DNA of 55,917 bases from a virus (lineage: Duplodnaviria > Caudoviricetes), in the IMG/VR virus record IMGVR_UViG_3300037424_001329, positions 1 through 55,917 of that record, one strand, 5' to 3'. Made by a program: the position numbers and the translations under genes. The notes under the pieces were generated by a model that ran no database searches, had not been told where the DNA came from, and was given only the letters and a program-made list of their open reading frames with translations. Within the stretch, counting starts at the first letter, position 1, and each line of letters begins with the position of its first letter. Shown piece after piece: positions 1 to 55,917 of the stretch.

Positions 1-2
1 GA

Positions 3-395
3 GGCTACCGTCCAGCCTATGACTATCTGGGAAAATGCTCCGGGTTTTGCATGGCGGGCTGGGCTGAAGCGGCACCGGCGGCGCGCGCGGCTTGCCTGCT
101 GAGCCTCCTCCACCAGATGACCATTTTAGATGGCCTGGCACCGGCGGAGGTCCATGAGGCATTCCTGGCGATCGACGAATACCGGGAGTTCTGCCGCGAA
201 TCGTGGCAAGAAAATGAAGCGGAGGCCGGCGCCCGCCGGAATCCCTTCGCCGATTTGAGATTTGCATACGGGGCAGACTTTGCGGAAAACATCTACGAGG
301 GGGGAGCGCCAGGTTACTACCGGCGTAGAAGCTCACAGGAAGGCGCTGGAGGCCCATCTGTCGAGGAAGGGGCCAACGGGCAAGGAAATGTGTGA
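3..395 (+). CDS. hypothetical protein, 5'-truncated by the window edge
   Basis: Frame is open from position 3 (GYRPAYDYLGKC...) into ORF 51..395; stop overlaps the next start. Confidence 0.55.
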   Translation, partial: GYRPAYDYLGKCSGFCMAGWAEAAPAARAACLLSLLHQMTILDGLAPAEVHEAFLAIDEYREFCRESWQENEAEAGARRNPFADLRFAYGADFAENIYEGGAPGYYRRRSSQEGAGGPSVEEGANGQGNV

Positions 396-963
396 GCCCA
401 CTCCTGAGCGCGCTATGCAGGCCAGGATGGCCGGTTCGAAGGTCAGGTGCACCCTCGTCGAGACGGACGGGATGGACGCTGGCCACCGGACCTGGCAGAT
501 CGTTCCCGTCATCGACTCACTCCGCCAGCGCGGAACCCTGAGCGCCGAGGAGTACGAGGCGGCTATGAGGTTCCTCAGCTACTGGCACATGAGTGCCTTC
601 CGCGGCCCGGCGACGGTGCGGTTCATGCCGAAATACGACGTGAGCATCAACGAGATGCTGCCCTCCGAGCGCACCGCCTACGCCAGGGAGCAGGTGCGCG
701 GCGCGATGCTCTCCGTCGACGGGCTGCTCCACCAGGCCATGGCCTGGCTGGTGCTGACCATGGCCGACCACCCTCCCTTGAGCAAGCTCGGCAGCTACTA
801 CGCCCCGCACATCAACGAAAAGGCGCAAGGGGCGGTAGGTGCCCAGATGGTCCGCCTCGCCTGCACATCGCTGTGCCGGCATTGGGGCATGAAACACAGA
901 TTGGTGGATAAAAAGCTGAAGACTCTTGCTGAAATTCTCTACGCCGGTACAGGTAGGTGCTGA
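388..963 (+). CDS. putative late transcription regulator (DUF6456-like, alphaproteobacterial prophage family)
   Basis: ATG at 388 after AAGGA; motif 'IDSLRQRGTLSAEEYEAAMRF...W' and C-terminal 'VRLACTSLCRHWG' resemble this family. Confidence 0.55.
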   Translation: MCEPTPERAMQARMAGSKVRCTLVETDGMDAGHRTWQIVPVIDSLRQRGTLSAEEYEAAMRFLSYWHMSAFRGPATVRFMPKYDVSINEMLPSERTAYAREQVRGAMLSVDGLLHQAMAWLVLTMADHPPLSKLGSYYAPHINEKAQGAVGAQMVRLACTSLCRHWGMKHRLVDKKLKTLAEILYAGTGRC

Positions 964-1220
964 AGACTGGCATCCGCGACCTCATCCTCCCGACACTCGA
1001 AGCCTGGGAGGCGGCCGGCGCGGATTCAGCCGCAGAACGGGAATATTTTATCGCCAGCGCCGAAGAGATCGCGCGGCATTCGGGGCGGGAGGCCGCATGG
1101 AAATGGACGAGGGCCTATCGGCAGGCATGGCACGATCGCAAGAGGGGCGTTCAGACGCCGTGGCCGGCGCACCCAGTGCTGGAGAGAATTCAAGAGGAGC
1201 AGAGGTGGCGTGTCTCGTAG
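957..1220 (+). CDS. hypothetical protein
   Basis: 87 aa ORF overlapping both neighbours in operon fashion. Confidence 0.6.
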   Translation: MLKTGIRDLILPTLEAWEAAGADSAAEREYFIASAEEIARHSGREAAWKWTRAYRQAWHDRKRGVQTPWPAHPVLERIQEEQRWRVS

Positions 1221-1522
1221 ACCGGCACAGCAGCTCCCGCCTAAGATATTCCTTCAGCGGGCACGAGCATCATGGGTATGGCGACGCCCTCTTCGAGGTC
1301 TGCAGAGACCGGACAGCAAGGCAAGGGGTCGTCTTCCAGATGGTGGAGGCCACCCTCTCTGGGGTCATGGTAAACAAGCCGTCTGAGGAATTTGGGACCC
1401 TGTACAAGTGGCTGATGCGCGGCCACAAACCGCTCATCCTGCGGCAATGGCGGAACCTTTCCGGAAAGTTATCCACAGATTTGGATGAAAATGCCGGTTC
1501 TGACGATGAATTAGACGCTTGA
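1205..1522 (+). CDS. hypothetical protein
   Basis: GTG at 1205 after GAGGAG, in frame with ORF 926..1522. Confidence 0.45.
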   Translation: MACLVDRHSSSRLRYSFSGHEHHGYGDALFEVCRDRTARQGVVFQMVEATLSGVMVNKPSEEFGTLYKWLMRGHKPLILRQWRNLSGKLSTDLDENAGSDDELDA

Positions 1523-1547
1523 CGGCGGTTAACCGCGAGTGTATGAA
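1519..1547 (+). promoter_or_regulatory. sigma70-like promoter with palindromic spacer
   Basis: TTGACG-N17-TATGAA; the spacer contains the perfect palindrome GCGGTTAACCGC (1525-1536). Confidence 0.45.
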
Positions 1548-1576
1548 TTTACTCACGCTGAGAATTGTGACCAGAG

Positions 1577-1909
1577 ATGCTCGACAAAAAAAATGGCGAG
1601 GTCCTAGAGGGCCTCGAACGCTTCCAATTCCAGGTCGAGCCCACCGGAAGATACCGGACCATGATGGTCTTCCACGAGGCCATGAAATCTGCGGTCGCTC
1701 AGTTCGAAAAAGCCGGCGCTCTGAAGTCGGTCCGCTCCCCCTCCTTCGCTGATGAAGATGTCCTCGTTCAGCATTATCCAGCTCCCCGGCTCACCGTCAT
1801 CATTTTCCACCGGAAAGTCGCTGGCAAGTCTCATTACGCCAAGACCACTTTCAACACGGACAAGGATGGCAACCCGCTCGAAAAAGCGGATGCCAGCAGG
1901 AGACACTGA
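1577..1909 (+). CDS. hypothetical protein
   Basis: 110 aa ORF with phage-like codon usage; TGATG coupling to the next gene. Confidence 0.65.
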   Translation: MLDKKNGEVLEGLERFQFQVEPTGRYRTMMVFHEAMKSAVAQFEKAGALKSVRSPSFADEDVLVQHYPAPRLTVIIFHRKVAGKSHYAKTTFNTDKDGNPLEKADASRRH

Positions 1910-2079
1910 TGGCTGCGAAGAAACCCTCCCCCAAGACTGACGCCAAAGAAGACAAGAAATACGTGACCAAGGCCGAGGTCGCGGCGATGATCAAGGCTTC
2001 TGAGAAGCGCGACCTCAAACTCGACAAAAAGTCAGAGACCGCGGAAGAGAAGAAAGAGTCGAAGAAGAAGAAATGCTAA
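1909..2079 (+). CDS. small Lys/Glu-rich protein (56 aa; not in the ORF track)
   Basis: MAAKKPSPKTDAKEDKKYVTKAEVAAMIKASEKRDLKLDKKSETAEEKKESKKKKC; AGGAG RBS and TGATG overlap. Confidence 0.65.
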   Translation: MAAKKPSPKTDAKEDKKYVTKAEVAAMIKASEKRDLKLDKKSETAEEKKESKKKKC

Positions 2080-2152
2080 ATTAGCATTTGGGCTTATTGT
2101 TATTTGTCAAGTCCTCCCGCCGGAACACGGTTGTGTATGAAGGATTCGACGA

Positions 2153-3229
2153 ATGGCAAGCGTAAAGTCATCGAATACAAACGACGTTAAGGTGTCCGTC
2201 TCCACAAGTGGAGAGGTGACTCCCCACCACAAGGCGGAGTTGCTGGTCGGTTCTGATGACGTCAGCGTCTCGAACCCCATTCCCGTATCAGTCGTCTCCG
2301 GCGCCGAGGCGCCTGTATCAGCCGTTTCCGGCGCGACGGCTGAAAGCCTCCTTGCCGACATCAAGCAAATCCTGAGCGAGTCCGCCCCCGCCAGCGAGCT
2401 GGCCGAGATCTCAGATGAGATCGCATCAGATACGGAGCTGACCCTCGGCCTGGTGCGGCGGGCAATCGGCACTGACGGGGCGTTGCGCAATTCCGACGCC
2501 CCAGCGCTCATCTCCGGCGCGGCCAGCGTCGCGAGCAGGGTGATCGTTGACGTCGACACCACTGGCTACCAGTCCATCTCCCTTCAGCTATTCGGCACCT
2601 GGGCCGGCACCGTTTCGTTCGTAGTCAGCAATGACCGCGCCACCTGGTACGCCATCTCAGGGTGGCCGTCGGCCGCAGCTCAGCTCCCTGTCGCGGCATC
2701 GACTACCAACGGTCTGTGGATATTTCCAGCCGTCGGCCGCTTTTTCCGGGCCTACATCTCAGCCTACACGTCTGGCACAGTTTCCGGCAGCGCGTACCTG
2801 CGCACGCAAGCCATGCCGCTGCCCTCCGTCCCCAGTGTCAACAATGCCCAGGTGGCCGGAACGGCCATGGTAACGGCGGGCGTCGCCGGCCTTCAGGCCA
2901 TCGGCGGCAACATTGCCGCAGGCGTGGCGCCAACCTCGAACCCGGTCCTCACTGGAGGCATCGACACCGCCGGAAAGACCCGGCGCCGGAGAGTCTCTCC
3001 TGATGGGGACGCCATCCACGCCGCCATAGACGCCCAAGGCACGGCGCGCGCAGTCCAGTCGACAGCATCTGGCGCCATCTCCATCACCGAACCTGGCGGC
3101 CTTCTGGAGGCAATTCTCCTGGAGGTGCAGAAGCAGACGATGCTGCTGTCATTGCTCCCCGCCGCCATAAACAGCGGTCAGGAGATCGACCTTACCTCGA
3201 CGTTTATCAACGATTCCATAATCAACTAG
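2153..3229 (+). CDS. putative virion structural/decoration protein
   Basis: Ala/Ser/Thr/Gly-rich; 'VSVSNPIPV' and the beta-sandwich-like 'LQLFGTWAGTVSFVVSNDRATW' are typical of phage virion proteins. Confidence 0.55.
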   Translation: MASVKSSNTNDVKVSVSTSGEVTPHHKAELLVGSDDVSVSNPIPVSVVSGAEAPVSAVSGATAESLLADIKQILSESAPASELAEISDEIASDTELTLGLVRRAIGTDGALRNSDAPALISGAASVASRVIVDVDTTGYQSISLQLFGTWAGTVSFVVSNDRATWYAISGWPSAAAQLPVAASTTNGLWIFPAVGRFFRAYISAYTSGTVSGSAYLRTQAMPLPSVPSVNNAQVAGTAMVTAGVAGLQAIGGNIAAGVAPTSNPVLTGGIDTAGKTRRRRVSPDGDAIHAAIDAQGTARAVQSTASGAISITEPGGLLEAILLEVQKQTMLLSLLPAAINSGQEIDLTSTFINDSIIN

Positions 3230-3241
3230 GAGGGACTAGCC

Positions 3242-3856
3242 GTGGATGTGAATGGATACGCCGGCCAGCAAGCAATCGCTGCCGGAACAAGGGGCAACCT
3301 TCGCCTGGACCAGCAAGGTGGCGTCGTCACCTCCATGCTGCATGGGCGCTATTACGAGCAAGCCCGGAACGGGAACGTCTTTTTTGCCGCCAACCAGGCG
3401 GCGACCGCGGTCTCTGTGGCTTTGGCTACCACCTATACCGGCCTGTGCCTGTCGAACCCGGCCGGTAACACGAAAAACCTGGTGCTGCTGAAAGTCAACT
3501 TTGCCCTGAGCGTTGCGCCGGCGGCGATCGCTCCCATCGGCCTTATCGGCGGGTATCTGTCTACGGGTATTGTCACGCACACCACAGCTCTGGCTGCGTC
3601 GTCCACCACGATCGGCACCGGACCGGCGGCCACCGCCAAAGCGGACGGTGCTGCGACACTGGTCGGAACCCCCATGTGGATTCATCCGATGCAGGGCGGC
3701 TTCACGGCGGCGGCATTGCCGTCAAGCGCCCCGGCGCTGCTCGACATGGAGGGGTCTATTATCATCCCTCCTGGGGCTTACGTGGCCATCGGCGCACTGA
3801 CGGCCGTTACGGGTTTCGGCGGGATGATTTGGGAAGAAGTGCCGATCATCAGCTAA
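3242..3856 (+). CDS. putative virion structural protein
   Basis: GGAGG RBS; small-residue beta-rich composition ('HGRYYEQARNGNVF...LSNPAGNTKNLVL'). Confidence 0.55.
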   Translation: MDVNGYAGQQAIAAGTRGNLRLDQQGGVVTSMLHGRYYEQARNGNVFFAANQAATAVSVALATTYTGLCLSNPAGNTKNLVLLKVNFALSVAPAAIAPIGLIGGYLSTGIVTHTTALAASSTTIGTGPAATAKADGAATLVGTPMWIHPMQGGFTAAALPSSAPALLDMEGSIIIPPGAYVAIGALTAVTGFGGMIWEEVPIIS

Positions 3857-3873
3857 ACCGCCTGCCTCAATAT

Positions 3874-3900
3874 CCGGCCCTGCGGTTCTCGCCGGGCCGG
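3874..3900. terminator. GC-rich hairpin between convergent genes
   Basis: CCGGCCC...GGGCCGG inverted repeat between the stops at 3856 and 3914; no clear U tract. Confidence 0.35.
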
Positions 3901-3913
3901 CGTCCAACGACGC

Positions 3914-4219
3914 TTAGTTCATCCGGTCTTTGCGAAGGTCGTCGATAACCTCAAGCATCCCCAACTCACGTGCCAGCATGCCAATATCCCGCCCAGTGCG
4001 GGCGAAGGCCGTGCGCGTCCCCGAGTTCAGGGTGTCGATCAGGCCGAGTATCTGCGCATCCGCTTTCCTCAGGTCTCGGGTCCTCTCTTCGACGAGTCTC
4101 AGAAGGGCAGCGATGGCCCGCCGCTGCCGGCGCTGCTCCAGCAGGAGGTGGCAGATGACCCCGGAGGCCCCCGACAGGAGTCCTCCGATGATGAGTTGGG
4201 CAGGTATATCCAGTTCCAT
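3914..4219 (-). CDS. membrane-anchored coiled-coil protein
   Basis: N-terminal hydrophobic helix followed by a charged helical region; ATG at 4219. Confidence 0.55.
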   Translation of the reverse strand: MELDIPAQLIIGGLLSGASGVICHLLLEQRRQRRAIAALLRLVEERTRDLRKADAQILGLIDTLNSGTRTAFARTGRDIGMLARELGMLEVIDDLRKDRMN

Positions 4220-4421
4220 CTTGGTTTCACCCCATCGTTGAGCTTGAAGTCTCAAAAGTATCTAACGGAATCTCGCCACTGTCCACAAGTAGATAGCGTC
4301 ATCCTACTGATTCGTCTATAAAATTTAAGCAAGCTATCCAGTAAGTATTTGTTAACGAATACTAAAAGTCTCGGAGTGAGATAGCAGCGCCCAGGGATTG
4401 GATGCCCCTGGGCGCCCTTGG

Positions 4422-5336
4422 TCAGGCCCGCCTACGGTGCCGCTGGCGGGACAGCTTGATCCAGCCGTCCTTCCGGACGATGGGGCTATCCAGCCGTTCG
4501 GCATCGGACCAGCGCTTCAGCCACAAGCCGAAGGTCGAGCGGGAGTATCCCAGCTCATCGGCCAGGGCATTCCCGGACTTCCGGGTCTGTCCGCCGCAGC
4601 CCTCCAGCAGCAAGGAAAGCCGCTGGAGGGCCACTCCTGAGTTCGGGAGCTGGATTACCGGGGCGGCCGGTTCCGTGGCTCCCTGGGCTTCCCTTGCCTC
4701 CGTAGGCCGGTCTCCCGGCTTCCAGGATGGGGAGAGCCCAATACCCAGGAAAATGCAGGCTCCGAATGGCACAGCGATGGGGATAAGCCACGGCAGCCAT
4801 AGCCGCACGGAGTCTTCGCTCACCCCGAGGATTTGTGCAATCCGTTTGTTCCCGCCATCCCCCGTTGCCGAGGCGGCGGCGGTTCCGGTTTTCACGAGGC
4901 CGAGGCGGGCCTCGGCGAGCTTTGCTTCCGCCCGCTTACAGGCGGTCGAGCCGTCCTTGACGCACTCGCGTTTCTGGATGCGCTCGGCGTCCTTCAGGAT
5001 TTGCCCGGAAAGCGCTTTACTCTCGGCGCCGGCATCATGGGCGGCCACCTTATCGTCAAGCCGGCCGCTGGTCCGCTCAAGAGCTGAGACCAGGGACACA
5101 ACGACGACGACCAGGAAGAATACCGACAGGGCCAGGGCTTTCGCCCGGTGCCCCGCCACCCACAGGTGCTCTGCGAACACCGGCGCCATCGCACCGGCAA
5201 AGGTCACCATCAAGGTGATGGCAACAGCTATCGGCCCGGCGGAGCTGAGGAGACCGGCGTTACTCGCCATCTCCACCCCCAGGAAACCGAAACCGATAAT
5301 GCTTGCAGGAATCTTAATCGCGTGGCTATAATGCAC
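4422..5336 (-). CDS. multi-pass membrane protein with C-terminal HTH-like domain
   Basis: About 4 hydrophobic segments, a coiled coil, then 'SGNALADELGYSRSTFGLWLKRW'; AAGGAGG upstream. Confidence 0.6.
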   Translation of the reverse strand: MHYSHAIKIPASIIGFGFLGVEMASNAGLLSSAGPIAVAITLMVTFAGAMAPVFAEHLWVAGHRAKALALSVFFLVVVVVSLVSALERTSGRLDDKVAAHDAGAESKALSGQILKDAERIQKRECVKDGSTACKRAEAKLAEARLGLVKTGTAAASATGDGGNKRIAQILGVSEDSVRLWLPWLIPIAVPFGACIFLGIGLSPSWKPGDRPTEAREAQGATEPAAPVIQLPNSGVALQRLSLLLEGCGGQTRKSGNALADELGYSRSTFGLWLKRWSDAERLDSPIVRKDGWIKLSRQRHRRRA

Positions 5337-5558
5337 GCCACAACCTCCTTATCCGAACGGCTGGTTGGACTGACCCCTGGCGCGCCTCGAAGCACGCTGG
5401 GGGTCTCTGTTTTGGGCCGCAGCCCAGTGCTGCACCGCTCGAACGGCGCAGGGCTTGATTGCGGCTATGCCCGATCCAATCCTCCAGATATACTGCGGAA
5501 GTGATTCGTTTTTCAAGTTGAGTTTGTTGCGTTCTCCCGCGTCAAACCGGAGTCACCC

Positions 5559-5843
5559 ATGTTCTTCCTCCCCTTTTCCATCCACCTGAAGAAACCAAAA
5601 CGGACGGAGTTCCAAATCCTCATGGCTACCCTCGCTGAAGTCCAGACGAGCCTGAACGGCCTCCACGATGCGATTACCGCGGAGATCGCCGATAAGAACG
5701 CCACGATTGCCGCGCGCGACGCGACCATCGTGGACCTGACGGCCCAGCTTGCAGCGGTCGGCACCCCCGCCGCGACCGCCGCCGATCTCGACACCCTCCA
5801 GACGACGGTGGCATCCCTCACGGCTCAGGCCGTAGCGGGCTGA
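5559..5843 (+). CDS. small coiled-coil protein
   Basis: Heptad-like Ala/Thr/Leu pattern; alternative start at 5622; hairpin follows at 5854-5879. Confidence 0.55.
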   Translation: MFFLPFSIHLKKPKRTEFQILMATLAEVQTSLNGLHDAITAEIADKNATIAARDATIVDLTAQLAAVGTPAATAADLDTLQTTVASLTAQAVAG

Positions 5844-6002
5844 CAAGCCGGAACTGCGCCGCTGGAAACGGCGGCGCAGGACGGGACGGTCAGGGCGCTA
5901 AGTCGAACTTCCGTTCCATCCACGCCCCAAGGCTAGGCGACGCCCTCCATATGACCATGTAGGCTTTGTGGCAAGCCTCTGAATATGCGTCGATAATCCA
6001 GA

Positions 6003-6221
6003 TCATTTCAGCTTCTCCTCGAAAAGTGCGCACACCTCGTCTTTGACCCCGGAGACATTGACGCGAGCTCGCAAAAGCGTTTCCGCATCATCGGCCGAGT
6101 ATCCTTCTGGGTCTAGGACCGCGATTTCGTGTAGGGAGCCCAACACGAAGATCTCGTGGTCGAAGCCGGCGGCCAGTGCCGCGTAGATGACTCGAAGCTT
6201 TGCCTTGTCGGCATCCGTCAT
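6003..6221 (-). CDS. hypothetical protein
   Basis: ATGA coupling with the recombinase gene; GGAGG RBS. Confidence 0.6.
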   Translation of the reverse strand: MTDADKAKLRVIYAALAAGFDHEIFVLGSLHEIAVLDPEGYSADDAETLLRARVNVSGVKDEVCALFEEKLK

Positions 6222-7039
6222 TTTTTTATCCTCCTTGCTCTCTGCCTGTATTTGAATTTGGGCCTGGACTTTGCCACAGCGCTCAGCTCTCTCTCGGCCT
6301 CAGCGCTCAAGACCGCATTGATCTCAGCGCGCGCCGGAGCCTTCGGTTCCACGCCGTATTTTTTTCGCAACAGCTGAAGCTGTTCGTTCACGATATTTTT
6401 GTTGATCGTGATTCCGTGCCGGTCGTAAAGCTCCCTCGCTATTTTTTGGCACCCCTTCTTTACCGTCCGGCCGTCCCGGTGCATGCGGATCAGCTCGGAT
6501 AGCATCAGCTGCTGGTCCGGATCGTGTTCCAGAATGCCACCGGCGCCAGGGCGCCAGCCGTAGGGCGGCTTCCCGCCCATGTATTTGTTCTCCGCCCGGC
6601 CGCGCGCCTTGCCTTCGGCGATGCGCTCCTTGATGCGGCTCAGCTCCATCTCGGCCAGGGCGGCCAGGATGCTCAGGATGAGCTTGGGGATCGGTTCGTT
6701 GCCGGTGACCAGGCCGCCAACGTCGATGATGTGGAGGTGGATACCCTTCTCCGCCAGCTCTCCGACGGTGTTCAGCGCATCCCTGGCAGACCGGAAGAAG
6801 CGGTCGAGCTTGGCGACGATCAAATGGTCTCCAGGCTCAAGCCTCTCCAGCATCTGGGCTGCCGCCGGGCGCTGGCTGGCCCTCATCGAGCCGGTCACGC
6901 CCTCGTCAGCCACGAACTCCGGGATTCCTAGCCCCTTCATTGCGGCGTACCCAGCGCACTGCTCGCGCTGGCTGATGATCGACCCGCCCTTGTCCGCCTG
7001 CGCGGCGGTACTGACTCGGCCGTAGGACCATATTTTCAT
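6218..7039 (-). CDS. serine recombinase (resolvase/invertase family)
   Basis: YGRVST catalytic Ser motif, 'DEGVTGS', 'RP', 'LIVAKLDRFFRS', 'AEMELSRIKER', 'GGKPPYGW'. Confidence 0.9.
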   Translation of the reverse strand: MKIWSYGRVSTAAQADKGGSIISQREQCAGYAAMKGLGIPEFVADEGVTGSMRASQRPAAAQMLERLEPGDHLIVAKLDRFFRSARDALNTVGELAEKGIHLHIIDVGGLVTGNEPIPKLILSILAALAEMELSRIKERIAEGKARGRAENKYMGGKPPYGWRPGAGGILEHDPDQQLMLSELIRMHRDGRTVKKGCQKIARELYDRHGITINKNIVNEQLQLLRKKYGVEPKAPARAEINAVLSAEAERELSAVAKSRPKFKYRQRARRIKK

Positions 7040-7082
7040 GGGGTCTCCTGTCTGCCGGGGCTTCCGCCCCGGCGTATACTGG

Positions 7083-7238
7083 TTATCGCGGGTACGGCGG
7101 CTTTTTGTTGTAAGCGTCGTCCTCGCGGATTTTCTGCCGCGCCCGCTCGCGTTTGCGAAATTCCTCCTCCTGCCTCCGGTGGGCCTCGCGCTCCTTGTCG
7201 CGCTGGGCCTGCTTACGCTGCTCGTCGTCGTTTCCCAT
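7083..7238 (-). CDS. small highly charged protein (51 aa; not in the ORF track)
   Basis: MGNDDEQRKQAQRDKEREAHRRQEEEFRKRERARQKIREDDAYNKKPPYPR with GGAGG RBS; followed by a GCCGGGGC-GGAA-GCCCCGGC hairpin. Confidence 0.55.
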   Translation of the reverse strand: MGNDDEQRKQAQRDKEREAHRRQEEEFRKRERARQKIREDDAYNKKPPYPR

Positions 7239-7303
7239 TTTCAGTCCTCCAGGATGCCCGAATCAGATAATCTGTCCGGGAATAAGAATAGGATATCAAA
7301 CAG

Positions 7304-7642
7304 ATGGCCGTCACACAGATCACCTTTGGACCCGTCACTGCCCAGACGAACCAGGGCACTGGAATCCCGTTGATGACCGGCGCCGGGCTGGTGAGCCAGC
7401 GCCTCACTCCGACGGCGGCCAGCCAGATGACCTCGATCAGCTCCCCCACGCCCGGAAACAGCCTGGCACGGGTGGCGACGGATACGGCGATCTGGGTGAA
7501 GTTCGACGTTGCCTCGCGAAACCCGCTGGCGAATCTGGACCATGGCGATAACCAGAACGGCCGCGTCATGGTGCCGGCCAATGAAACGGCCATGTTTCTG
7601 GTGGCGCCCGGTGTCGTCGCCGCCATTATGACGGCCTCTTAA
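7304..7642 (+). CDS. putative virion structural protein
   Basis: Beta-rich small-residue protein ('ARVATDTAIWVKF...MVPANETAMFLV'). Confidence 0.5.
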   Translation: MAVTQITFGPVTAQTNQGTGIPLMTGAGLVSQRLTPTAASQMTSISSPTPGNSLARVATDTAIWVKFDVASRNPLANLDHGDNQNGRVMVPANETAMFLVAPGVVAAIMTAS

Positions 7643-7645
7643 GCC

Positions 7646-8239
7646 ATGGCGGACAGCGGCTCTCAATCCAGCGGCGGGCGCAAGAGGCTGCCCGCCCCAG
7701 GCGGCAATGGGGTCACGAAAAAGCTCCAGGCCCGCATCGACATCGTGACCGGGGAGGATGCCACTTACCTCCCAGACGTGGGCCGCGTGATCTGCTCCAG
7801 GATTGCAAAAGGCGATGGCCTGCATGCGATATGCGAGGAATTCGGCATGCCGCCGGTCTCCACCGTGCGGATGTGGGCGCAGGACCAGGATCTTCCGTTC
7901 GGGGAGATGTTCCAGGCCGCCTGCGAAACAGCCCATAGCCGCTGGGGGGAGGAAATTCTCTCCCTCGCCGACGAGGCGGCGCCGAACAAGGACGATATCG
8001 CCAAGCGGAAAATGCAGATCGACGGACGAAAATGGCTGCTGGAAAAGCTCAACCCGCTTTACGCCCGGAGGAGCGAACTCACCGGGCGCGGCGGCGGCCC
8101 TATCGCCATCGTCACGCGGCAGATGACCGATATCGAATTGGCCCGCGAGATCGCCTTTATGCTGGAAAAGCCGGCGGGGTCCACCCACGCCCCCCTCGAT
8201 CTGAAGGCTGTGGACATCACGGACATCGAGGACAGCTAG
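7646..8239 (+). CDS. terS: terminase small subunit (Sf6 gp1-like)
   Basis: 'ICSRIAKGDGLHAICEEFGMPPVSTVRMW', 'EEILSLADE', 'KMQIDGRKWLLEKLNP', 'ELTGRGGGPI'. Confidence 0.85.
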   Translation: MADSGSQSSGGRKRLPAPGGNGVTKKLQARIDIVTGEDATYLPDVGRVICSRIAKGDGLHAICEEFGMPPVSTVRMWAQDQDLPFGEMFQAACETAHSRWGEEILSLADEAAPNKDDIAKRKMQIDGRKWLLEKLNPLYARRSELTGRGGGPIAIVTRQMTDIELAREIAFMLEKPAGSTHAPLDLKAVDITDIEDS

Positions 8240-8502
8240 GCGTCCACCTTGACGCCCTTTCTCGCCGCCAGCAGGAGCATGTACTCCCAATCCGTCAGCG
8301 CGCCCTTGCGGTTGTTGCAAAGCAGGCAGGCGGCCCTGATGTTACTGAGTCGCCGTGCCTTTTTGAACCGGCTCAAGGGCAGGGCATGATCCTGCGTCGC
8401 AGTGTTCGGAAGCCCCTCATCCAGAGTCATCCGGCCGCCGCAGAGGTAGCATCTGCCGTGCTGCTGACGGAACAATCGGATGGTGAAGGGGTTCCTGGCC
8501 AT
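8236..8502 (-). CDS. HNH endonuclease
   Basis: CYLC...TQDHALPLS...NIRAACLLCNNRKG zinc-HNH motif. Confidence 0.8.
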   Translation of the reverse strand: MARNPFTIRLFRQQHGRCYLCGGRMTLDEGLPNTATQDHALPLSRFKKARRLSNIRAACLLCNNRKGALTDWEYMLLLAARKGVKVDA

Positions 8503-8536
8503 GACCAGGCAAATAACTGATTCCGGCCCAAAAAGC

Positions 8537-8573
8537 AAAAGGCCGCAGGCCCCCTCGCGAGGAACCTGCGGCC
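8537..8573 (-). terminator. intrinsic terminator
   Basis: Minus strand GGCCGCAGG...CCTGCGGCC followed by TTTT. Confidence 0.55.
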
Positions 8574-8659
8574 CAGAGCGCGCGCCACACATGAAGGGAG
8601 TTCACACAGGGCAGCGCAATTCAATCTCCCTGTCTCATATGGGGGAATGGCGGCCAGAG

Positions 8660-8911
8660 TCAACCAGACGGGCAGGCCCGCCACGCATTGATGTCGAACT
8701 TGCCGCTCAGAAACTGGTAGGCCGTGTTCCACCCGCGGATCGCCGCGCAAATCCTCGGCAGTTCCTCTGGCCGGGCCTCAACGTCATCCACCCTCAGCGG
8801 CATTACCCGCTCGTGGCGCGCGGCGCGCCGCTCAAATTCATCCCAGCCAACGCGGAACGCTTCAAGCTCAAGGCGCCCATCCGGGTTCAAGGTACGCATA
8901 CGCTTCTCCAT
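8660..8911 (-). CDS. hypothetical protein
   Basis: 83 aa ORF followed by a terminator; competes with a + strand ORF. Confidence 0.45.
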   Translation of the reverse strand: MEKRMRTLNPDGRLELEAFRVGWDEFERRAARHERVMPLRVDDVEARPEELPRICAAIRGWNTAYQFLSGKFDINAWRACPSG

Positions 8912-9153
8912 GAAACTTTCAACTACCCCCGTTCCTTACCAGGGGCAGGCGGAAATCTGAACCTCCCCCCGGATTTATCCGTGGGGAGGTTCAGGCTACG
9001 CCGCGACATCCCGCTGCCCAACCTGCTTTACAGCGACATGGAAATTGGCCGTGTGCCGCCGGGCCGGGAGCTTATCGAGTTCCTTGGATCGCTTGGCCTA
9101 ATGGAGTTGCGCGGGCGGATCGCGCGTAGGATTGGATATCTGGAGGAAGCCGC

Positions 9154-9420
9154 ATGACGCCGGCCATGGACAAAGCCGAAGCCGCATTCACTGCCCTGAT
9201 AAATTCAGCGCACACGCCGGAAGAAAGGGCCGAGGTTATAGAGTTTCTGGCCCGCCGCCTCGGGCGCGGCGTTGTCGTGCTCTGCGACAACAACCAAGAA
9301 TTGATAGGTTTGATGATGGAGGGGTCGACGGCATTTGCATTCGAGGAGGCGGCGGGATTCTCGCCGACATTCGACATGATGACAATGATGGCGGCAGCGA
9401 ATAGGAAGGCGAAGGAATGA
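9154..9420 (+). CDS. hypothetical protein
   Basis: GGAGG RBS; ATGA overlaps on both sides. Confidence 0.6.
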   Translation: MTPAMDKAEAAFTALINSAHTPEERAEVIEFLARRLGRGVVVLCDNNQELIGLMMEGSTAFAFEEAAGFSPTFDMMTMMAAANRKAKE

Positions 9421-9617
9421 CACAGGCCATCCTCGACGAGTGCGCCGACGCCTATGTGGCATTCCGCCAGCGCCGCCGGGCCGCTCGCCGTCAGTGGCTT
9501 CCAGAACCGCCCTGGCTGGAATTCCGGGAAGAGCGGTCGAACGTTCCAGTGGAACTGCATGTTGGAACGGTTGGGCGGGAATGGAATTCAGATTACGGAA
9601 GGCGTTGGGTGGAGTGA
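9417..9617 (+). CDS. hypothetical protein
   Basis: ATGA and TGATG coupling with neighbours. Confidence 0.5.
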   Translation: MTQAILDECADAYVAFRQRRRAARRQWLPEPPWLEFREERSNVPVELHVGTVGREWNSDYGRRWVE

Positions 9618-9823
9618 TGGAATTTCTCGTTTTTATATGGGCAATAACGTTCGGTTTATTTTTCTTATTTTTATGGCAGGTGCACCCTCTCACGATACTC
9701 GCACTTTTCGTGGCAATCGGTGTGTGGGCGTATGTTGACCATCTCAAATTCCAGATGGAAGAAGCTCATGCTCGCGGAATGACGTTGAAACAATTACGTA
9801 AATGGAAAGGAAAATACAAATGA
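9617..9823 (+). CDS. small two-helix membrane protein (AT-rich)
   Basis: MEFLVFIWAITFGLFFLFLW...; GGAG RBS. Confidence 0.55.
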   Translation: MEFLVFIWAITFGLFFLFLWQVHPLTILALFVAIGVWAYVDHLKFQMEEAHARGMTLKQLRKWKGKYK

Positions 9824-10053
9824 GCATGAGAAAAATCAAGCCAAACTACCTAATCTGGAGCAACGAACATCGGGCTTGGTGGGCACCAAATGAGTGCGGA
9901 TACGTCAAAATCATTTCAAAGGCCGGCCGGTATTCAGAGGTTAGAGCTACCCAAATCTGCGAGAACGCGAATTCTTATCAGAACATCAATGAAGAGCCAA
10001 ACGAGGTGATGGTTTTGGCTCCAGAACATCTGAAGGATGTCGAAAATGGCTGA
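9820..10053 (+). CDS. phage hypothetical protein
   Basis: 'YLIWSNEHRAWWAPNECGY...AGRYS' motif recurs in phage small proteins. Confidence 0.65.
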   Translation: MSMRKIKPNYLIWSNEHRAWWAPNECGYVKIISKAGRYSEVRATQICENANSYQNINEEPNEVMVLAPEHLKDVENG

Positions 10054-10306
10054 ACCGAAGTTCTCACCCGGCCCGTGGCGCTGGACCAACGACAAATATC
10101 TTGCCGGAGAAGGCGGACAACTGCTAATCAGGGCGAGTTTTATGACCAACGATGTTGACATGCTGCTGATCGCTGCTGCACCTGACCTATACGCCGCGCT
10201 TGATGATCTTCTGGATTATCGCGGCGGCGCGGAGAGTGCGCTGGAAGACGATCACGTTGTGGACCGGGCGAAGGCCGCTCTTGCGAAGGCGCGGGGTGAA
10301 TCATGA
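10046..10306 (+). CDS. phage hypothetical protein (xPGPW...LIAAAPDL family)
   Basis: 'FSPGPWRW', 'LIAAAPDLYAAL', 'AKAALAKARGE'. Confidence 0.75.
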   Translation: MAEPKFSPGPWRWTNDKYLAGEGGQLLIRASFMTNDVDMLLIAAAPDLYAALDDLLDYRGGAESALEDDHVVDRAKAALAKARGES

Positions 10307-10503
10307 CGCAGCAGCCGAGGCCGATAGACGAGAACACCCCCCGAGACCGGCGCATCTTGCTGTTCCGGCTAGGAAGTTGGAGAATCGGCATGTGGATTAA
10401 AAATAGACCCAGACCATACTGGCTGGACGAAGGCGGTACGGCGTCCACATGTCGGAACAATCCGCCTACGCACTGGGTGGATATACCGGAGGACCCATTT
10501 TGA
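10303..10503 (+). CDS. DUF551-like small protein
   Basis: 'RPIDENTPRDRRILL...PTHWVDIPE'. Confidence 0.6.
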   Translation: MTQQPRPIDENTPRDRRILLFRLGSWRIGMWIKNRPRPYWLDEGGTASTCRNNPPTHWVDIPEDPF

Positions 10504-11018
10504 CCAGCTTCCGCACATGCGCAGGATGCGCCAGCAAGGATCAGGAAGGCGGCTGCGACCACCTCTTCATTCTCAAGACGCATCTGTCAGGACTGGGAAT
10601 CACCCTGGTAAACCACAGGTGCGCCCACCGGAGAGACAAGTTCCTGCCAGGGGACGCCGTGACAGTTACGACATATCCGAGCCTTGTCAGCGACGAGGAC
10701 GGCCTTCCGCCACAGCAGCAATTCCCCGCGATCTTTGTCAGTTGCCACGGGACGAAGGCTGTCTGCTTTGTCCGGCCTGGAACCAGAGGAAGCGGCGGCT
10801 GGGATTTCGAGCCGAAGGAAGGCAACAAGGGATTCTTCAAGGTGACGCTCTCCAGGGTCAGAGCGAGAGAAGGCGTTCCGCGTGCGATCATGACAGCATG
10901 TGAGCGGTGCGGGGAAATTCCGTCTCTTACTGGGTGCCCAGCTTCTGATTACGCCGGCCCTTACGATACCGGCGGCCGGTGCCTTGCCCAAAAAATGCAG
11001 AAGGATCATGCATCATGA
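10500..11018 (+). CDS. Cys-rich hypothetical protein
   Basis: CxxC motifs at both ends; TTGA overlap. Confidence 0.55.
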   Translation: MTSFRTCAGCASKDQEGGCDHLFILKTHLSGLGITLVNHRCAHRRDKFLPGDAVTVTTYPSLVSDEDGLPPQQQFPAIFVSCHGTKAVCFVRPGTRGSGGWDFEPKEGNKGFFKVTLSRVRAREGVPRAIMTACERCGEIPSLTGCPASDYAGPYDTGGRCLAQKMQKDHAS

Positions 11019-11218
11019 GCATTTTCAGGAACAAAGCCACCAGTAAAGAGATCGTTGTCTGCGACGGCTGCGGCATCACCGAGCACAATACCAAGCTCGA
11101 TCCGCTGGAATGGGAGAAAGTCGATTTCACTTCCCAGATGCTGGCAAAAGGCTTTCCCGAAGGCACAGCCCTTGATGTCACGGATTGTTGCCCGATGTGC
11201 GCGGAGTCAAAGACATGA
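11015..11218 (+). CDS. small zinc-ribbon protein
   Basis: CDGC...CPMC. Confidence 0.55.
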   Translation: MSIFRNKATSKEIVVCDGCGITEHNTKLDPLEWEKVDFTSQMLAKGFPEGTALDVTDCCPMCAESKT

Positions 11219-11556
11219 GCATCGGCAAGACCATAACCACCATAGGCGGCGCGTGGTGACGATGATGGCTGCCGGGCGGGTGCTCGCGAGATCGTCCTGC
11301 GGTACATCACTCAGAGCCCAAGGAAAAAGCTCCGCCGTGGCGGACCGGATACAGCCTTGTAAGTGCATTCAGATGTAAGCTTATTCGAGAGTTAGCCGGC
11401 GCGTAGAAAAACAATCACAGCGGGGCGCACATGACGAAAATAACGGCGGCGGCTGACCGCCAACCAAGTTCAGCAGAGGCTGTTTATATGGCGCAATGCG
11501 CCTTCGTACAGAGATACGATGATGATGCTGGCAGCAAATAGGAAGGGGATGGAGCC

Positions 11557-12006
11557 ATGACACCCGAAGAAGCGGCAGCATCCCTGGATGGGCAGGAATA
11601 CAATTTCAAGTTCTCGACTGGCAACAATGATCTTTACGCCGCGATGAAGGCAGACGGCCTCGTTGCGGTGTACGGAGAGAGCGACGACTTGATGGAGTTC
11701 CGTGGCGAGATCCACGATGAGCTTGGCGCTTTCAACGGGACTACGGCCTATTTGACGGATGATGGCCTTGTCCGGAATGATTGCAGCGCAGACGATTGCC
11801 CGCACTTCGAGCGGAAGAAAGAAGCGGCGCGCACCATCGAAGCTCTGTGGTGCGACGAGGATGAAATCTCGTGGACGTTCAAGACGACGATCCCGCACGC
11901 CACATTCAGCATCGTGGAAAACGGAACAGTGTTCTGCCGGGGGATTGTGTTCCGGCTGGCTGACCATCCGCAAGGTGCGCGACCCGCGCTTCGGGCTGGT
12001 GAATAG
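11557..12006 (+). CDS. conserved phage hypothetical protein
   Basis: 'GLVAVYGESDDLMEFRGEIHDE...IPHATFSIVE...FCRGIVF'. Confidence 0.7.
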   Translation: MTPEEAAASLDGQEYNFKFSTGNNDLYAAMKADGLVAVYGESDDLMEFRGEIHDELGAFNGTTAYLTDDGLVRNDCSADDCPHFERKKEAARTIEALWCDEDEISWTFKTTIPHATFSIVENGTVFCRGIVFRLADHPQGARPALRAGE

Positions 12007-12094
12007 CTATCCTGAGGAGGCGCTCGAACAGGCGTTCGGCGAAATAATCAAGGCCGCGTCGCTGTAATGCGGCCAAAAACCACAAGGAATCCGC

Positions 12095-12547
12095 ATGGCA
12101 TCCGTCAACAAAGTGACCATTCTCGGCCATCTTGGCGCCGATCCTGACATCCGCACTACCTCGGCCGGCAAGTCCATCGCGAACATGCGCATCGCCACGT
12201 CCGAAACCTGGAAGGACAAGGCGACCGGGGAACGCAGGGAAAAAACTGAGTGGCACACCATTGTGATTTTCAACGAGGCTCTGGCCGGGGTCGCACAGCG
12301 CTACCTGAAGAAGGGATCGAAGGTCTATATCGAGGGCCAGTTGCAGACTCGCAAGTGGCAAGACAAGGACGGACAGGACCGATACAGCACAGAAGTTGTG
12401 CTCCAAGGGTTTAACGGCCAGCTCGTTATGCTCGATGGCAAGCAGGAGGGCCAAGAGTCCGCCGCACCGCGCCAGCAGCAGAGCGCGCCGAAGAAGGACG
12501 ACGGCTACCAATACGACAAGAACCTCGACGACGAGATTCCATTCTGA
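12095..12547 (+). CDS. ssb: single-stranded DNA-binding protein
   Basis: '[14 protein letters not shown]', 'TEWH', '[18 protein letters not shown]' and acidic tail DDEIPF. Confidence 0.97.
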
Positions 12548-12661
12548 CACCGGCAACCGTTGATTGCGCCCGTAGTCGATGGCTTCCTCAGATTTGCTGG
12601 GTTCGGGAAATTTCCCGTGAAACATTGTCTTTGCTGACGCTCTCCGCAACGAGAGAGTGAG

Positions 12662-12692
12662 AAAAGGGCTGAGCACGGTTAAATGCTCAGCC
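12662..12692 (-). terminator. intrinsic terminator closing the leftward array
   Basis: GGCTGAGCA-N8-TGCTCAGCC followed by CTTTT on the minus strand, 25 nt after the last array gene. Confidence 0.6.
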
Positions 12693-12716
12693 AAAATCAG
12701 TTAGTTGCGATAAAAG

Positions 12717-13124
12717 TTAACGAGTGTTAACCTTTTCAAGGAGGCGAGCGATTTCGTTCTCGTCGTCGAACTCATCGGCGCCATACTCTGACCCAATAGA
12801 ACCAGCCGTCGTCCAGTCTCCAGCCGCTGACGAGTCGGCCCTCTCTAGGAGAGTTTCGCGGGTATCTCCTGGCCGTATTTCGAGCGAGATGTCGGCGTAT
12901 TCCCGCACCAAACATTCACGGTAGACGCAGACCTCTGCCGTGATCTGGTTTTTGTCCTCGGCGCCGGTGCTCAGCTCGCCGCATATGGCCTTGGCCTTCG
13001 TGATGATGGCGGCCATGGTCACAGCCGCTAGGCTTTCGAATGCACTGACCGGCATCGGCATGTCAGCGATTTTTCGCACCAGATTGCAAGCCTCATCGGC
13101 TTGTATAGCTTTGATATCGGTCAT
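12717..13124 (-). CDS. hypothetical protein (array)
   Basis: ATG at 13124 after AAAGGGGAG. Confidence 0.65.
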   Translation of the reverse strand: MTDIKAIQADEACNLVRKIADMPMPVSAFESLAAVTMAAIITKAKAICGELSTGAEDKNQITAEVCVYRECLVREYADISLEIRPGDTRETLLERADSSAAGDWTTAGSIGSEYGADEFDDENEIARLLEKVNTR

Positions 13125-13190
13125 TTTTCTCCCTTTCAGGGCGTAGCGCCCAATGTGGCGCACCAGTCTCCTGGCGCGCCCCGTGAGGCG

Positions 13191-13676
13191 TTAGGCGTCG
13201 ACCAGCTCCAGCTCATGTTGGAGCGCGGTGACCATCAGGCGGTAGGTGTCGACCGCCGTCTCGAAGTCGCCGCTTTCGATTTCTGAAACGGCCTGCTTGA
13301 TATCCGGCCAGTGGGCTTCGGCGACGTGGAGCTGGCTCTTTTCCTCCAGCGCACCCACGGCATCGACGATCCTGGGGCCGACCGTAGCGTATTCCACCAG
13401 CAGCTCAGGATGACTCTTCGCCAGGACCATATCCCGGAACCAGCGCAGGGTGCGCAGCTCGGGGCAGTCGTCGCCCTTGCCGAGAATATCGACGAAAAGC
13501 GTGGTGACGAAGCACTTCTTCTTTTTTGGAGGAGGCGGCGCGGGCGGGTTGTTCGGGTCGTAGCCGGATTCGTCCACGTAGTCCCCCACGCCAAAATATT
13601 CATCCGTCCCTTGAGGGTTGGCCTCGCGGCGCTTTTTCATGGCTTTCTCCAGCCATGTTTTACGGCGTTCACCCAT
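13191..13676 (-). CDS. CFI-box-CTERM-like domain protein
   Basis: 'CFVTT...GKGDDCPELRTLRWFRD..L....LLVEYATVGPRIV'; AAGGAG RBS. Confidence 0.7.
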   Translation of the reverse strand: MGERRKTWLEKAMKKRREANPQGTDEYFGVGDYVDESGYDPNNPPAPPPPKKKKCFVTTLFVDILGKGDDCPELRTLRWFRDMVLAKSHPELLVEYATVGPRIVDAVGALEEKSQLHVAEAHWPDIKQAVSEIESGDFETAVDTYRLMVTALQHELELVDA

Positions 13677-13751
13677 ATCATTCTCCTTGTGTTGCTATCG
13701 GGCATAGCGCCCGGTACTGGCGCGCCGCGATGGACGCGCCAGGACGAGGCG

Positions 13752-13886
13752 TTAATAGACCTTCCGCCGGCCGAGCCAGCGGCGCATGTCAGCGGAGATG
13801 GCGCGGTAGCCGATGATGATGGCAACCGCGCTGGCGGCGAGGTGGACAACGAGGAGGAACACCGTCTCAAGATCGTCACAGATCAT
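13752..13886 (-). CDS. small membrane protein (array)
   Basis: One hydrophobic helix; ATGA-coupled. Confidence 0.5.
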   Translation of the reverse strand: MICDDLETVFLLVVHLAASAVAIIIGYRAISADMRRWLGRRKVY

Positions 13887-14140
13887 GGCTTTTCCTTCCC
13901 GACCACGACCTTGCGGCCGTGCAGTGGCGTCCATTTGTAAATGAGGATCGACCCATCCTGGTATCTGCCTTCAGCGTGCACCAGGCGGCCTTCGTCGTCG
14001 CGCTTGGGTTCCCTGACGGGGGTCCACTGGGCGAACTCCACCTTTTGCCCGGATTTCTTCACGGCATACCCGCCGGTAAGCGTGTATGTCGATACGTCCT
14101 GGCTAGTGACGATCATCCTCACGTCCTGCGCAATACTCAT
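13883..14140 (-). CDS. hypothetical protein (array)
   Basis: ATG at 14140 after AAAGGGAG. Confidence 0.65.
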   Translation of the reverse strand: MSIAQDVRMIVTSQDVSTYTLTGGYAVKKSGQKVEFAQWTPVREPKRDDEGRLVHAEGRYQDGSILIYKWTPLHGRKVVVGKEKP

Positions 14141-14214
14141 GACTCGCTCCCTTTTTGTAGCTCCGGCTTTCACCGTTACCCGTCACCGCGAACGGTGATG
14201 GGGCCGAGGGAAAG

Positions 14215-14571
14215 TCAGCTATTGCACCACGATTTGACCGTGTAGTTCGAGGCAGAATCTATCTGCTTGCGGGTTCGCGGGTCTTTGAGAATGACGGTGC
14301 AGAAGTCGTTTTCGCCCGGCTCGTCGGCCCGCAACTCCGCGCTCCACGAGCCAATCGCGGCTGCGAAGACGCCAAGGACTTCATTCCTTGAGAAGCCTTC
14401 AGACGCGGCCAAATGTGCCACGTCCGTCAGCAGGTCGGTGATGTCCGCCAGGGGAAAGGACGGGTCTTCATCCCCCACTCCCACGGCCTTGAGAAAGGCC
14501 GACATGGCTTCTTTCGCCCAGGCGGCGCGCACGGCATTATTGACCGGCGCGAGCATATCTTCGGTGGTCAT
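14215..14571 (-). CDS. hypothetical protein (array)
   Basis: AAAGGGAG RBS; 'NAVRAAWA...ITDLLTDVAHLA' recurs in mobile-element proteins. Confidence 0.7.
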   Translation of the reverse strand: MTTEDMLAPVNNAVRAAWAKEAMSAFLKAVGVGDEDPSFPLADITDLLTDVAHLAASEGFSRNEVLGVFAAAIGSWSAELRADEPGENDFCTVILKDPRTRKQIDSASNYTVKSWCNS

Positions 14572-14646
14572 ATTTGCACTCCCTTTTCCGTTGCCGGCTT
14601 TCGCCGTTCCTGCTGCCCCGCGAGGAAGCGGCAGGCCGAGGGAAAG

Positions 14647-15045
14647 TCAGAGATTGCGTTTCTCGAACGCCTCCAGCGCCTGGAGGATGTAGTCGGCGAA
14701 ATAGGCGTCAGTTTCCCCGGCGGCTGGCGTCGTCGCCACCACGGTATCGCCGCGCGCGCCGTGCAGCACGATGCAGATGCGCTTGCCGCCGCTGGCCTTC
14801 TCGGGGCGTAGAGCCCACTTTGAATGCGGTACAGTTCCTGGCGCCCTCCTGTAGGCCCTGGATCTCAAATAGGTCCGTTTGACCGGCTCTTTCCCTTCGG
14901 CGAGCGTCCAGCCGACATTCCATTCCGCCGCCTGCTTGCAGGTGACCGGGTAAGGGCACATGTCCTTGGCCTTGCCTGCCGCGAACGCATCCCAGCCCTC
15001 TTCCTCGTAGATTGTCCTCGTAGGATGCAACATCCCGTACTTCAT
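14647..15045 (-). CDS. protein with N-terminal Rmf-like motif
   Basis: 'YEEEGWDAFAAGKAKDMCPY.....AEWNVGW' fits the ribosome modulation factor-like G-x-x-A...CPY...W-x-x-GW pattern. Confidence 0.6.
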   Translation of the reverse strand: MKYGMLHPTRTIYEEEGWDAFAAGKAKDMCPYPVTCKQAAEWNVGWTLAEGKEPVKRTYLRSRAYRRAPGTVPHSKWALRPEKASGGKRICIVLHGARGDTVVATTPAAGETDAYFADYILQALEAFEKRNL

Positions 15046-15147
15046 CTGGGCTCCCTTTCTGGGCAAAAAGCCGCATGTGCCCGTCCTCACGCTGGCGTGT
15101 GAATTCCAGCGTGAAAAGAGACGCACGTCTCGCGTTTTAGGAATGTT

Positions 15148-15306
15148 TCACAGATCGAGTGCTTCCCCCATGAAAAGGGGTGTCAGCCAGAATGTTATCG
15201 TCCCGGCGCCCATCTGCCAGTCCGTCCCTGCAAAGAGGGCCATGACCAGAAACGATGGCGCCGATAGGACTATCAGAGCCAGAAGACCGTGGAAAAAATT
15301 CTTCAT
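15148..15306 (-). CDS. small membrane protein (array)
   Basis: Hydrophobic 52 aa; ATGA-coupled. Confidence 0.5.
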   Translation of the reverse strand: MKNFFHGLLALIVLSAPSFLVMALFAGTDWQMGAGTITFWLTPLFMGEALDL

Positions 15307-15521
15307 TTCCGCCACCCCTTTGGTTCGCGTGTGGATATCCACCCTGCGACGCAGAAGATGATCGCCAAGTCCCGAAGATCCGGCATAACGCCGAGCATCA
15401 GCATCACGACGATCATGCAGGCCGAGATAAAGGCCGCCTCGGCGCAGCACCCAAGGACGTATCTCGCCCAGAACAGGGCGGAGGCCGCCCATTCACCTCG
15501 CTTCTCCTTCAATGTTCGCAT
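15303..15521 (-). CDS. small membrane protein (array)
   Basis: GGAGG RBS; two hydrophobic segments. Confidence 0.55.
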   Translation of the reverse strand: MRTLKEKRGEWAASALFWARYVLGCCAEAAFISACMIVVMLMLGVMPDLRDLAIIFCVAGWISTREPKGWRK

Positions 15522-15576
15522 GATTCCTCCCTCTGATTGCGTAGCTGGCGACCGCGATGGATCGCCAGCGGCTCAG

Positions 15577-15705
15577 TCAGCGGTGCGCCCGGCTTGGGCG
15601 GTGTTTCCGGTCGTGGTGTCGAGGGTGCCAGGCCCACGAGGCCCAGGAGAATAGGCCGATCATCAAGCCGATGACCGCGCCGCCCGTCAGCAGCTCATTC
15701 AGCAT
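15577..15705 (-). CDS. small membrane peptide (42 aa; not in the ORF track)
   Basis: MLNELLTGGAVIGLMIGLFSWASWAWHPRHHDRKHRPSRAHR; overlaps the upstream gene and ends at a hairpin. Confidence 0.45.
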   Translation of the reverse strand: MLNELLTGGAVIGLMIGLFSWASWAWHPRHHDRKHRPSRAHR

Positions 15706-15964
15706 GGGCCACTTCCTTCGCCCGGTCCTCCAGGCGTTCGATCCTCTTTCGAATGAGCCGAAGGTCTCCCTCGATCAAACCCACATCCCCCCGGATACTG
15801 GAGATGTCGGCCTTGATTTGCGCGATGTCAGTTTTGATTTGCCCCTGGGCAACAGCCAAGGCGGCGACCGCCACATTCGTTTCGCGCTGCCCGGCCTTAA
15901 GTTCGGAGATGTCCGCCTGGATCAGGCGCAATATCTCCACTGTGATATCCACCGGCTCAGTCAT
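15695..15964 (-). CDS. coiled-coil protein (array)
   Basis: Heptad repeats 'EILRLIQADISELK...RIERLE'; GGAGG RBS. Confidence 0.65.
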   Translation of the reverse strand: MTEPVDITVEILRLIQADISELKAGQRETNVAVAALAVAQGQIKTDIAQIKADISSIRGDVGLIEGDLRLIRKRIERLEDRAKEVAHAE

Positions 15965-16225
15965 AAGCCAGCCTCCGCGCTACGGCGGCCCGGTAAGCGC
16001 CGAGCCTCCGCCACCGGCGTATTGCTTCGATCAACGCACGCATGATGTTCTCCTTTGCTGCCTGCGTTCCTGGTCACCCCGGAGGATGGCCAGGCCGCCA
16101 ATCAGCAGCCCGAGGATCTTAGCGTTTCCTTGATTCAGTTTCATCAGAATCCAGCCTCCCTATTGCGTTTTCGCACGCTATGTGCGGTCAAAGCCAGCCG
16201 CAGTTTCCCGCAACTGGCCTTGGCC

Positions 16226-16706
16226 TCATTTAGCGCCTTGTTGGGCCTCAACTTGCCAGCGGTTCAGCTCCTCGACATCGGTCTCGACCTTATTGAGGCG
16301 GGTTGCGATGTTGCCCCGCCTCTCGAAGAGGCCGTTGTTGTGCGGCCGTGCGCCGCAGTCCTCGTTCAAAGTCTCTTCGAGAGCAGATAGGCGCCGCTCA
16401 TTCGCAGCGACTTGGTCAGAAATAGCCGTGGAATGAGCCACCCAACCCTTGAACAGGTTGTCGTGGCTATCCCTGAGCAACCCCTCCTCGCGAAGGCGCT
16501 GACCCGTTTCGAGCGTGAGCATCTCCGCCAGTTCATCGACGCGCCTTGTCAGCGCATCCAAGCCAGATACTACGACCGTAGTGCCGAAGTTCAGGCGTTC
16601 GGCGAGCGCGTCGATCTCCGCATTACTGAGGGCGGCATGGACATCGCCATTCGCCGCAGAGTTCGTCGAATGTGCGGGCGACAATGTCGTTGTCTAGGTC
16701 AAGCAT
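16226..16706 (-). pseudogene. coiled-coil protein gene with an apparent +1 frameshift near 16660
   Basis: AGGAG + ATG at 16706 reads MLDLDNDIVARTFDEL and stops after 27 aa; the long frame (16226..16684) lacks an RBS. Confidence 0.4.
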
Positions 16707-16765
16707 TGTGTTCTCCTGTGTGTGCTGGCGCTTCGCCTTGCCCCCAGACTGGCTAGGGGAAAGCC

Positions 16766-17011
16766 TCAATCCTCTGCATCCAGACTTAGGTGATAGTCCA
16801 TATAGCGGTCTGGATTGCTGTATGCAGGTCGGCTGTCACGGTGAGCTATCGGCAGTTCCAGGATTTCTCCGACGCTTTCCTTGGGCGCGGCGATGCGGAA
16901 AAGGCCGCAGAAAGCTATAAGGCTACCATCCGTCGCGCGGTCGGTACTGGTGATTTTCAGGACTGATCCAGCATCTCCGATCATGTGCCCGTTCTCGTAT
17001 GTATACGCCAT
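16766..17011 (-). CDS. hypothetical protein (array)
   Basis: AAAGGGAG RBS. Confidence 0.65.
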   Translation of the reverse strand: MAYTYENGHMIGDAGSVLKITSTDRATDGSLIAFCGLFRIAAPKESVGEILELPIAHRDSRPAYSNPDRYMDYHLSLDAED

Positions 17012-17077
17012 ATCGGTTCTCCCTTTTGTTGCCGTCCATCGCTGCCGCCCGCTGGGAGCGGCAGGAATTGACGTCAG

Positions 17078-17320
17078 TCAGGCGCCGAATTTCTCAGGAT
17101 CGAAATCGAAATAGTCAACGCCGCTGGCGTCGATAGCGGTTTCCCATGCCGTAGCGGCCGCCAATTTTATTTCATGCGCCTTCGCTCGCAACGCGGTGAA
17201 CGTCTCTCCGTACTGGCCAGCGTTCGAAAACTCCGTCCACGCCACCGCGTCGATTGTGGCGGCCCGTTTCATTTCGAGGCGGTATCTAGCTGCGGCCTCT
17301 GCAATTTTATGGTTGGTCAT
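17078..17320 (-). CDS. hypothetical protein (array)
   Basis: AAGGAG RBS. Confidence 0.65.
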   Translation of the reverse strand: MTNHKIAEAAARYRLEMKRAATIDAVAWTEFSNAGQYGETFTALRAKAHEIKLAAATAWETAIDASGVDYFDFDPEKFGA

Positions 17321-17448
17321 TTTCGTTCTCCCTTGATTACCGTTTCGGCCTTTTGGCCATCATCAGGCATGGCGCCTGATACTGCCCCGCCTAAACGGGG
17401 CAGCGTGAGACGTCACTCCGGCGCGCTTGATAATGGGCTTGCCGGTAG

Positions 17449-17694
17449 TCAATTGCTGCCCTCTCCCCTGCCGGGGATCTTCTCTCCACGGAAAATCACG
17501 AATCCGGATGGATCGACATAGACACGCCCATCCTCGCAAAGATCCCCATTCACGGTCACGGTCCGCGCGCCGCTAATGTGAACGCCATGCGCGACCAGCC
17601 ATGAGTGTATGGCTGTGGCCACCTCTTCGCCGGTCAGCGTAATGTTGACCCCCGGCCCATACTCCGTGCAGCCTTTGCCGTATTCGACGTCCAT
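17449..17694 (-). CDS. hypothetical protein (array)
   Basis: AAAGGGAG RBS; 'LTGEEVATAI...ARTVTVNG...VYVDPSGFV'. Confidence 0.7.
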   Translation of the reverse strand: MDVEYGKGCTEYGPGVNITLTGEEVATAIHSWLVAHGVHISGARTVTVNGDLCEDGRVYVDPSGFVIFRGEKIPGRGEGSN

Positions 17695-17972
17695 TGCGGC
17701 TCTCCCTTTTTGAGATACGCACCTCGGCTCGGTTCCGCGAGCGCGTTTAACCGGCGTGCCGCCGGGGCCATTTGTCTCGCCAGAGTTATCGCCCGGTTAT
17801 TGCCGAGCGAACATGTCACAGGTTACGATCCTGCTCCCTTCGCAACTGCCCTCGGCCAGCGAGGCGGTATCTATCCGCCCTTTGAGAAGCGTCTGTGGCG
17901 CTTAACAAAAGGCGGTCGGCAGCATGCGAGAAAACCGGCCAGCGCGGGGCCGCCCGGCTTCCTGACGTGCTG

Positions 17973-18398
17973 CTAAATGGTTACGTGCCGTAACCGCACT
18001 TGATTGGCGTACCGGCGTTGTAACGTCCCCCGCGCTTCCCTGATGGCGCTTCTCACCATGTCGGGGAAGTAGTGGCCGACCACAGCATGGTCGCCGTGCT
18101 CTTGCCTGAAGGCCGTTGAATTGCGGTGCAGCGGATCAGGATCGCGGTGCGCTGTCCAGAAATCCGCGTAGTCGCTTTTGCTGTAGACCGATCCGCCAAG
18201 AAATTCCTTGGTGACCTCCTCGCCATCCAGCTCCACCACGACCATGGATTCGAAGGCGACAAGCTCGCCTGAGTCCAGGCCGCGTTGCGTCTCTCCGTCT
18301 CCGTCTTCGCCGTCGTATTTGTAGTGGCGGCACCGCTCGATTTCCAGCCGGACGGCAAAGCGCGCCGTCTGGAAGTCCCATACAGTTCCAACTCTCAT
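17973..18398 (-). CDS. conserved phage hypothetical protein (array)
   Basis: AGGGAG RBS; 'FLGGSVY...YFPDMVRSAIREAR'. Confidence 0.7.
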   Translation of the reverse strand: MRVGTVWDFQTARFAVRLEIERCRHYKYDGEDGDGETQRGLDSGELVAFESMVVVELDGEEVTKEFLGGSVYSKSDYADFWTAHRDPDPLHRNSTAFRQEHGDHAVVGHYFPDMVRSAIREARGTLQRRYANQVRLRHVTI

Positions 18399-18474
18399 CA
18401 AAGTCGCTCCCTATTTTTGAAGCGTCTGGCGCTTCGAACTTCCGCCAGCACGAGGCCAGCGGAAGGCCGAAAGG

Positions 18475-18681
18475 TCAGTCAGCGAACCGAATCATGGTGA
18501 TGAACTCTCCGGCCTCATCACGGATCGCGATTTGGTCGAAGTTTTCCTTCACCAGCTCCACGGCTGGCGCGTCGTGCCCGTCAAGCCGTCCGGCGTGGAT
18601 CAGCTTGTGCGCGGCGATCCCACATGTGAATGCGGACAGACCGAATTGCGCGGTACGCTCAACATGATCTTGAATTTTCAC
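18475..18681 (-). CDS. hypothetical protein (array)
   Basis: AAGGGAG upstream; bounded by hairpins on both sides. Confidence 0.55.
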   Translation of the reverse strand: MKIQDHVERTAQFGLSAFTCGIAAHKLIHAGRLDGHDAPAVELVKENFDQIAIRDEAGEFITMIRFAD

Positions 18682-18757
18682 AACATTTCTCCCTTATCTC
18701 CGTGCTCCACCTGAACACGTTCCAGTTATCCGAAATTGCCGGATAACTGGCCGATGG

Positions 18758-19174
18758 TCAGTGGCTGATGAACAGATATTCCTGCTCACCAGCAACGGCC
18801 CGCGCGATGGCGACAAGTGCGGCCTCCACAGCGCTGTTGCCAACGCCGTCGATGTAAACGCGCTTTTCAGCGTCAGCCAGCACGATTCCGGCGCTGGTTA
18901 TCGCCATGCCGATGGCCGCGCTCACCTTGTGGTAACCGCCGCCCCCTGCGCTGCCCGTGCCGGACAAGTGCACCTCATTGCCGTGCACCCATACAGTTGC
19001 GTAGATGACGGAGGCGGTTTTTGCCCGCCCCATCCAGCACCGCGCCGTGACGATCTCGTGCAGTTTTCCGTTGACGTTGCCGACAACGGAAAACACGTCC
19101 GTCATTTCCTTGTCGCCGCCGTGGTTTTTCCCGTTAGAGATGGAACCACTCGGCAGATTCGCGATTATGTTCAT
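18758..19174 (-). CDS. conserved phage hypothetical protein (array)
   Basis: AAAGGGAG RBS; 'SGTGSAGGGGYHKVSAAI'. Confidence 0.7.
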   Translation of the reverse strand: MNIIANLPSGSISNGKNHGGDKEMTDVFSVVGNVNGKLHEIVTARCWMGRAKTASVIYATVWVHGNEVHLSGTGSAGGGGYHKVSAAIGMAITSAGIVLADAEKRVYIDGVGNSAVEAALVAIARAVAGEQEYLFISH

Positions 19175-19240
19175 GGTGAAACTCCCTTTCGCGTGAACAC
19201 ATTGAAGCCCGCCGCACTGCCGCAACGGGCTTCCCTCTGT

Positions 19241-19666
19241 TCACTTGTAAACGGCGATGCCGCGCGTGTAGAACTCGCTGGCCTTCCGCCCCTCCGGTAT
19301 GTCGCCCTTGCGGATGATATACAGCGAGGCGCCGCGCGGGTCGGTTTGGTGGAACCACACCCAATCGGGATGTTCCGCCATCACTTTTGCAATGGCGCGG
19401 ATTGCGTGCCGCTCGCGGTCAGCGATAGGCTCACGGAAACTCTCGCCTCGGTGCGGATGCACTTCGCGAAACGGCGCTCTCGTCTCGTCGTCGCGCACGA
19501 TGCACCACGACTTGGAAGCGTCCGACATTCCGCAGCACTGTTCATCCCAGCCGTGCAGCGTCATCGCATGCTTGCGCAGCGCAACGGCGTCCGCCTCGCG
19601 GAAGCCTGCCGCCATGAGATGCGCGATGCACTCGCCGCGCGGCGATTTGTATTGTCTCTTTTCCAT
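19241..19666 (-). CDS. conserved phage hypothetical protein (array)
   Basis: AAAGGGAG RBS; 'HQTDPRGASLY'. Confidence 0.7.
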   Translation of the reverse strand: MEKRQYKSPRGECIAHLMAAGFREADAVALRKHAMTLHGWDEQCCGMSDASKSWCIVRDDETRAPFREVHPHRGESFREPIADRERHAIRAIAKVMAEHPDWVWFHQTDPRGASLYIIRKGDIPEGRKASEFYTRGIAVYK

Positions 19667-19728
19667 ATTCGACTCCCTTTTGCACACAGCGTGCAGTATG
19701 ACCGCCCCAACAAAGGAGCGGTCACCCT

Positions 19729-20016
19729 TCAAGCTGCGGTAAACGTGACCGGCGGAAGCTCCGGCACTTCGCCGAGCGTCGCCGTCACCACGGTATGCTG
19801 CAATTTCGGTTCCGGCATTTCGACGATTTGGGCGATGACGCGGTGCGCCACGCTGTCCAAGCTGCCGATATTGTCGTTGTAGAGTTCAATCGCGCTGTCC
19901 CTCGCGTCAGAGATGGCGGAATCCAGGTCGCCGTCATCGCCAACTTGGCGCGCGGCAGACTCGATTCCGTCTTCAGCCACAACGGTCACGGTCACGATTT
20001 TCCACATACCAGTCAT
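19729..20016 (-). CDS. acidic hypothetical protein (array)
   Basis: AAAGGGAG RBS; Asp/Glu-rich. Confidence 0.65.
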   Translation of the reverse strand: MTGMWKIVTVTVVAEDGIESAARQVGDDGDLDSAISDARDSAIELYNDNIGSLDSVAHRVIAQIVEMPEPKLQHTVVTATLGEVPELPPVTFTAA

Positions 20017-20098
20017 ATGCTTGCACTCCCTTTTCAGTTCCGCACACAGCGTGCGTGAAAGCCGCCGGATCGCGCCAGCGGCTTCCCTTCATGCTGCG

Positions 20099-20743
20099 TC
20101 AAATGATGCCGCCCAGTTCGTCGAATTCGTATCCGTTCGCACGGATGGATTCATCGACGTTTTCTTTACTCATTCGATAGTCATTCTCGCCACGACACTG
20201 GTCATATATCCAGCTTGCGAAGCCGTTCAAGGCGTCCTCAATGGCAGAGGAATCCCCTTCGCTGGCATCATTCCCCGTGTCTGAGCGGGTGACAACCACG
20301 CCGATGTATCCATCATGACGGCCGGCCGTCACCTTCGCCTCAAGCCTGTAGAAAGCCCGGCGTTGAGCCTCCGCAAGGTCTTTGGCGATCTGGTGCAGTT
20401 TGGTATCCTTCGGACATTCAGCCGTTACGGCCTTCACAGCGCCTTTCTGGTAGCTATACCAGGCATCGAAGCTGGCACCGTCGCTCTGGCAATAGCCAAG
20501 ACTCCAGTAAATGACCGGCTTTTCCCGCGTGCCGCCACCCATGAGCTTTACGGGTTTTGTCTCAATCACAATCCCCATGAGCTTGCCCATGCGCACCGCG
20601 TCGTCAATGACGCATTCGAAGTCGTCAGGGCTACCGTGGCGGTTTTCCATATCGCGCCACCAGTCGCGGGCTTTTTCCTTCGCGCGATCTTCCAACTCGT
20701 CAAAGCTGTAGATTTTGCGCTTGATTGTTTCAGTTCTCGGCAT
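20099..20743 (-). CDS. mobile-element protein of the family often annotated 'antitoxin of toxin-antitoxin stability system'
   Basis: 'IYSFDELEDRAKEKARDWWR', 'IYWSLGYCQSDGASF', 'FASWIYDQCRGENDY...VDESIRANGYEF'; function unverified. Confidence 0.65.
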   Translation of the reverse strand: MPRTETIKRKIYSFDELEDRAKEKARDWWRDMENRHGSPDDFECVIDDAVRMGKLMGIVIETKPVKLMGGGTREKPVIYWSLGYCQSDGASFDAWYSYQKGAVKAVTAECPKDTKLHQIAKDLAEAQRRAFYRLEAKVTAGRHDGYIGVVVTRSDTGNDASEGDSSAIEDALNGFASWIYDQCRGENDYRMSKENVDESIRANGYEFDELGGII

Positions 20744-20818
20744 TGAAATTGCTCCCTTTCGTGGTGAATTGGCCACGTTGAAGCTATCCAGCGCCGTGGC
20801 CGGATAACTTCCCGATGG

Positions 20819-21256
20819 TCAATGCTGCCGGACGTGCCGCCAGTCTGCCGGAACGTCATAAGACGTCACGGAACCGTCGAGCGTATCGAGGATTCCAGCA
20901 TTCGGAACGCATGGGGATGCGAGCCGCGCCTTGTCCGTCGTCACTGGAGACTTGAAGATGAAGAAATTCAGCGCTCCGCCAAGCCATGACGAGGCGTAGG
21001 TGACTCCATCAAGATCGCCGGTAATGAACGGCTCGTAATCTTCGTATTCGTCCCAGAAACCCTGTTCGTCGCGTTCGTCCGGCTCGCGGCCTTCGCGGTC
21101 CACGAATTCCTCTTTCCAGTCCGTGAACGCCGCATTTGCAGTCTCGTTCACAGCCTGCGGGCCGAACAAGAGCGTGCTTTCAAGCTCGCCATCCAGCGCC
21201 TTGCCAGAGATGTAGCCGTAAGCGATTCCTGTCGTCGGATTTATGTTGGCAACCAT
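20819..21256 (-). CDS. conserved acidic phage protein (array)
   Basis: AAAGGGAG RBS; 'TGIAYGYIS', 'WLGGA', 'SPCVPNAG'. Confidence 0.7.
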   Translation of the reverse strand: MVANINPTTGIAYGYISGKALDGELESTLLFGPQAVNETANAAFTDWKEEFVDREGREPDERDEQGFWDEYEDYEPFITGDLDGVTYASSWLGGALNFFIFKSPVTTDKARLASPCVPNAGILDTLDGSVTSYDVPADWRHVRQH

Positions 21257-21434
21257 GTGATTTTTCTCCCTTTTTTCATGCCAAAACGCTGATTTTCCTT
21301 GCATTTTAGTGAGAATCAGCATACAAATTAGCATGTTGAAAACGGCCTCGAAAGACCGCTTCCCCGATGCTAATTTCTAAGACAACAGCGTGCGTTGCTG
21401 CCGCCCATTCCGAAGCGGCAACCCTTCACGTTGC

Positions 21435-21758
21435 TCAAAGGCCAGCTTCGGCAGCCCAACGCGCCAGCTCGGCGAGCTTCTTTTCTGCCGCTTTCCATTT
21501 GCGCCCAAGCTCCGGCGACGACGCGCCATCCTGCAAGCCCGCCTTGATCAGCGCCGCTTTATCCGCGCATGCCGCTTTGAGTGCCGTAACAACGGCGAGC
21601 AAATCGCCCGCATCAAGCCACGCTTCGACCTGCGCGCCTATGGTCCCGCGCTTGAAATCCCCGCTTTCGCCTGGATTCCACTCCTTCCCGCATCCGCTGC
21701 AAGACAGATATCCGCCGGACACTTCGTCACCTCCGCAACGCGGACATTTTTCGCTCAT
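21435..21758 (-). CDS. zinc-ribbon protein (array)
   Basis: CPRC...CSGC..W; AAAGGGAG RBS. Confidence 0.65.
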   Translation of the reverse strand: MSEKCPRCGGDEVSGGYLSCSGCGKEWNPGESGDFKRGTIGAQVEAWLDAGDLLAVVTALKAACADKAALIKAGLQDGASSPELGRKWKAAEKKLAELARWAAEAGL

Positions 21759-21831
21759 TTCTCTCCCTTTCGCATCCAATGGTGGACACATCGCAACGGC
21801 GCGCAGCTTCCCGCACGCCGTTGCACTCTGT

Positions 21832-22230
21832 TCACGATCCGACGTAGTAATAGACCTTGCCGTCATCGCCTTGATAGATGCATCCGCTATATCTCCCGGC
21901 CTCCACCCCTTCCTCATACTCCGCCCAATCTGGGCAGGACGTATCAAGGCCAGCCCCGCGAATGTCGCCACTGATGAGCTGAATCAGCAAGGCGTTGCAT
22001 TCAGCCTCCGTCCAAGCGGCGATTTCGCCTTCGTCCCATGCGCCGAAGTCGCGCATGTAAAGCCGGAACTCGGCGAATTGCTCTGGCGTTTTCAGCAAGC
22101 GCGTGCTCTTGGCTTCTTCCAAAGACGCTTGCCACGTGATGCGGCCGGCATCCTTCCCAAGCTCTGCCACGCTGGCGGAAAAGTCAGCGTGATTGCAGCT
22201 TTCGAAGAACTCCGTTATGTCCAATTCCAT
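21832..22230 (-). CDS. strongly acidic protein (array)
   Basis: AAAGGGAG RBS; D/E- and aromatic-rich. Confidence 0.7.
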   Translation of the reverse strand: MELDITEFFESCNHADFSASVAELGKDAGRITWQASLEEAKSTRLLKTPEQFAEFRLYMRDFGAWDEGEIAAWTEAECNALLIQLISGDIRGAGLDTSCPDWAEYEEGVEAGRYSGCIYQGDDGKVYYYVGS

Positions 22231-22298
22231 TGCGTTCACTCCCTTTTTGGTGGACACATGAAAGCCGCCAGCGCTAACCGGCGGTTTCCCTCTATCCA

Positions 22299-22460
22299 TC
22301 AAGAGGCGTCATCGACATTGAGACGCAACGCGAAGCTCTCCGCGCCGGCCTCGCTATCCCGCGCCGGAACAATCCAGCCGCCGGATTCCGTATCCAGCAC
22401 GCCCCAGCGGATCAACCCAATGTCCGCGTCGAAGAATTCGCCAGCCTCAAACCTGAGCAT
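22299..22460 (-). CDS. small acidic protein (53 aa; not in the ORF track)
   Basis: MLRFEAGEFFDADIGLIRWGVLDTESGGWIV...; GAGG RBS; stop abuts a hairpin. Confidence 0.55.
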   Translation of the reverse strand: MLRFEAGEFFDADIGLIRWGVLDTESGGWIVPARDSEAGAESFALRLNVDDAS

Positions 22461-22671
22461 GGAACACCTCGCAAATCATCTGCCAAGCGATGCCGCTTTG
22501 CGTGAACACCTCGGCTTTATCAGTCGCCTGCGTCATGCTCGCGCCTGGATAGGCAACGCCGCGCGACTTGCACAGCATGGTTCCCGGCTTGCGCCAGCCG
22601 TCTTGACTCAAGCCGTCGAACGTCTCAGTCAAAACCGGCTCAACAAGCCAGCTATTGCGACATTTTGTCAT
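22447..22671 (-). CDS. hypothetical protein (array)
   Basis: AAAGGGAG RBS. Confidence 0.55.
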   Translation of the reverse strand: MTKCRNSWLVEPVLTETFDGLSQDGWRKPGTMLCKSRGVAYPGASMTQATDKAEVFTQSGIAWQMICEVFHAQV

Positions 22672-22746
22672 GACTTCCACTCCCTTTTGCACTCACAAAT
22701 GAGCACGTTGCATGCGCCAGCACCAAAGCCAGCGCATGCCCCTTAC

Positions 22747-23106
22747 TCATTTCCCGGCCGGACCGCACACAGTTACGCCGCGCGCTCTCAGCTTCGCCGT
22801 TCTGACATCAACGTGAGCCAGATCGAACGTCTCAGAATGGGCAAAGCGGATGCGATGCAAAGCCGTCCAGCTTCGCCGCGCCATAAGCCAGTCAAGAAGC
22901 ACGCGCCAGTCACCCCAATAGGTGAGGCAATGGCCTTGATGCCGCTCAGGATCGAAGTAAAACGTGACCGCGTATTGCTCGCGATGTTCAACGGACAAAT
23001 CCACGCGGATAACTTCCACGGGATACCGCCTCGCATAGCGCAACACGACGGCGAGGTCACCGCCGCGAGCCAGCACCGTTCCGTTCAAGGCAACAACATT
23101 TGGCAT
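22747..23106 (-). CDS. hypothetical protein (array)
   Basis: AAAGGGAG RBS; ATG at 23106. Confidence 0.65.
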   Translation of the reverse strand: MPNVVALNGTVLARGGDLAVVLRYARRYPVEVIRVDLSVEHREQYAVTFYFDPERHQGHCLTYWGDWRVLLDWLMARRSWTALHRIRFAHSETFDLAHVDVRTAKLRARGVTVCGPAGK

Positions 23107-23178
23107 ATCGACTCCCTTTTTGCGTTCGAGAATGAACACATTGCGAAGCACCACAACGCGCGGTGCCTCGCCCTTTGC

Positions 23179-23367
23179 TCACCCCTCGCGGCATTCCGCG
23201 TCGAATTCCACAAGCCGTATCATCGCCGTCTTGGCCTCAACGGGTATTTCAACACGCCCCGCCAAAAGCCGAACAATCCTGAAAGCCGCTTCCTCAATCG
23301 TCAGCATTCCGTCAATCGCTTGCTGAACCAGTTCGCCATAAATGTGGCTGGTATCATTGAATTGCAT
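23179..23367 (-). CDS. hypothetical protein (array)
   Basis: AAAGGGAG RBS. Confidence 0.6.
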   Translation of the reverse strand: MQFNDTSHIYGELVQQAIDGMLTIEEAAFRIVRLLAGRVEIPVEAKTAMIRLVEFDAECREG

Positions 23368-23459
23368 GCAGTTATCTCCCTTTTCGCATCCAAATCACCT
23401 GGATACATCAAGGCCCTGCCGTCGCGAGCAACAGGGCCTCACTCTATCCAGTCCCACAA

Positions 23460-23846
23460 TCAGGCCGGCATCTTCACAACGCCGTGCCCCTTCGCGCCCT
23501 TCGTATACAGCTTCCGCCGCGCCAGCACGCTCAACAGAGCGCCGATGGAACGGCCGGAAACACCAGCGCATTCAATCGAGGCAACCAAAACGTTGCCTTC
23601 CGCGTCAGCAATCCGCCGCAGTTCCGCCAGCATCGAAGATGCCTTCTCGCTCAGTTCAGCAACCGGCTTCGGCTTCTTTTCAGCCTTCGGCTTCGCAACC
23701 TTCACGGCCTTAGCCTTCGGAGCCTTGGCAACCTTCGCCTTCGGCAGCTTGAAGTGCTTCCGGCGCCCGGCAATGCCAGGCACGCGCACTAGCGACACGT
23801 CAGAGGCCAATTCCACGTAACCAGCATTCATGGTTTCATAGGTCAT
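23460..23846 (-). CDS. basic protein with K/A/P repeat and possible winged-helix C-terminus (first gene of the array)
   Basis: 'PKAKVAKAPKAKAVKVAKPKAEKKPKP'; AAAGGGAG RBS. Confidence 0.65.
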   Translation of the reverse strand: MTYETMNAGYVELASDVSLVRVPGIAGRRKHFKLPKAKVAKAPKAKAVKVAKPKAEKKPKPVAELSEKASSMLAELRRIADAEGNVLVASIECAGVSGRSIGALLSVLARRKLYTKGAKGHGVVKMPA

Positions 23847-24119
23847 AATAGCAAACTCCCTTTGGTTTCAACACGGTAGCGTTATGCTGCCGCCTAATCA
23901 TATGAATTTGAGTTTGTTCATACGATTGGGGGGGAGCATTTTGAGGTATCCCCGTGCCACATGAAGCGAAAATGTCTATATGCTCCAGTGGTTTAGGGAG
24001 TTAAGCGCCAAGCCTCGGTTTCCGCGAGGTCCAAAACGTAGCCGGTCAATCCAGCGTGGCTTGGCTATGTCGTTGATGCCTTTAATGTTTTGCCTATGAG
24101 GCTGCATCACCGTGACTAC

Positions 24120-24148
24120 AGAATGGCACGCGGATAAGCGTTTGTCAA
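24120..24148 (-). promoter_or_regulatory. sigma70-type promoter for the leftward array
   Basis: TTGACA-N17-CATTCT on the minus strand. Confidence 0.55.
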
Positions 24149-24515
24149 CTCAGCTCCTCAAATATATTTTGGCACCGTGTTAAAACACACGGATAGCGCA
24201 GCGGACAGAACGTCAATGTTTTCAATGGCTTAGCCGGTGGAAACAGGTCTGCAACAGGGGAATTTCGGCCCTTATACAATGAACGGGTACCCCCTACCCC
24301 CCACCCCGGGGTTAGCCCCTCCTGTGTACTGTCAATGGCACCCCCCATGTCGATTTTCCCAAAATCCAAAAATCAAAAACCAAATAAGCCCTCCACACGC
24401 CCAAACCTAACCCCAGAGCCACCTACCTACCGCTCACCCCAAGAACTCCCGTCCTGAGCCAACGTCGCGGCTCTCAGCCACCATCAAGATAGCCACCTAA
24501 CCCAAACAATTCGTC

Positions 24516-24544
24516 TTGACGTGACCACCAGACCATCATAATGA
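24516..24544 (+). promoter_or_regulatory. rightward sigma70-like promoter
   Basis: TTGACG then CATAAT (15-nt spacer) or TAATGA (17-nt spacer), ahead of the TAAGGAG RBS at 24561. Confidence 0.4.
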
Positions 24545-24574
24545 TAACTAACGTTGGCGCTAAGGAGAATTTTC

Positions 24575-25015
24575 ATGGCGGAAGATAAGCAAAGCAGGCT
24601 ACCTGTGGCGGCACGGCAGACCCATCGGGGCAGCACGACGATGGTGCGTCCATTGAACTGCGGAGCGGGCGAGACGGAGAGCGGGCGCCGGTGTCCGCGG
24701 TGCAAGCAGTTCCATTTACGGCCTGGATACTGCCAGGCTCTGGACCCGATAAACGCGGCCCAATACCCGGAATTTCATGTCACAGATAAGCCGAAAATGC
24801 CCAAGCGCCACCGGGCGGAGACCGATGGAGTTAGCGTGACATCTAATGAAAGCAACGACTTAGACGTAGGCGTCACGCTAACTGAGGACGATGTCACGCC
24901 AATTGAGGACCGTGAGTGCGATTTTTGCGGCACTCCTTACCGTCCGAAGAGGTCGACGTCACGCTATTGTTCCCCGGGATGCCGGAAGAAGGCGAGCCGG
25001 CAGGAGGAGGATTGA
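24575..25015 (+). CDS. zinc-finger protein
   Basis: CPRCKQFH...C and CDFCG.....YCSPGCR; TAAGGAG RBS. Confidence 0.7.
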   Translation: MAEDKQSRLPVAARQTHRGSTTMVRPLNCGAGETESGRRCPRCKQFHLRPGYCQALDPINAAQYPEFHVTDKPKMPKRHRAETDGVSVTSNESNDLDVGVTLTEDDVTPIEDRECDFCGTPYRPKRSTSRYCSPGCRKKASRQEED

Positions 25016-25329
25016 TGACCCGGGATGAGTTCACGGAGGTCCGTGAGAGGCTCGGGTTCACGATTGCCGAGGTCGCAGCTTTGACGGGGTACAGCAAGGA
25101 GACGGCTTTGCATTGGTCGTCTGGGCGGAAGCCGGTCCCGAAGCCGGCGGAGAAGATTTTAAACCTCGTCCTCGGGCGGGTGACGGCGGAGGAGATGCTG
25201 GTGTCGGTCAGGACGATGGCGGCACCTGAGCGTCGAGGTCCCCGTCCGCGGGGCCGGCCGTTCACGCGGGAGGACGGGTTGAAGGCGATAGCGCGGCTGA
25301 GGCCGCCGAAAGAGGAGAAGAAGCCATGA
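25015..25329 (+). CDS. XRE/Cro-family HTH regulator
   Basis: 'MTRDEFTEVRERLGFTIAEVAALTGYSKETALHWSSGRKPVP'. Confidence 0.8.
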   Translation: MTRDEFTEVRERLGFTIAEVAALTGYSKETALHWSSGRKPVPKPAEKILNLVLGRVTAEEMLVSVRTMAAPERRGPRPRGRPFTREDGLKAIARLRPPKEEKKP

Positions 25330-25467
25330 GCGTCGACGAAGTTGAGAAACCCTCGGCCAAGGTCAGCAAGGCCAGGCGTGCGGAAACATACCGCGGCGCT
25401 CGGCGCAATGCGGTGCGCTCGATCCGGGCACTTATCCTCAAGACCGAGCGTGTACTGGCGGCTGCCC

Positions 25468-26169
25468 ATGAGTAAGCGCGTGGAGATCAACGAACCTGAG
25501 CCAACCCCTGCGTCCCTGTGCCTGGCCGGCATAGCGGCCGCCGCTGGGGACGACGCCGGCGAATGGGCGGCCGCCTTCGTGCGGGCAGCTCGCACCCGGC
25601 TTGATAATGGGGATGATGCCCGCGAGGTGCTTCTCGACGCTGGCTGGATGATTGGCTGGTTTGCGAACGCCATCGAACAGTCCGCGGTGGTGCGCGCTGG
25701 CCCGGAGCCAGCAGTTGACCTGGCACAGGAGAACTTCGCCCTTGCTGCTGACCAGTGCCACCATGGCTACAGCGACGAGCACGGGCACCATCGCTGCCTG
25801 TATCAGGACAAGATCGAGGCCCTGGAGGCGGAGATTGCGAGGCTCAGGACGGGAGGAATCGTGGAGGCCATAACCTGCGCAATACATTGCGACGACCTCA
25901 TAGAGGACTCTGAAACTCCAGAGCCTCTGCGGCAATTCCTGGCGTTCCACCGGCAGCCCGCTGCCGGCAAGCGCGGCGACGGGCCAGTGCTGTTCGCGAC
26001 CATGAAGGTCACGGACGAGAATAGTTTTGCGGCCGGAACCCGCGTTCGCGTCGTGATGGCCAGCAGATTCGGCGATGTGGGGATTACGACGAACCTGGAC
26101 GCCGTGCGCGGGTACATGGCACGGGTCCCCGTAGGATACCTCGAAGATTTTTCCAGAGAGGCCAAATGA
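25468..26169 (+). CDS. hypothetical protein
   Basis: Long ORF; 'WMIGWFANAIE' and 'VRVVMASRFGDVGIT' motifs. Confidence 0.6.
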   Translation: MSKRVEINEPEPTPASLCLAGIAAAAGDDAGEWAAAFVRAARTRLDNGDDAREVLLDAGWMIGWFANAIEQSAVVRAGPEPAVDLAQENFALAADQCHHGYSDEHGHHRCLYQDKIEALEAEIARLRTGGIVEAITCAIHCDDLIEDSETPEPLRQFLAFHRQPAAGKRGDGPVLFATMKVTDENSFAAGTRVRVVMASRFGDVGITTNLDAVRGYMARVPVGYLEDFSREAK

Positions 26170-26534
26170 TTACCGCGGACCAAATCCTCGCCCATTTGAT
26201 CGGCGACTACATTTTCCAGTCTCATTGGATGGCTCAGAACAAAACCAAGAGCACGCTGCCAGCGGTAATCCACGCCATGGCATACACTACACCATTCACT
26301 TTCATCACGGCTAACCCCATCGCGCTTGCGCTGATCATGCTCTCACATTTCGTAATCGACCGCTGGCGTCTCTCTCGCTTCGTCGTCTGGGCGAAAAACG
26401 GTCCGTGGCTGCCTCTCACACCAACTGGCTACCAGGATGACGTTCCAGCCTGGCTGTCCGTTTGGCTGCTGATCATCGCTGACAACACAATTCACATTGC
26501 CTGTAACGGGCTGATCATTTGGTGGACAGCATGA
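26166..26534 (+). CDS. DUF3307-family membrane protein
   Basis: 'LAHLIGDYIFQSHWMAQNK', 'HFVIDRW', 'ADNTIH'. Confidence 0.8.
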   Translation: MITADQILAHLIGDYIFQSHWMAQNKTKSTLPAVIHAMAYTTPFTFITANPIALALIMLSHFVIDRWRLSRFVVWAKNGPWLPLTPTGYQDDVPAWLSVWLLIIADNTIHIACNGLIIWWTA

Positions 26535-26773
26535 TGTGGGCATTCCGGATTACGTGGCTGGCGTTACACTGCATCGTCATAATTCCGTTCCTGGCCTTCA
26601 TCTGGTTGATGGTGTTCGCTACGGAGCTGATGTTCTCCGCCCGGGTTGCCACGTTCGAAGTCAAAAGAAACCTCATCGAGATGCGCAGATGCTGGGCGAT
26701 CGTTAAGGCGGCAACATCCCCCAGCCAGGCGAGCGCCGCGCTCCGCGAATACATCCGCCGGGGCGAACCATAA
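26531..26773 (+). CDS. small membrane protein
   Basis: Hydrophobic N-terminus; overlap-coupled. Confidence 0.5.
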   Translation: MMWAFRITWLALHCIVIIPFLAFIWLMVFATELMFSARVATFEVKRNLIEMRRCWAIVKAATSPSQASAALREYIRRGEP

Positions 26774-27504
26774 TGCGCCAGAAACAGAGCACTAAACCCG
26801 ATAATGCGCAAAATATGGGGCACAAGGGCGTCAAGGAGCGCCCTATCCTATTCAGCTCCCCCATGGTCACCGCGATCCTGGACGGCTCAAAAACGCAGAC
26901 GCGCCGGATCATCAAGCCGCAGCCGCCAGAGATGCCGAAAGCTGATTGCCATCCGCAACACCAGGCGATGCATCCCGCGCCGTACCTCGATGTTTATTGC
27001 AGCGGCAAGCATACTGAGAAAAACCCGCGCGGCATGGGCCAGGAGTGGCTCTGGTGGCAGGTGGATGACCGGGCTTGTGATCCACGGTTCAAATGTCCGT
27101 TTGGAGTTCAGGGAGACCTGCTTTGGGTCCGAGAGAAGTGGGCGCCAGTTGCGGATGCCCTTTCAGAATGCACAGGGCCGGATGACATCTATTTCGCCGC
27201 GACCGCAGGAGAGGCTGAATATGCGCTGACCACTTGGCGCCCGTCGATCCACATGCCGCGTTGGGCTTCCCGCATCCTCCTGGAGATCACTGACATCCGC
27301 ATCGAGCGGTTGCAGGACATCAGCAAAGCGGACGTGATCGCTGAGGGCATAACCGAACGCGACGGGCAACCCATCGAGGATGTCGCCGCTGGGTGGCACG
27401 AGCCATACGCTCAACTATGGGAATCCATCCACGGCGTCGATAGCTGGGAATCGAATCCGTTCATCTGGGCAATCAGCTTCAGAGACATCAGCGAGGAAAG
27501 ATGA
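26773..27504 (+). CDS. phage ASCH/PUA-like conserved protein
   Basis: 'ERPILFSSPMVTAILDGSKTQTRR', 'GDLLWVRE', 'WRPSIHMPRWASRILLEIT', 'NPFIWAISF'. Confidence 0.8.
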   Translation: MRQKQSTKPDNAQNMGHKGVKERPILFSSPMVTAILDGSKTQTRRIIKPQPPEMPKADCHPQHQAMHPAPYLDVYCSGKHTEKNPRGMGQEWLWWQVDDRACDPRFKCPFGVQGDLLWVREKWAPVADALSECTGPDDIYFAATAGEAEYALTTWRPSIHMPRWASRILLEITDIRIERLQDISKADVIAEGITERDGQPIEDVAAGWHEPYAQLWESIHGVDSWESNPFIWAISFRDISEER

Positions 27505-27558
27505 CGCAGGACAAAATCGAGATGATGCCGGTCCCGCCTCAGCCAGAAGGAGAAGACT

Positions 27559-27996
27559 ATGTCTGAAATTACCACTCACGACCTGGAAAACGATCTCTAC
27601 ATCCCCTGCGACATCTGCCGGGGCAGCCGGATGATCAGGCTCCCTGTCTACCATCAGCTTATCTTTCGCACCCCGGACACCATCCCAGCACCGGCCGAGT
27701 CCTCCCGCGAGTACCCATGCCCGGCGTGCGGAGAAAGTGTCCCAGTCAGCACGCTAACCTCTGCCAGGCTCGTGTCGCACGTTGCCTCTGACTGGATGAG
27801 AGCCGCGATACGAGGCAAGGAAATTCACGGCTGGAAGCGTGTCGCCATCCTGGCGTTCATCTGGCCGCTACTTTTCCCGCCCATGGCGCTGGCGGGCTGC
27901 GCGGTCAAGCTGTTCTCAGGCCGCTGGCCGGCCTGGTTCGATATGGTTCCGAGGGAAAGAAAAGATCATGACCATCAAAGCGCGCCCCCTAAGTGA
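27559..27996 (+). CDS. hypothetical Zn-ribbon/membrane protein
   Basis: CDIC and CPAC motifs, then a hydrophobic helix; AAGGAG RBS. Confidence 0.5.
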   Translation: MSEITTHDLENDLYIPCDICRGSRMIRLPVYHQLIFRTPDTIPAPAESSREYPCPACGESVPVSTLTSARLVSHVASDWMRAAIRGKEIHGWKRVAILAFIWPLLFPPMALAGCAVKLFSGRWPAWFDMVPRERKDHDHQSAPPK

Positions 27997-28216
27997 ATGG
28001 TCCGAGGAGGACGGAGATGTCCTCTGGTGGAAGTTCCCCATCGACGAGCCACCCTACTGCGGGTCTCCTCTCGACTGCGGTTTCGTGGTTGAGGTCTTGA
28101 CGCACGTCAGAACTTTCACCGGAGAGAACGTGGCCCCGATCTTCCGGCAGCACGCCGGCGGCTGGCCTGGATATCACACGCATTGGACGCCACTTGAAGT
28201 ACCGGAGGAACCATGA
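27968..28216 (+). CDS. conserved phage hypothetical protein
   Basis: '[27 protein letters not shown]...[11 protein letters not shown]'. Confidence 0.7.
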
Positions 28217-28620
28217 CTTCAAAATACAAACCAATACTGTGCATAGACTTTGACGGCACCATTCACAGATACAGCCGCGGCTGGCAGGACGGGACCATCT
28301 ACGACGATGTCGTCCCTGGGTTCTTCGAATGGGCTCTCGAAGCGACGGAGCACTTCAGGCTGGTGATCTACTCGTCCTGGTCGAAAACGCCTGAGGGCAT
28401 AGAGGAGATGAGCCGGTGGCTCCATGCGCAGCGCTGGAAGTGGCGGGGCTCTCATGGAATTCCAGATTTTGGCGAGCCCCTCGGCTTCGAGTTCGCCAGC
28501 GAGAAGCCGCCGGCCTTCCTGACCATCGACGACCGCGCCATCGGCTTCACCGGAAGCTGGGAAGACCCCGCACTGTCGGCGGAGCAGATGCTGAAGTTCA
28601 AGCCCTGGAACCAGAAATGA
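28213..28620 (+). CDS. HAD-superfamily phosphatase
   Basis: DFDGT motif I and '[12 protein letters not shown]' motifs III/IV. Confidence 0.8.
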
Positions 28621-28832
28621 CCAGCTCCGATAATATCGTTAAGCTCAGCGAGAAGCGCGCCCCGGTTTGCTACACCGTGCACATTGTGCATCACCACGAT
28701 GGCAGACTGGAATTTTACGCTGAGGACGTGGAGGACGACGAGCGCTCCAGAAAGTCCGTGGCATGGGCCTGCCAGCAGGCGGCTGATGCATTCGGGGACC
28801 CCGCCAATAAACCAGTGAGGTATTCCACATGA
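28617..28832 (+). CDS. hypothetical protein
   Basis: ATGA-coupled on both sides. Confidence 0.55.
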
Positions 28833-29218
28833 CCGCCATCCGCTCTCTGCGCATGCTCAACACAGCCGGCCACATGACGATCATCTGGCCGCCTGAATCC
28901 GACGACGCCATGGAGGCGATCATTCAGCGGAAGATGGACGCTGGTGTGATGTTTTACATGTTGGAGCCGGTTGCCGGCGGGTTGGCCGCGCCGCGCGAGA
29001 CGGGACTCATCCGGCCTATGGACGCGCGCCACCGCCGGGCGCTTGCCATCCACGATGAGGACCTGGCGAAGTTCGTCGGCGACGGCCTCGGCGAGGCGAC
29101 GCTTACGCCGTCAGTGCCGGAACCTGCCGCCAAGAAGCCCGCCAGGAAGGCCCGGACGGCCAAAGAGGTCGCCGCCGCCCCCAATGCCGTAGGTGTCAGC
29201 CCGAGGCGCGGCGGCTGA
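28829..29218 (+). CDS. hypothetical protein ending in RRGG
   Basis: 129 aa; C-terminal di-glycine; TGATG-coupled to the next gene. Confidence 0.65.
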   Translation: MTAIRSLRMLNTAGHMTIIWPPESDDAMEAIIQRKMDAGVMFYMLEPVAGGLAAPRETGLIRPMDARHRRALAIHDEDLAKFVGDGLGEATLTPSVPEPAAKKPARKARTAKEVAAAPNAVGVSPRRGG

Positions 29219-30486
29219 TGCTGAAGCCCCAGAGCACCGAGCTGCCGCACGAGGTCGAGTATGCGCTGGATGTCGCGGTAGATGGCTGTGAGATCGACGC
29301 CGGCACTCGTATCGTGCTCGTCGTCTACGGAGATCGCCGTAGGGTCAGCGGCATTATCAACAACGACGACGCTGACATCGGTGCCATCACGGTCCCGCTG
29401 CCGGATGAATCTCATCGAAGGATCGTGCTGGACCGGCGCGGGATAGCGCGGGCGTGCATCGCATACGCCAACGAGCTGCTCGGCCAGCTCAAGGATGAGC
29501 ACAAGATCGCCGCTGGCGACCTGGCTGTATCGCAGGTGGTTCACAAGGTGCGTGATATGGCGTGGACATTCAACTATTGGGCTATCACCGACCTCTGCGA
29601 GGGCGGCGCCATGCTGCCGTTCCGGACGCGGGGAAGCGGCAGGACAATGCTTGATGGCCTGTGGGGAGATGAACGCCCCACGCCGAAGACGCTCCGGCGC
29701 CTGCACGGCAGGAAGTGGATACGCCGCTACGTCAGCCGGGCGCACGAGGCGCACGATATGCGCTACCTGCTCTCTGTCGCAGCAAGCCGGGCTTGCCCAG
29801 GGGCATCCGCCTCTGCGGTTTCTGCATCTGCCGGTATATTCGATGCGGCCTACGCCGAGCACCGGCGCCGGTTCTACGCAGCATCCCGGCGCGGCTGGTC
29901 TGCGATGCTTGGAGACGCGGCGCGCGGCAGGCAGAGCCCGGCCGCACAGCAAGAGGCTCGCAAAGTCGCCAAGCGGAGCGCGGCTTTCGCGGCCAGCGTC
30001 GTCGGCGCTGGAGAGGTCAGCAAATTCATCCGGGGGGAAGATGTGTTCCTGGAGGGCGATACCGTCACGCTGAAGGTGGGGAAGCGCGCCAGCCTCCTGG
30101 CGGGAAGTACCGGATCGCACGCCCTTGAGGTCTCCGTGGCCGACAAGCAGACGCGCCAGGACCTGGCCAGCCTCTGCGTCTATATGAAGGGCGCGCCGCC
30201 GCTCGATCAGCTCGCCGGCTTCGCACTGGCCATGCAGGCCGGGGAGGAATCAGCTATCCTCGCGGATGCGAACATTATCCAGGTAACGGCCGCCGGCGCC
30301 GCACATCCAAGCTTGGCTGGGCGCCACAGCCAGCGTGACCAAGACGGATTTCCTCGAATCCGCCGAGTGCGCATGCAGCCGAAAGAGCACCGCAACCGGG
30401 AACATTGGGATGCCACAAAGGAGATTTGGATGGACGAGCTCGGAACTTTCGTCTTCGGCCCGTCCTGGAGGAGGATCAGCGCATGA
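29218..30486 (+). CDS. hypothetical protein
   Basis: 422 aa; C-terminal 'LCVY..GAPPLDQL...L....E..IL..AN' motif. Confidence 0.65.
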   Translation: MLKPQSTELPHEVEYALDVAVDGCEIDAGTRIVLVVYGDRRRVSGIINNDDADIGAITVPLPDESHRRIVLDRRGIARACIAYANELLGQLKDEHKIAAGDLAVSQVVHKVRDMAWTFNYWAITDLCEGGAMLPFRTRGSGRTMLDGLWGDERPTPKTLRRLHGRKWIRRYVSRAHEAHDMRYLLSVAASRACPGASASAVSASAGIFDAAYAEHRRRFYAASRRGWSAMLGDAARGRQSPAAQQEARKVAKRSAAFAASVVGAGEVSKFIRGEDVFLEGDTVTLKVGKRASLLAGSTGSHALEVSVADKQTRQDLASLCVYMKGAPPLDQLAGFALAMQAGEESAILADANIIQVTAAGAAHPSLAGRHSQRDQDGFPRIRRVRMQPKEHRNREHWDATKEIWMDELGTFVFGPSWRRISA

Positions 30487-30749
30487 CGCACGCACAAAAA
30501 CGGGCACTGAAGTGGTTGCAAAACCGGAATGGGGGCGGATACTTCGGCAAGGACAACGTCTTCGTCGCTGGCGGGGATCGGGCACCCGTGATGCGCGCGA
30601 CGTGGAACTCGCTATCAAAACTATTCCTTGTGGAATTTTACCATGGGAAACGTCGCATGAGGCTGACGGAAGCGGGCCGCACCTTCGATACGGCCGGCGT
30701 CCAAGAGAGCGAAGGCCAAGAGGCCGAGGATGAAAGCTGGTGGCCGTGA
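30483..30749 (+). CDS. small winged-helix-like protein
   Basis: 'MTHAQKRALKWL...TWNSL...LV...RLTEAG'. Confidence 0.55.
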   Translation: MTHAQKRALKWLQNRNGGGYFGKDNVFVAGGDRAPVMRATWNSLSKLFLVEFYHGKRRMRLTEAGRTFDTAGVQESEGQEAEDESWWP

Positions 30750-31207
30750 GCGATCCAGAACTCAAGAACTGTCCCTTCTGCGGAGATACGCCTGCTAAGC
30801 CGGAATTGTATCAGGATCAATACGGGTATTGGGTTGTTGGCCATGGTCCTTGTGGCACGCACAGCGGAACGTTACCGGCAAACTCCGATCACTTCCCGAA
30901 CGCAAGAGAGAGAATTATAGCATCATGGAACCGCCGCGCGTCCGCATGGCGGCCGATATCAGAGGTTCCAGAAGAAATTAAGAAGGACAGCACCCGCATC
31001 ATCGTTTGCGTCACCGATTCTGACGGCGAGCACACGCCCGTTGTCGGCGAAGCTCTATGGCATTGGGACACCATAGAGCAGAAAGATGGCGCTTGGTATT
31101 GGGCTGGAACGTATCCAGGAGGGTACAACGATCCAATCGTTGATATGAATTTTGGTGCACCAACGCAGTGGATGCCTCTTCCAGAACCGCCGGAGACACC
31201 GAAATGA
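30746..31207 (+). CDS. Lar-like restriction-alleviation domain fused to a DUF551-like domain
   Basis: 'LKNCPFCG...IASWNRRA' plus 'WRPISEVP...PTQWMPLPEPP'. Confidence 0.7.
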   Translation: MSDPELKNCPFCGDTPAKPELYQDQYGYWVVGHGPCGTHSGTLPANSDHFPNARERIIASWNRRASAWRPISEVPEEIKKDSTRIIVCVTDSDGEHTPVVGEALWHWDTIEQKDGAWYWAGTYPGGYNDPIVDMNFGAPTQWMPLPEPPETPK

Positions 31208-32440
31208 ACAACGCCATCATCACCCTTTTCAGGCTGCTGACAGGCGTCCTGTCCATCTTTCTGGGCTTGGGGATTATGGCAGCAGACAACCCCATTTTTG
31301 GGCAGGTCATTGGCGCTGTCGTATTCGCCCACGGCAGCTGCGGGGTTCAGGAACTTGTACAGGAGTGGAAATGGACCCCATAGGCTTAGCGATAATCGGC
31401 ATCAGCGCTGTGCTATCGGCGCCGGCCGCGTTGTCCTCAACGGCGCGCTGGCTTGGAGCAAACTCGCAGCAGCGCGAATATGAAAGGGAAGCCAGCGCAT
31501 GGGAAATGCGTGCGCGGAAACACTTTGGCACGGAGGAAAGCTAATGTCCTGCCCAATATGTGGAAAGTTTTTCTGCAAGTGCAGAAGCAAGCTCAGGGAT
31601 TTTTTCCCAGATGACTCCGGCCCTCCGCCCGACAATGTGACGGATATTGGCGACCAGCCTCCTCCTCCTCCGAAGAAGAAGCCGTGGTGGAAAAAATAGA
31701 TGGCGGCATTCACCAAGTGCGCCAACTCCGGCTGCCCCAGGGCCTCGGAGTGCTACATGCGCACGGCGCCTGATACGCCGGGCTGGCAGTCATGGTTCTT
31801 TTACGAGCTGGACGCGACCGGGCATTGCGAATCGTTTACGAAGGACGACAGGGAGAATCGAGATGGCGGAGAAAGTCATACCCATGCGGAATCCGTACCA
31901 GCAAAGGGACATCGCAGCCCTTGAGGCGCTGTTGACCAGACTCCTGGAGGAGCGGTCGGCCGGCCGGATAGAGAACCTGGCCGAGAAGGAGGCCGCCGCC
32001 GAGCGGATGGTCACTCTGATCGAGGCCTGCAGCAGAACGGAACGGCGTTCGAAAACCGCGATCGGCGTGGCCGCCGGAACCTTCGCCGCCGTCTGCGTCC
32101 TTTCCTTCGCCGCGGGGCTGTGGCTTGGGTTGCCGGCATGACAGCAGCCATGACCAGATACTCCCCAGGGGAGATCGTCTCCGCGGTGAAATCGCTGGAG
32201 ACGTCGGACCCGCACACAATCCGCATCCTTGCCACCATGATCGCCGGCGCCATCATATCCGGCGAGCTGCCGCTGACCGGCGGCAACCTGGTTCTGGACA
32301 TCCTCGGCCGGCCGCGCGTCGAGGTGGCGCCGCCCCAAGAAGAGAACCGCCTGGGCGCGCACTCGTGCCCGGACTGGGACCACGTAATGATTGAACCCGG
32401 CACCCCGGAGTGGGGTGTCTGCTGCTGCGAGGGTAAATGA
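31204..32440 (+). other. run of six small overlapping hypothetical CDSs (31204-31383, 31371-31544, 31544-31699, 31700-31924, 31863-32141, 32138-32440)
   Basis: Tightly coupled starts and stops; several are hydrophobic or Cys-rich. Confidence 0.5.
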
Positions 32441-33102
32441 GCTTTGGATTCATGGATCGGCCCACAAAGGCCAGGCAGATCACGAAAGGCGAGACCCCCA
32501 CCTACGAGGTCGGCCGGCACACCGTCACGGTCCACCCTGACGGGTCGCTGACTTATTCCTCCAATTCGTACCGTAGCGCTGACCCGCGCAAGACGTTTCC
32601 CAACATGGAGGTGACGGACGGCAAGCTGGAAATTCCGATCGAGGACATGGTGGACCTCATCCTCACGCGGATTGACCCCGTAGAGCTGGCCGAAAGCCTT
32701 TGGTCCCACGAGGATGTCAGAGCCGCCTTCATCGAGACATTCACAGATCACTACCGCGGCGTCTTCACCCCTGCCGAGCGGCGCGCCTTCCTGTCCGAAG
32801 TGAAGGAGGCCATACATTCCCCGCGCCTGGACGAACTCGCCAACTCCATGCGGGACATGGAGCATAATCTGTCCATCAGGTTCCAGTACTGGCAACAGGT
32901 TGAGAACGCCAATCGGATACTGCGGGACCTGGACGTTAACATGCCGAGTGGCTCCCCCATGCAGCTGCAAAATTTGGAGCGGAGCGGTGACTTAGAATTC
33001 GGCGGCACCTTGTGGAATGAGGCCAGAGACTGGTGGAGGGCCGAGATGCTAAAGCAGTTCCCCATACCGAAAGACGAAGAGGAGGACGACGTTGAGCGAT
33101 AA
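32437..33102 (+). CDS. hypothetical protein
   Basis: 221 aa; strong GC3 codon bias; ATGA-coupled. Confidence 0.7.
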   Translation: MSFGFMDRPTKARQITKGETPTYEVGRHTVTVHPDGSLTYSSNSYRSADPRKTFPNMEVTDGKLEIPIEDMVDLILTRIDPVELAESLWSHEDVRAAFIETFTDHYRGVFTPAERRAFLSEVKEAIHSPRLDELANSMRDMEHNLSIRFQYWQQVENANRILRDLDVNMPSGSPMQLQNLERSGDLEFGGTLWNEARDWWRAEMLKQFPIPKDEEEDDVER

Positions 33103-33334
33103 CACGGACGTGAAACATGCGGGCACCGAGGCCGCCGCCATGCCGGACATTGAGATCAAGGATGGCGTCATCCACATCCGCAATCCCCAGCCCATGCTGG
33201 ACGGGACTTTCCGTGAGTTCACGTTCGGCCTGGAACAAATTCAGGGGCTTGACCTGCCAGCTATACTTGAGACGGACGAGTCTCAGGAGAGCGCGCATGG
33301 CGAAGAAAAAGCCGACGGGGAAGCAGAAGGCTAA
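33092..33334 (+). CDS. small acidic hypothetical protein
   Basis: GGAGG RBS; fills the gap between neighbours. Confidence 0.5.
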   Translation: MSDNTDVKHAGTEAAAMPDIEIKDGVIHIRNPQPMLDGTFREFTFGLEQIQGLDLPAILETDESQESAHGEEKADGEAEG

Positions 33335-33482
33335 AGTGACGAAAGTCATGGGCGAATTTGGCAAGGGCAAGCTTCACAGCGGCTCTGCCAAAGGCCCCGT
33401 GGTCAGAAGTCAGAAGCAGGCCGTGGCCATCGCCATGAGCGATGCCGGCATCAAGGCGAAGAAGCGCGGGGGCAAAAAGTGA
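33297..33482 (+). CDS. DUF6496-like small basic protein
   Basis: 'KVTKVMGEFGKGKLHSGS....VRSQKQAVAIAMSDA'. Confidence 0.75.
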   Translation: MAKKKPTGKQKAKVTKVMGEFGKGKLHSGSAKGPVVRSQKQAVAIAMSDAGIKAKKRGGKK

Positions 33483-33799
33483 GCGGCCAGCCTGACCCGC
33501 GCTGCAAGATCGGCCGCATCATCCTGCGCGGCGGCGCCGAGCTGAGGGTGTACCAGAACCACTCCCCATTCCTGAGCGCACCCATGCGGCGGGACCTCCT
33601 GCGCAACGCAAAAGAGATCCACGACGGCATCATGGATATGGCCGGGTTCGTTATCGTGGCCTGGGCCAGAAGCGGCACGTACCTGCGCGCCACCCGCGTC
33701 GGGAACGGAACAGTGGTCGGCGAGACCATGCTCCCGGCCTACGTCTCAAATATTCTTCAGCGTGACATCGGTAAGCCGAACGATTTCAACGAGGACTAG
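33479..33799 (+). CDS. hypothetical protein
   Basis: GTGA-coupled; 106 aa. Confidence 0.55.
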   Translation: MSGQPDPRCKIGRIILRGGAELRVYQNHSPFLSAPMRRDLLRNAKEIHDGIMDMAGFVIVAWARSGTYLRATRVGNGTVVGETMLPAYVSNILQRDIGKPNDFNED

Positions 33800-34023
33800 C
33801 GCTTCAGCCCCTTCGCTTTGAGGGTGTCCTCCGGCACGGATATGGTGCCGTCCGGGTGCACCTCGTACTCTTCTGGCGACAGCCAGGTCCACACTTCGCG
33901 TACCCGCCGCCCGCGCCGGCCTTTTTTTCCAGGCACAGGCTCAAGCGTACCGTTGGCGACGGCGATCGCCTTGCCGCAGTTGTGAACAATCTCAAATCCT
34001 TGCAGGTCAACGATCTTCGCCAT
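33796..34023 (-). CDS. phage hypothetical protein
   Basis: 'H...KAIAV...WTWL...TISVPE....KGL' pattern; divergent from terL. Confidence 0.55.
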   Translation of the reverse strand: MAKIVDLQGFEIVHNCGKAIAVANGTLEPVPGKKGRRGRRVREVWTWLSPEEYEVHPDGTISVPEDTLKAKGLKR

Positions 34024-34066
34024 GAGGCCGGAGTGTGGTTGATTCGTGCTCAACAGAAAAGAAGAA

Positions 34067-36151
34067 ATGGCAGACCCTGACGAGCTATCCGGGAACCTTG
34101 AGCCCATCATTGATGGCGTTCGCAAGCTTACAAAGAAGGAACGCGACAAGGCTATAAGTAATGTCTTGGCTCACAAGCAGAACACTGGAAGACTTTGGAC
34201 GCCGAATCCTGGTCCGCAGACTATGGCGTACTTCTCTGAAGCTGATGAGTTGTTCTTCGGTGGAGCCGCTGGCGGGGGAAAGACGGCGCTTATCTGTGGA
34301 CTTGCTGTAGACTGCCACAGACAGTCTCACATATTTCGCAGGCAGTCAACACAGATCAGGGGTATAGTACAAGAGATTGCAGCTATTATTGGAAATAAGG
34401 ATGGTCTTAACCAGCAACATGGAGTGTGGAACATTCCAAACGGAAACGTCATAGAATTAGCTGGTATTAAGGACGAGGACGACAAAGAAAAATGGCAAGG
34501 ACGAGCCGCTGACCTTAAATGTGTTGCCGCCGGAACCCAGGTGCTCATGGCGGATGGCGCTCTACACCCCGTAGAGACGGTATGCGCCGGAGACATGGTG
34601 GAGACGTTGAGCGGCCCCCGGCGCATCACCGCGACGTACAAGAAGGTGGACAGCGCCAGCAGGGTCAGCGCCAGCATCGGTGGCGAGCTTGTGGCACAGC
34701 AGGTGCAGGGCTCCAGCCACAAGCTCATGACGACGTATGGGTGGGAAGCGGGAAGCGGAAACCTGCTACTGTTCTCTCCTGGGCGTGGCACGAGAATCCA
34801 GTCATACACTCATCCGTACAGCTCAAGCATCTGCCCGAGTGATGCTCAGGTCGCCTGCGCCAGCCAATCCGTAGACCACCTCGGGGTGATGGAGCTGTAC
34901 GACCTGACGGTGGACGGCGCGAACCACTACATCACGGCCGGCGGGTTCATCAACAAAAACTGCTTCGACGAAATCACCTCATTCGCGGAATCCCAGTACC
35001 GCTACATCATCGGCTGGAACCGTTCTACTTACCCAGGGCAGCGATGCCGGACGGTGGCGACGGGGAACCCGCCCACTTCTGCGGAGGGCCTGTGGGTCAT
35101 CCGGTACTGGGGAGCCTGGCTGGATGAGAGGCACCCGAACCCGGCCAAGCCCGGCGAGCTGCGCTGGTACACGACGGTCGCTGGCGTCGACCAGGAGGTT
35201 GACGGCCCCGGTCCGCACAGCGTCAACGGCAAGCTGCTGCGCGCCCGCTCCCGCACGTTCATCCCGTCCCGCCTGGAAGACAATCCGGAGCTGATGGAAT
35301 CCAACTACGCAGCGGTACTGGAGAGCCTGCCGGAGGAGCTGCGCATCCGGCTCCGCGACGGCCACTTCGGCATGTCCATCTCCGATGACGAATTGCAGCT
35401 CATCCCTACGGACTGGGTGATCGCGGCGCAGGCGCGCTGGACGTCGAAGAAGCCAGAGGGCGTGTCCATGTCTGCCATGGGGGTGGATGTGGCATCGGGC
35501 GGCGGGGATCGCACGGCGATAGCCTGCCGGTACGGAACGTGGTTCGCCCCTATTGTCAGCAAGCCAGGGAAGGAAACCCCTGACGGCCCGTCGGTCGCCG
35601 CCGTGGTGATGATGACCATGCGGGACGGCTGCCACATCGTCCTGGATATGGGTGGCGGCTGGTCTGGCTCAGCTTACGACCACATGAAAGAGAACGAGTG
35701 GATGAACATCACGCCGCTCAACCCGCAGTGCGCATCGAACGGCAGGGCGCTGGGGTCCGGCTTGAATTTCAAGAACAAGCGCGCCGAGCTGTGGTGGCGG
35801 TTCCGTGAAGCCCTCGATCCGTCTGTCGACCCGGAATTTGCCATATCCCTTCCCCCGGACAACGACCTGCGCGCCGACCTGTGCTGCCCGAAGTGGAAGA
35901 ACACGACATCCGGCATCCAGGTGGAGGAGAAAGACGCCATCCGCCACCGGCTCGGCCGGTCCCCGGATTTCGGGGACGCGGTGCTCATGGCCTGGTACGG
36001 CGGCGCCGTAAAGGCATCCCAGCGAGGACGGCAGAAATTCCAGAGCTTGCCGCGCATGACGAATATGGACCGCCGGAACCAAGCCGGGATGTCCCGCGCC
36101 CGCCGCGTCCCCAATGAACGAACCCTAGAGCCAAGCGAAATGGGAGACTGA
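34067..36151 (+). CDS. terL: terminase large subunit containing an intein
   Basis: PNPGPQ, Walker A GGAAGGGKT, Walker B ADLK/CFDE split by the intein, ATGNP coupling motif, nuclease motifs 'GVDVA...D' and 'RSPDFGDA'. Confidence 0.92.
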   Translation: MADPDELSGNLEPIIDGVRKLTKKERDKAISNVLAHKQNTGRLWTPNPGPQTMAYFSEADELFFGGAAGGGKTALICGLAVDCHRQSHIFRRQSTQIRGIVQEIAAIIGNKDGLNQQHGVWNIPNGNVIELAGIKDEDDKEKWQGRAADLKCVAAGTQVLMADGALHPVETVCAGDMVETLSGPRRITATYKKVDSASRVSASIGGELVAQQVQGSSHKLMTTYGWEAGSGNLLLFSPGRGTRIQSYTHPYSSSICPSDAQVACASQSVDHLGVMELYDLTVDGANHYITAGGFINKNCFDEITSFAESQYRYIIGWNRSTYPGQRCRTVATGNPPTSAEGLWVIRYWGAWLDERHPNPAKPGELRWYTTVAGVDQEVDGPGPHSVNGKLLRARSRTFIPSRLEDNPELMESNYAAVLESLPEELRIRLRDGHFGMSISDDELQLIPTDWVIAAQARWTSKKPEGVSMSAMGVDVASGGGDRTAIACRYGTWFAPIVSKPGKETPDGPSVAAVVMMTMRDGCHIVLDMGGGWSGSAYDHMKENEWMNITPLNPQCASNGRALGSGLNFKNKRAELWWRFREALDPSVDPEFAISLPPDNDLRADLCCPKWKNTTSGIQVEEKDAIRHRLGRSPDFGDAVLMAWYGGAVKASQRGRQKFQSLPRMTNMDRRNQAGMSRARRVPNERTLEPSEMGD
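34520..34960 (+). mobile_element. mini-intein (147 aa) in TerL
   Basis: Starts CVAAGTQVLMADG, block-B-like 'GSSHKL', ends 'LYDLTVDGANHYITAGGFINKN' followed by +1 Cys. Confidence 0.9.
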
Positions 36152-36152
36152 A

Positions 36153-36368
36153 ATGAAGATGAAAGTCCCGTCCACGCCCACCCCGACTCCGTTGCCGGTG
36201 ATCGGCGCGGAAGAGCAGCAGGCCGCTGCCCAGAAGAAAATGGCCCAGGTGCTGGCGAGCGGCCGGAACACCACCACCAATAACATGGGGTTTTCCGGCT
36301 CCGCAGCAAACCCTGGCCTTCTTGGTACGGCGGGGAATCAAATCCGCTCTTCCGTTATGACCGGCTGA
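36153..36368 (+). CDS. small virion/tail-assembly protein
   Basis: Lies between terL and portal; Pro-rich start then a helix, as in T7 gp7.3-like positions. Confidence 0.55.
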   Translation: MKMKVPSTPTPTPLPVIGAEEQQAAAQKKMAQVLASGRNTTTNNMGFSGSAANPGLLGTAGNQIRSSVMTG

Positions 36369-36378
36369 GGCATCCACC

Positions 36379-38172
36379 ATGGCAGACTCAAACGCCGCCG
36401 AGCTTATCAGCCTCGGCCAACGGCTGTTCTCCTACAAGGGGACCAACGATTCGCTCTGGCAAATACTCGCGGACCAGTTCTATCCGGAGCGGGCGACCTT
36501 CACCCGCCACAGGGTAGAGGGCAACGAGTTTGTCGAGCTGCTTTACGAATCAGTTCCGGCGCAGAACCGCCGGGATCTCGCGGGCGCTATGGGCGCCATT
36601 CTGCGGCCACGCGGAAAGCAATGGTTCATGCCCAAACCCCGCGAGGCCTGGAGGAAGACCGACCGTGCGGTCATGTGGCTGGACTTTGTGCAGAACCAGC
36701 TGCGCTCCATGCTTTACTCGGCGCGGTCCGGGTTCCAGACGGCGCTGTCCCACGGCGACCACGACTTCGTGTCGTTCGGGAACAAGGTGATTTCGGTCAC
36801 GGAGAACTTCACCCGCGACGGACCGTTCTTCGAGCTGCACCACCTGCGCGACTGCGCCTGGGCACAGAACCGCAACCTGGACGTCGACACGATGTTCCGC
36901 AAGTTCAAGATGCCGATCCGGAATGCGGCGCGGCGCTTCGGCGAGAAGAACCTCAGCTCCGGGCAGGCGCGCGCTTTGGTCAAGGACCCATACCAGGAGA
37001 TGGAGGTCTGGCACGCCTGCCTGCCGACCGACGATTACGAGGGGTATTGGGGGGCACGCGGGCGCCGGAGCCCAGCCCGCAAGCCGTTTTCCTCCATCTA
37101 CATCAACATGGCCGGCGGCACCATCATGGAGGAGGGCGGCTACTTCGAGTTCCCTTACCGCGTGGCGCGCTGGGCGCGGAACGATAAATCCGCCTACGGC
37201 TATTCCCCAGCCGCCATGCTCGGTTTGATCGACGCTCGCCTGCTGCAGTCGCAGGCCCGCGTGATCCTGGAGGCCGGCGAGCGTGTGGTTGACCCGCCGA
37301 TGATCGCCACCAAGGACGCCGTACTCGGCGGCGTCAACACTTACGCCGGCGCGACCAACTGGATCGACGCCGACTACGACGAGAAGACCGGCATCGCCCT
37401 GCGGCCTTTGGACACCGGCGCGCAGATTCCACTTGGTCTGCAGATGAAGATCGACACCCGTCAGATTTTGACAGCGGCCTTCTACCTCAACAAGCTGGAA
37501 CTGCCTTCCGAGCGCGAGATGACCGCCTTCGAGACGAATCAGCGGATCGCCGAATACATCCGGTCGGCCGGCCCGGTGTTCGAACCCTTCGAGGTAGACA
37601 ACGCTTCCCTGCTCGACCTGGTGTTCTCCATGGGCTTGCGTCTCGGCTGGTTCGGGCCGCAGGAGATGATCCCGCCGGAACTCTCCGGCGGCGAGATTAT
37701 CTTCGACTTCGACACCCCGCTGCAGATGGCCTTCGATCGCCAGCAGGTGGCGCAGGCCCAAGAGACCCTGCAATGGATGGGGTCCGTCATGCAGGCCGAC
37801 CCGGCCATCAAGGACAACTTCGACCTGGACAAGCTCACCCGCGCCACCGCGCGCCGGATTGGAGGCGACCCGGATTGGCTGGTAAACGAGGACATCCTCC
37901 AGCAAAAACGGCAGGAGGCGGCTCAGCAGCAGGAGATGCAGCAGCACCTGGCGATGCTCCAGCAGGGCGGACAAGCTGTGGGTACTGCAGCCGATGCTGT
38001 TCCAAAGGTTGCGATGGCAAACGAAGCAGGTAAGATGCTACATCAGAATTTCCCTCCTGAACTCATGCAGTCCATCACGGGGGAGGACGAATCAGGAGAC
38101 GGAAGTGGCCAGCTCAGCCAGACAGACCACGGGGACTATCCCGTCGATCCAGGCCGCATGCAGGCCGCTTGA
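36379..38172 (+). CDS. portal (head-to-tail connector, T7 gp8/BPP-1-like)
   Basis: 'WQILADQFYP', 'DFVSFG', 'FPYRVARW....YGYSP', 'DPP', 'MTAFE', synteny. Confidence 0.88.
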   Translation: MADSNAAELISLGQRLFSYKGTNDSLWQILADQFYPERATFTRHRVEGNEFVELLYESVPAQNRRDLAGAMGAILRPRGKQWFMPKPREAWRKTDRAVMWLDFVQNQLRSMLYSARSGFQTALSHGDHDFVSFGNKVISVTENFTRDGPFFELHHLRDCAWAQNRNLDVDTMFRKFKMPIRNAARRFGEKNLSSGQARALVKDPYQEMEVWHACLPTDDYEGYWGARGRRSPARKPFSSIYINMAGGTIMEEGGYFEFPYRVARWARNDKSAYGYSPAAMLGLIDARLLQSQARVILEAGERVVDPPMIATKDAVLGGVNTYAGATNWIDADYDEKTGIALRPLDTGAQIPLGLQMKIDTRQILTAAFYLNKLELPSEREMTAFETNQRIAEYIRSAGPVFEPFEVDNASLLDLVFSMGLRLGWFGPQEMIPPELSGGEIIFDFDTPLQMAFDRQQVAQAQETLQWMGSVMQADPAIKDNFDLDKLTRATARRIGGDPDWLVNEDILQQKRQEAAQQQEMQQHLAMLQQGGQAVGTAADAVPKVAMANEAGKMLHQNFPPELMQSITGEDESGDGSGQLSQTDHGDYPVDPGRMQAA

Positions 38173-38199
38173 TCCCATCCGTAGCGTGCGGGAGACGGC

Positions 38200-38571
38200 A
38201 TGAAGCGTCACGGCCGGACAGCCAAGGTCACCATCGGCGGGGAGACACGCGAGTACCCCACCGGCTACCTCGGTGAGGGCGTGCGGCGGGAGGACACTCC
38301 CATTCCGCCGGCCCCGTGGCTTCCTGCCCCATACGACGACGCCGATATCGCCGCCATGAAGGCAATGGCCCACGGCCAGGCCGAACCGTACCAGCAGCAG
38401 CTCGCACTGCGCTGGATACTCTACATGCTGGGGACGGCCGCGCCGTGCCTTGTCCCCGGAGACCAATATATGCAGTCGGCTGCCGCCGGTAAGCAGTGGG
38501 GAGGCCAGCAGATCTTCAAGCTGATCGAAAAAGTTCACAACAGGAAAGCCGATTCGGAACATGGTATTTAG
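38200..38571 (+). CDS. conserved post-portal protein (Bbp19-like)
   Basis: 'GQAEPYQQQLALRWIL...AAGKQWGGQQI'; synteny. Confidence 0.6.
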   Translation: MKRHGRTAKVTIGGETREYPTGYLGEGVRREDTPIPPAPWLPAPYDDADIAAMKAMAHGQAEPYQQQLALRWILYMLGTAAPCLVPGDQYMQSAAAGKQWGGQQIFKLIEKVHNRKADSEHGI

Positions 38572-39583
38572 GAACATCTTGGAATTGATTACGCGCGCGC
38601 CGGAAGGCGAGGGTGATGCTGGCACCGCCGGTGCTGACGACCAAAAGGATGCTGGCGCGGCAGGTGATGGCGGCGCGGGAGAAGGCGGTGACGCCGGCGC
38701 CCAACAGGGTGATGCCAAAGCTGCCGTAGGCGCGGCACCAGAATGGCCGGCTGACGGTTTCCCGGACGATTGGGCGGACCGGATGCTGAAGTCGTCCGGG
38801 CTTAATGACGACGCCGCCGAGAAAGCCAAGAAGTTTTTCGAGCGCCGCAAGTCTCCCGCCGACGTGCTGAAGAGCGCCTTGTCGGCCGACAGCCGTATTA
38901 GCGAGCTGTCGGAAGACCTGAAGGGCAGGCTGAAGCCGCTGACGGGCAAGGACGACAAGCCGGAAGATGTGGCCGCCTGGAACAAGGCCATGGGCATCCC
39001 GGACGCGCCGGACAAATACCAGATCTGGGAGGACACCAAAGCCCCCTGGGCGCCGGAAGAGAAGGCCATGATCGAGGGCGTGCTTCCGCTCTTCCACAAG
39101 GAGGGTCTTGGCCAGAAGGGCGTCGACGCCGCGCTGCAGGTGTTCCGCAAGGTGCAAGACGACAGCCTGCGCCAGATGAAGGTGGCCGCCATGCAAGTGG
39201 CCGACACTACCACGGAAAATCTCCGCATCGACTACGGCAAGAACTATGACGCCCAGATCGAGATGGCGAACCGGGTCGCCGGCGAGGTATTCAACAAGTT
39301 CCTGCCCAAGGACACCAATCTCCACAGCATCCTCAGCCTGCCGCTGTCCACCGGCGGCACAGTCGGCGACTATGAGCCGTTCGTGCGCGGCATGATCGAG
39401 CTGGGCAAGGTGTTCGGCGACCATGGTGCGCTGGAGACCGGCATGTCCGACCCCAAGAGCCTGGAGAGCCGGCGCGCGGAAATCCACCAGATGCAGATGA
39501 AGGACCCCAAGGCATATGCGGCCGCACAGGCTGAGCTGGTCCAGATCACCACGGCGCTGAAGCGCCAGGGCAAGGTGAAGTGA
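38561..39583 (+). CDS. capsid scaffolding/assembly protein
   Basis: G/A/D-rich N-terminus, 'MGIPDAPDKY', helical; lies upstream of the capsid gene. Confidence 0.7.
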   Translation: MVFRNILELITRAPEGEGDAGTAGADDQKDAGAAGDGGAGEGGDAGAQQGDAKAAVGAAPEWPADGFPDDWADRMLKSSGLNDDAAEKAKKFFERRKSPADVLKSALSADSRISELSEDLKGRLKPLTGKDDKPEDVAAWNKAMGIPDAPDKYQIWEDTKAPWAPEEKAMIEGVLPLFHKEGLGQKGVDAALQVFRKVQDDSLRQMKVAAMQVADTTTENLRIDYGKNYDAQIEMANRVAGEVFNKFLPKDTNLHSILSLPLSTGGTVGDYEPFVRGMIELGKVFGDHGALETGMSDPKSLESRRAEIHQMQMKDPKAYAAAQAELVQITTALKRQGKVK

Positions 39584-39936
39584 TGAGCGGGAAAGAAATC
39601 AACGCCTTCCTCGATTGGTTCGCGGGCTGGTCGGAAAACATCGACGGAGTCCCCACTCAGAAGCAGTGGGAACGCCTGACCGGCAAGATAGCAGCCATCC
39701 CGCGCCTGGATAGCCAGGCAGCATGCGCTGAGCCGGTGATCTACCAGAACATCGCCACCGGGACACCACTCCCGAACGGGAGGACAATGATGGACGAGCG
39801 GGAGTGGCGCCGTGCCCTGAAGCTGGCCCTGGAGGACATGGGCTGCGACGAGGCGGCACAGATGTCTAGCCAGGAAGCCTATGACGGCCGGGTAGACCCG
39901 GATGTCATCGCCCGCATGATCTATTCCGTGGAGTAG
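39580..39936 (+). CDS. hypothetical protein
   Basis: 'FLDWFAGWSENIDGVPTQKQWERL'. Confidence 0.6.
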   Translation: MMSGKEINAFLDWFAGWSENIDGVPTQKQWERLTGKIAAIPRLDSQAACAEPVIYQNIATGTPLPNGRTMMDEREWRRALKLALEDMGCDEAAQMSSQEAYDGRVDPDVIARMIYSVE

Positions 39937-39941
39937 CCGCT

Positions 39942-40172
39942 TTGAGCCGGAAAAGCAGAAGAGGGAAGTGGAGAGACAAGCAGGCGCGCTGGAGCCCAGG
40001 GGGCGCGTTGGATCGCACTCCCGCAAGGCCAGCACCCCAGCAGCCTGTACTCCTCCCCGACATCGCCGCCGGCCCGCCGGCCCTGAGCCACAAATGGCCG
40101 TGGAGGCTTTCGGTCTTTTGTCTGGGCCTCATCGTCATTGCGGTCGCCCGCGCAATTATTCAGGCAGCGTAG
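39942..40172 (+). CDS. small protein with C-terminal TM helix
   Basis: Basic N-terminus, hydrophobic C-terminus. Confidence 0.4.
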   Translation: MSRKSRRGKWRDKQARWSPGGALDRTPARPAPQQPVLLPDIAAGPPALSHKWPWRLSVFCLGLIVIAVARAIIQAA

Positions 40173-40726
40173 TGTACGCGATTTCCATCCGCCAGCCCTA
40201 CGCCTCCATGATCGTCAACGGCTTCCGCTTTGTGGACATCCGCCCGTACCCCTTGCCGGAGGGCCGGGCGGGGACACGGATCGCCATCCACGCCTCGGTG
40301 CACGCGGTCCCGCAGAAGGCTCTCGCCAGGATCGTCCACGATTCCCTGCCCTCTTGCTTCGGCATCAACCCCGCCCGCATCAGGGTCATGCACAGGTTTA
40401 TGGCGAAGGCCTGGGCGGAATACACAGTTGGCCGCGAGCGGATAGACCCCATGTTCCCTCGCGCCGCGATCGTCGGCACCGCAGTGGTCCAGCAGTCCTA
40501 CCAGATGAAGCCATCCGGGATGTGGGTATGGCCGCTGACAGAGGTGCGGCGCCTGGAGGAACCCGTTCCGATGAGCGGTAGTGTCAGGGTGTGGTGGACC
40601 GATAAGGGCATCCCCTTGCGTGCTGGCACGATAGAGGCCGGCTCCTGCCCGGCATACCTGTTGAAAAATAACGGCAAAGACTTGACACAGATGTTAGCAT
40701 ACGCTTATGGGCCAGCCAAAGTTTGA
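40172..40726 (+). CDS. ASCH-domain protein
   Basis: 'AISIRQPYASMIVNG...RIAIHAS...AIVGTA...W.W.L..V..L..PVP..G...W'. Confidence 0.75.
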   Translation: MYAISIRQPYASMIVNGFRFVDIRPYPLPEGRAGTRIAIHASVHAVPQKALARIVHDSLPSCFGINPARIRVMHRFMAKAWAEYTVGRERIDPMFPRAAIVGTAVVQQSYQMKPSGMWVWPLTEVRRLEEPVPMSGSVRVWWTDKGIPLRAGTIEAGSCPAYLLKNNGKDLTQMLAYAYGPAKV

Positions 40727-41096
40727 GCGTGTCACTCCGGCCATCGGACGCCTGAGGTTTACGCGGGCCGGTTATGCCAGGGCCTTTCATAAGATGGGCA
40801 GGGCAGAGTCTGTGAGAACTCAAAGTTCAGTAATTAGTAATTATGCAAAGTTTACAGAGGTCTACGCCGAAGGCGCCGTGTACAGAAAGTCTAATCGAGG
40901 CGATACTTTCTACATAACACAGTGCAAAATGGCACGGAACTTAGAAGATAGAAAAAAACTTCTTTCACTGATGAAACGTTCAATGGACGGAGAGCGGATA
41001 CAACTTGTTATCTGCACAAGAGACGTCATAGAACCTTACTATGACGAGGCGTACACCGCATTTTGCGGGAACGTTCTGATCCTGGACGAAGTATAG
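40707..41096 (+). CDS. AT-rich hypothetical protein (moron-like)
   Basis: 129 aa; visibly AT-richer than the flanks; TTGACA at 40682 just upstream. Confidence 0.5.
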   Translation: MGQPKFERVTPAIGRLRFTRAGYARAFHKMGRAESVRTQSSVISNYAKFTEVYAEGAVYRKSNRGDTFYITQCKMARNLEDRKKLLSLMKRSMDGERIQLVICTRDVIEPYYDEAYTAFCGNVLILDEV

Positions 41097-41318
41097 ATTT
41101 GGACCTTTTGCCGGGCACCCCGCTTCACGCGGCCCTGGAAAATCCTCTTCCTAAACGATTCGACATATCACGCCCCGTCCCGCGCCGCCTGGCCCCCAGC
41201 CTGCGAACCCATGACGATTCCGTCTGAGGTTCACGGGGCACCCCACGGCTGAGCGCTACGATGGGTACTCGTCTATGCCGGTCAAAGCAAATCTCAACCT
41301 CAGAATCGGAGATCAGCA

Positions 41319-42155
41319 ATGGCTGACTTGACCGTACTTCAAACCATCTACGCGGCTGAATTCCAGACCGTGTTCGAGCAGAAGCAGTCCTTCCTCCGCG
41401 GCACGGTGACCACGGACGGCACTGTGAACGGCAACAACTACATCTTCATCATCGAGTCTCTGGCTGACACGGCCAAGACCCGCGGCGCCTCGGGCAACAT
41501 CCCGTATGCGGCCGACAACCAGTCGAGCGCCACCTGCTCGCTGACCGAGTACCATCACCTGGCGCGCAAGAACAACTTCGACGTCGCGGCGTCGAGTGTT
41601 CCCCAGCGCACCAACATGCAGAAGCGCGGCGTGACGTCTCTGAACCAGCGCACGGATCAGCTGATCCTGGCCGAGGCGGCTCAGACCACCTACAACTGCG
41701 GCGGCGCTGCGGCCGGCGTGACGCTCGGCCTGCTGCTCTATGCCTGCTCGATCCTGGACACCAACTACGTCCCGGACGACGGTGAGCGCTACGGCCTGCT
41801 GACCCCGATGGCTTGGGCCTGGACGATGAAAATCAGCCAGTTCACCAGCTGGGATTGGGTCGGCGAGAACGACAAGCCCTTCATGCGCCAGACGCAGTGG
41901 AGAGAGTGGAACGGCGTCAAGTGGGCGCGCCACCCGAACCTGCCCGGCACCGGCACGTCGTCTGCCAGCTGCTTCGTCTACCACAAGGGCGCGCTTGGTC
42001 ACGCTCTGAACCAGGGCGAGATGCAGTCCATGGTCGGCGTCAACACCGAGCATGATTACTCCTGGGCGCGCGTGAGCGCGTATATGGGCGCCAAGCTCAT
42101 CCAGGGCGGCGGTGTTGTGAAGGTCCTTCATAACGACACGACCTCGGTCCTCTAA
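41319..42155 (+). CDS. major capsid protein
   Basis: 'FQTVFEQKQSFLRGTV', 'LNQRTDQLIL', 'VPDDGERYGLLTP', 'WNGVKW..HPNLP', 'MGAKLIQ..GVV'; strong codon bias; synteny. Confidence 0.85.
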   Translation: MADLTVLQTIYAAEFQTVFEQKQSFLRGTVTTDGTVNGNNYIFIIESLADTAKTRGASGNIPYAADNQSSATCSLTEYHHLARKNNFDVAASSVPQRTNMQKRGVTSLNQRTDQLILAEAAQTTYNCGGAAAGVTLGLLLYACSILDTNYVPDDGERYGLLTPMAWAWTMKISQFTSWDWVGENDKPFMRQTQWREWNGVKWARHPNLPGTGTSSASCFVYHKGALGHALNQGEMQSMVGVNTEHDYSWARVSAYMGAKLIQGGGVVKVLHNDTTSVL

Positions 42156-42190
42156 TCCGCGGCTGAGAAACCGAGAAAGGAAATACGATC

Positions 42191-42952
42191 ATGGCTTATT
42201 TGACTGCGAATCTCCACCAGGTGCCGATGGCTGGTCATGCTGTCAACATCTGGGTCTACGACAGCACCGACGCCGCCGCAACCGTCCTGGCTTCCGGCTA
42301 TATTTCGGACAGCTACGACCGCGGCATGCGGGTGGGTGATCTGGTGTTTGTCCGCCAGTTCACCACCACGGCGTTCACCGCCCTGACGGCGCTGACCATG
42401 CACTCGTGCTCGGCGTCTGTGAACGGCACCGGCGCTACGCTGTCGGCGATCCTGACTGGCGGCACCTCGGTGCTGTCCGTGGCGACCGCCAGCAGCCCGC
42501 TGGTGACGTCCGATAGCGCGGCCGGCTACGGTGTCGGCTCGATCTGGTACAACACCACCACCAAGGTGATGTGGATCTGCGGCTCTGCCTCGGCTGGCGC
42601 TGCGGTGTGGAACCCGGTGAACACCATCGTCACCCTGGGGCAGGGCTTGAACCTGGCCACCACCACCATCGGCTTTGTGGCTCCGTTTAAGTACCGCATC
42701 GACAAGCTGTATGGCGTGAAACGCGCCGCTGTTGGCGGCTCCGGCTCGGCGACTTTGACGTGCTCCATCGCCACGACGGCTGTGACCGATGGCGTACTGA
42801 CCTCTGTCACGGCGGGTGCTGCCGGCGACGTTTACTCGGCGACCCCCTCGGCTCTGAATACGGGCGCGGCTGGCGACTACATCAAAGTGGTTTCCTCCGG
42901 CTCGGCCACGGGCACGGATGATGTGTACATCGTTCTGACCCAGGTGATGTAA
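42191..42952 (+). CDS. capsid decoration/head-fibre protein
   Basis: Follows the capsid gene; 'WVYDSTDAAATV...GY' plus fibre-type 'D...GYGVGSIWYN......WIC.....GAAVW'. Confidence 0.6.
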   Translation: MAYLTANLHQVPMAGHAVNIWVYDSTDAAATVLASGYISDSYDRGMRVGDLVFVRQFTTTAFTALTALTMHSCSASVNGTGATLSAILTGGTSVLSVATASSPLVTSDSAAGYGVGSIWYNTTTKVMWICGSASAGAAVWNPVNTIVTLGQGLNLATTTIGFVAPFKYRIDKLYGVKRAAVGGSGSATLTCSIATTAVTDGVLTSVTAGAAGDVYSATPSALNTGAAGDYIKVVSSGSATGTDDVYIVLTQVM

Positions 42953-42958
42953 GTGCTA

Positions 42959-42997
42959 TGATGGGGCGTCCGGCCGATTCGGGCGCCCCATCACTTT
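42959..42997 (+). terminator. intrinsic terminator-like hairpin after the capsid genes
   Basis: TGATGGGGCG...CGCCCCATCA followed by CTTT. Confidence 0.5.
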
Positions 42998-43009
42998 GAA
43001 GGAACCCTC

Positions 43010-43522
43010 ATGTCTGAAGACGAAGTCAAGACCGAAACCCCCGCATACGCCATCGAGCGCCCGAAGCCCCAGCTGCACGAGCAGCACGTCCAGCCGGCGG
43101 AGCATACCCGCACCGTCTGGGCCGCGGTCGTTCCGGCCGGGCACACGCTGGAAGACGCGCTCGACCCCGGCTACCTGTTCAACTCCCACCGCAGCCTCCG
43201 CCCTGGCCATCTGGTCGAGCTGACCAGCGCCACGCATGACCTGTACGCCATGTTCTATGTGCTGAAGGTGGATGAAGTCGCCCAAGCCATTATCATGGTG
43301 CCGATCATGGGACCGCACAAGCTCAACGAAATTCCGATCCGGATTCCCAATCTGGCCCAGGTCCGGTTCGAGTATCTGGGCGAAACCGCCAAGTGGGGCG
43401 TGATCATGGGGAAGACCGTGGTCTCCAAGAACCACCTGACGGAAGAGGCCGCGCGCGAGTGGCACGAGGCCGCCACGGTTTCGCATTCGCAGACGGCGAA
43501 GAAAAAAGGAAAGGCCGCTTAA
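43010..43522 (+). CDS. hypothetical protein in the virion module
   Basis: AAGGA RBS; 'TLEDALDPGY..N...LRPG..VE'. Confidence 0.7.
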   Translation: MSEDEVKTETPAYAIERPKPQLHEQHVQPAEHTRTVWAAVVPAGHTLEDALDPGYLFNSHRSLRPGHLVELTSATHDLYAMFYVLKVDEVAQAIIMVPIMGPHKLNEIPIRIPNLAQVRFEYLGETAKWGVIMGKTVVSKNHLTEEAAREWHEAATVSHSQTAKKKGKAA

Positions 43523-43523
43523 G

Positions 43524-44129
43524 ATGGCAACCCAGCTCACCGTGACCAACGAGGCCCTCGGCATCATCGGTGAGCCGCCCATTAGCGACCCGAACGTCAA
43601 CATCACGGCGGCCCGCGAAATGCTGGCCGTCTGGACCGATTCCATCAACGTGGTGCTGGAGCAGGCCGAGTGGAACTTCGCCCGCAAGCGCGTGCAGCTC
43701 TCCTTGGCCGCCACAGCCCCGGCCTGGGGGTACAACAACTACTACGCCCTGCCGGCCGACTGGATCCGCACCATCATGCTCTCGCCCAACGGGCTACAGA
43801 GCGATGAGATCATCCAGTTCCAGCTTGAAAATGGCCTGATCGCCTGCAACGAGAACACGGTCTACCTCTATTACATCACCTCGGACGCCTACACGAACAC
43901 CGGCTCCTGGCCGCCGCTGTTCGCCAAGTGGGTCGCGGCCGAGATGGCCTTCGCCAAGGCGCCGCGGCTCAACCCATCCGCCATAGGCGTTGCGCAGGAG
44001 GCATGCAAACTCTGGCAGAAGATGGCGAAGAACTCCGACCAGATCAACCAGCCTCCGAAACTGCGTCACCCCGGCCGGTGGGCGACCGCCCGGCGCGTAG
44101 GCTTCGCCACCAACCGCGAACAGTTCTGA
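43524..44129 (+). CDS. tail tubular protein A / head-tail adaptor (T7 gp11-like)
   Basis: 'NEALGIIGEPPI', 'WNFARKRVQL', 'YALPADWIR', 'WPPLF'. Confidence 0.8.
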   Translation: MATQLTVTNEALGIIGEPPISDPNVNITAAREMLAVWTDSINVVLEQAEWNFARKRVQLSLAATAPAWGYNNYYALPADWIRTIMLSPNGLQSDEIIQFQLENGLIACNENTVYLYYITSDAYTNTGSWPPLFAKWVAAEMAFAKAPRLNPSAIGVAQEACKLWQKMAKNSDQINQPPKLRHPGRWATARRVGFATNREQF

Positions 44130-44132
44130 CCC

Positions 44133-44513
44133 TTGCGCCTCTCCGTCAAGGATCTGAAAGCCCTCGAAGCCCAGGGCCGCGTCGTCCTGCCAGCCCGCCC
44201 GTCAAAATACCGGGCCGAGCGTGTCACCACAGAGGACGGCAGCTTCGACAGCAAGGCCGAGTACAAGCGCTGGTGCACTCTGAAGCTGCTGGCGCGCGCC
44301 GGGGTCATCGGCGATTTGAAGCGGCAGGTGCCATTTCCATTTGAGATGGATGGCACCGTCATCTTCAAGTGGATCGCCGACTTCACCTATACGGAGAAGG
44401 GCAGTATCACGGTTGAGGATGTCAAGGGTGTTGCTACTCCTTTGTATAAGCTGAAGAAAAAGCTGATACAAGCCAAGCACAACATAACAATAGTCGAGAT
44501 AAAAAAGCCATGA
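44133..44513 (+). CDS. DUF1064-family PD-(D/E)xK nuclease
   Basis: 'SKYRA', 'FDSKAEYKRW', 'LKRQVPF', 'ADFTY...VEDVKG', 'YKLKKKL'. Confidence 0.85.
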   Translation: MRLSVKDLKALEAQGRVVLPARPSKYRAERVTTEDGSFDSKAEYKRWCTLKLLARAGVIGDLKRQVPFPFEMDGTVIFKWIADFTYTEKGSITVEDVKGVATPLYKLKKKLIQAKHNITIVEIKKP

Positions 44514-47179
44514 CAGTCGACGCCAATGCACCATATACCGTATTCAACGGTGGAGTTATTGGCGATGAGGTGATGGCTCGCGTCACCATGGACGGCTACA
44601 CGGCCTGTGCCGAGAAGATGGACAACTGGCTTCCCTGGCCATCAGGCCCCATGTCCATGCGCCCCGGCCTCGGGATGCAGTTCGAGCTGCCAAATGACGC
44701 CCAGGCGTGGACACTGCCATTCGTCTATTCCGTGGCCTCCGGCGACAAATACATGATCCTCCTGCAGGACTACGTCATGAGGGTCGTCATGAACGGCGGC
44801 ATCATCGTGCGGCCGGCAGGGTTCACGGCCTGGACTGGAGATGTCTCCGCGGCCCTGACCAGCTGGACGGCGATCGGCGCTGGCGCCGCCGGGACAGGCT
44901 CCAGCATCACCCTTATCTCCGATGGCTCCACGAAGATAGGGCTGTACCAGCAGGTGGCCTGTGTGGCGAGTACGTCTGTCGCCCTAAACATCACCGTCAC
45001 GGATGGCCCGGTCCGCCTGCGCGTCGGGTCGCTCAACCAGTATGACGACTATATCGCCCAAACGGACCTTGGCACCGGCTACCACAGCCTGCAGTTCACG
45101 CCATCGACGGCCACCTACTGGGTCGAGCTGTCCACGACATCGGCGCGCCAGGTCAGTCTGGCCTCGATCGGCACAGCCACGGCCGGCGACCTGACGCTGC
45201 CGACGCCGTGGCCGCTGGCGACACTCCCCTCTTTGCGCTGGGAGGAGTCCGGCAACACGCTCTACGTCACGTCAGGCGCTGGGATCAAGCAGCGCATCGA
45301 GCGCCGCGGCCTGACCTCGTGGTCGATCGTAGACTCCGGCGAGATGAATGGGCCGATGCTGACCCAGAACGTCGACACCAGCGTCCTGATGACTCCGACG
45401 GTGAAGACCGGCGCTGGCGTGCTTGGGTGTTCGCAATACTACTTCACGGCGCAGCACGTCGGAGCGTTATTTGCCGTCACACACCAAGGTCAGTCAGTGG
45501 TTCAAAGTCTTGGCGGTAGCAGCCAGTTCACCAATGCGATAAAGGTGACGAACGTATCGGCGGCGCGCACCTTCTACTATTCTGTGTCTGGGACGTGGGC
45601 AGGCACCCTTACTCTGCAAAAATCAGTTGGTATTGAGGGCAATTGGCAGGACGTCAGCAATATCACGACGAATGTCAGTACGTCCCTGGCTGATGGTTTG
45701 GACAACCAGACCATCTACTACCGGATAGGGTTCAAGCCCAGCGCCTGGACGTCGGGCAGCGCCGCCATTTCCCTGACCTTCAGCCAGGGGTCGACGCGCG
45801 GCATTTGCCGGGTTACCGCTTTCTCCTCTCCTCAGTCCGTGAATATGGAGGTGATCAGCCAGTTCGGCGGCACGATCGCGTCGTACTACTGGGAAGAGGG
45901 GGCCTGGTCTGATTATCAGGGGCACCCAAAAGCTGTGGCTCTCTACGACGGCCGGCTCTGGAACCTCAAGCAGAACTGGGCTTATGGGTCAGACTCTGCA
46001 TCGTTCGAATCCTATACGGTGGGCGATGCCGACAACAATCAAGTGAATCGCCCAATTGGCGTTGGCAGTGTTAATCCAGTGGTTTGGGCAATTGGACTCG
46101 AACGCCTCATTATTGGGACAGAAGGGGCCGAACTCGTCATTCGCTCCACCAATCTCGACGATCCCGTCACCCCCACCAACAACACGCTGAAGCCCACGTC
46201 GACCATGGGGTCGGCCGACATCCAGGCCATCCGCGTCGACACCACGGCGCTATTCGTGGAGCGTTCAGGCATCAAGCTGATGGAGCTGGTGCCGTCAGGC
46301 ACCGCCATCGGCGGCGGCTACAACGTGGCCGACCTCTGCCGGCTCAACGAATTCATCGGCAAGCCCGGCATCACCCGTATTGCTCTCGCCCGCCAGCCGC
46401 ACCCGCGCGTCTTCGTCCTGCGCTCGGATGGAGTTCTGCTGGTCAAGCTGTACGCCACGGCGGAGAACGCCATGGGCTGGTCCACCATCATCACGGATGG
46501 CCTCATCGAAGACGTCTGTGTTCTCCCGGCCGACTCCGGCGGCGAGGATCAGGTGTATGTCATCGTGAACAGGACCATCGGGGCCGTCACGAAGCGCTTC
46601 ATGGAGCGCTTGAATCCTGTACGCTGGTCAACCGCTGCGGAGGTCAGCCAGGTGGACTGCTTCTATCGCTACGATGGGGTTCCTGTGAACACCATAACCG
46701 TTCCGTGGCTAGTCGGGAAGACCGTGGAGATTTGGGCGGACGGCGCGCGCAAGACGCCGCAGCTCGTGCCCGCCGGCGGCGTGCTGGCGTTGGACGGAAA
46801 CTACAGTGCCATCGCGGCCGGCCTCTCCTACACGGCGCAATACGTTTCCACCAAACCGGCCTTCGGCGCACAGCGCGGCACGGCTCTCGGCCAGCAAGCC
46901 AGGCCGACGCATGCGATATTCCTGCTGCTCCGCTCGTTTCCGCATCTATCCTACGGGCAGGACTTCACCCTGATGGACAGCCTGTCCGACAGTCTGGGCG
47001 ACAGATTCTATGACCCGCCCTACGATACGGCGACTGGCCTGACGACATCGACGACCGGCCAGTATGCGGTGCCTGGCCACCAGGACCGCGATCCGCGCAT
47101 GTGCCTGCAAGCGACAAGCCCCTATCCTGTAGCCCTCGCCGGCTACGTCTATGGTCATAGGCTGCAAGAGCGTGTCTGA
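44510..47179 (+). CDS. tail tubular protein B / nozzle (T7 gp12, P22 gp10-like)
   Basis: 'FNGG', 'GPMSMRPG', 'GHPKAVALYDGRL', 'GWS', beta-propeller-like; 889 aa; synteny. Confidence 0.82.
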   Translation: MTVDANAPYTVFNGGVIGDEVMARVTMDGYTACAEKMDNWLPWPSGPMSMRPGLGMQFELPNDAQAWTLPFVYSVASGDKYMILLQDYVMRVVMNGGIIVRPAGFTAWTGDVSAALTSWTAIGAGAAGTGSSITLISDGSTKIGLYQQVACVASTSVALNITVTDGPVRLRVGSLNQYDDYIAQTDLGTGYHSLQFTPSTATYWVELSTTSARQVSLASIGTATAGDLTLPTPWPLATLPSLRWEESGNTLYVTSGAGIKQRIERRGLTSWSIVDSGEMNGPMLTQNVDTSVLMTPTVKTGAGVLGCSQYYFTAQHVGALFAVTHQGQSVVQSLGGSSQFTNAIKVTNVSAARTFYYSVSGTWAGTLTLQKSVGIEGNWQDVSNITTNVSTSLADGLDNQTIYYRIGFKPSAWTSGSAAISLTFSQGSTRGICRVTAFSSPQSVNMEVISQFGGTIASYYWEEGAWSDYQGHPKAVALYDGRLWNLKQNWAYGSDSASFESYTVGDADNNQVNRPIGVGSVNPVVWAIGLERLIIGTEGAELVIRSTNLDDPVTPTNNTLKPTSTMGSADIQAIRVDTTALFVERSGIKLMELVPSGTAIGGGYNVADLCRLNEFIGKPGITRIALARQPHPRVFVLRSDGVLLVKLYATAENAMGWSTIITDGLIEDVCVLPADSGGEDQVYVIVNRTIGAVTKRFMERLNPVRWSTAAEVSQVDCFYRYDGVPVNTITVPWLVGKTVEIWADGARKTPQLVPAGGVLALDGNYSAIAAGLSYTAQYVSTKPAFGAQRGTALGQQARPTHAIFLLLRSFPHLSYGQDFTLMDSLSDSLGDRFYDPPYDTATGLTTSTTGQYAVPGHQDRDPRMCLQATSPYPVALAGYVYGHRLQERV

Positions 47180-47573
47180 GGCATTTCACATCAGGCCGCT
47201 GCTCCGGGAGGACGCTCCCTCGGAGAACATCCCAGAAGACATCCCCATCGTCGGCATGACCATGACCTCGCTGGATGGCGAGGTGCTTGCATACGCTGGT
47301 ATCATGACTTGGGGCGGGATGCACTTTGCCTTCTTCACCCGCAAGGAGGGCGTGCACCATCCTTTGGCTTTTTACCGTCTGACGCTGGACGGCATGGAGC
47401 GCTGCGAAAAACTTGGCTTCACGCCGATCTACGTCCTAGCTGACACAGACTATTCCACGGCAGAGCGCTGGCTGAAGAAACTCAGGTTTAGCCCCCTGGA
47501 GGACGACAAGAAAGATCAGATGGTCCGCATCATGGAAGAATACGCACAACGCAAAATATGGGTGCGCATGTGA
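47172..47573 (+). CDS. T7 gp13-like putative acetyltransferase; last codons altered by the IS
   Basis: 'AERWLKKLRF' GNAT-like C-terminal motif; synteny; the stop codon lies within the IS end. Confidence 0.6.
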   Translation: MSEAFHIRPLLREDAPSENIPEDIPIVGMTMTSLDGEVLAYAGIMTWGGMHFAFFTRKEGVHHPLAFYRLTLDGMERCEKLGFTPIYVLADTDYSTAERWLKKLRFSPLEDDKKDQMVRIMEEYAQRKIWVRM

Positions 47574-47700
47574 ACCACCGCCCGCTGAAGCAGGCGGCTT
47601 CTGAGTCAATCTAGGCGGCAACCCGCTGGATTAACGACCCAAGGCCCATCCCAGGCCGGAAACCGAAAGCTCTGACATGTACAACAATCGCCGAGGCCGT
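47570..47700 (-). ncRNA. predicted TnpB omegaRNA/reRNA scaffold (5' limit uncertain); guide from the flank ~47550-47569
   Basis: Established for IS200/IS605 TnpB: the scaffold overlaps the tnpB 3' end and right end, and the guide is the adjacent flank. Confidence 0.5.
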
Positions 47701-48741
47701 ATCGCGAGGCATGACACAGCCGCAAGGGCAGCGGTGCATGCGCTCGGCGAGCGTCTTCTTGGCGATTGCGCCGCAGTCAGGGCATGCTTGAGATGTGCGG
47801 CGCGGATCGACTTTCTCGACGATGCCACCAGCATTTTCAGCTTTGTAGCTCGTGAAGGAAACGATTTGGCCCCAGGCCGCGTCATTGATGTGCTTGGCGA
47901 GCATCCCGGCCGCCAAGCCCTTGATGTTAAGGTCTTCGAAGGCGATGCGGCCGAACCGGCGGACCAGATCGCGGGAAACTTTGTGGCTGTAGTCGCGGCG
48001 CGCGGCGGCGATGTGAGCTTGAACCTTGGCGACGGCGGCCTTGCGCTGGCGCCGGACGCGCGAGCCGCGCTTGCACCGCGCCAGTGCGCGCTGAAGGCGC
48101 CGAAGCTTGCGGGCGTTGCGTTTGGTGATGCCAGGGCGGGCGATCATCTCGCCGGTGGACAGCGCGGCGAGCGCGGTCAGGCCGAGGTCTATGCCGGCGC
48201 TCTCAGGGCGCGGCGGCCCGTATTGCTCTGCCACCTCAACGTGGAAAATTACATACCAGCGGCCAGCGGAGCGAGAGAGGATCGCGGACTTCGGCGCGCT
48301 GGGCAGGGCACGGTGCCAGCGGACTTTGACCTCGCCGGGCACACCGACAAAACGGAGCTTTCCGCTCTTGCGAATGTTCAGTCCATCTCCGACGCGGAAA
48401 TCGGCGGCGTGGTAGCGGTCGTGCGAACGGAAGCGCGGAAATCCAGCCTTAGCGCCGCGCTTCATGCGGCCGAAGAACGCCGAGTACGCCTTGTCGAGGC
48501 GGCGGAGAACCTGTTGTTGCGCCGTCGCGGACCACCGGCCATGTGTTTCGGCGAGGTCGCGGCGGATTTCTGGAAGCGCGGTGATCTGCTCGTGGCTGCG
48601 GACGCTGACGCCGCGCCGGAACGCGCCGATGCGATGCTCCAAGGCGGCGTTGTAGAGCTGGCAAAAATCGGCGAGCATCGCGGACAGCGCAGCAACCTGC
48701 GTTTTGTTCGGCTCGATCCGATATTTGTAGCTCAAGATCAC
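47611..48741 (-). CDS. tnpB: RNA-guided endonuclease TnpB
   Basis: N-terminal 'YKYRIEP...LYNAAL', RuvC-I GIDLG, RuvC-II FEDL, CPDC/CPC zinc finger, RuvC-III RD. Confidence 0.95.
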   Translation of the reverse strand: MILSYKYRIEPNKTQVAALSAMLADFCQLYNAALEHRIGAFRRGVSVRSHEQITALPEIRRDLAETHGRWSATAQQQVLRRLDKAYSAFFGRMKRGAKAGFPRFRSHDRYHAADFRVGDGLNIRKSGKLRFVGVPGEVKVRWHRALPSAPKSAILSRSAGRWYVIFHVEVAEQYGPPRPESAGIDLGLTALAALSTGEMIARPGITKRNARKLRRLQRALARCKRGSRVRRQRKAAVAKVQAHIAAARRDYSHKVSRDLVRRFGRIAFEDLNIKGLAAGMLAKHINDAAWGQIVSFTSYKAENAGGIVEKVDPRRTSQACPDCGAIAKKTLAERMHRCPCGCVMPRDTASAIVVHVRAFGFRPGMGLGSLIQRVAA

Positions 48742-48744
48742 GGA

Positions 48745-48882
48745 TCAGCGGCCTTCGCGGTAGGTGTCAACGATGCGCCGAATCAAATCCGACACGGTAA
48801 TGCCAAGCCTTTCGGCCTCCACTTCTAGGAATCTTGCTTGCGGTTCCGTGAGTGTCACAGACTGGCGTTTGGTGGTGCTCAT
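48745..48882 (-). CDS. CopG/ribbon-helix-helix protein (45 aa; not in the ORF track)
   Basis: MSTTKRQSVTLTEPQARFLEVEAERLGITVSDLIRRIVDTYREGR. Confidence 0.75.
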   Translation of the reverse strand: MSTTKRQSVTLTEPQARFLEVEAERLGITVSDLIRRIVDTYREGR

Positions 48883-48888
48883 GCGGTG

Positions 48889-48917
48889 AATGTAGCCACC
48901 ACATTAGAAATTGTCAA
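48889..48917 (-). promoter_or_regulatory. IS promoter with overlapping inverted repeat
   Basis: TTGACA-N17-TACATT; AATGT-N7-ACATT at 48889-48905. Confidence 0.65.
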
Positions 48918-48987
48918 CCACAGAAAAACGAGAAAGGGCGCGCATTCCCCCGTCAGCTAAAGCAGACGGTCCCTTGCGCGAAAAAAT

Positions 48988-49479
48988 ATGGCAGCACTAA
49001 TGCTCGTAGGTATGGCCATCAGCGCGGCCTCTACCTATATGCAAGCCCAAGGGCAAGCCGCCGCCCAGAAGGGGCAGGCGAACGCAGACTATGCTGCCGC
49101 CAGAGAGCAGACCGCCGCCGGCACCCAAAATGCATCGAACGCTGCTTACAATACCGAGAAGTACACCATCGGAACCGCGATTGCAAGGGCTGCGTCATCT
49201 GGGGGTGGCACTCTATCCGGATCGAGCGCCGATGTCGTCGGCAGCCTGGCCGGGAAGAACGTTTTCAACGCCGAAACGACCATGGCCAACGCCGAAAATG
49301 CGTCAAAGCGGCTGCAGTATCAAGGTGACCTGGCGATGATGGCCGCCAAGCAAACCAAAGCCGCCATGCCTTGGGCGATTGCCAGTCAGGTGGTGACGGG
49401 CCTGACCAAGTTCGGTTCGTCCACCGGCAGCTTCAGCGCACCCGCCCAATCCCAATCCTCCCCCTACAGATACGGCTGA
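48988..49479 (+). CDS. internal virion protein A (T7 gp14-like)
   Basis: Hydrophobic N-terminus, Ala/Gln-rich, 'AASSGG.LSGSS'; synteny. Confidence 0.7.
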   Translation: MAALMLVGMAISAASTYMQAQGQAAAQKGQANADYAAAREQTAAGTQNASNAAYNTEKYTIGTAIARAASSGGGTLSGSSADVVGSLAGKNVFNAETTMANAENASKRLQYQGDLAMMAAKQTKAAMPWAIASQVVTGLTKFGSSTGSFSAPAQSQSSPYRYG

Positions 49480-49485
49480 CCCCTC

Positions 49486-52400
49486 ATGGCTGTCCTTCCC
49501 AATGCCTCCATGCTGCAGAGCGAGCAGACGGTAGCGCCGCGATACCGCGCGCAAGTACCAAAGGACCTGTTCTCGGCCGTCCCCCATGCCATCGGCAGCC
49601 TCGGTGAATCCCTGATGAATGCCGGCATTGCCGCTGAGGCGCAGCAGAAGCAGGGCAAGGACTACGAGCTTGCCAAAAGATGGAACGACTTTCAGGCTGA
49701 ACGGAATAAGGACTACCAGGACGCACAGGAAGGTCTTGACCAGAACGCCCTCCCTGACGGCTTCGCCGACGGCGTAAGCCAGAGGTACGAGGAGAAAGCC
49801 CGTGAGTTTTTCAAGGACGTTCCGGAAAACAAGAGGCCGGAGTTCGACTTTAAACTCGACACCCTGCACAAAAAGCAGGTCCGCGACGCCGCGAGCGATG
49901 AGCAGAATCTGCGCGACAGCTACTACACGAAGGACGCCTCGTCCCGGCTGAACAACTACGGCCTAAAGTTGTCGCAGGACCCCAGCCAGCACGACGCCAT
50001 CACCCAGCAAGCCAGGGCCGAGGTGGACGCCCTGCCGCTGGCGCCGGCGAAGAAGCAGAAGCTGTACGACTCGTTCGCCAAGTTCGACGAGATCGCCGTT
50101 GAGCACCGCCTGCGTCTGGGTGATGCCCCGGAGGATATCAAAAAGGACTTGATGCCCCAGGAGACTGGCGCTCCTGCAGGCTCGCTCCCGGTTGGACCGG
50201 CGTTCATCTCCACATCCCTTGAGACGAGGGAGACTGATCCCATCAAGGGGATCGGGAGCATTGCCTCTGACACCAATGGCAGCACGTCATACGGGAACGT
50301 CGGCCTAAACTCTCAGAAAGGCGGCAGCGCCTGGAACTTCCGGGACACTCGCGGCGAGGCCCTTGGGATCACCGCTGACCCTGGAACACCGGAATTTGAC
50401 GACCAGTGGAAGGCCGCGGCGAAGGACAATGCTCCAGCCCTGGCTGCTGCGGAAAATGACTGGTGGCAAAAGAATGTAGCTAGCAAGGTCGGCGATCATC
50501 TGAACAAGGCCGGAGCCGGACAATTCGCCTCAGACCCGAGGGTACAGACGTATTTCGCAGATCGCGAAGTTCAGCAAGGGCCCAGCTCTACCACCCTCCA
50601 CAACGACCGCGTTAAGCAGGCAGCCAAAGCCGCGGGCGGAGACCCGGTGAAGTTTCTTGAGGCCATGAGCGAGGCCGACAGGGGGAAGGTGTCAGGGGAT
50701 TTCAGCAGCTATCTCAGAGACAATCCGGACAATAAAGGCGGCCTGGAGAACCGGGTCGACAACCGGCTGAAGCTATCCCTGCAGGTTCAAGGAGGCGCAC
50801 CGGCCGTTCCTGGAAGGGAGTCTGACGACGGGTCGTTCCAAGTGCCTGGACTCGACGTAAGGAAGAAGTTCAGCCCCGACGGCAGCTACGGCGTAGCGGC
50901 AACGAACAGTGCCGAACCATTCAAGGGGATCGTTGTCCACGCTACGGGGGACGATAAGGGATCTGACGCTGACCAGGTAAACTACGGCCAGCGCAAGGAC
51001 GCTTCCCGCGGCGGGTCATTCGGCTACCACTTCTACATCGGCAAGGATGGAGCGGTATACCAGGGCGCTCCCATGGACGCCCGCACCAACCACATTATGC
51101 CGATGGCGTCGGGAGAGCGGCAGAGCAGCGACAGCGGCGGCAGCATCCCGCTCGATAACAAGAATGCCATCGGTGTGTCCTTTATCGGCAGTGAAGGCAG
51201 CGAGACCCCGAAGCAGATAGCGTCGTTCCAGAGGCTGGCGGCGTCCCTCGGTTCCACATACAAGTTCGATCCCCACGCATCGACCTTTGGCCATGGCGAG
51301 CTGCAGGGAAACAAAATGGCGAGTGAGGGTGCGAAAGCCATCGCAGCCCTAAGGGAAGGCGCGCCGGTTCCGTATGAGGGGCAGGCCCAGTCAAAATATC
51401 CCCACCTCACCTCTGAAGGCCGCATGAAGCTCCTGCAGAAGGTGACGGATGCCTCCCGGCAGCAGCACCTTGAGGCAGTGAACAACGGCATCGAGTCTAT
51501 CCGGCAGACGGGTGAAGCGCCTGTATTCGACGACGGCAAGACTGCGCTCGACCGCGCCAAGTTGTCCCAGTCGCTGACGCCAAAACAGATCGAGCAGTAC
51601 ACCCAGAAGTGGGGGGCTGCCCAGCTCGAACACAAAATGATCGGCGGCCTGGAGGGGATGAGCCCAGACGAGATGGGCGCCCACCTTGAGCAGTTCACGC
51701 CTGATCCAAAATCCCCGGACTACAAGGCCATGGTGGATGCGCAAAAGCGCGCCGAGGCCGCACAGACAAAAATTCTCTCCATGCGTGATAAGGACCCAGC
51801 CCTGGCCGTGAACGGTCTCGGTGAAGTGCAGCAGGCGTACCGTGAGCTGGAGCAGCGCCGCAACCCCATTACGACCATCGCCGGGGTGCAAGTGGATCAG
51901 CCGGTGATCTCCTCCAGAGATGCCTGGAGCAACTTGATCTCCGCCCGGCTGGCGGCTCAGAGTAAGGTGGGCATCTCGCCCAACGCACAGTCTCCCATCA
52001 CCTACAAGGAGGCCGAAGACCTCCTTGCCCTGGGCAAAAGCCCGGACGCAACCCTGGCAACCATGGACCCGAATGAGGCGGTGGACAAGCTTCGGGATGC
52101 TGCGTCGCGCGCGCAGCTTAAATTCGGCCCTGAGTATGGATCCCAAGCATTTCAGGCGGCGGCCCGCATGATGCTCAAGGGCCAGAATAACCGTCAGGAA
52201 GCCGCAGGGATGATCGCTACCATCGCCAGCGGCAAGGCCCTCACCGGCCGGGATATCGCCGCCTACGAGCAGGAGAAGACCCTCATGCCCATGCGCCAAT
52301 TCGGCCAGGTGCTCGGCGGGGAGGTGGGGCAGACGGCATCCGAATCTCCCTTCACGCGCCCGTCGCCGCAGCCGCCGCTGCCGACGCCGGAGCAGATCAA

Positions 52401-52563
52401 GATGATTCAGCAGAACCGGGACAAGTGGCGCGAGATCGACGCGGTATTTGGGCCGGGGACCACGGCGCGGGCGCTGCAGACCGACCTGTCGGCCAAGCCG
52501 CAGGCGCCGAAGAAGGCACAGGGCTGGTCGATTTCGAACCTTTGGGGTGGTGGAGACGAATGA
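49486..52563 (+). CDS. internal virion (ejection) protein with lysozyme-like and Amidase_2 domains
   Basis: Helical termini; 'LETRE...D.NG.TSYG' region; 'IVVHAT...GYHFYIGKDGAVYQG...NKNAIGVSF...FGHGE'. Confidence 0.75.
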   Translation: MAVLPNASMLQSEQTVAPRYRAQVPKDLFSAVPHAIGSLGESLMNAGIAAEAQQKQGKDYELAKRWNDFQAERNKDYQDAQEGLDQNALPDGFADGVSQRYEEKAREFFKDVPENKRPEFDFKLDTLHKKQVRDAASDEQNLRDSYYTKDASSRLNNYGLKLSQDPSQHDAITQQARAEVDALPLAPAKKQKLYDSFAKFDEIAVEHRLRLGDAPEDIKKDLMPQETGAPAGSLPVGPAFISTSLETRETDPIKGIGSIASDTNGSTSYGNVGLNSQKGGSAWNFRDTRGEALGITADPGTPEFDDQWKAAAKDNAPALAAAENDWWQKNVASKVGDHLNKAGAGQFASDPRVQTYFADREVQQGPSSTTLHNDRVKQAAKAAGGDPVKFLEAMSEADRGKVSGDFSSYLRDNPDNKGGLENRVDNRLKLSLQVQGGAPAVPGRESDDGSFQVPGLDVRKKFSPDGSYGVAATNSAEPFKGIVVHATGDDKGSDADQVNYGQRKDASRGGSFGYHFYIGKDGAVYQGAPMDARTNHIMPMASGERQSSDSGGSIPLDNKNAIGVSFIGSEGSETPKQIASFQRLAASLGSTYKFDPHASTFGHGELQGNKMASEGAKAIAALREGAPVPYEGQAQSKYPHLTSEGRMKLLQKVTDASRQQHLEAVNNGIESIRQTGEAPVFDDGKTALDRAKLSQSLTPKQIEQYTQKWGAAQLEHKMIGGLEGMSPDEMGAHLEQFTPDPKSPDYKAMVDAQKRAEAAQTKILSMRDKDPALAVNGLGEVQQAYRELEQRRNPITTIAGVQVDQPVISSRDAWSNLISARLAAQSKVGISPNAQSPITYKEAEDLLALGKSPDATLATMDPNEAVDKLRDAASRAQLKFGPEYGSQAFQAAARMMLKGQNNRQEAAGMIATIASGKALTGRDIAAYEQEKTLMPMRQFGQVLGGEVGQTASESPFTRPSPQPPLPTPEQIKMIQQNRDKWREIDAVFGPGTTARALQTDLSAKPQAPKKAQGWSISNLWGGGDE

Positions 52564-55500
52564 CGATGGACGATTTCCAGACGCGCCAGCTCTCCCAGGA
52601 TATAATGGAGGGCGTTGACACCGCCGCGCCGCAGAAGGCGCAGGGCGATTTTACCCCATTCCAGCAGCAGCTCTTGGGTCTCGGCGCTCCGGCCGGCAAG
52701 GACCAGCCCCAGGCTGGCGCCCCGGCGCCGCGCGCACCGCTCCCCATCAACGACGCAGACGAGGTGACCATCTCCAGCGCGCTCGACTGGATGAATGCCG
52801 CCAAGCAGCAGCGCAACGAGCAGGCCCGCCGGGACGCAGAAGCCTCGGCGGCGGACTTCGCCAGATCTTCCAGCGGCATGGACGAAAGCAACTTCATCGA
52901 GCCGCCGGTGGCAGATGGGCGTCCAGGCAACCAGCCATGGGGCATGCTCTCCCCGGAGGAGGCGCGTGCCGAAGTGCAGGGCACTCTGACGAAGCGCCAG
53001 GCCGAATTGAAAGAAGCGGCCAGCAGCCGGTACCTGGCTGGCACACCGCAGAGCGGCGGCCTTGCCGCTTTTTTTCAGGACAGCGCGCGCGGCCGGCTTA
53101 AGGAAGCGGAGGCGTCAGTCGTCAGCACCGAGGCTCGCCTGGCTGGGAAGGAGGGTCTGCCCACCCTGACGCCGTCCAGGAACTACCTGGAAACTGGAAT
53201 TCAGTCCTTCGGTACCAGCATCGCTTCTGTACCGAGGTTCGCCGGCATTGCCAGTGTCTGGATGGGGCAGGAAGCTGGCGCCGTTGACCCGAACCTCAAG
53301 GCTGAGGACAACGAGCTGACCAAGCTCGGCGGCCTCATGGAAGCCTATGTGAAGGAGAAATTCCCAGGCGATCCTGCACGGCAGGAAGAGTTTGGCACGA
53401 AGATGGCAGCCTTCGCCGGGTTCATGGCTTCCCTCTACGGCGCCGGTGGAATCAAATCCGTGACCCAGGGCGGACCGGCGGCCGTGGCCAAGATCGGCGA
53501 TATGTTCTCGAAAGCGTCGGCCGTGTCTCTCGCGGTGGCCCCCTCTGCCATGGGGCAATACGATGCTGCGACGCAGGCCATGCGGCTGCAGGACATTCCC
53601 GGCACCAAGGTGGATGAGACGAACCGCATCACGGAGCGTGACCGCAAGCTGGCGACCCTGATGGGGGCTGGGATCGGGCTGAGCTACCTCATCCCGCTGG
53701 GCTCAGCCCTGGCGACACCAGCCGAGCGTTCGGCCGGAGAGTTCTTGGCTCAGACCCTCAAGGGGTCCGGCATCACGTCAGCCCAAATGGCAGGCTTCAA
53801 CGTCCTCTCCAACCTGGCGGCCAAGACCACATACGACCCGAACAGGAGCCCCATCGAGGGCCTTCAGGATGACATGGCCCTCGGCGCCATCTTCGGTGGC
53901 ATGACTCATGCCATCTCCGCCGCCGGACGGCGCCCCCTTTCGACCCCTGAGGAAATTCAGGCGTTCATCAAGAACCCGAAGTTCGCCCGCGGTGTGGACC
54001 GGCTTGCGCCGTTCGAGGAAGGCGGACCGAACCCGCTGGCAGATTCTCTCCACCTTTCGAACCGCGCGCTCCCGGCGCCGAAGACCACTGCCGACATCAA
54101 GGCCGAGATGAAGGAGTTCGTGCAGCAGGCAAAAAAGGCCGGGGACAAGGAGCCTGGGCACGAGAACTATTACCGCGATCTGGAGCGGATGCTCGACGAG
54201 AAGTTCCCAGACGAAGCACCGGCCCAGGCAGCAGATCCCACCGCCCCGGAACCGGAGGCCCCAATTAAGGCTGAGGCTGCCGCCGGCGAACCAGCGGAGG
54301 CGGCCGGCAAGGTGGAGAAGACCACCGAAACCCCTGAGGCGCCAGCAGGAGCCCCTGAGGGGTTATCCCCCGCCCAGACCCTGGCGGCGCACGGCGCCGA
54401 TAAGGCCGCCTTCAACGCCGCTGTGGGCGATCTGAAGGGGCAAGGGTTCTCGATCGGGCAGTGGAGGGATATCGCCAGCGAATACGCCAAGGAGGCTGGG
54501 GTCCCGGCGGTTGTCATCAAGTCCGCCCAGGCCGCCCCCACCGCGCTGCGTAAAATGCAGGCGCAGGTCCTGGAGGCCAAAGGCAAGGAAGAGACTCTGC
54601 AGCGGCTGGCCGGCGAGGCCGTGACGCCAAACGCTGACGCCACGCTTGCGGCGGCCTACCCGAATCATGACGCCGTTGCTGCGGCGCGCGTTTCTCCGGA
54701 CCCGGTGATCCAGGCGGTTGGCCAGGCCCTGACGGACGTTGCGCCTGGCGTCGCCACGCTCAAGGCCGGCATCAGCCTCGGCGAGGTTGACCCGCAAACC
54801 GACATCAGCCAGCATATGTCCGATGCCCTGCAGATCATGACGGAGATCCAGCAGAAGGGCTCGACGCCCGATATGTACTTCGCGGGCCAGGATACCGATC
54901 CTGCCATCGAGGCCCTGGTGCGCGGGCTGCATGGCAAGCCGAATGCAGGCGAGATCGCCGCACACATCGTGAAGACCTATGTCCAGGAGGCCATTCAGCA
55001 TGAAGAAGGCGGGAATATACGTTCCACGCCCGCAGCGGTTCAAGCCATCCGAGCCGGCGCGGCCGAAAAAGTCGCGGAGCGGCGGAGCAGCAAAGCTGGC
55101 CTTGCCGGGAAAGGCAAAGGGATCGGGGAACCAGTCCAAGGTGAAGCCGGGAGTGGGGCAGAGCCCATCGGGCGGGAACCAGGACAACCAGCAGCAGGCG
55201 CAGCAGGACCTGACGCAGAATCAGCCGTCGTCACCGCTGGCGCAGGGGCTGCTGGGGAAGGCGCTTCAGTCAGCCAGCCAGCAGTTCAGCGACCCCACCC
55301 TGCTGGACGCGGCGCAGGGGCTGCTAAGCCCGGAGGGGTGACTGACGGATACTCCGCTCTTTCGCACGCCCTCAAGGTAAAGACCTCGGTCGAGGCCGCC
55401 ACCGGGAAAATGCCGGATCGCCTGAAGAGGGCTGTGCATCTGGTGTCACAGCACCTTGTCGCAGCGAAGACTCTCCTGGCACCCAGTGGGGCGGAGATCA

Positions 55501-55917
55501 AGCCTTTGCCCGTCGGGGCCGCGGGGGAGCATCAGCGCGACATGCTGGAGGCTCATCGCTGGAACGATCCAGACGATCACATTTCCATTGCGGCGGAGGA
55601 GCTGCCAACGCTCCGGCGCTATGCTGAGGAAGCCCAGCGTCTCTCCGGGCAGCCCGCTATTGCCGCGGTCGAGCCGCTTATCCTGGCTGTCAAGACGCTT
55701 GCTGCCATTCGCCAGGTTGGCCCCCGCGAATACTGGGATGAGATCACCCAGGCCCAGGGCCGCCCGCAGACCGAGGTGCAGGCCGGCTTCGACGAGATGC
55801 TGTCCTCCCGCATCCCCATGAAGGACTGGGAGACCCATCTCGACGCCTCCCGCGAATCCATGCAGCCGATGATCGACGCTGCCATCGAGGATGGCCGGCT
55901 GCGTATCGGTCATGATG
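52560..55917 (+). CDS. large internal virion protein, 3'-truncated (not in the ORF track)
   Basis: ATGA overlap at 52560 with GGAG RBS; MTMDDFQTRQLSQD...; frame appears open to the window edge (~1119 codons). Confidence 0.75.
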   Translation, partial: MTMDDFQTRQLSQDIMEGVDTAAPQKAQGDFTPFQQQLLGLGAPAGKDQPQAGAPAPRAPLPINDADEVTISSALDWMNAAKQQRNEQARRDAEASAADFARSSSGMDESNFIEPPVADGRPGNQPWGMLSPEEARAEVQGTLTKRQAELKEAASSRYLAGTPQSGGLAAFFQDSARGRLKEAEASVVSTEARLAGKEGLPTLTPSRNYLETGIQSFGTSIASVPRFAGIASVWMGQEAGAVDPNLKAEDNELTKLGGLMEAYVKEKFPGDPARQEEFGTKMAAFAGFMASLYGAGGIKSVTQGGPAAVAKIGDMFSKASAVSLAVAPSAMGQYDAATQAMRLQDIPGTKVDETNRITERDRKLATLMGAGIGLSYLIPLGSALATPAERSAGEFLAQTLKGSGITSAQMAGFNVLSNLAAKTTYDPNRSPIEGLQDDMALGAIFGGMTHAISAAGRRPLSTPEEIQAFIKNPKFARGVDRLAPFEEGGPNPLADSLHLSNRALPAPKTTADIKAEMKEFVQQAKKAGDKEPGHENYYRDLERMLDEKFPDEAPAQAADPTAPEPEAPIKAEAAAGEPAEAAGKVEKTTETPEAPAGAPEGLSPAQTLAAHGADKAAFNAAVGDLKGQGFSIGQWRDIASEYAKEAGVPAVVIKSAQAAPTALRKMQAQVLEAKGKEETLQRLAGEAVTPNADATLAAAYPNHDAVAAARVSPDPVIQAVGQALTDVAPGVATLKAGISLGEVDPQTDISQHMSDALQIMTEIQQKGSTPDMYFAGQDTDPAIEALVRGLHGKPNAGEIAAHIVKTYVQEAIQHEEGGNIRSTPAAVQAIRAGAAEKVAERRSSKAGLAGKGKGIGEPVQGEAGSGAEPIGREPGQPAAGAAGPDAESAVVTAGAGAAGEGASVSQPAVQRPHPAGRGAGAAKPGGVTDGYSALSHALKVKTSVEAATGKMPDRLKRAVHLVSQHLVAAKTLLAPSGAEIKPLPVGAAGEHQRDMLEAHRWNDPDDHISIAAEELPTLRRYAEEAQRLSGQPAIAAVEPLILAVKTLAAIRQVGPREYWDEITQAQGRPQTEVQAGFDEMLSSRIPMKDWETHLDASRESMQPMIDAAIEDGRLRIGHD

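What the first reader, a model, noticed from the sequence alone, without database searches (positions are those of the whole stretch)
12717..23863. Array of ~30 small genes punctuated by a hairpin family with an invariant internal loop
Seen in the sequence: reading the minus strand, most genes end with the stop codon inside or next to a ~50-nt hairpin, then a strong AAAGGGAG-type RBS and the next ATG. Thirteen hairpins share one design: a 6-11 bp outer stem, a 4x4 internal loop, an 8-11 bp inner stem and a variable cap. Stem sequences differ but still pair. The loop is conserved: 5' strand UCGG/GAGG/AAGG/GAGU/AGGG (3rd base always G), 3' strand AACG/AAUG/GAUG/CAUG/CACG/AACA (2nd base always A). 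Examples: GUGAACA-GAGG-GAAGCCCG..CGGGCUUC-AAUG-UGUUCAC (19193-19244) and CUGGAUA-GAGU-GAGGCCCUG..CAGGGCCUU-GAUG-UAUCCAG (23399-23451). Inner-stem G-U wobbles and UUCG/GNRA caps (14163, 21325, and looser relatives near 13150 and 16190) read in transcript sense, although some stems have A-C mismatches. None has a U tract, so they are not terminators. Established: T7 early mRNA is cut by RNase III at intergenic hairpins with internal loops, and integron attC sites have a similar stem/unpaired spacer/stem layout overlapping the stop codon. Inference: this is either an RNA-processing, antitermination or protein-binding element repeated per gene, or a single-strand recombination site that makes the genes exchangeable cassettes. 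No IntI-type integrase is in the window and the attC AAC/GTT core is not conserved.
Basis: partly seen in the sequence, partly recalled or inferred. Interest (0 to 1): 0.85.

Follow-up and report, generated by a model that had tools for sequence, protein, structure and literature searches.

The report
Repeated hairpins between phage early genes
A phage operon of small genes carries the same two-storey RNA hairpin after almost every stop codon, most likely marking where the long messenger RNA is cut or protected, much as in phage T7, though this has not been tested.

Summary
On the minus strand, 17920-23451, 13 hairpins share one design: a 7-bp outer stem, a 4x4 internal loop, a 10-14-bp inner stem and a variable cap. 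Looser relatives continue to 13144. A scan that ignored loop sequence found 15 such structures in 5.6 kb, against 0.9 +/- 0.9 in shuffles. Three loop positions are near-invariant. Each hairpin starts at or near the upstream stop codon and ends 18-31 nt before the next start. Wobble pairs (29 G-U vs 7 A-C) and folding energy (13 of 13) show that the sense strand folds, so the element most likely acts as mRNA.

There is no U tract, no promoter room, no tyrosine recombinase and no attC core. There is no Rfam match, and the covariance model found no copy elsewhere. T7's intergenic hairpins, folded here, have the same architecture with different sequence. Two unrelated uncultured phages carry their own versions at the same kind of junction.

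Best reading (about 0.45): intercistronic processing and stabilising sites of the T7 RNase III type. No RNA data exist, so cleavage is inferred. This is a new variant of a known kind, of moderate interest.

The parts
12717..23846 (-). Operon-like array of about 28 small same-strand genes with AAAGGGAG-type ribosome-binding sites. Genes either overlap or abut, or are separated by a 55-92-nt gap holding a hairpin and a ribosome-binding site.
23399..23451 (-). Two-tier hairpin H1, loops GAGU / GAUG
   Evidence: 39.6 bits; z -4.8
23132..23182 (-). Two-tier hairpin H2, loops AAGG / AAUG; UGA in the outer stem
   Evidence: 45.3 bits; z -7.1
22699..22750 (-). Two-tier hairpin H3, loops AGGG / AACG; UGA in the outer stem
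   Evidence: 48.6 bits; z -7.0
22250..22299 (-). Two-tier hairpin H4, loops GAGG / CAUG; one A-C mismatch in the inner stem. Added by eye, because the strict scan missed it.
   Evidence: 41.9 bits; z -4.4
21782..21835 (-). Two-tier hairpin H5, loops GAGU / GAUG; UGA in the outer stem
   Evidence: 42.4 bits; z -5.7
21386..21433 (-). Two-tier hairpin H6, loops AAGG / AACG
   Evidence: 45.1 bits; z -2.8
21327..21374 (-). Two-tier hairpin H7, loops UCGG / AACA, UUCG cap. It follows H6, not a gene, and lies in a 178-nt gap.
   Evidence: 40.4 bits; z -6.7
20769..20822 (-). Two-tier hairpin H8, loops UCGG / AACG; UGA in the outer stem
   Evidence: 44.3 bits; z -4.9
20047..20096 (-). Two-tier hairpin H9, loops AAGG / CACG
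   Evidence: 45.1 bits; z -5.0
19687..19736 (-). Two-tier hairpin H10, loops AAGG / ACUG; stop codon runs into the loop
   Evidence: 44.3 bits; z -5.7
19193..19244 (-). Two-tier hairpin H11, loops GAGG / AAUG; all 15 core pairs are Watson-Crick
   Evidence: 54.6 bits; z -6.2
18711..18761 (-). Two-tier hairpin H12, loops UCGG / AACG; UGA in the outer stem
   Evidence: 48.4 bits; z -5.3
17920..17972 (-). Two-tier hairpin H14, loops UCAG / CUCG (the most deviant copy). It follows a UAG stop and precedes a 278-nt gap with no ORF.
   Evidence: 38.1 bits; z -3.7
18426..18478 (-). Looser post-stop hairpin (H13) with small mismatches in place of the 4x4 loop
   Evidence: I15; z -2.6
14598..14646 (-). 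Looser relative with UCGG / AACG loops and one mismatch in each stem. Its flanks repeat at 14163-14225.
   Evidence: 14.7 bits, E 0.22; D7, D9, D20
14163..14222 (-). Looser relative with UCGG / AACG loops and a UUCG cap. Same flanks as the 14598-14646 copy, different inner stem.
13144..13193 (-). Looser relative, loops CGGG / CACA, GAGA cap
   Evidence: 13.0 bits; z -3.5
15533..15580 (-). Post-stop two-tier hairpin with other loops (AGCC / UACG). Its cap is identical to the cap at 13705-13754.
   Evidence: (23.9 bits)
13705..13754 (-). Post-stop two-tier hairpin with other loops (CGUC / UACC)
   Evidence: 17.5 bits; z -2.6
12667..12692 (-). Canonical intrinsic terminator (10-bp stem followed by a U run) after the last gene. 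It shows what a terminator looks like in this genome.
   Evidence: z -5.3

Best explanation
The hairpins are intercistronic elements of the messenger RNA. Host RNA polymerase most likely transcribes the array as one or a few long transcripts that end at the U-tract terminator at 12692-12667. At each junction that is not an overlap, the RNA folds into a helix about two turns long: 7 bp, then a purine-rich 4x4 loop, then 10-14 bp.

By analogy with the early region of phage T7, the host's double-strand-specific RNase III would bind this helix. The internal loop would limit cutting to one strand. The upstream cistron would keep the inner stem-loop as a 3' cap against exonucleases. The downstream cistron would start a few bases before its ribosome-binding site. 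This would uncouple the stabilities and expression levels of about 14-20 small early genes.

Shown here: the structures, their enrichment, the conserved loop positions, their placement between stop codon and ribosome-binding site, folding of the sense strand, the absence of terminator, promoter and recombinase features, and the shared architecture with T7.

Inferred: that RNase III, or any nuclease, cuts here, and where it cuts.
For: 1. Enrichment and fold. 15 clusters in 5.6 kb against 0.875 +/- 0.93 in 200 shuffles. All 13 copies fold as drawn, z -2.8 to -7.1. RNAalifold gives the same consensus.
2. Sense-strand folding. G-U 29 vs A-C 7 (p 0.0003), and 14 vs 0 in stem extensions scored by a strand-symmetric rule. 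The sense fold is more stable in 13 of 13 copies, -28.9 vs -20.9 kcal/mol on average.
3. Position. The stop codon lies within -10 to +6 of the hairpin start in 12 of 12 cases, and the next start lies 18-31 nt after the hairpin in 10 of 13.
4. Size. Outer stem 7 + loop 4 + inner stem 8-14 bp (10-14 in 12 of 13) gives 19-25 positions (21-25 in 12 of 13), about two helical turns. Passages of PMC1540722 give about two turns as the length of reactive RNase III substrates. They also say that internal loops can limit cleavage to a single phosphodiester, leaving 3' hairpins that protect against 3'-5' exonucleases. Passages of PMC3867540 say the same about loops and 3' hairpins.
5. T7 comparison. Eight T7 intergenic regions were folded. 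A relaxed scan gave 13 clusters on T7's + strand, and four of them (857-897, 1432-1475, 13858-13899, 36821-36863) show the layout: 5-bp lower stem, 4-nt 5' loop, 9-10-bp upper stem, 5-nt 3' loop. As here, the conserved letters lie around the loop (ACUC, then AAGG...CCUU, then UAUGA) and the top of the stem varies. That these four are RNase III sites R0.3, R0.5, R4.7 and R18.5 is my recollection; the two T7 records shown do not annotate them.
6. Not terminators. None of the 13 has a U tract after the hairpin, whereas the operon's end has a clear one.
7. Tied to the resident phage, not to the gene. Two unrelated phages, L082 and L056, carry homologues of the window genes 21256-20819 and 20743-20099. 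In L082 the two are adjacent with a two-tier hairpin between them. In L056 a 66-codon ORF also lies between them, downstream of that hairpin. In each phage the hairpin is of that phage's own type.
Against: - There are no RNA ends, no expression data and no host. The only sequencing run holding this DNA is its probable source DNA sample.
- At sequence level the elements are not T7 sites. Model R1 scores at most 11.3 bits anywhere in T7, and the loops differ (NNGG / AAYG here, ACUC / UAUGA in T7).
- Conserved loop letters are more than RNase III is known to need. In the analogous family of L082/L056 the apical UGCG loop is invariant in 16 of 16 copies. That points to a sequence-specific reader.
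- The stop codon lies inside the outer stem in half of the copies, so terminating ribosomes must melt the hairpin. This would fit a translational role equally well.
- No relative of this phage was found, so there is no orthologous covariation for this family.
Confidence: 0.45

Rival explanations
1. The hairpins bind a dedicated sequence-specific RNA-binding protein, from phage or host, other than RNase III. The protein reads the internal loop and controls translation, reinitiation after the stop codon, antitermination or decay at each junction.
For: Three loop positions and the first inner base pair are near-invariant while the stems vary. In the analogous L082/L056 family the UGCG apical loop is invariant in 16 of 16 copies. 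Hairpins between homologous genes are of the resident phage's type. The stop codon sits in the outer stem in 6 of 12 copies. In 7 of 13 copies the 5' loop reads AGGG, like the array's AAAGGGAG ribosome-binding site (read).
Against: No candidate reader was found. The array and flank proteins tested have no Pfam domain except Lar (30 proteins). PHROGs gave only unknown-function families for 3 of the 10 array proteins tested. The window shares only three small early genes and a serine-recombinase-like stretch with G004 or G005. T7's RNase III sites also show conserved loop letters, so conservation alone does not require a special reader.
Confidence: 0.25
2. The hairpins are passive mRNA stabilisers or insulators. 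They block 3'-5' exonucleases, or separate the folding of neighbouring cistrons, without being cut themselves. Chromosomal intercistronic palindromes work this way.
For: The structures are very stable, -22 to -35 kcal/mol. They sit right after stop codons. They are present at every gap of 55 nt or more in the first half of the array.
Against: A passive barrier needs neither a conserved internal loop nor a constant two-tier geometry, yet both are kept while the stem sequences change.
Confidence: 0.12
3. The hairpins are DNA-level recombination joints. They are attC-like single-strand sites or PeSL-like homology patches that let the small genes be exchanged as cassettes.
For: The layout of stem, unpaired spacer, stem and variable top at the end of each gene resembles attC (my recollection). 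The same three accessory genes occur in unrelated phages in a different order, with hairpins at the junctions. L082 and L056 differ by blocks of genes bounded by hairpins. Passages of PMC2839356 show that repeated intergenic elements mediate such shuffling in T4-type phages.
Against: No tyrosine recombinase is present (PF00589: 0 hits; the control search hit in 14 of 14 genomes). Only a serine recombinase lies 11 kb away. AAC and GTT are both present in 1 of 13 copies. The folding strand is the coding strand, with 14 G-U and 0 A-C in unbiased stem extensions. The hairpins do not travel with the genes: 2 of 78 loci with a homologue of gene 20743-20099 have such a hairpin after it, and those are of another type. 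There is no promoter part as in PeSLs, and shared sequence between copies is under about 20 nt. Because almost every junction has a hairpin, breakpoints falling at hairpins would be expected anyway.
Confidence: 0.08
4. The hairpins are partial transcription terminators or attenuators. They grade expression along the operon, possibly read through by an antiterminator.
For: They are strong GC-rich hairpins in intergenic positions. The stem-loops of PeSLs act as terminators (PMC2839356 abstract).
Against: None of the 13 has a U tract after the whole hairpin, while the true operon end has one. There is no promoter and no room for one (18-31 nt) before the next gene, so termination would silence everything downstream.
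Confidence: 0.05

Closest known systems
RNase III processing sites of phage T7 (the early sites R0.3 to R1.3 and the later ones)
   Same: Both are repeated hairpins between cistrons of a polycistronic early transcript, placed just after stop codons. Both have a two-tier build: lower stem, internal loop of about 4x4 or 4x5, upper stem of 9-14 bp, about two helical turns in total. In both, the conserved letters lie around the loop and at the first upper base pairs, and the top varies. The 3' loop strand holds AUG in T7 (UAUGA) and in 5 of 13 copies here. Neither has a U tract.
   Different: There is no sequence relationship: R1 scores at most 11.3 bits in T7, and the loops are NNGG / AAYG here against ACUC / UAUGA. 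The lower stem is longer and better paired here (7 bp). The loop is symmetric and purine-rich, with G opposite A twice next to the inner stem. The phage is not T7-like in the sense that no PF00940 RNA polymerase was found, but that search hit nowhere in its controls, and the portal is only about 30% identical to podovirus portals. Cleavage is unproven here.
Two-tier post-stop hairpins of the uncultured phages G004 (L082) and G005 (L056), found here
   Same: They follow stop codons of small same-strand early genes and precede a ribosome-binding site. They have an outer stem with many G-U pairs in the sense strand, a 4x4 loop and an 8-10-bp inner stem. They cluster in the early region: 9 of 15 plus-strand clusters of the complete, terminally redundant G005 lie in its first 10.1 kb. 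Homologues of three of the window's array genes lie among them.
   Different: Different letters are conserved: loops ACAG / CRAU, UAAC / AUUG and GGAU / UUCG, and an invariant UGCG apical loop in 16 of 16. R1 does not detect them. The phages share no portal with the window. Their function is equally unknown.
Integron attC sites
   Same: Both show stem, unpaired spacer, stem and variable top, one per gene, overlapping or next to the stop codon, with genes all in one orientation.
   Different: There is no IntI-type recombinase and no conserved R''/R' core. The strand that folds here is the coding strand. Every gene has a strong ribosome-binding site.
PeSL cassettes of T4-type phages (PMC2839356)
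   Same: Both are repeated intergenic elements with a stem-loop that flank small orphan early genes in a plastic region. Both may coincide with gene shuffling.
   Different: PeSLs are about 100-bp composites of a sigma-70 promoter and a terminator stem-loop (abstract and passages read). Here there is no promoter, no terminator tail and only short shared sequence.

Membership tests
T7-type RNase III processing site | Intercistronic position in a polycistronic phage transcript | tested here: met
   12 of 12 hairpins that follow a gene start within -10 to +6 of the stop codon, and 10 of 13 end 18-31 nt before the next start. The only clear terminator lies at the operon end.
T7-type RNase III processing site | Hairpin of about two helical turns interrupted by an internal loop | tested here: met
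   7 bp + 4x4 loop + 8-14 bp (10-14 bp in 12 of 13) in the 13 copies. The same layout is seen in T7 itself. The length and loop rule comes from passages of PMC1540722 and PMC3867540.
T7-type RNase III processing site | Sequence likeness to the T7 sites (common descent) | tested here: not met
   R1 gives no hit better than 11.3 bits (E 1.3) in T7, and the loop letters differ. Rfam has no model that matches T7's own sites, so the lack of an Rfam hit for the window says nothing on this point.
T7-type RNase III processing site | Cleavage by RNase III at the internal loop | not testable with these tools
   No RNA run holds the sequence. The contig encodes no RNase III of its own (PF14622: 0 hits), and the host is unknown.
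Integron attC site | IntI-type tyrosine recombinase nearby | tested here: not met
   PF00589 gave 0 hits in six frames of the 55.9-kb contig, while the control search hit in 14 of 14 genomes. The contig is estimated 81% complete, so a gene beyond its ends cannot be excluded.
Integron attC site | Conserved inverse core sites (AAC / GTT) in the outer stem | tested here: not met
   Both are present in 1 of 13 copies (19193-19244), read. The core consensus itself is recalled, not taken from a call.
Integron attC site | Folding of the bottom strand (antisense to the cassette genes) | tested here: not met
   The sense strand folds better in 13 of 13 copies, with G-U 29 vs A-C 7. That attC uses the bottom strand is recalled.
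PeSL (promoter-early stem-loop) | Sigma-70 promoter joined to the stem-loop | tested here: not met
   No promoter-like site lies between any hairpin and the next gene: 6 sites were found in 12.2 kb against 4.3 expected, none at a junction. The gap is only 18-31 nt.
Intrinsic terminator | U tract directly after the stem | tested here: not met
   0 of 13 copies have one after the outer stem (sequences). There are two marginal T-rich flags inside hairpins and one true terminator at 12692-12667.
Host REP-type repeat | Many copies in the host chromosome | tested here: inconclusive
   R1 gave 0 hits in 4 and in 121 genomes of the class of a Rhodobacter capsulatus genome and 0 in 80 genome loci. Only 49-150 of up to thousands of first-look candidates were scored per genome, and the true host is unknown.
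Any Rfam family | Match to a curated covariance model | tested here: not met
   0 matches at gathering score over the whole window, and 0 at E up to 5 in 12500-24100.

The most novel reading that the evidence does not exclude
Two-tier post-stop hairpins are a general punctuation system of phage accessory-gene arrays that arose or diversified independently in unrelated phages. In this reading each lineage's conserved loop letters are read by a dedicated factor, not simply by host RNase III, and the same elements double as joints at which small anti-host genes are swapped between phages.
Probability: 0.2. Interest if true: 0.75.

Novelty: new variant of a known kind. Interest (0 to 1): 0.5.

Why it matters
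If these hairpins are processing sites, the T7 strategy is not a peculiarity of T7-like coliphages. T7 cuts a long early transcript into separately stabilised messages at conserved internal-loop hairpins. Here the same design recurs, with lineage-specific sequence, in uncultured phages that probably infect other bacterial groups.

A covariance model plus a simple stop-hairpin-RBS rule could then mark early, anti-host gene arrays in metagenomic phage contigs. The hairpins would also be compact, portable insulator parts for operon design in non-model hosts.

If a dedicated reader or cassette exchange is involved, the finding would bear on how phages shuffle their orphan early genes.

Tried and rejected
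Searches for relatives of this phage found none usable:
- megablast of the region against 50,697 phage records gave no match.
- Two array proteins and the portal, scanned against IMG/VR, gave no close relative. One contig had a 25%-identical portal.
- A degenerate pattern built from two copies gave 2 IMG/VR hits. Both lack the inner stem and score 18.4 and 10.5 bits, so they are chance matches.
- The best homologue of gene 20743-20099 among 5.8 billion proteins is 53% identical.
As a result, covariation at orthologous positions and mosaic breakpoints could not be tested for this family.

R1 found nothing elsewhere. In 80 viral loci (1.1 Mb) there was one hit, at E 0.65. There was none in 80 genome loci (1.0 Mb) and none in 4 + 121 genomes.

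No RNA holder is listed for the region; the one run listed is the probable source DNA.

A free-energy cut-off of -18 kcal/mol for junctions does not discriminate, because shuffles of such GC-rich sequence fold about as well. I do not use its '25 of 25'. Two gene rows in that script (16705-16631 and 16043-15958) were wrongly defined.

A strand-symmetric scan that counted A-C as a pair picked up many weak clusters (34) and blurred the count (G-U 90 vs A-C 58). I replaced it with the per-hairpin count.

Read-through or selenocysteine insertion at the UGA codons was considered. The spacing to the next start is in frame in one case that I checked by hand and out of frame in three others, so I dropped it.

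The T7 records shown do not list RNase III sites. PMC4283147 has no mention of RNase III.

No cultured relative of L082 was found. Alignment A3 mixes inner stems of 8 and 10 bp, so I did not build a second model. IntegronFinder, CMfinder and R-scape are not on hand and were not run. Supplements of the papers were not seen.

Literature: five full-text searches listed no paper on this hairpin family. This is no proof that none exists.

Full report
WHAT THE WINDOW IS. The window is a whole IMG/VR virus record of 55,917 bp, estimated 81% complete. It carries a terminase, a podovirus-type portal (about 30% identical to pelagiphage and Ralstonia phage portals), a large tail protein and a serine recombinase. 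From about 23,850 down to 12,717 the minus strand carries about 28 small genes with GGGAG-type ribosome-binding sites. Only 3 of the first 10 match any PHROG family, all of unknown function, and none matches Pfam. The array ends at a textbook intrinsic terminator with a U run at 12692-12667.

Thirteen copies align with gaps only in the cap (A1). One of them, at 22250-22299, was added by eye because it has an A-C mismatch. All 13 fold to the drawn shape as minimum-free-energy structure, with z from -2.8 to -7.1. RNAalifold predicts the same 7-bp / 4x4 / 10-bp consensus. The high pairing and 'covariation' on A1 (95.4% of 195 cells paired, 0 of 500 shuffles as high) is partly circular, because the copies were picked for pairing.

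The features that were not selected for are these:
(a) Loop letters. 5' strand position 3 is G in 12 of 13. 5' position 4 is G in 11 and U in 2. 3' strand position 2 is A in 11 of 13. 3' position 4 is G in 12 of 13. The first inner base is G in 12 of 13.
(b) Placement. The stop codon starts at hairpin position -10 to +6 in 12 of 12 cases, and at position 2 in 6 of them. The next start codon lies 18-31 nt after the hairpin in 10 of 13 cases, with the ribosome-binding site in between.
(c) Strand asymmetry, described below.

The internal loop is better described as two G-opposite-A positions next to the inner stem, then a position that is often an A-U or G-C pair, then a purine-G or U-G opposition.

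The covariance model R1 built on A1 recovers the 13 copies at 38-55 bits. It finds only weak relatives further down the same strand: 15533-15580 at 23.9 bits, 16058-16105 at 22.9, 13705-13754 at 17.5, 14598-14646 at 14.7 and 13144-13193 at 13.0. It finds nothing convincing in the other 44 kb. In the second half of the array, 7 of 11 junction regions folded have z of -2.5 or lower, with varied mismatch patterns. Two of them, at 14163-14222 and 14598-14646, keep the UCGG / AACG loops and share their flanks.

WHICH MOLECULE FOLDS? At the 15 core pairs the 13 copies have 171 Watson-Crick, 15 G-U, 7 A-C and 2 other oppositions. I then extended the inner stems under a rule that treats G-U and A-C alike. 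The added pairs are 28 Watson-Crick, 14 G-U and 0 A-C. Together that is 29 G-U against 7 A-C, p = 0.0003. The sense strand folds more stably than its complement in 13 of 13 copies, on average -28.9 against -20.9 kcal/mol. A double-strand cruciform, or a structure on the template strand, is therefore unlikely. The coding-sense single strand folds, which in practice means the mRNA. UUCG and GNRA-type caps on some copies point the same way.

WHAT IT IS NOT.
- Not a terminator. No copy has a U tract after the hairpin, while the operon end has one.
- Not a promoter cassette. No promoter-like site lies at any junction, and there is only 18-31 nt of room.
- Not an attC site. PF00589 is absent from all six frames (control hit in 14 of 14 genomes). 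AAC and GTT occur together in 1 of 13 copies, and the folding strand is the coding one.
- Not a known RNA family. Rfam gave 0 hits at gathering score and 0 at E up to 5. Rfam also finds nothing in T7, so it holds no model that detects T7's RNase III sites.
- Not an evident host repeat. R1 gave 0 hits in 125 genomes of one proteobacterial class and in 1.0 Mb of genome loci, with shallow scoring.
- The contig encodes no RNase III. No T7-type RNA polymerase was found, but that search also missed in all its controls.

COMPARISON WITH T7. I folded eight T7 intergenic regions and ran a relaxed two-tier scan on the genome. The scan gave 13 clusters on the + strand. Four of them (857-897, 1432-1475, 13858-13899, 36821-36863) have a 5-bp lower stem, a 4-nt 5' loop (ACUC or CCUC), a 9-10-bp upper stem starting AAGG, a short cap, a 5-nt 3' loop (UAUGA, CAUGA or UAUGG) and the lower stem again. 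By my recollection these are the RNase III sites R0.3, R0.5, R4.7 and R18.5; the records shown do not annotate them.

The design is the same as in the window: position after the stop codon, two tiers, about two turns, conservation around the loop and at the first upper pairs, and a variable top. Passages of PMC1540722 and PMC3867540 state that internal loops or mismatches at the target site limit RNase III to one strand, and that the resulting 3' hairpin protects the product. The letters are unrelated, and R1 finds nothing in T7. The window's family therefore works like T7's sites in its anatomy but is not a member by descent.

RELATED SEQUENCES ELSEWHERE. No relative of this phage was found. 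Gene 20743-20099 belongs to a family that is common in Alphaproteobacteria and in many phages; one source labels a member an antitoxin. This hints at an alphaproteobacterial host.

In 78 viral loci that carry a homologue, I inspected by eye the 85 nt after its stop codon. Only 2 loci (L082 and L056) show a two-tier hairpin there, and it is of a different sequence type. Those two contigs are G004 (52.7 kb) and G005 (67.9 kb, complete, with terminal repeats). They are related to each other (orthologues 39-75% identical) but not to the window: they have no portal match, and only three small early genes and a recombinase-like stretch are shared.

G004 and G005 carry their own array. I aligned sixteen of their hairpins. 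All lie on the sense strand after stop codons and before ribosome-binding sites. Their outer stems are rich in G-U pairs, they have 4x4 loops in three subtypes, and the UGCG apical loop is invariant in 16 of 16. In G005, 9 of 15 plus-strand clusters lie in the first 10.1 kb. After one orthologous gene pair, the two hairpins keep loops and outer stem while 5 of 8 inner pairs changed on both sides. Copying from a paralogous hairpin could also explain this.

Two conclusions follow. First, hairpin-punctuated arrays of small early genes recur in unrelated phages. Second, the hairpin type belongs to the resident phage, not to the gene. Homologues of the window genes 21256-20819 and 20743-20099 lie close together in all three phages with a resident-type hairpin between them. 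In L056 a 66-codon ORF also lies between them.

MECHANISM AND ODDS. Best reading, about 0.45: these are sites at which the host's RNase III, or an enzyme used like it, cuts one strand of the internal loop. The cut leaves the inner stem-loop as a 3' cap on the upstream message and frees the downstream one.

The main rival, about 0.25, is a dedicated sequence-specific reader with a translational or regulatory role. It is favoured by the conserved loop letters, by the invariant apical loop in the second family, by stop codons lying inside the outer stem, and by AGGG (as in the ribosome-binding site) in 7 of 13 5' loops. The other rivals are passive stabilisers (0.12), recombination joints (0.08) and attenuators (0.05). 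That the element acts at the RNA level in the sense strand I hold at about 0.85.

NOVELTY AND INTEREST. The sequence family is new: it has no Rfam match, and no copy was found outside this contig in what I searched. Five full-text searches listed no description of it. The design is the classical T7 one, so I rate it a new variant of a known kind. Its recurrence with lineage-specific letters in unrelated uncultured phages adds some interest. The lack of any RNA evidence limits it. Interest 0.5.

Noticed in passing
L082:3900-10100 (+) and L056:1500-10100 (+): Two related uncultured phages, unrelated to the window, carry their own family of post-stop two-tier hairpins. There are three loop subtypes, and the UGCG apical loop is invariant in 16 of 16 aligned copies. 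The hairpins are concentrated in the early region.
   Followed up: partly
L050:4700-7700 (+): A third contig shows 11 two-tier clusters in 8.8 kb, some with similar outer stems (for example at 4717-4761 and 7071-7116). This may be another such family. Part of the signal comes from a tandem repeat near 6520-6670.
   Followed up: no
window 14163-14225 and 14594-14657 (-): Two junction elements share nearly identical flanks of 15-24 nt but have different inner stem-loops. It looks as if the inner hairpin had been swapped inside a constant frame.
   Followed up: partly
window 13705-13754 and 15533-15580 (-): Two post-stop hairpins with different stems share an identical 10-nt cap.
   Followed up: no
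window 17695-17972 (-): A 278-nt gap without an ORF follows the last strong copy. Its first 110 nt, which include that last hairpin, fold at -59 kcal/mol, with a second long hairpin right behind it. This may be a transcript boundary, a promoter region or a small RNA. The well-formed hairpin family stops here.
   Followed up: no
window 23884-23939: A 23-nt-arm inverted repeat (83% complementary) lies just upstream of the first gene of the array, in the divergent region between the minus-strand and plus-strand gene blocks. It may be an operator.
   Followed up: no
window 17920-23451 (-), 5' loop strands: In 7 of 13 copies the 5' loop plus the first inner base reads AGGG, as in the array's AAAGGGAG ribosome-binding sites. 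The hairpins may therefore present a Shine-Dalgarno-like stretch right after the stop codon.
   Followed up: no
window 20099-21256 (-); L082:4036-5336; L056:2675-4124: Homologues of two array genes lie close together, in the same order, in three phages that are otherwise unrelated or only distantly related. They are adjacent in the window and L082, and separated by a 66-codon ORF in L056. The 214-aa protein's family is common in Alphaproteobacteria, and one source labels a member 'antitoxin of toxin-antitoxin stability system'.
   Followed up: partly
window 16226-16705 (-): An ATG with a ribosome-binding site at 16705 runs into a stop after a few codons, while the long ORF (152 aa) starts at a TTG at 16684 in another frame. 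This may be a frameshift, a sequencing error or a miscalled start.
   Followed up: no
window 30740-31207 (+) and 6218-7039 (-): There is a Lar-like restriction-alleviation domain (Pfam, 30.1 bits) and a serine recombinase/invertase-type gene. No tyrosine integrase was found in the contig.
   Followed up: no
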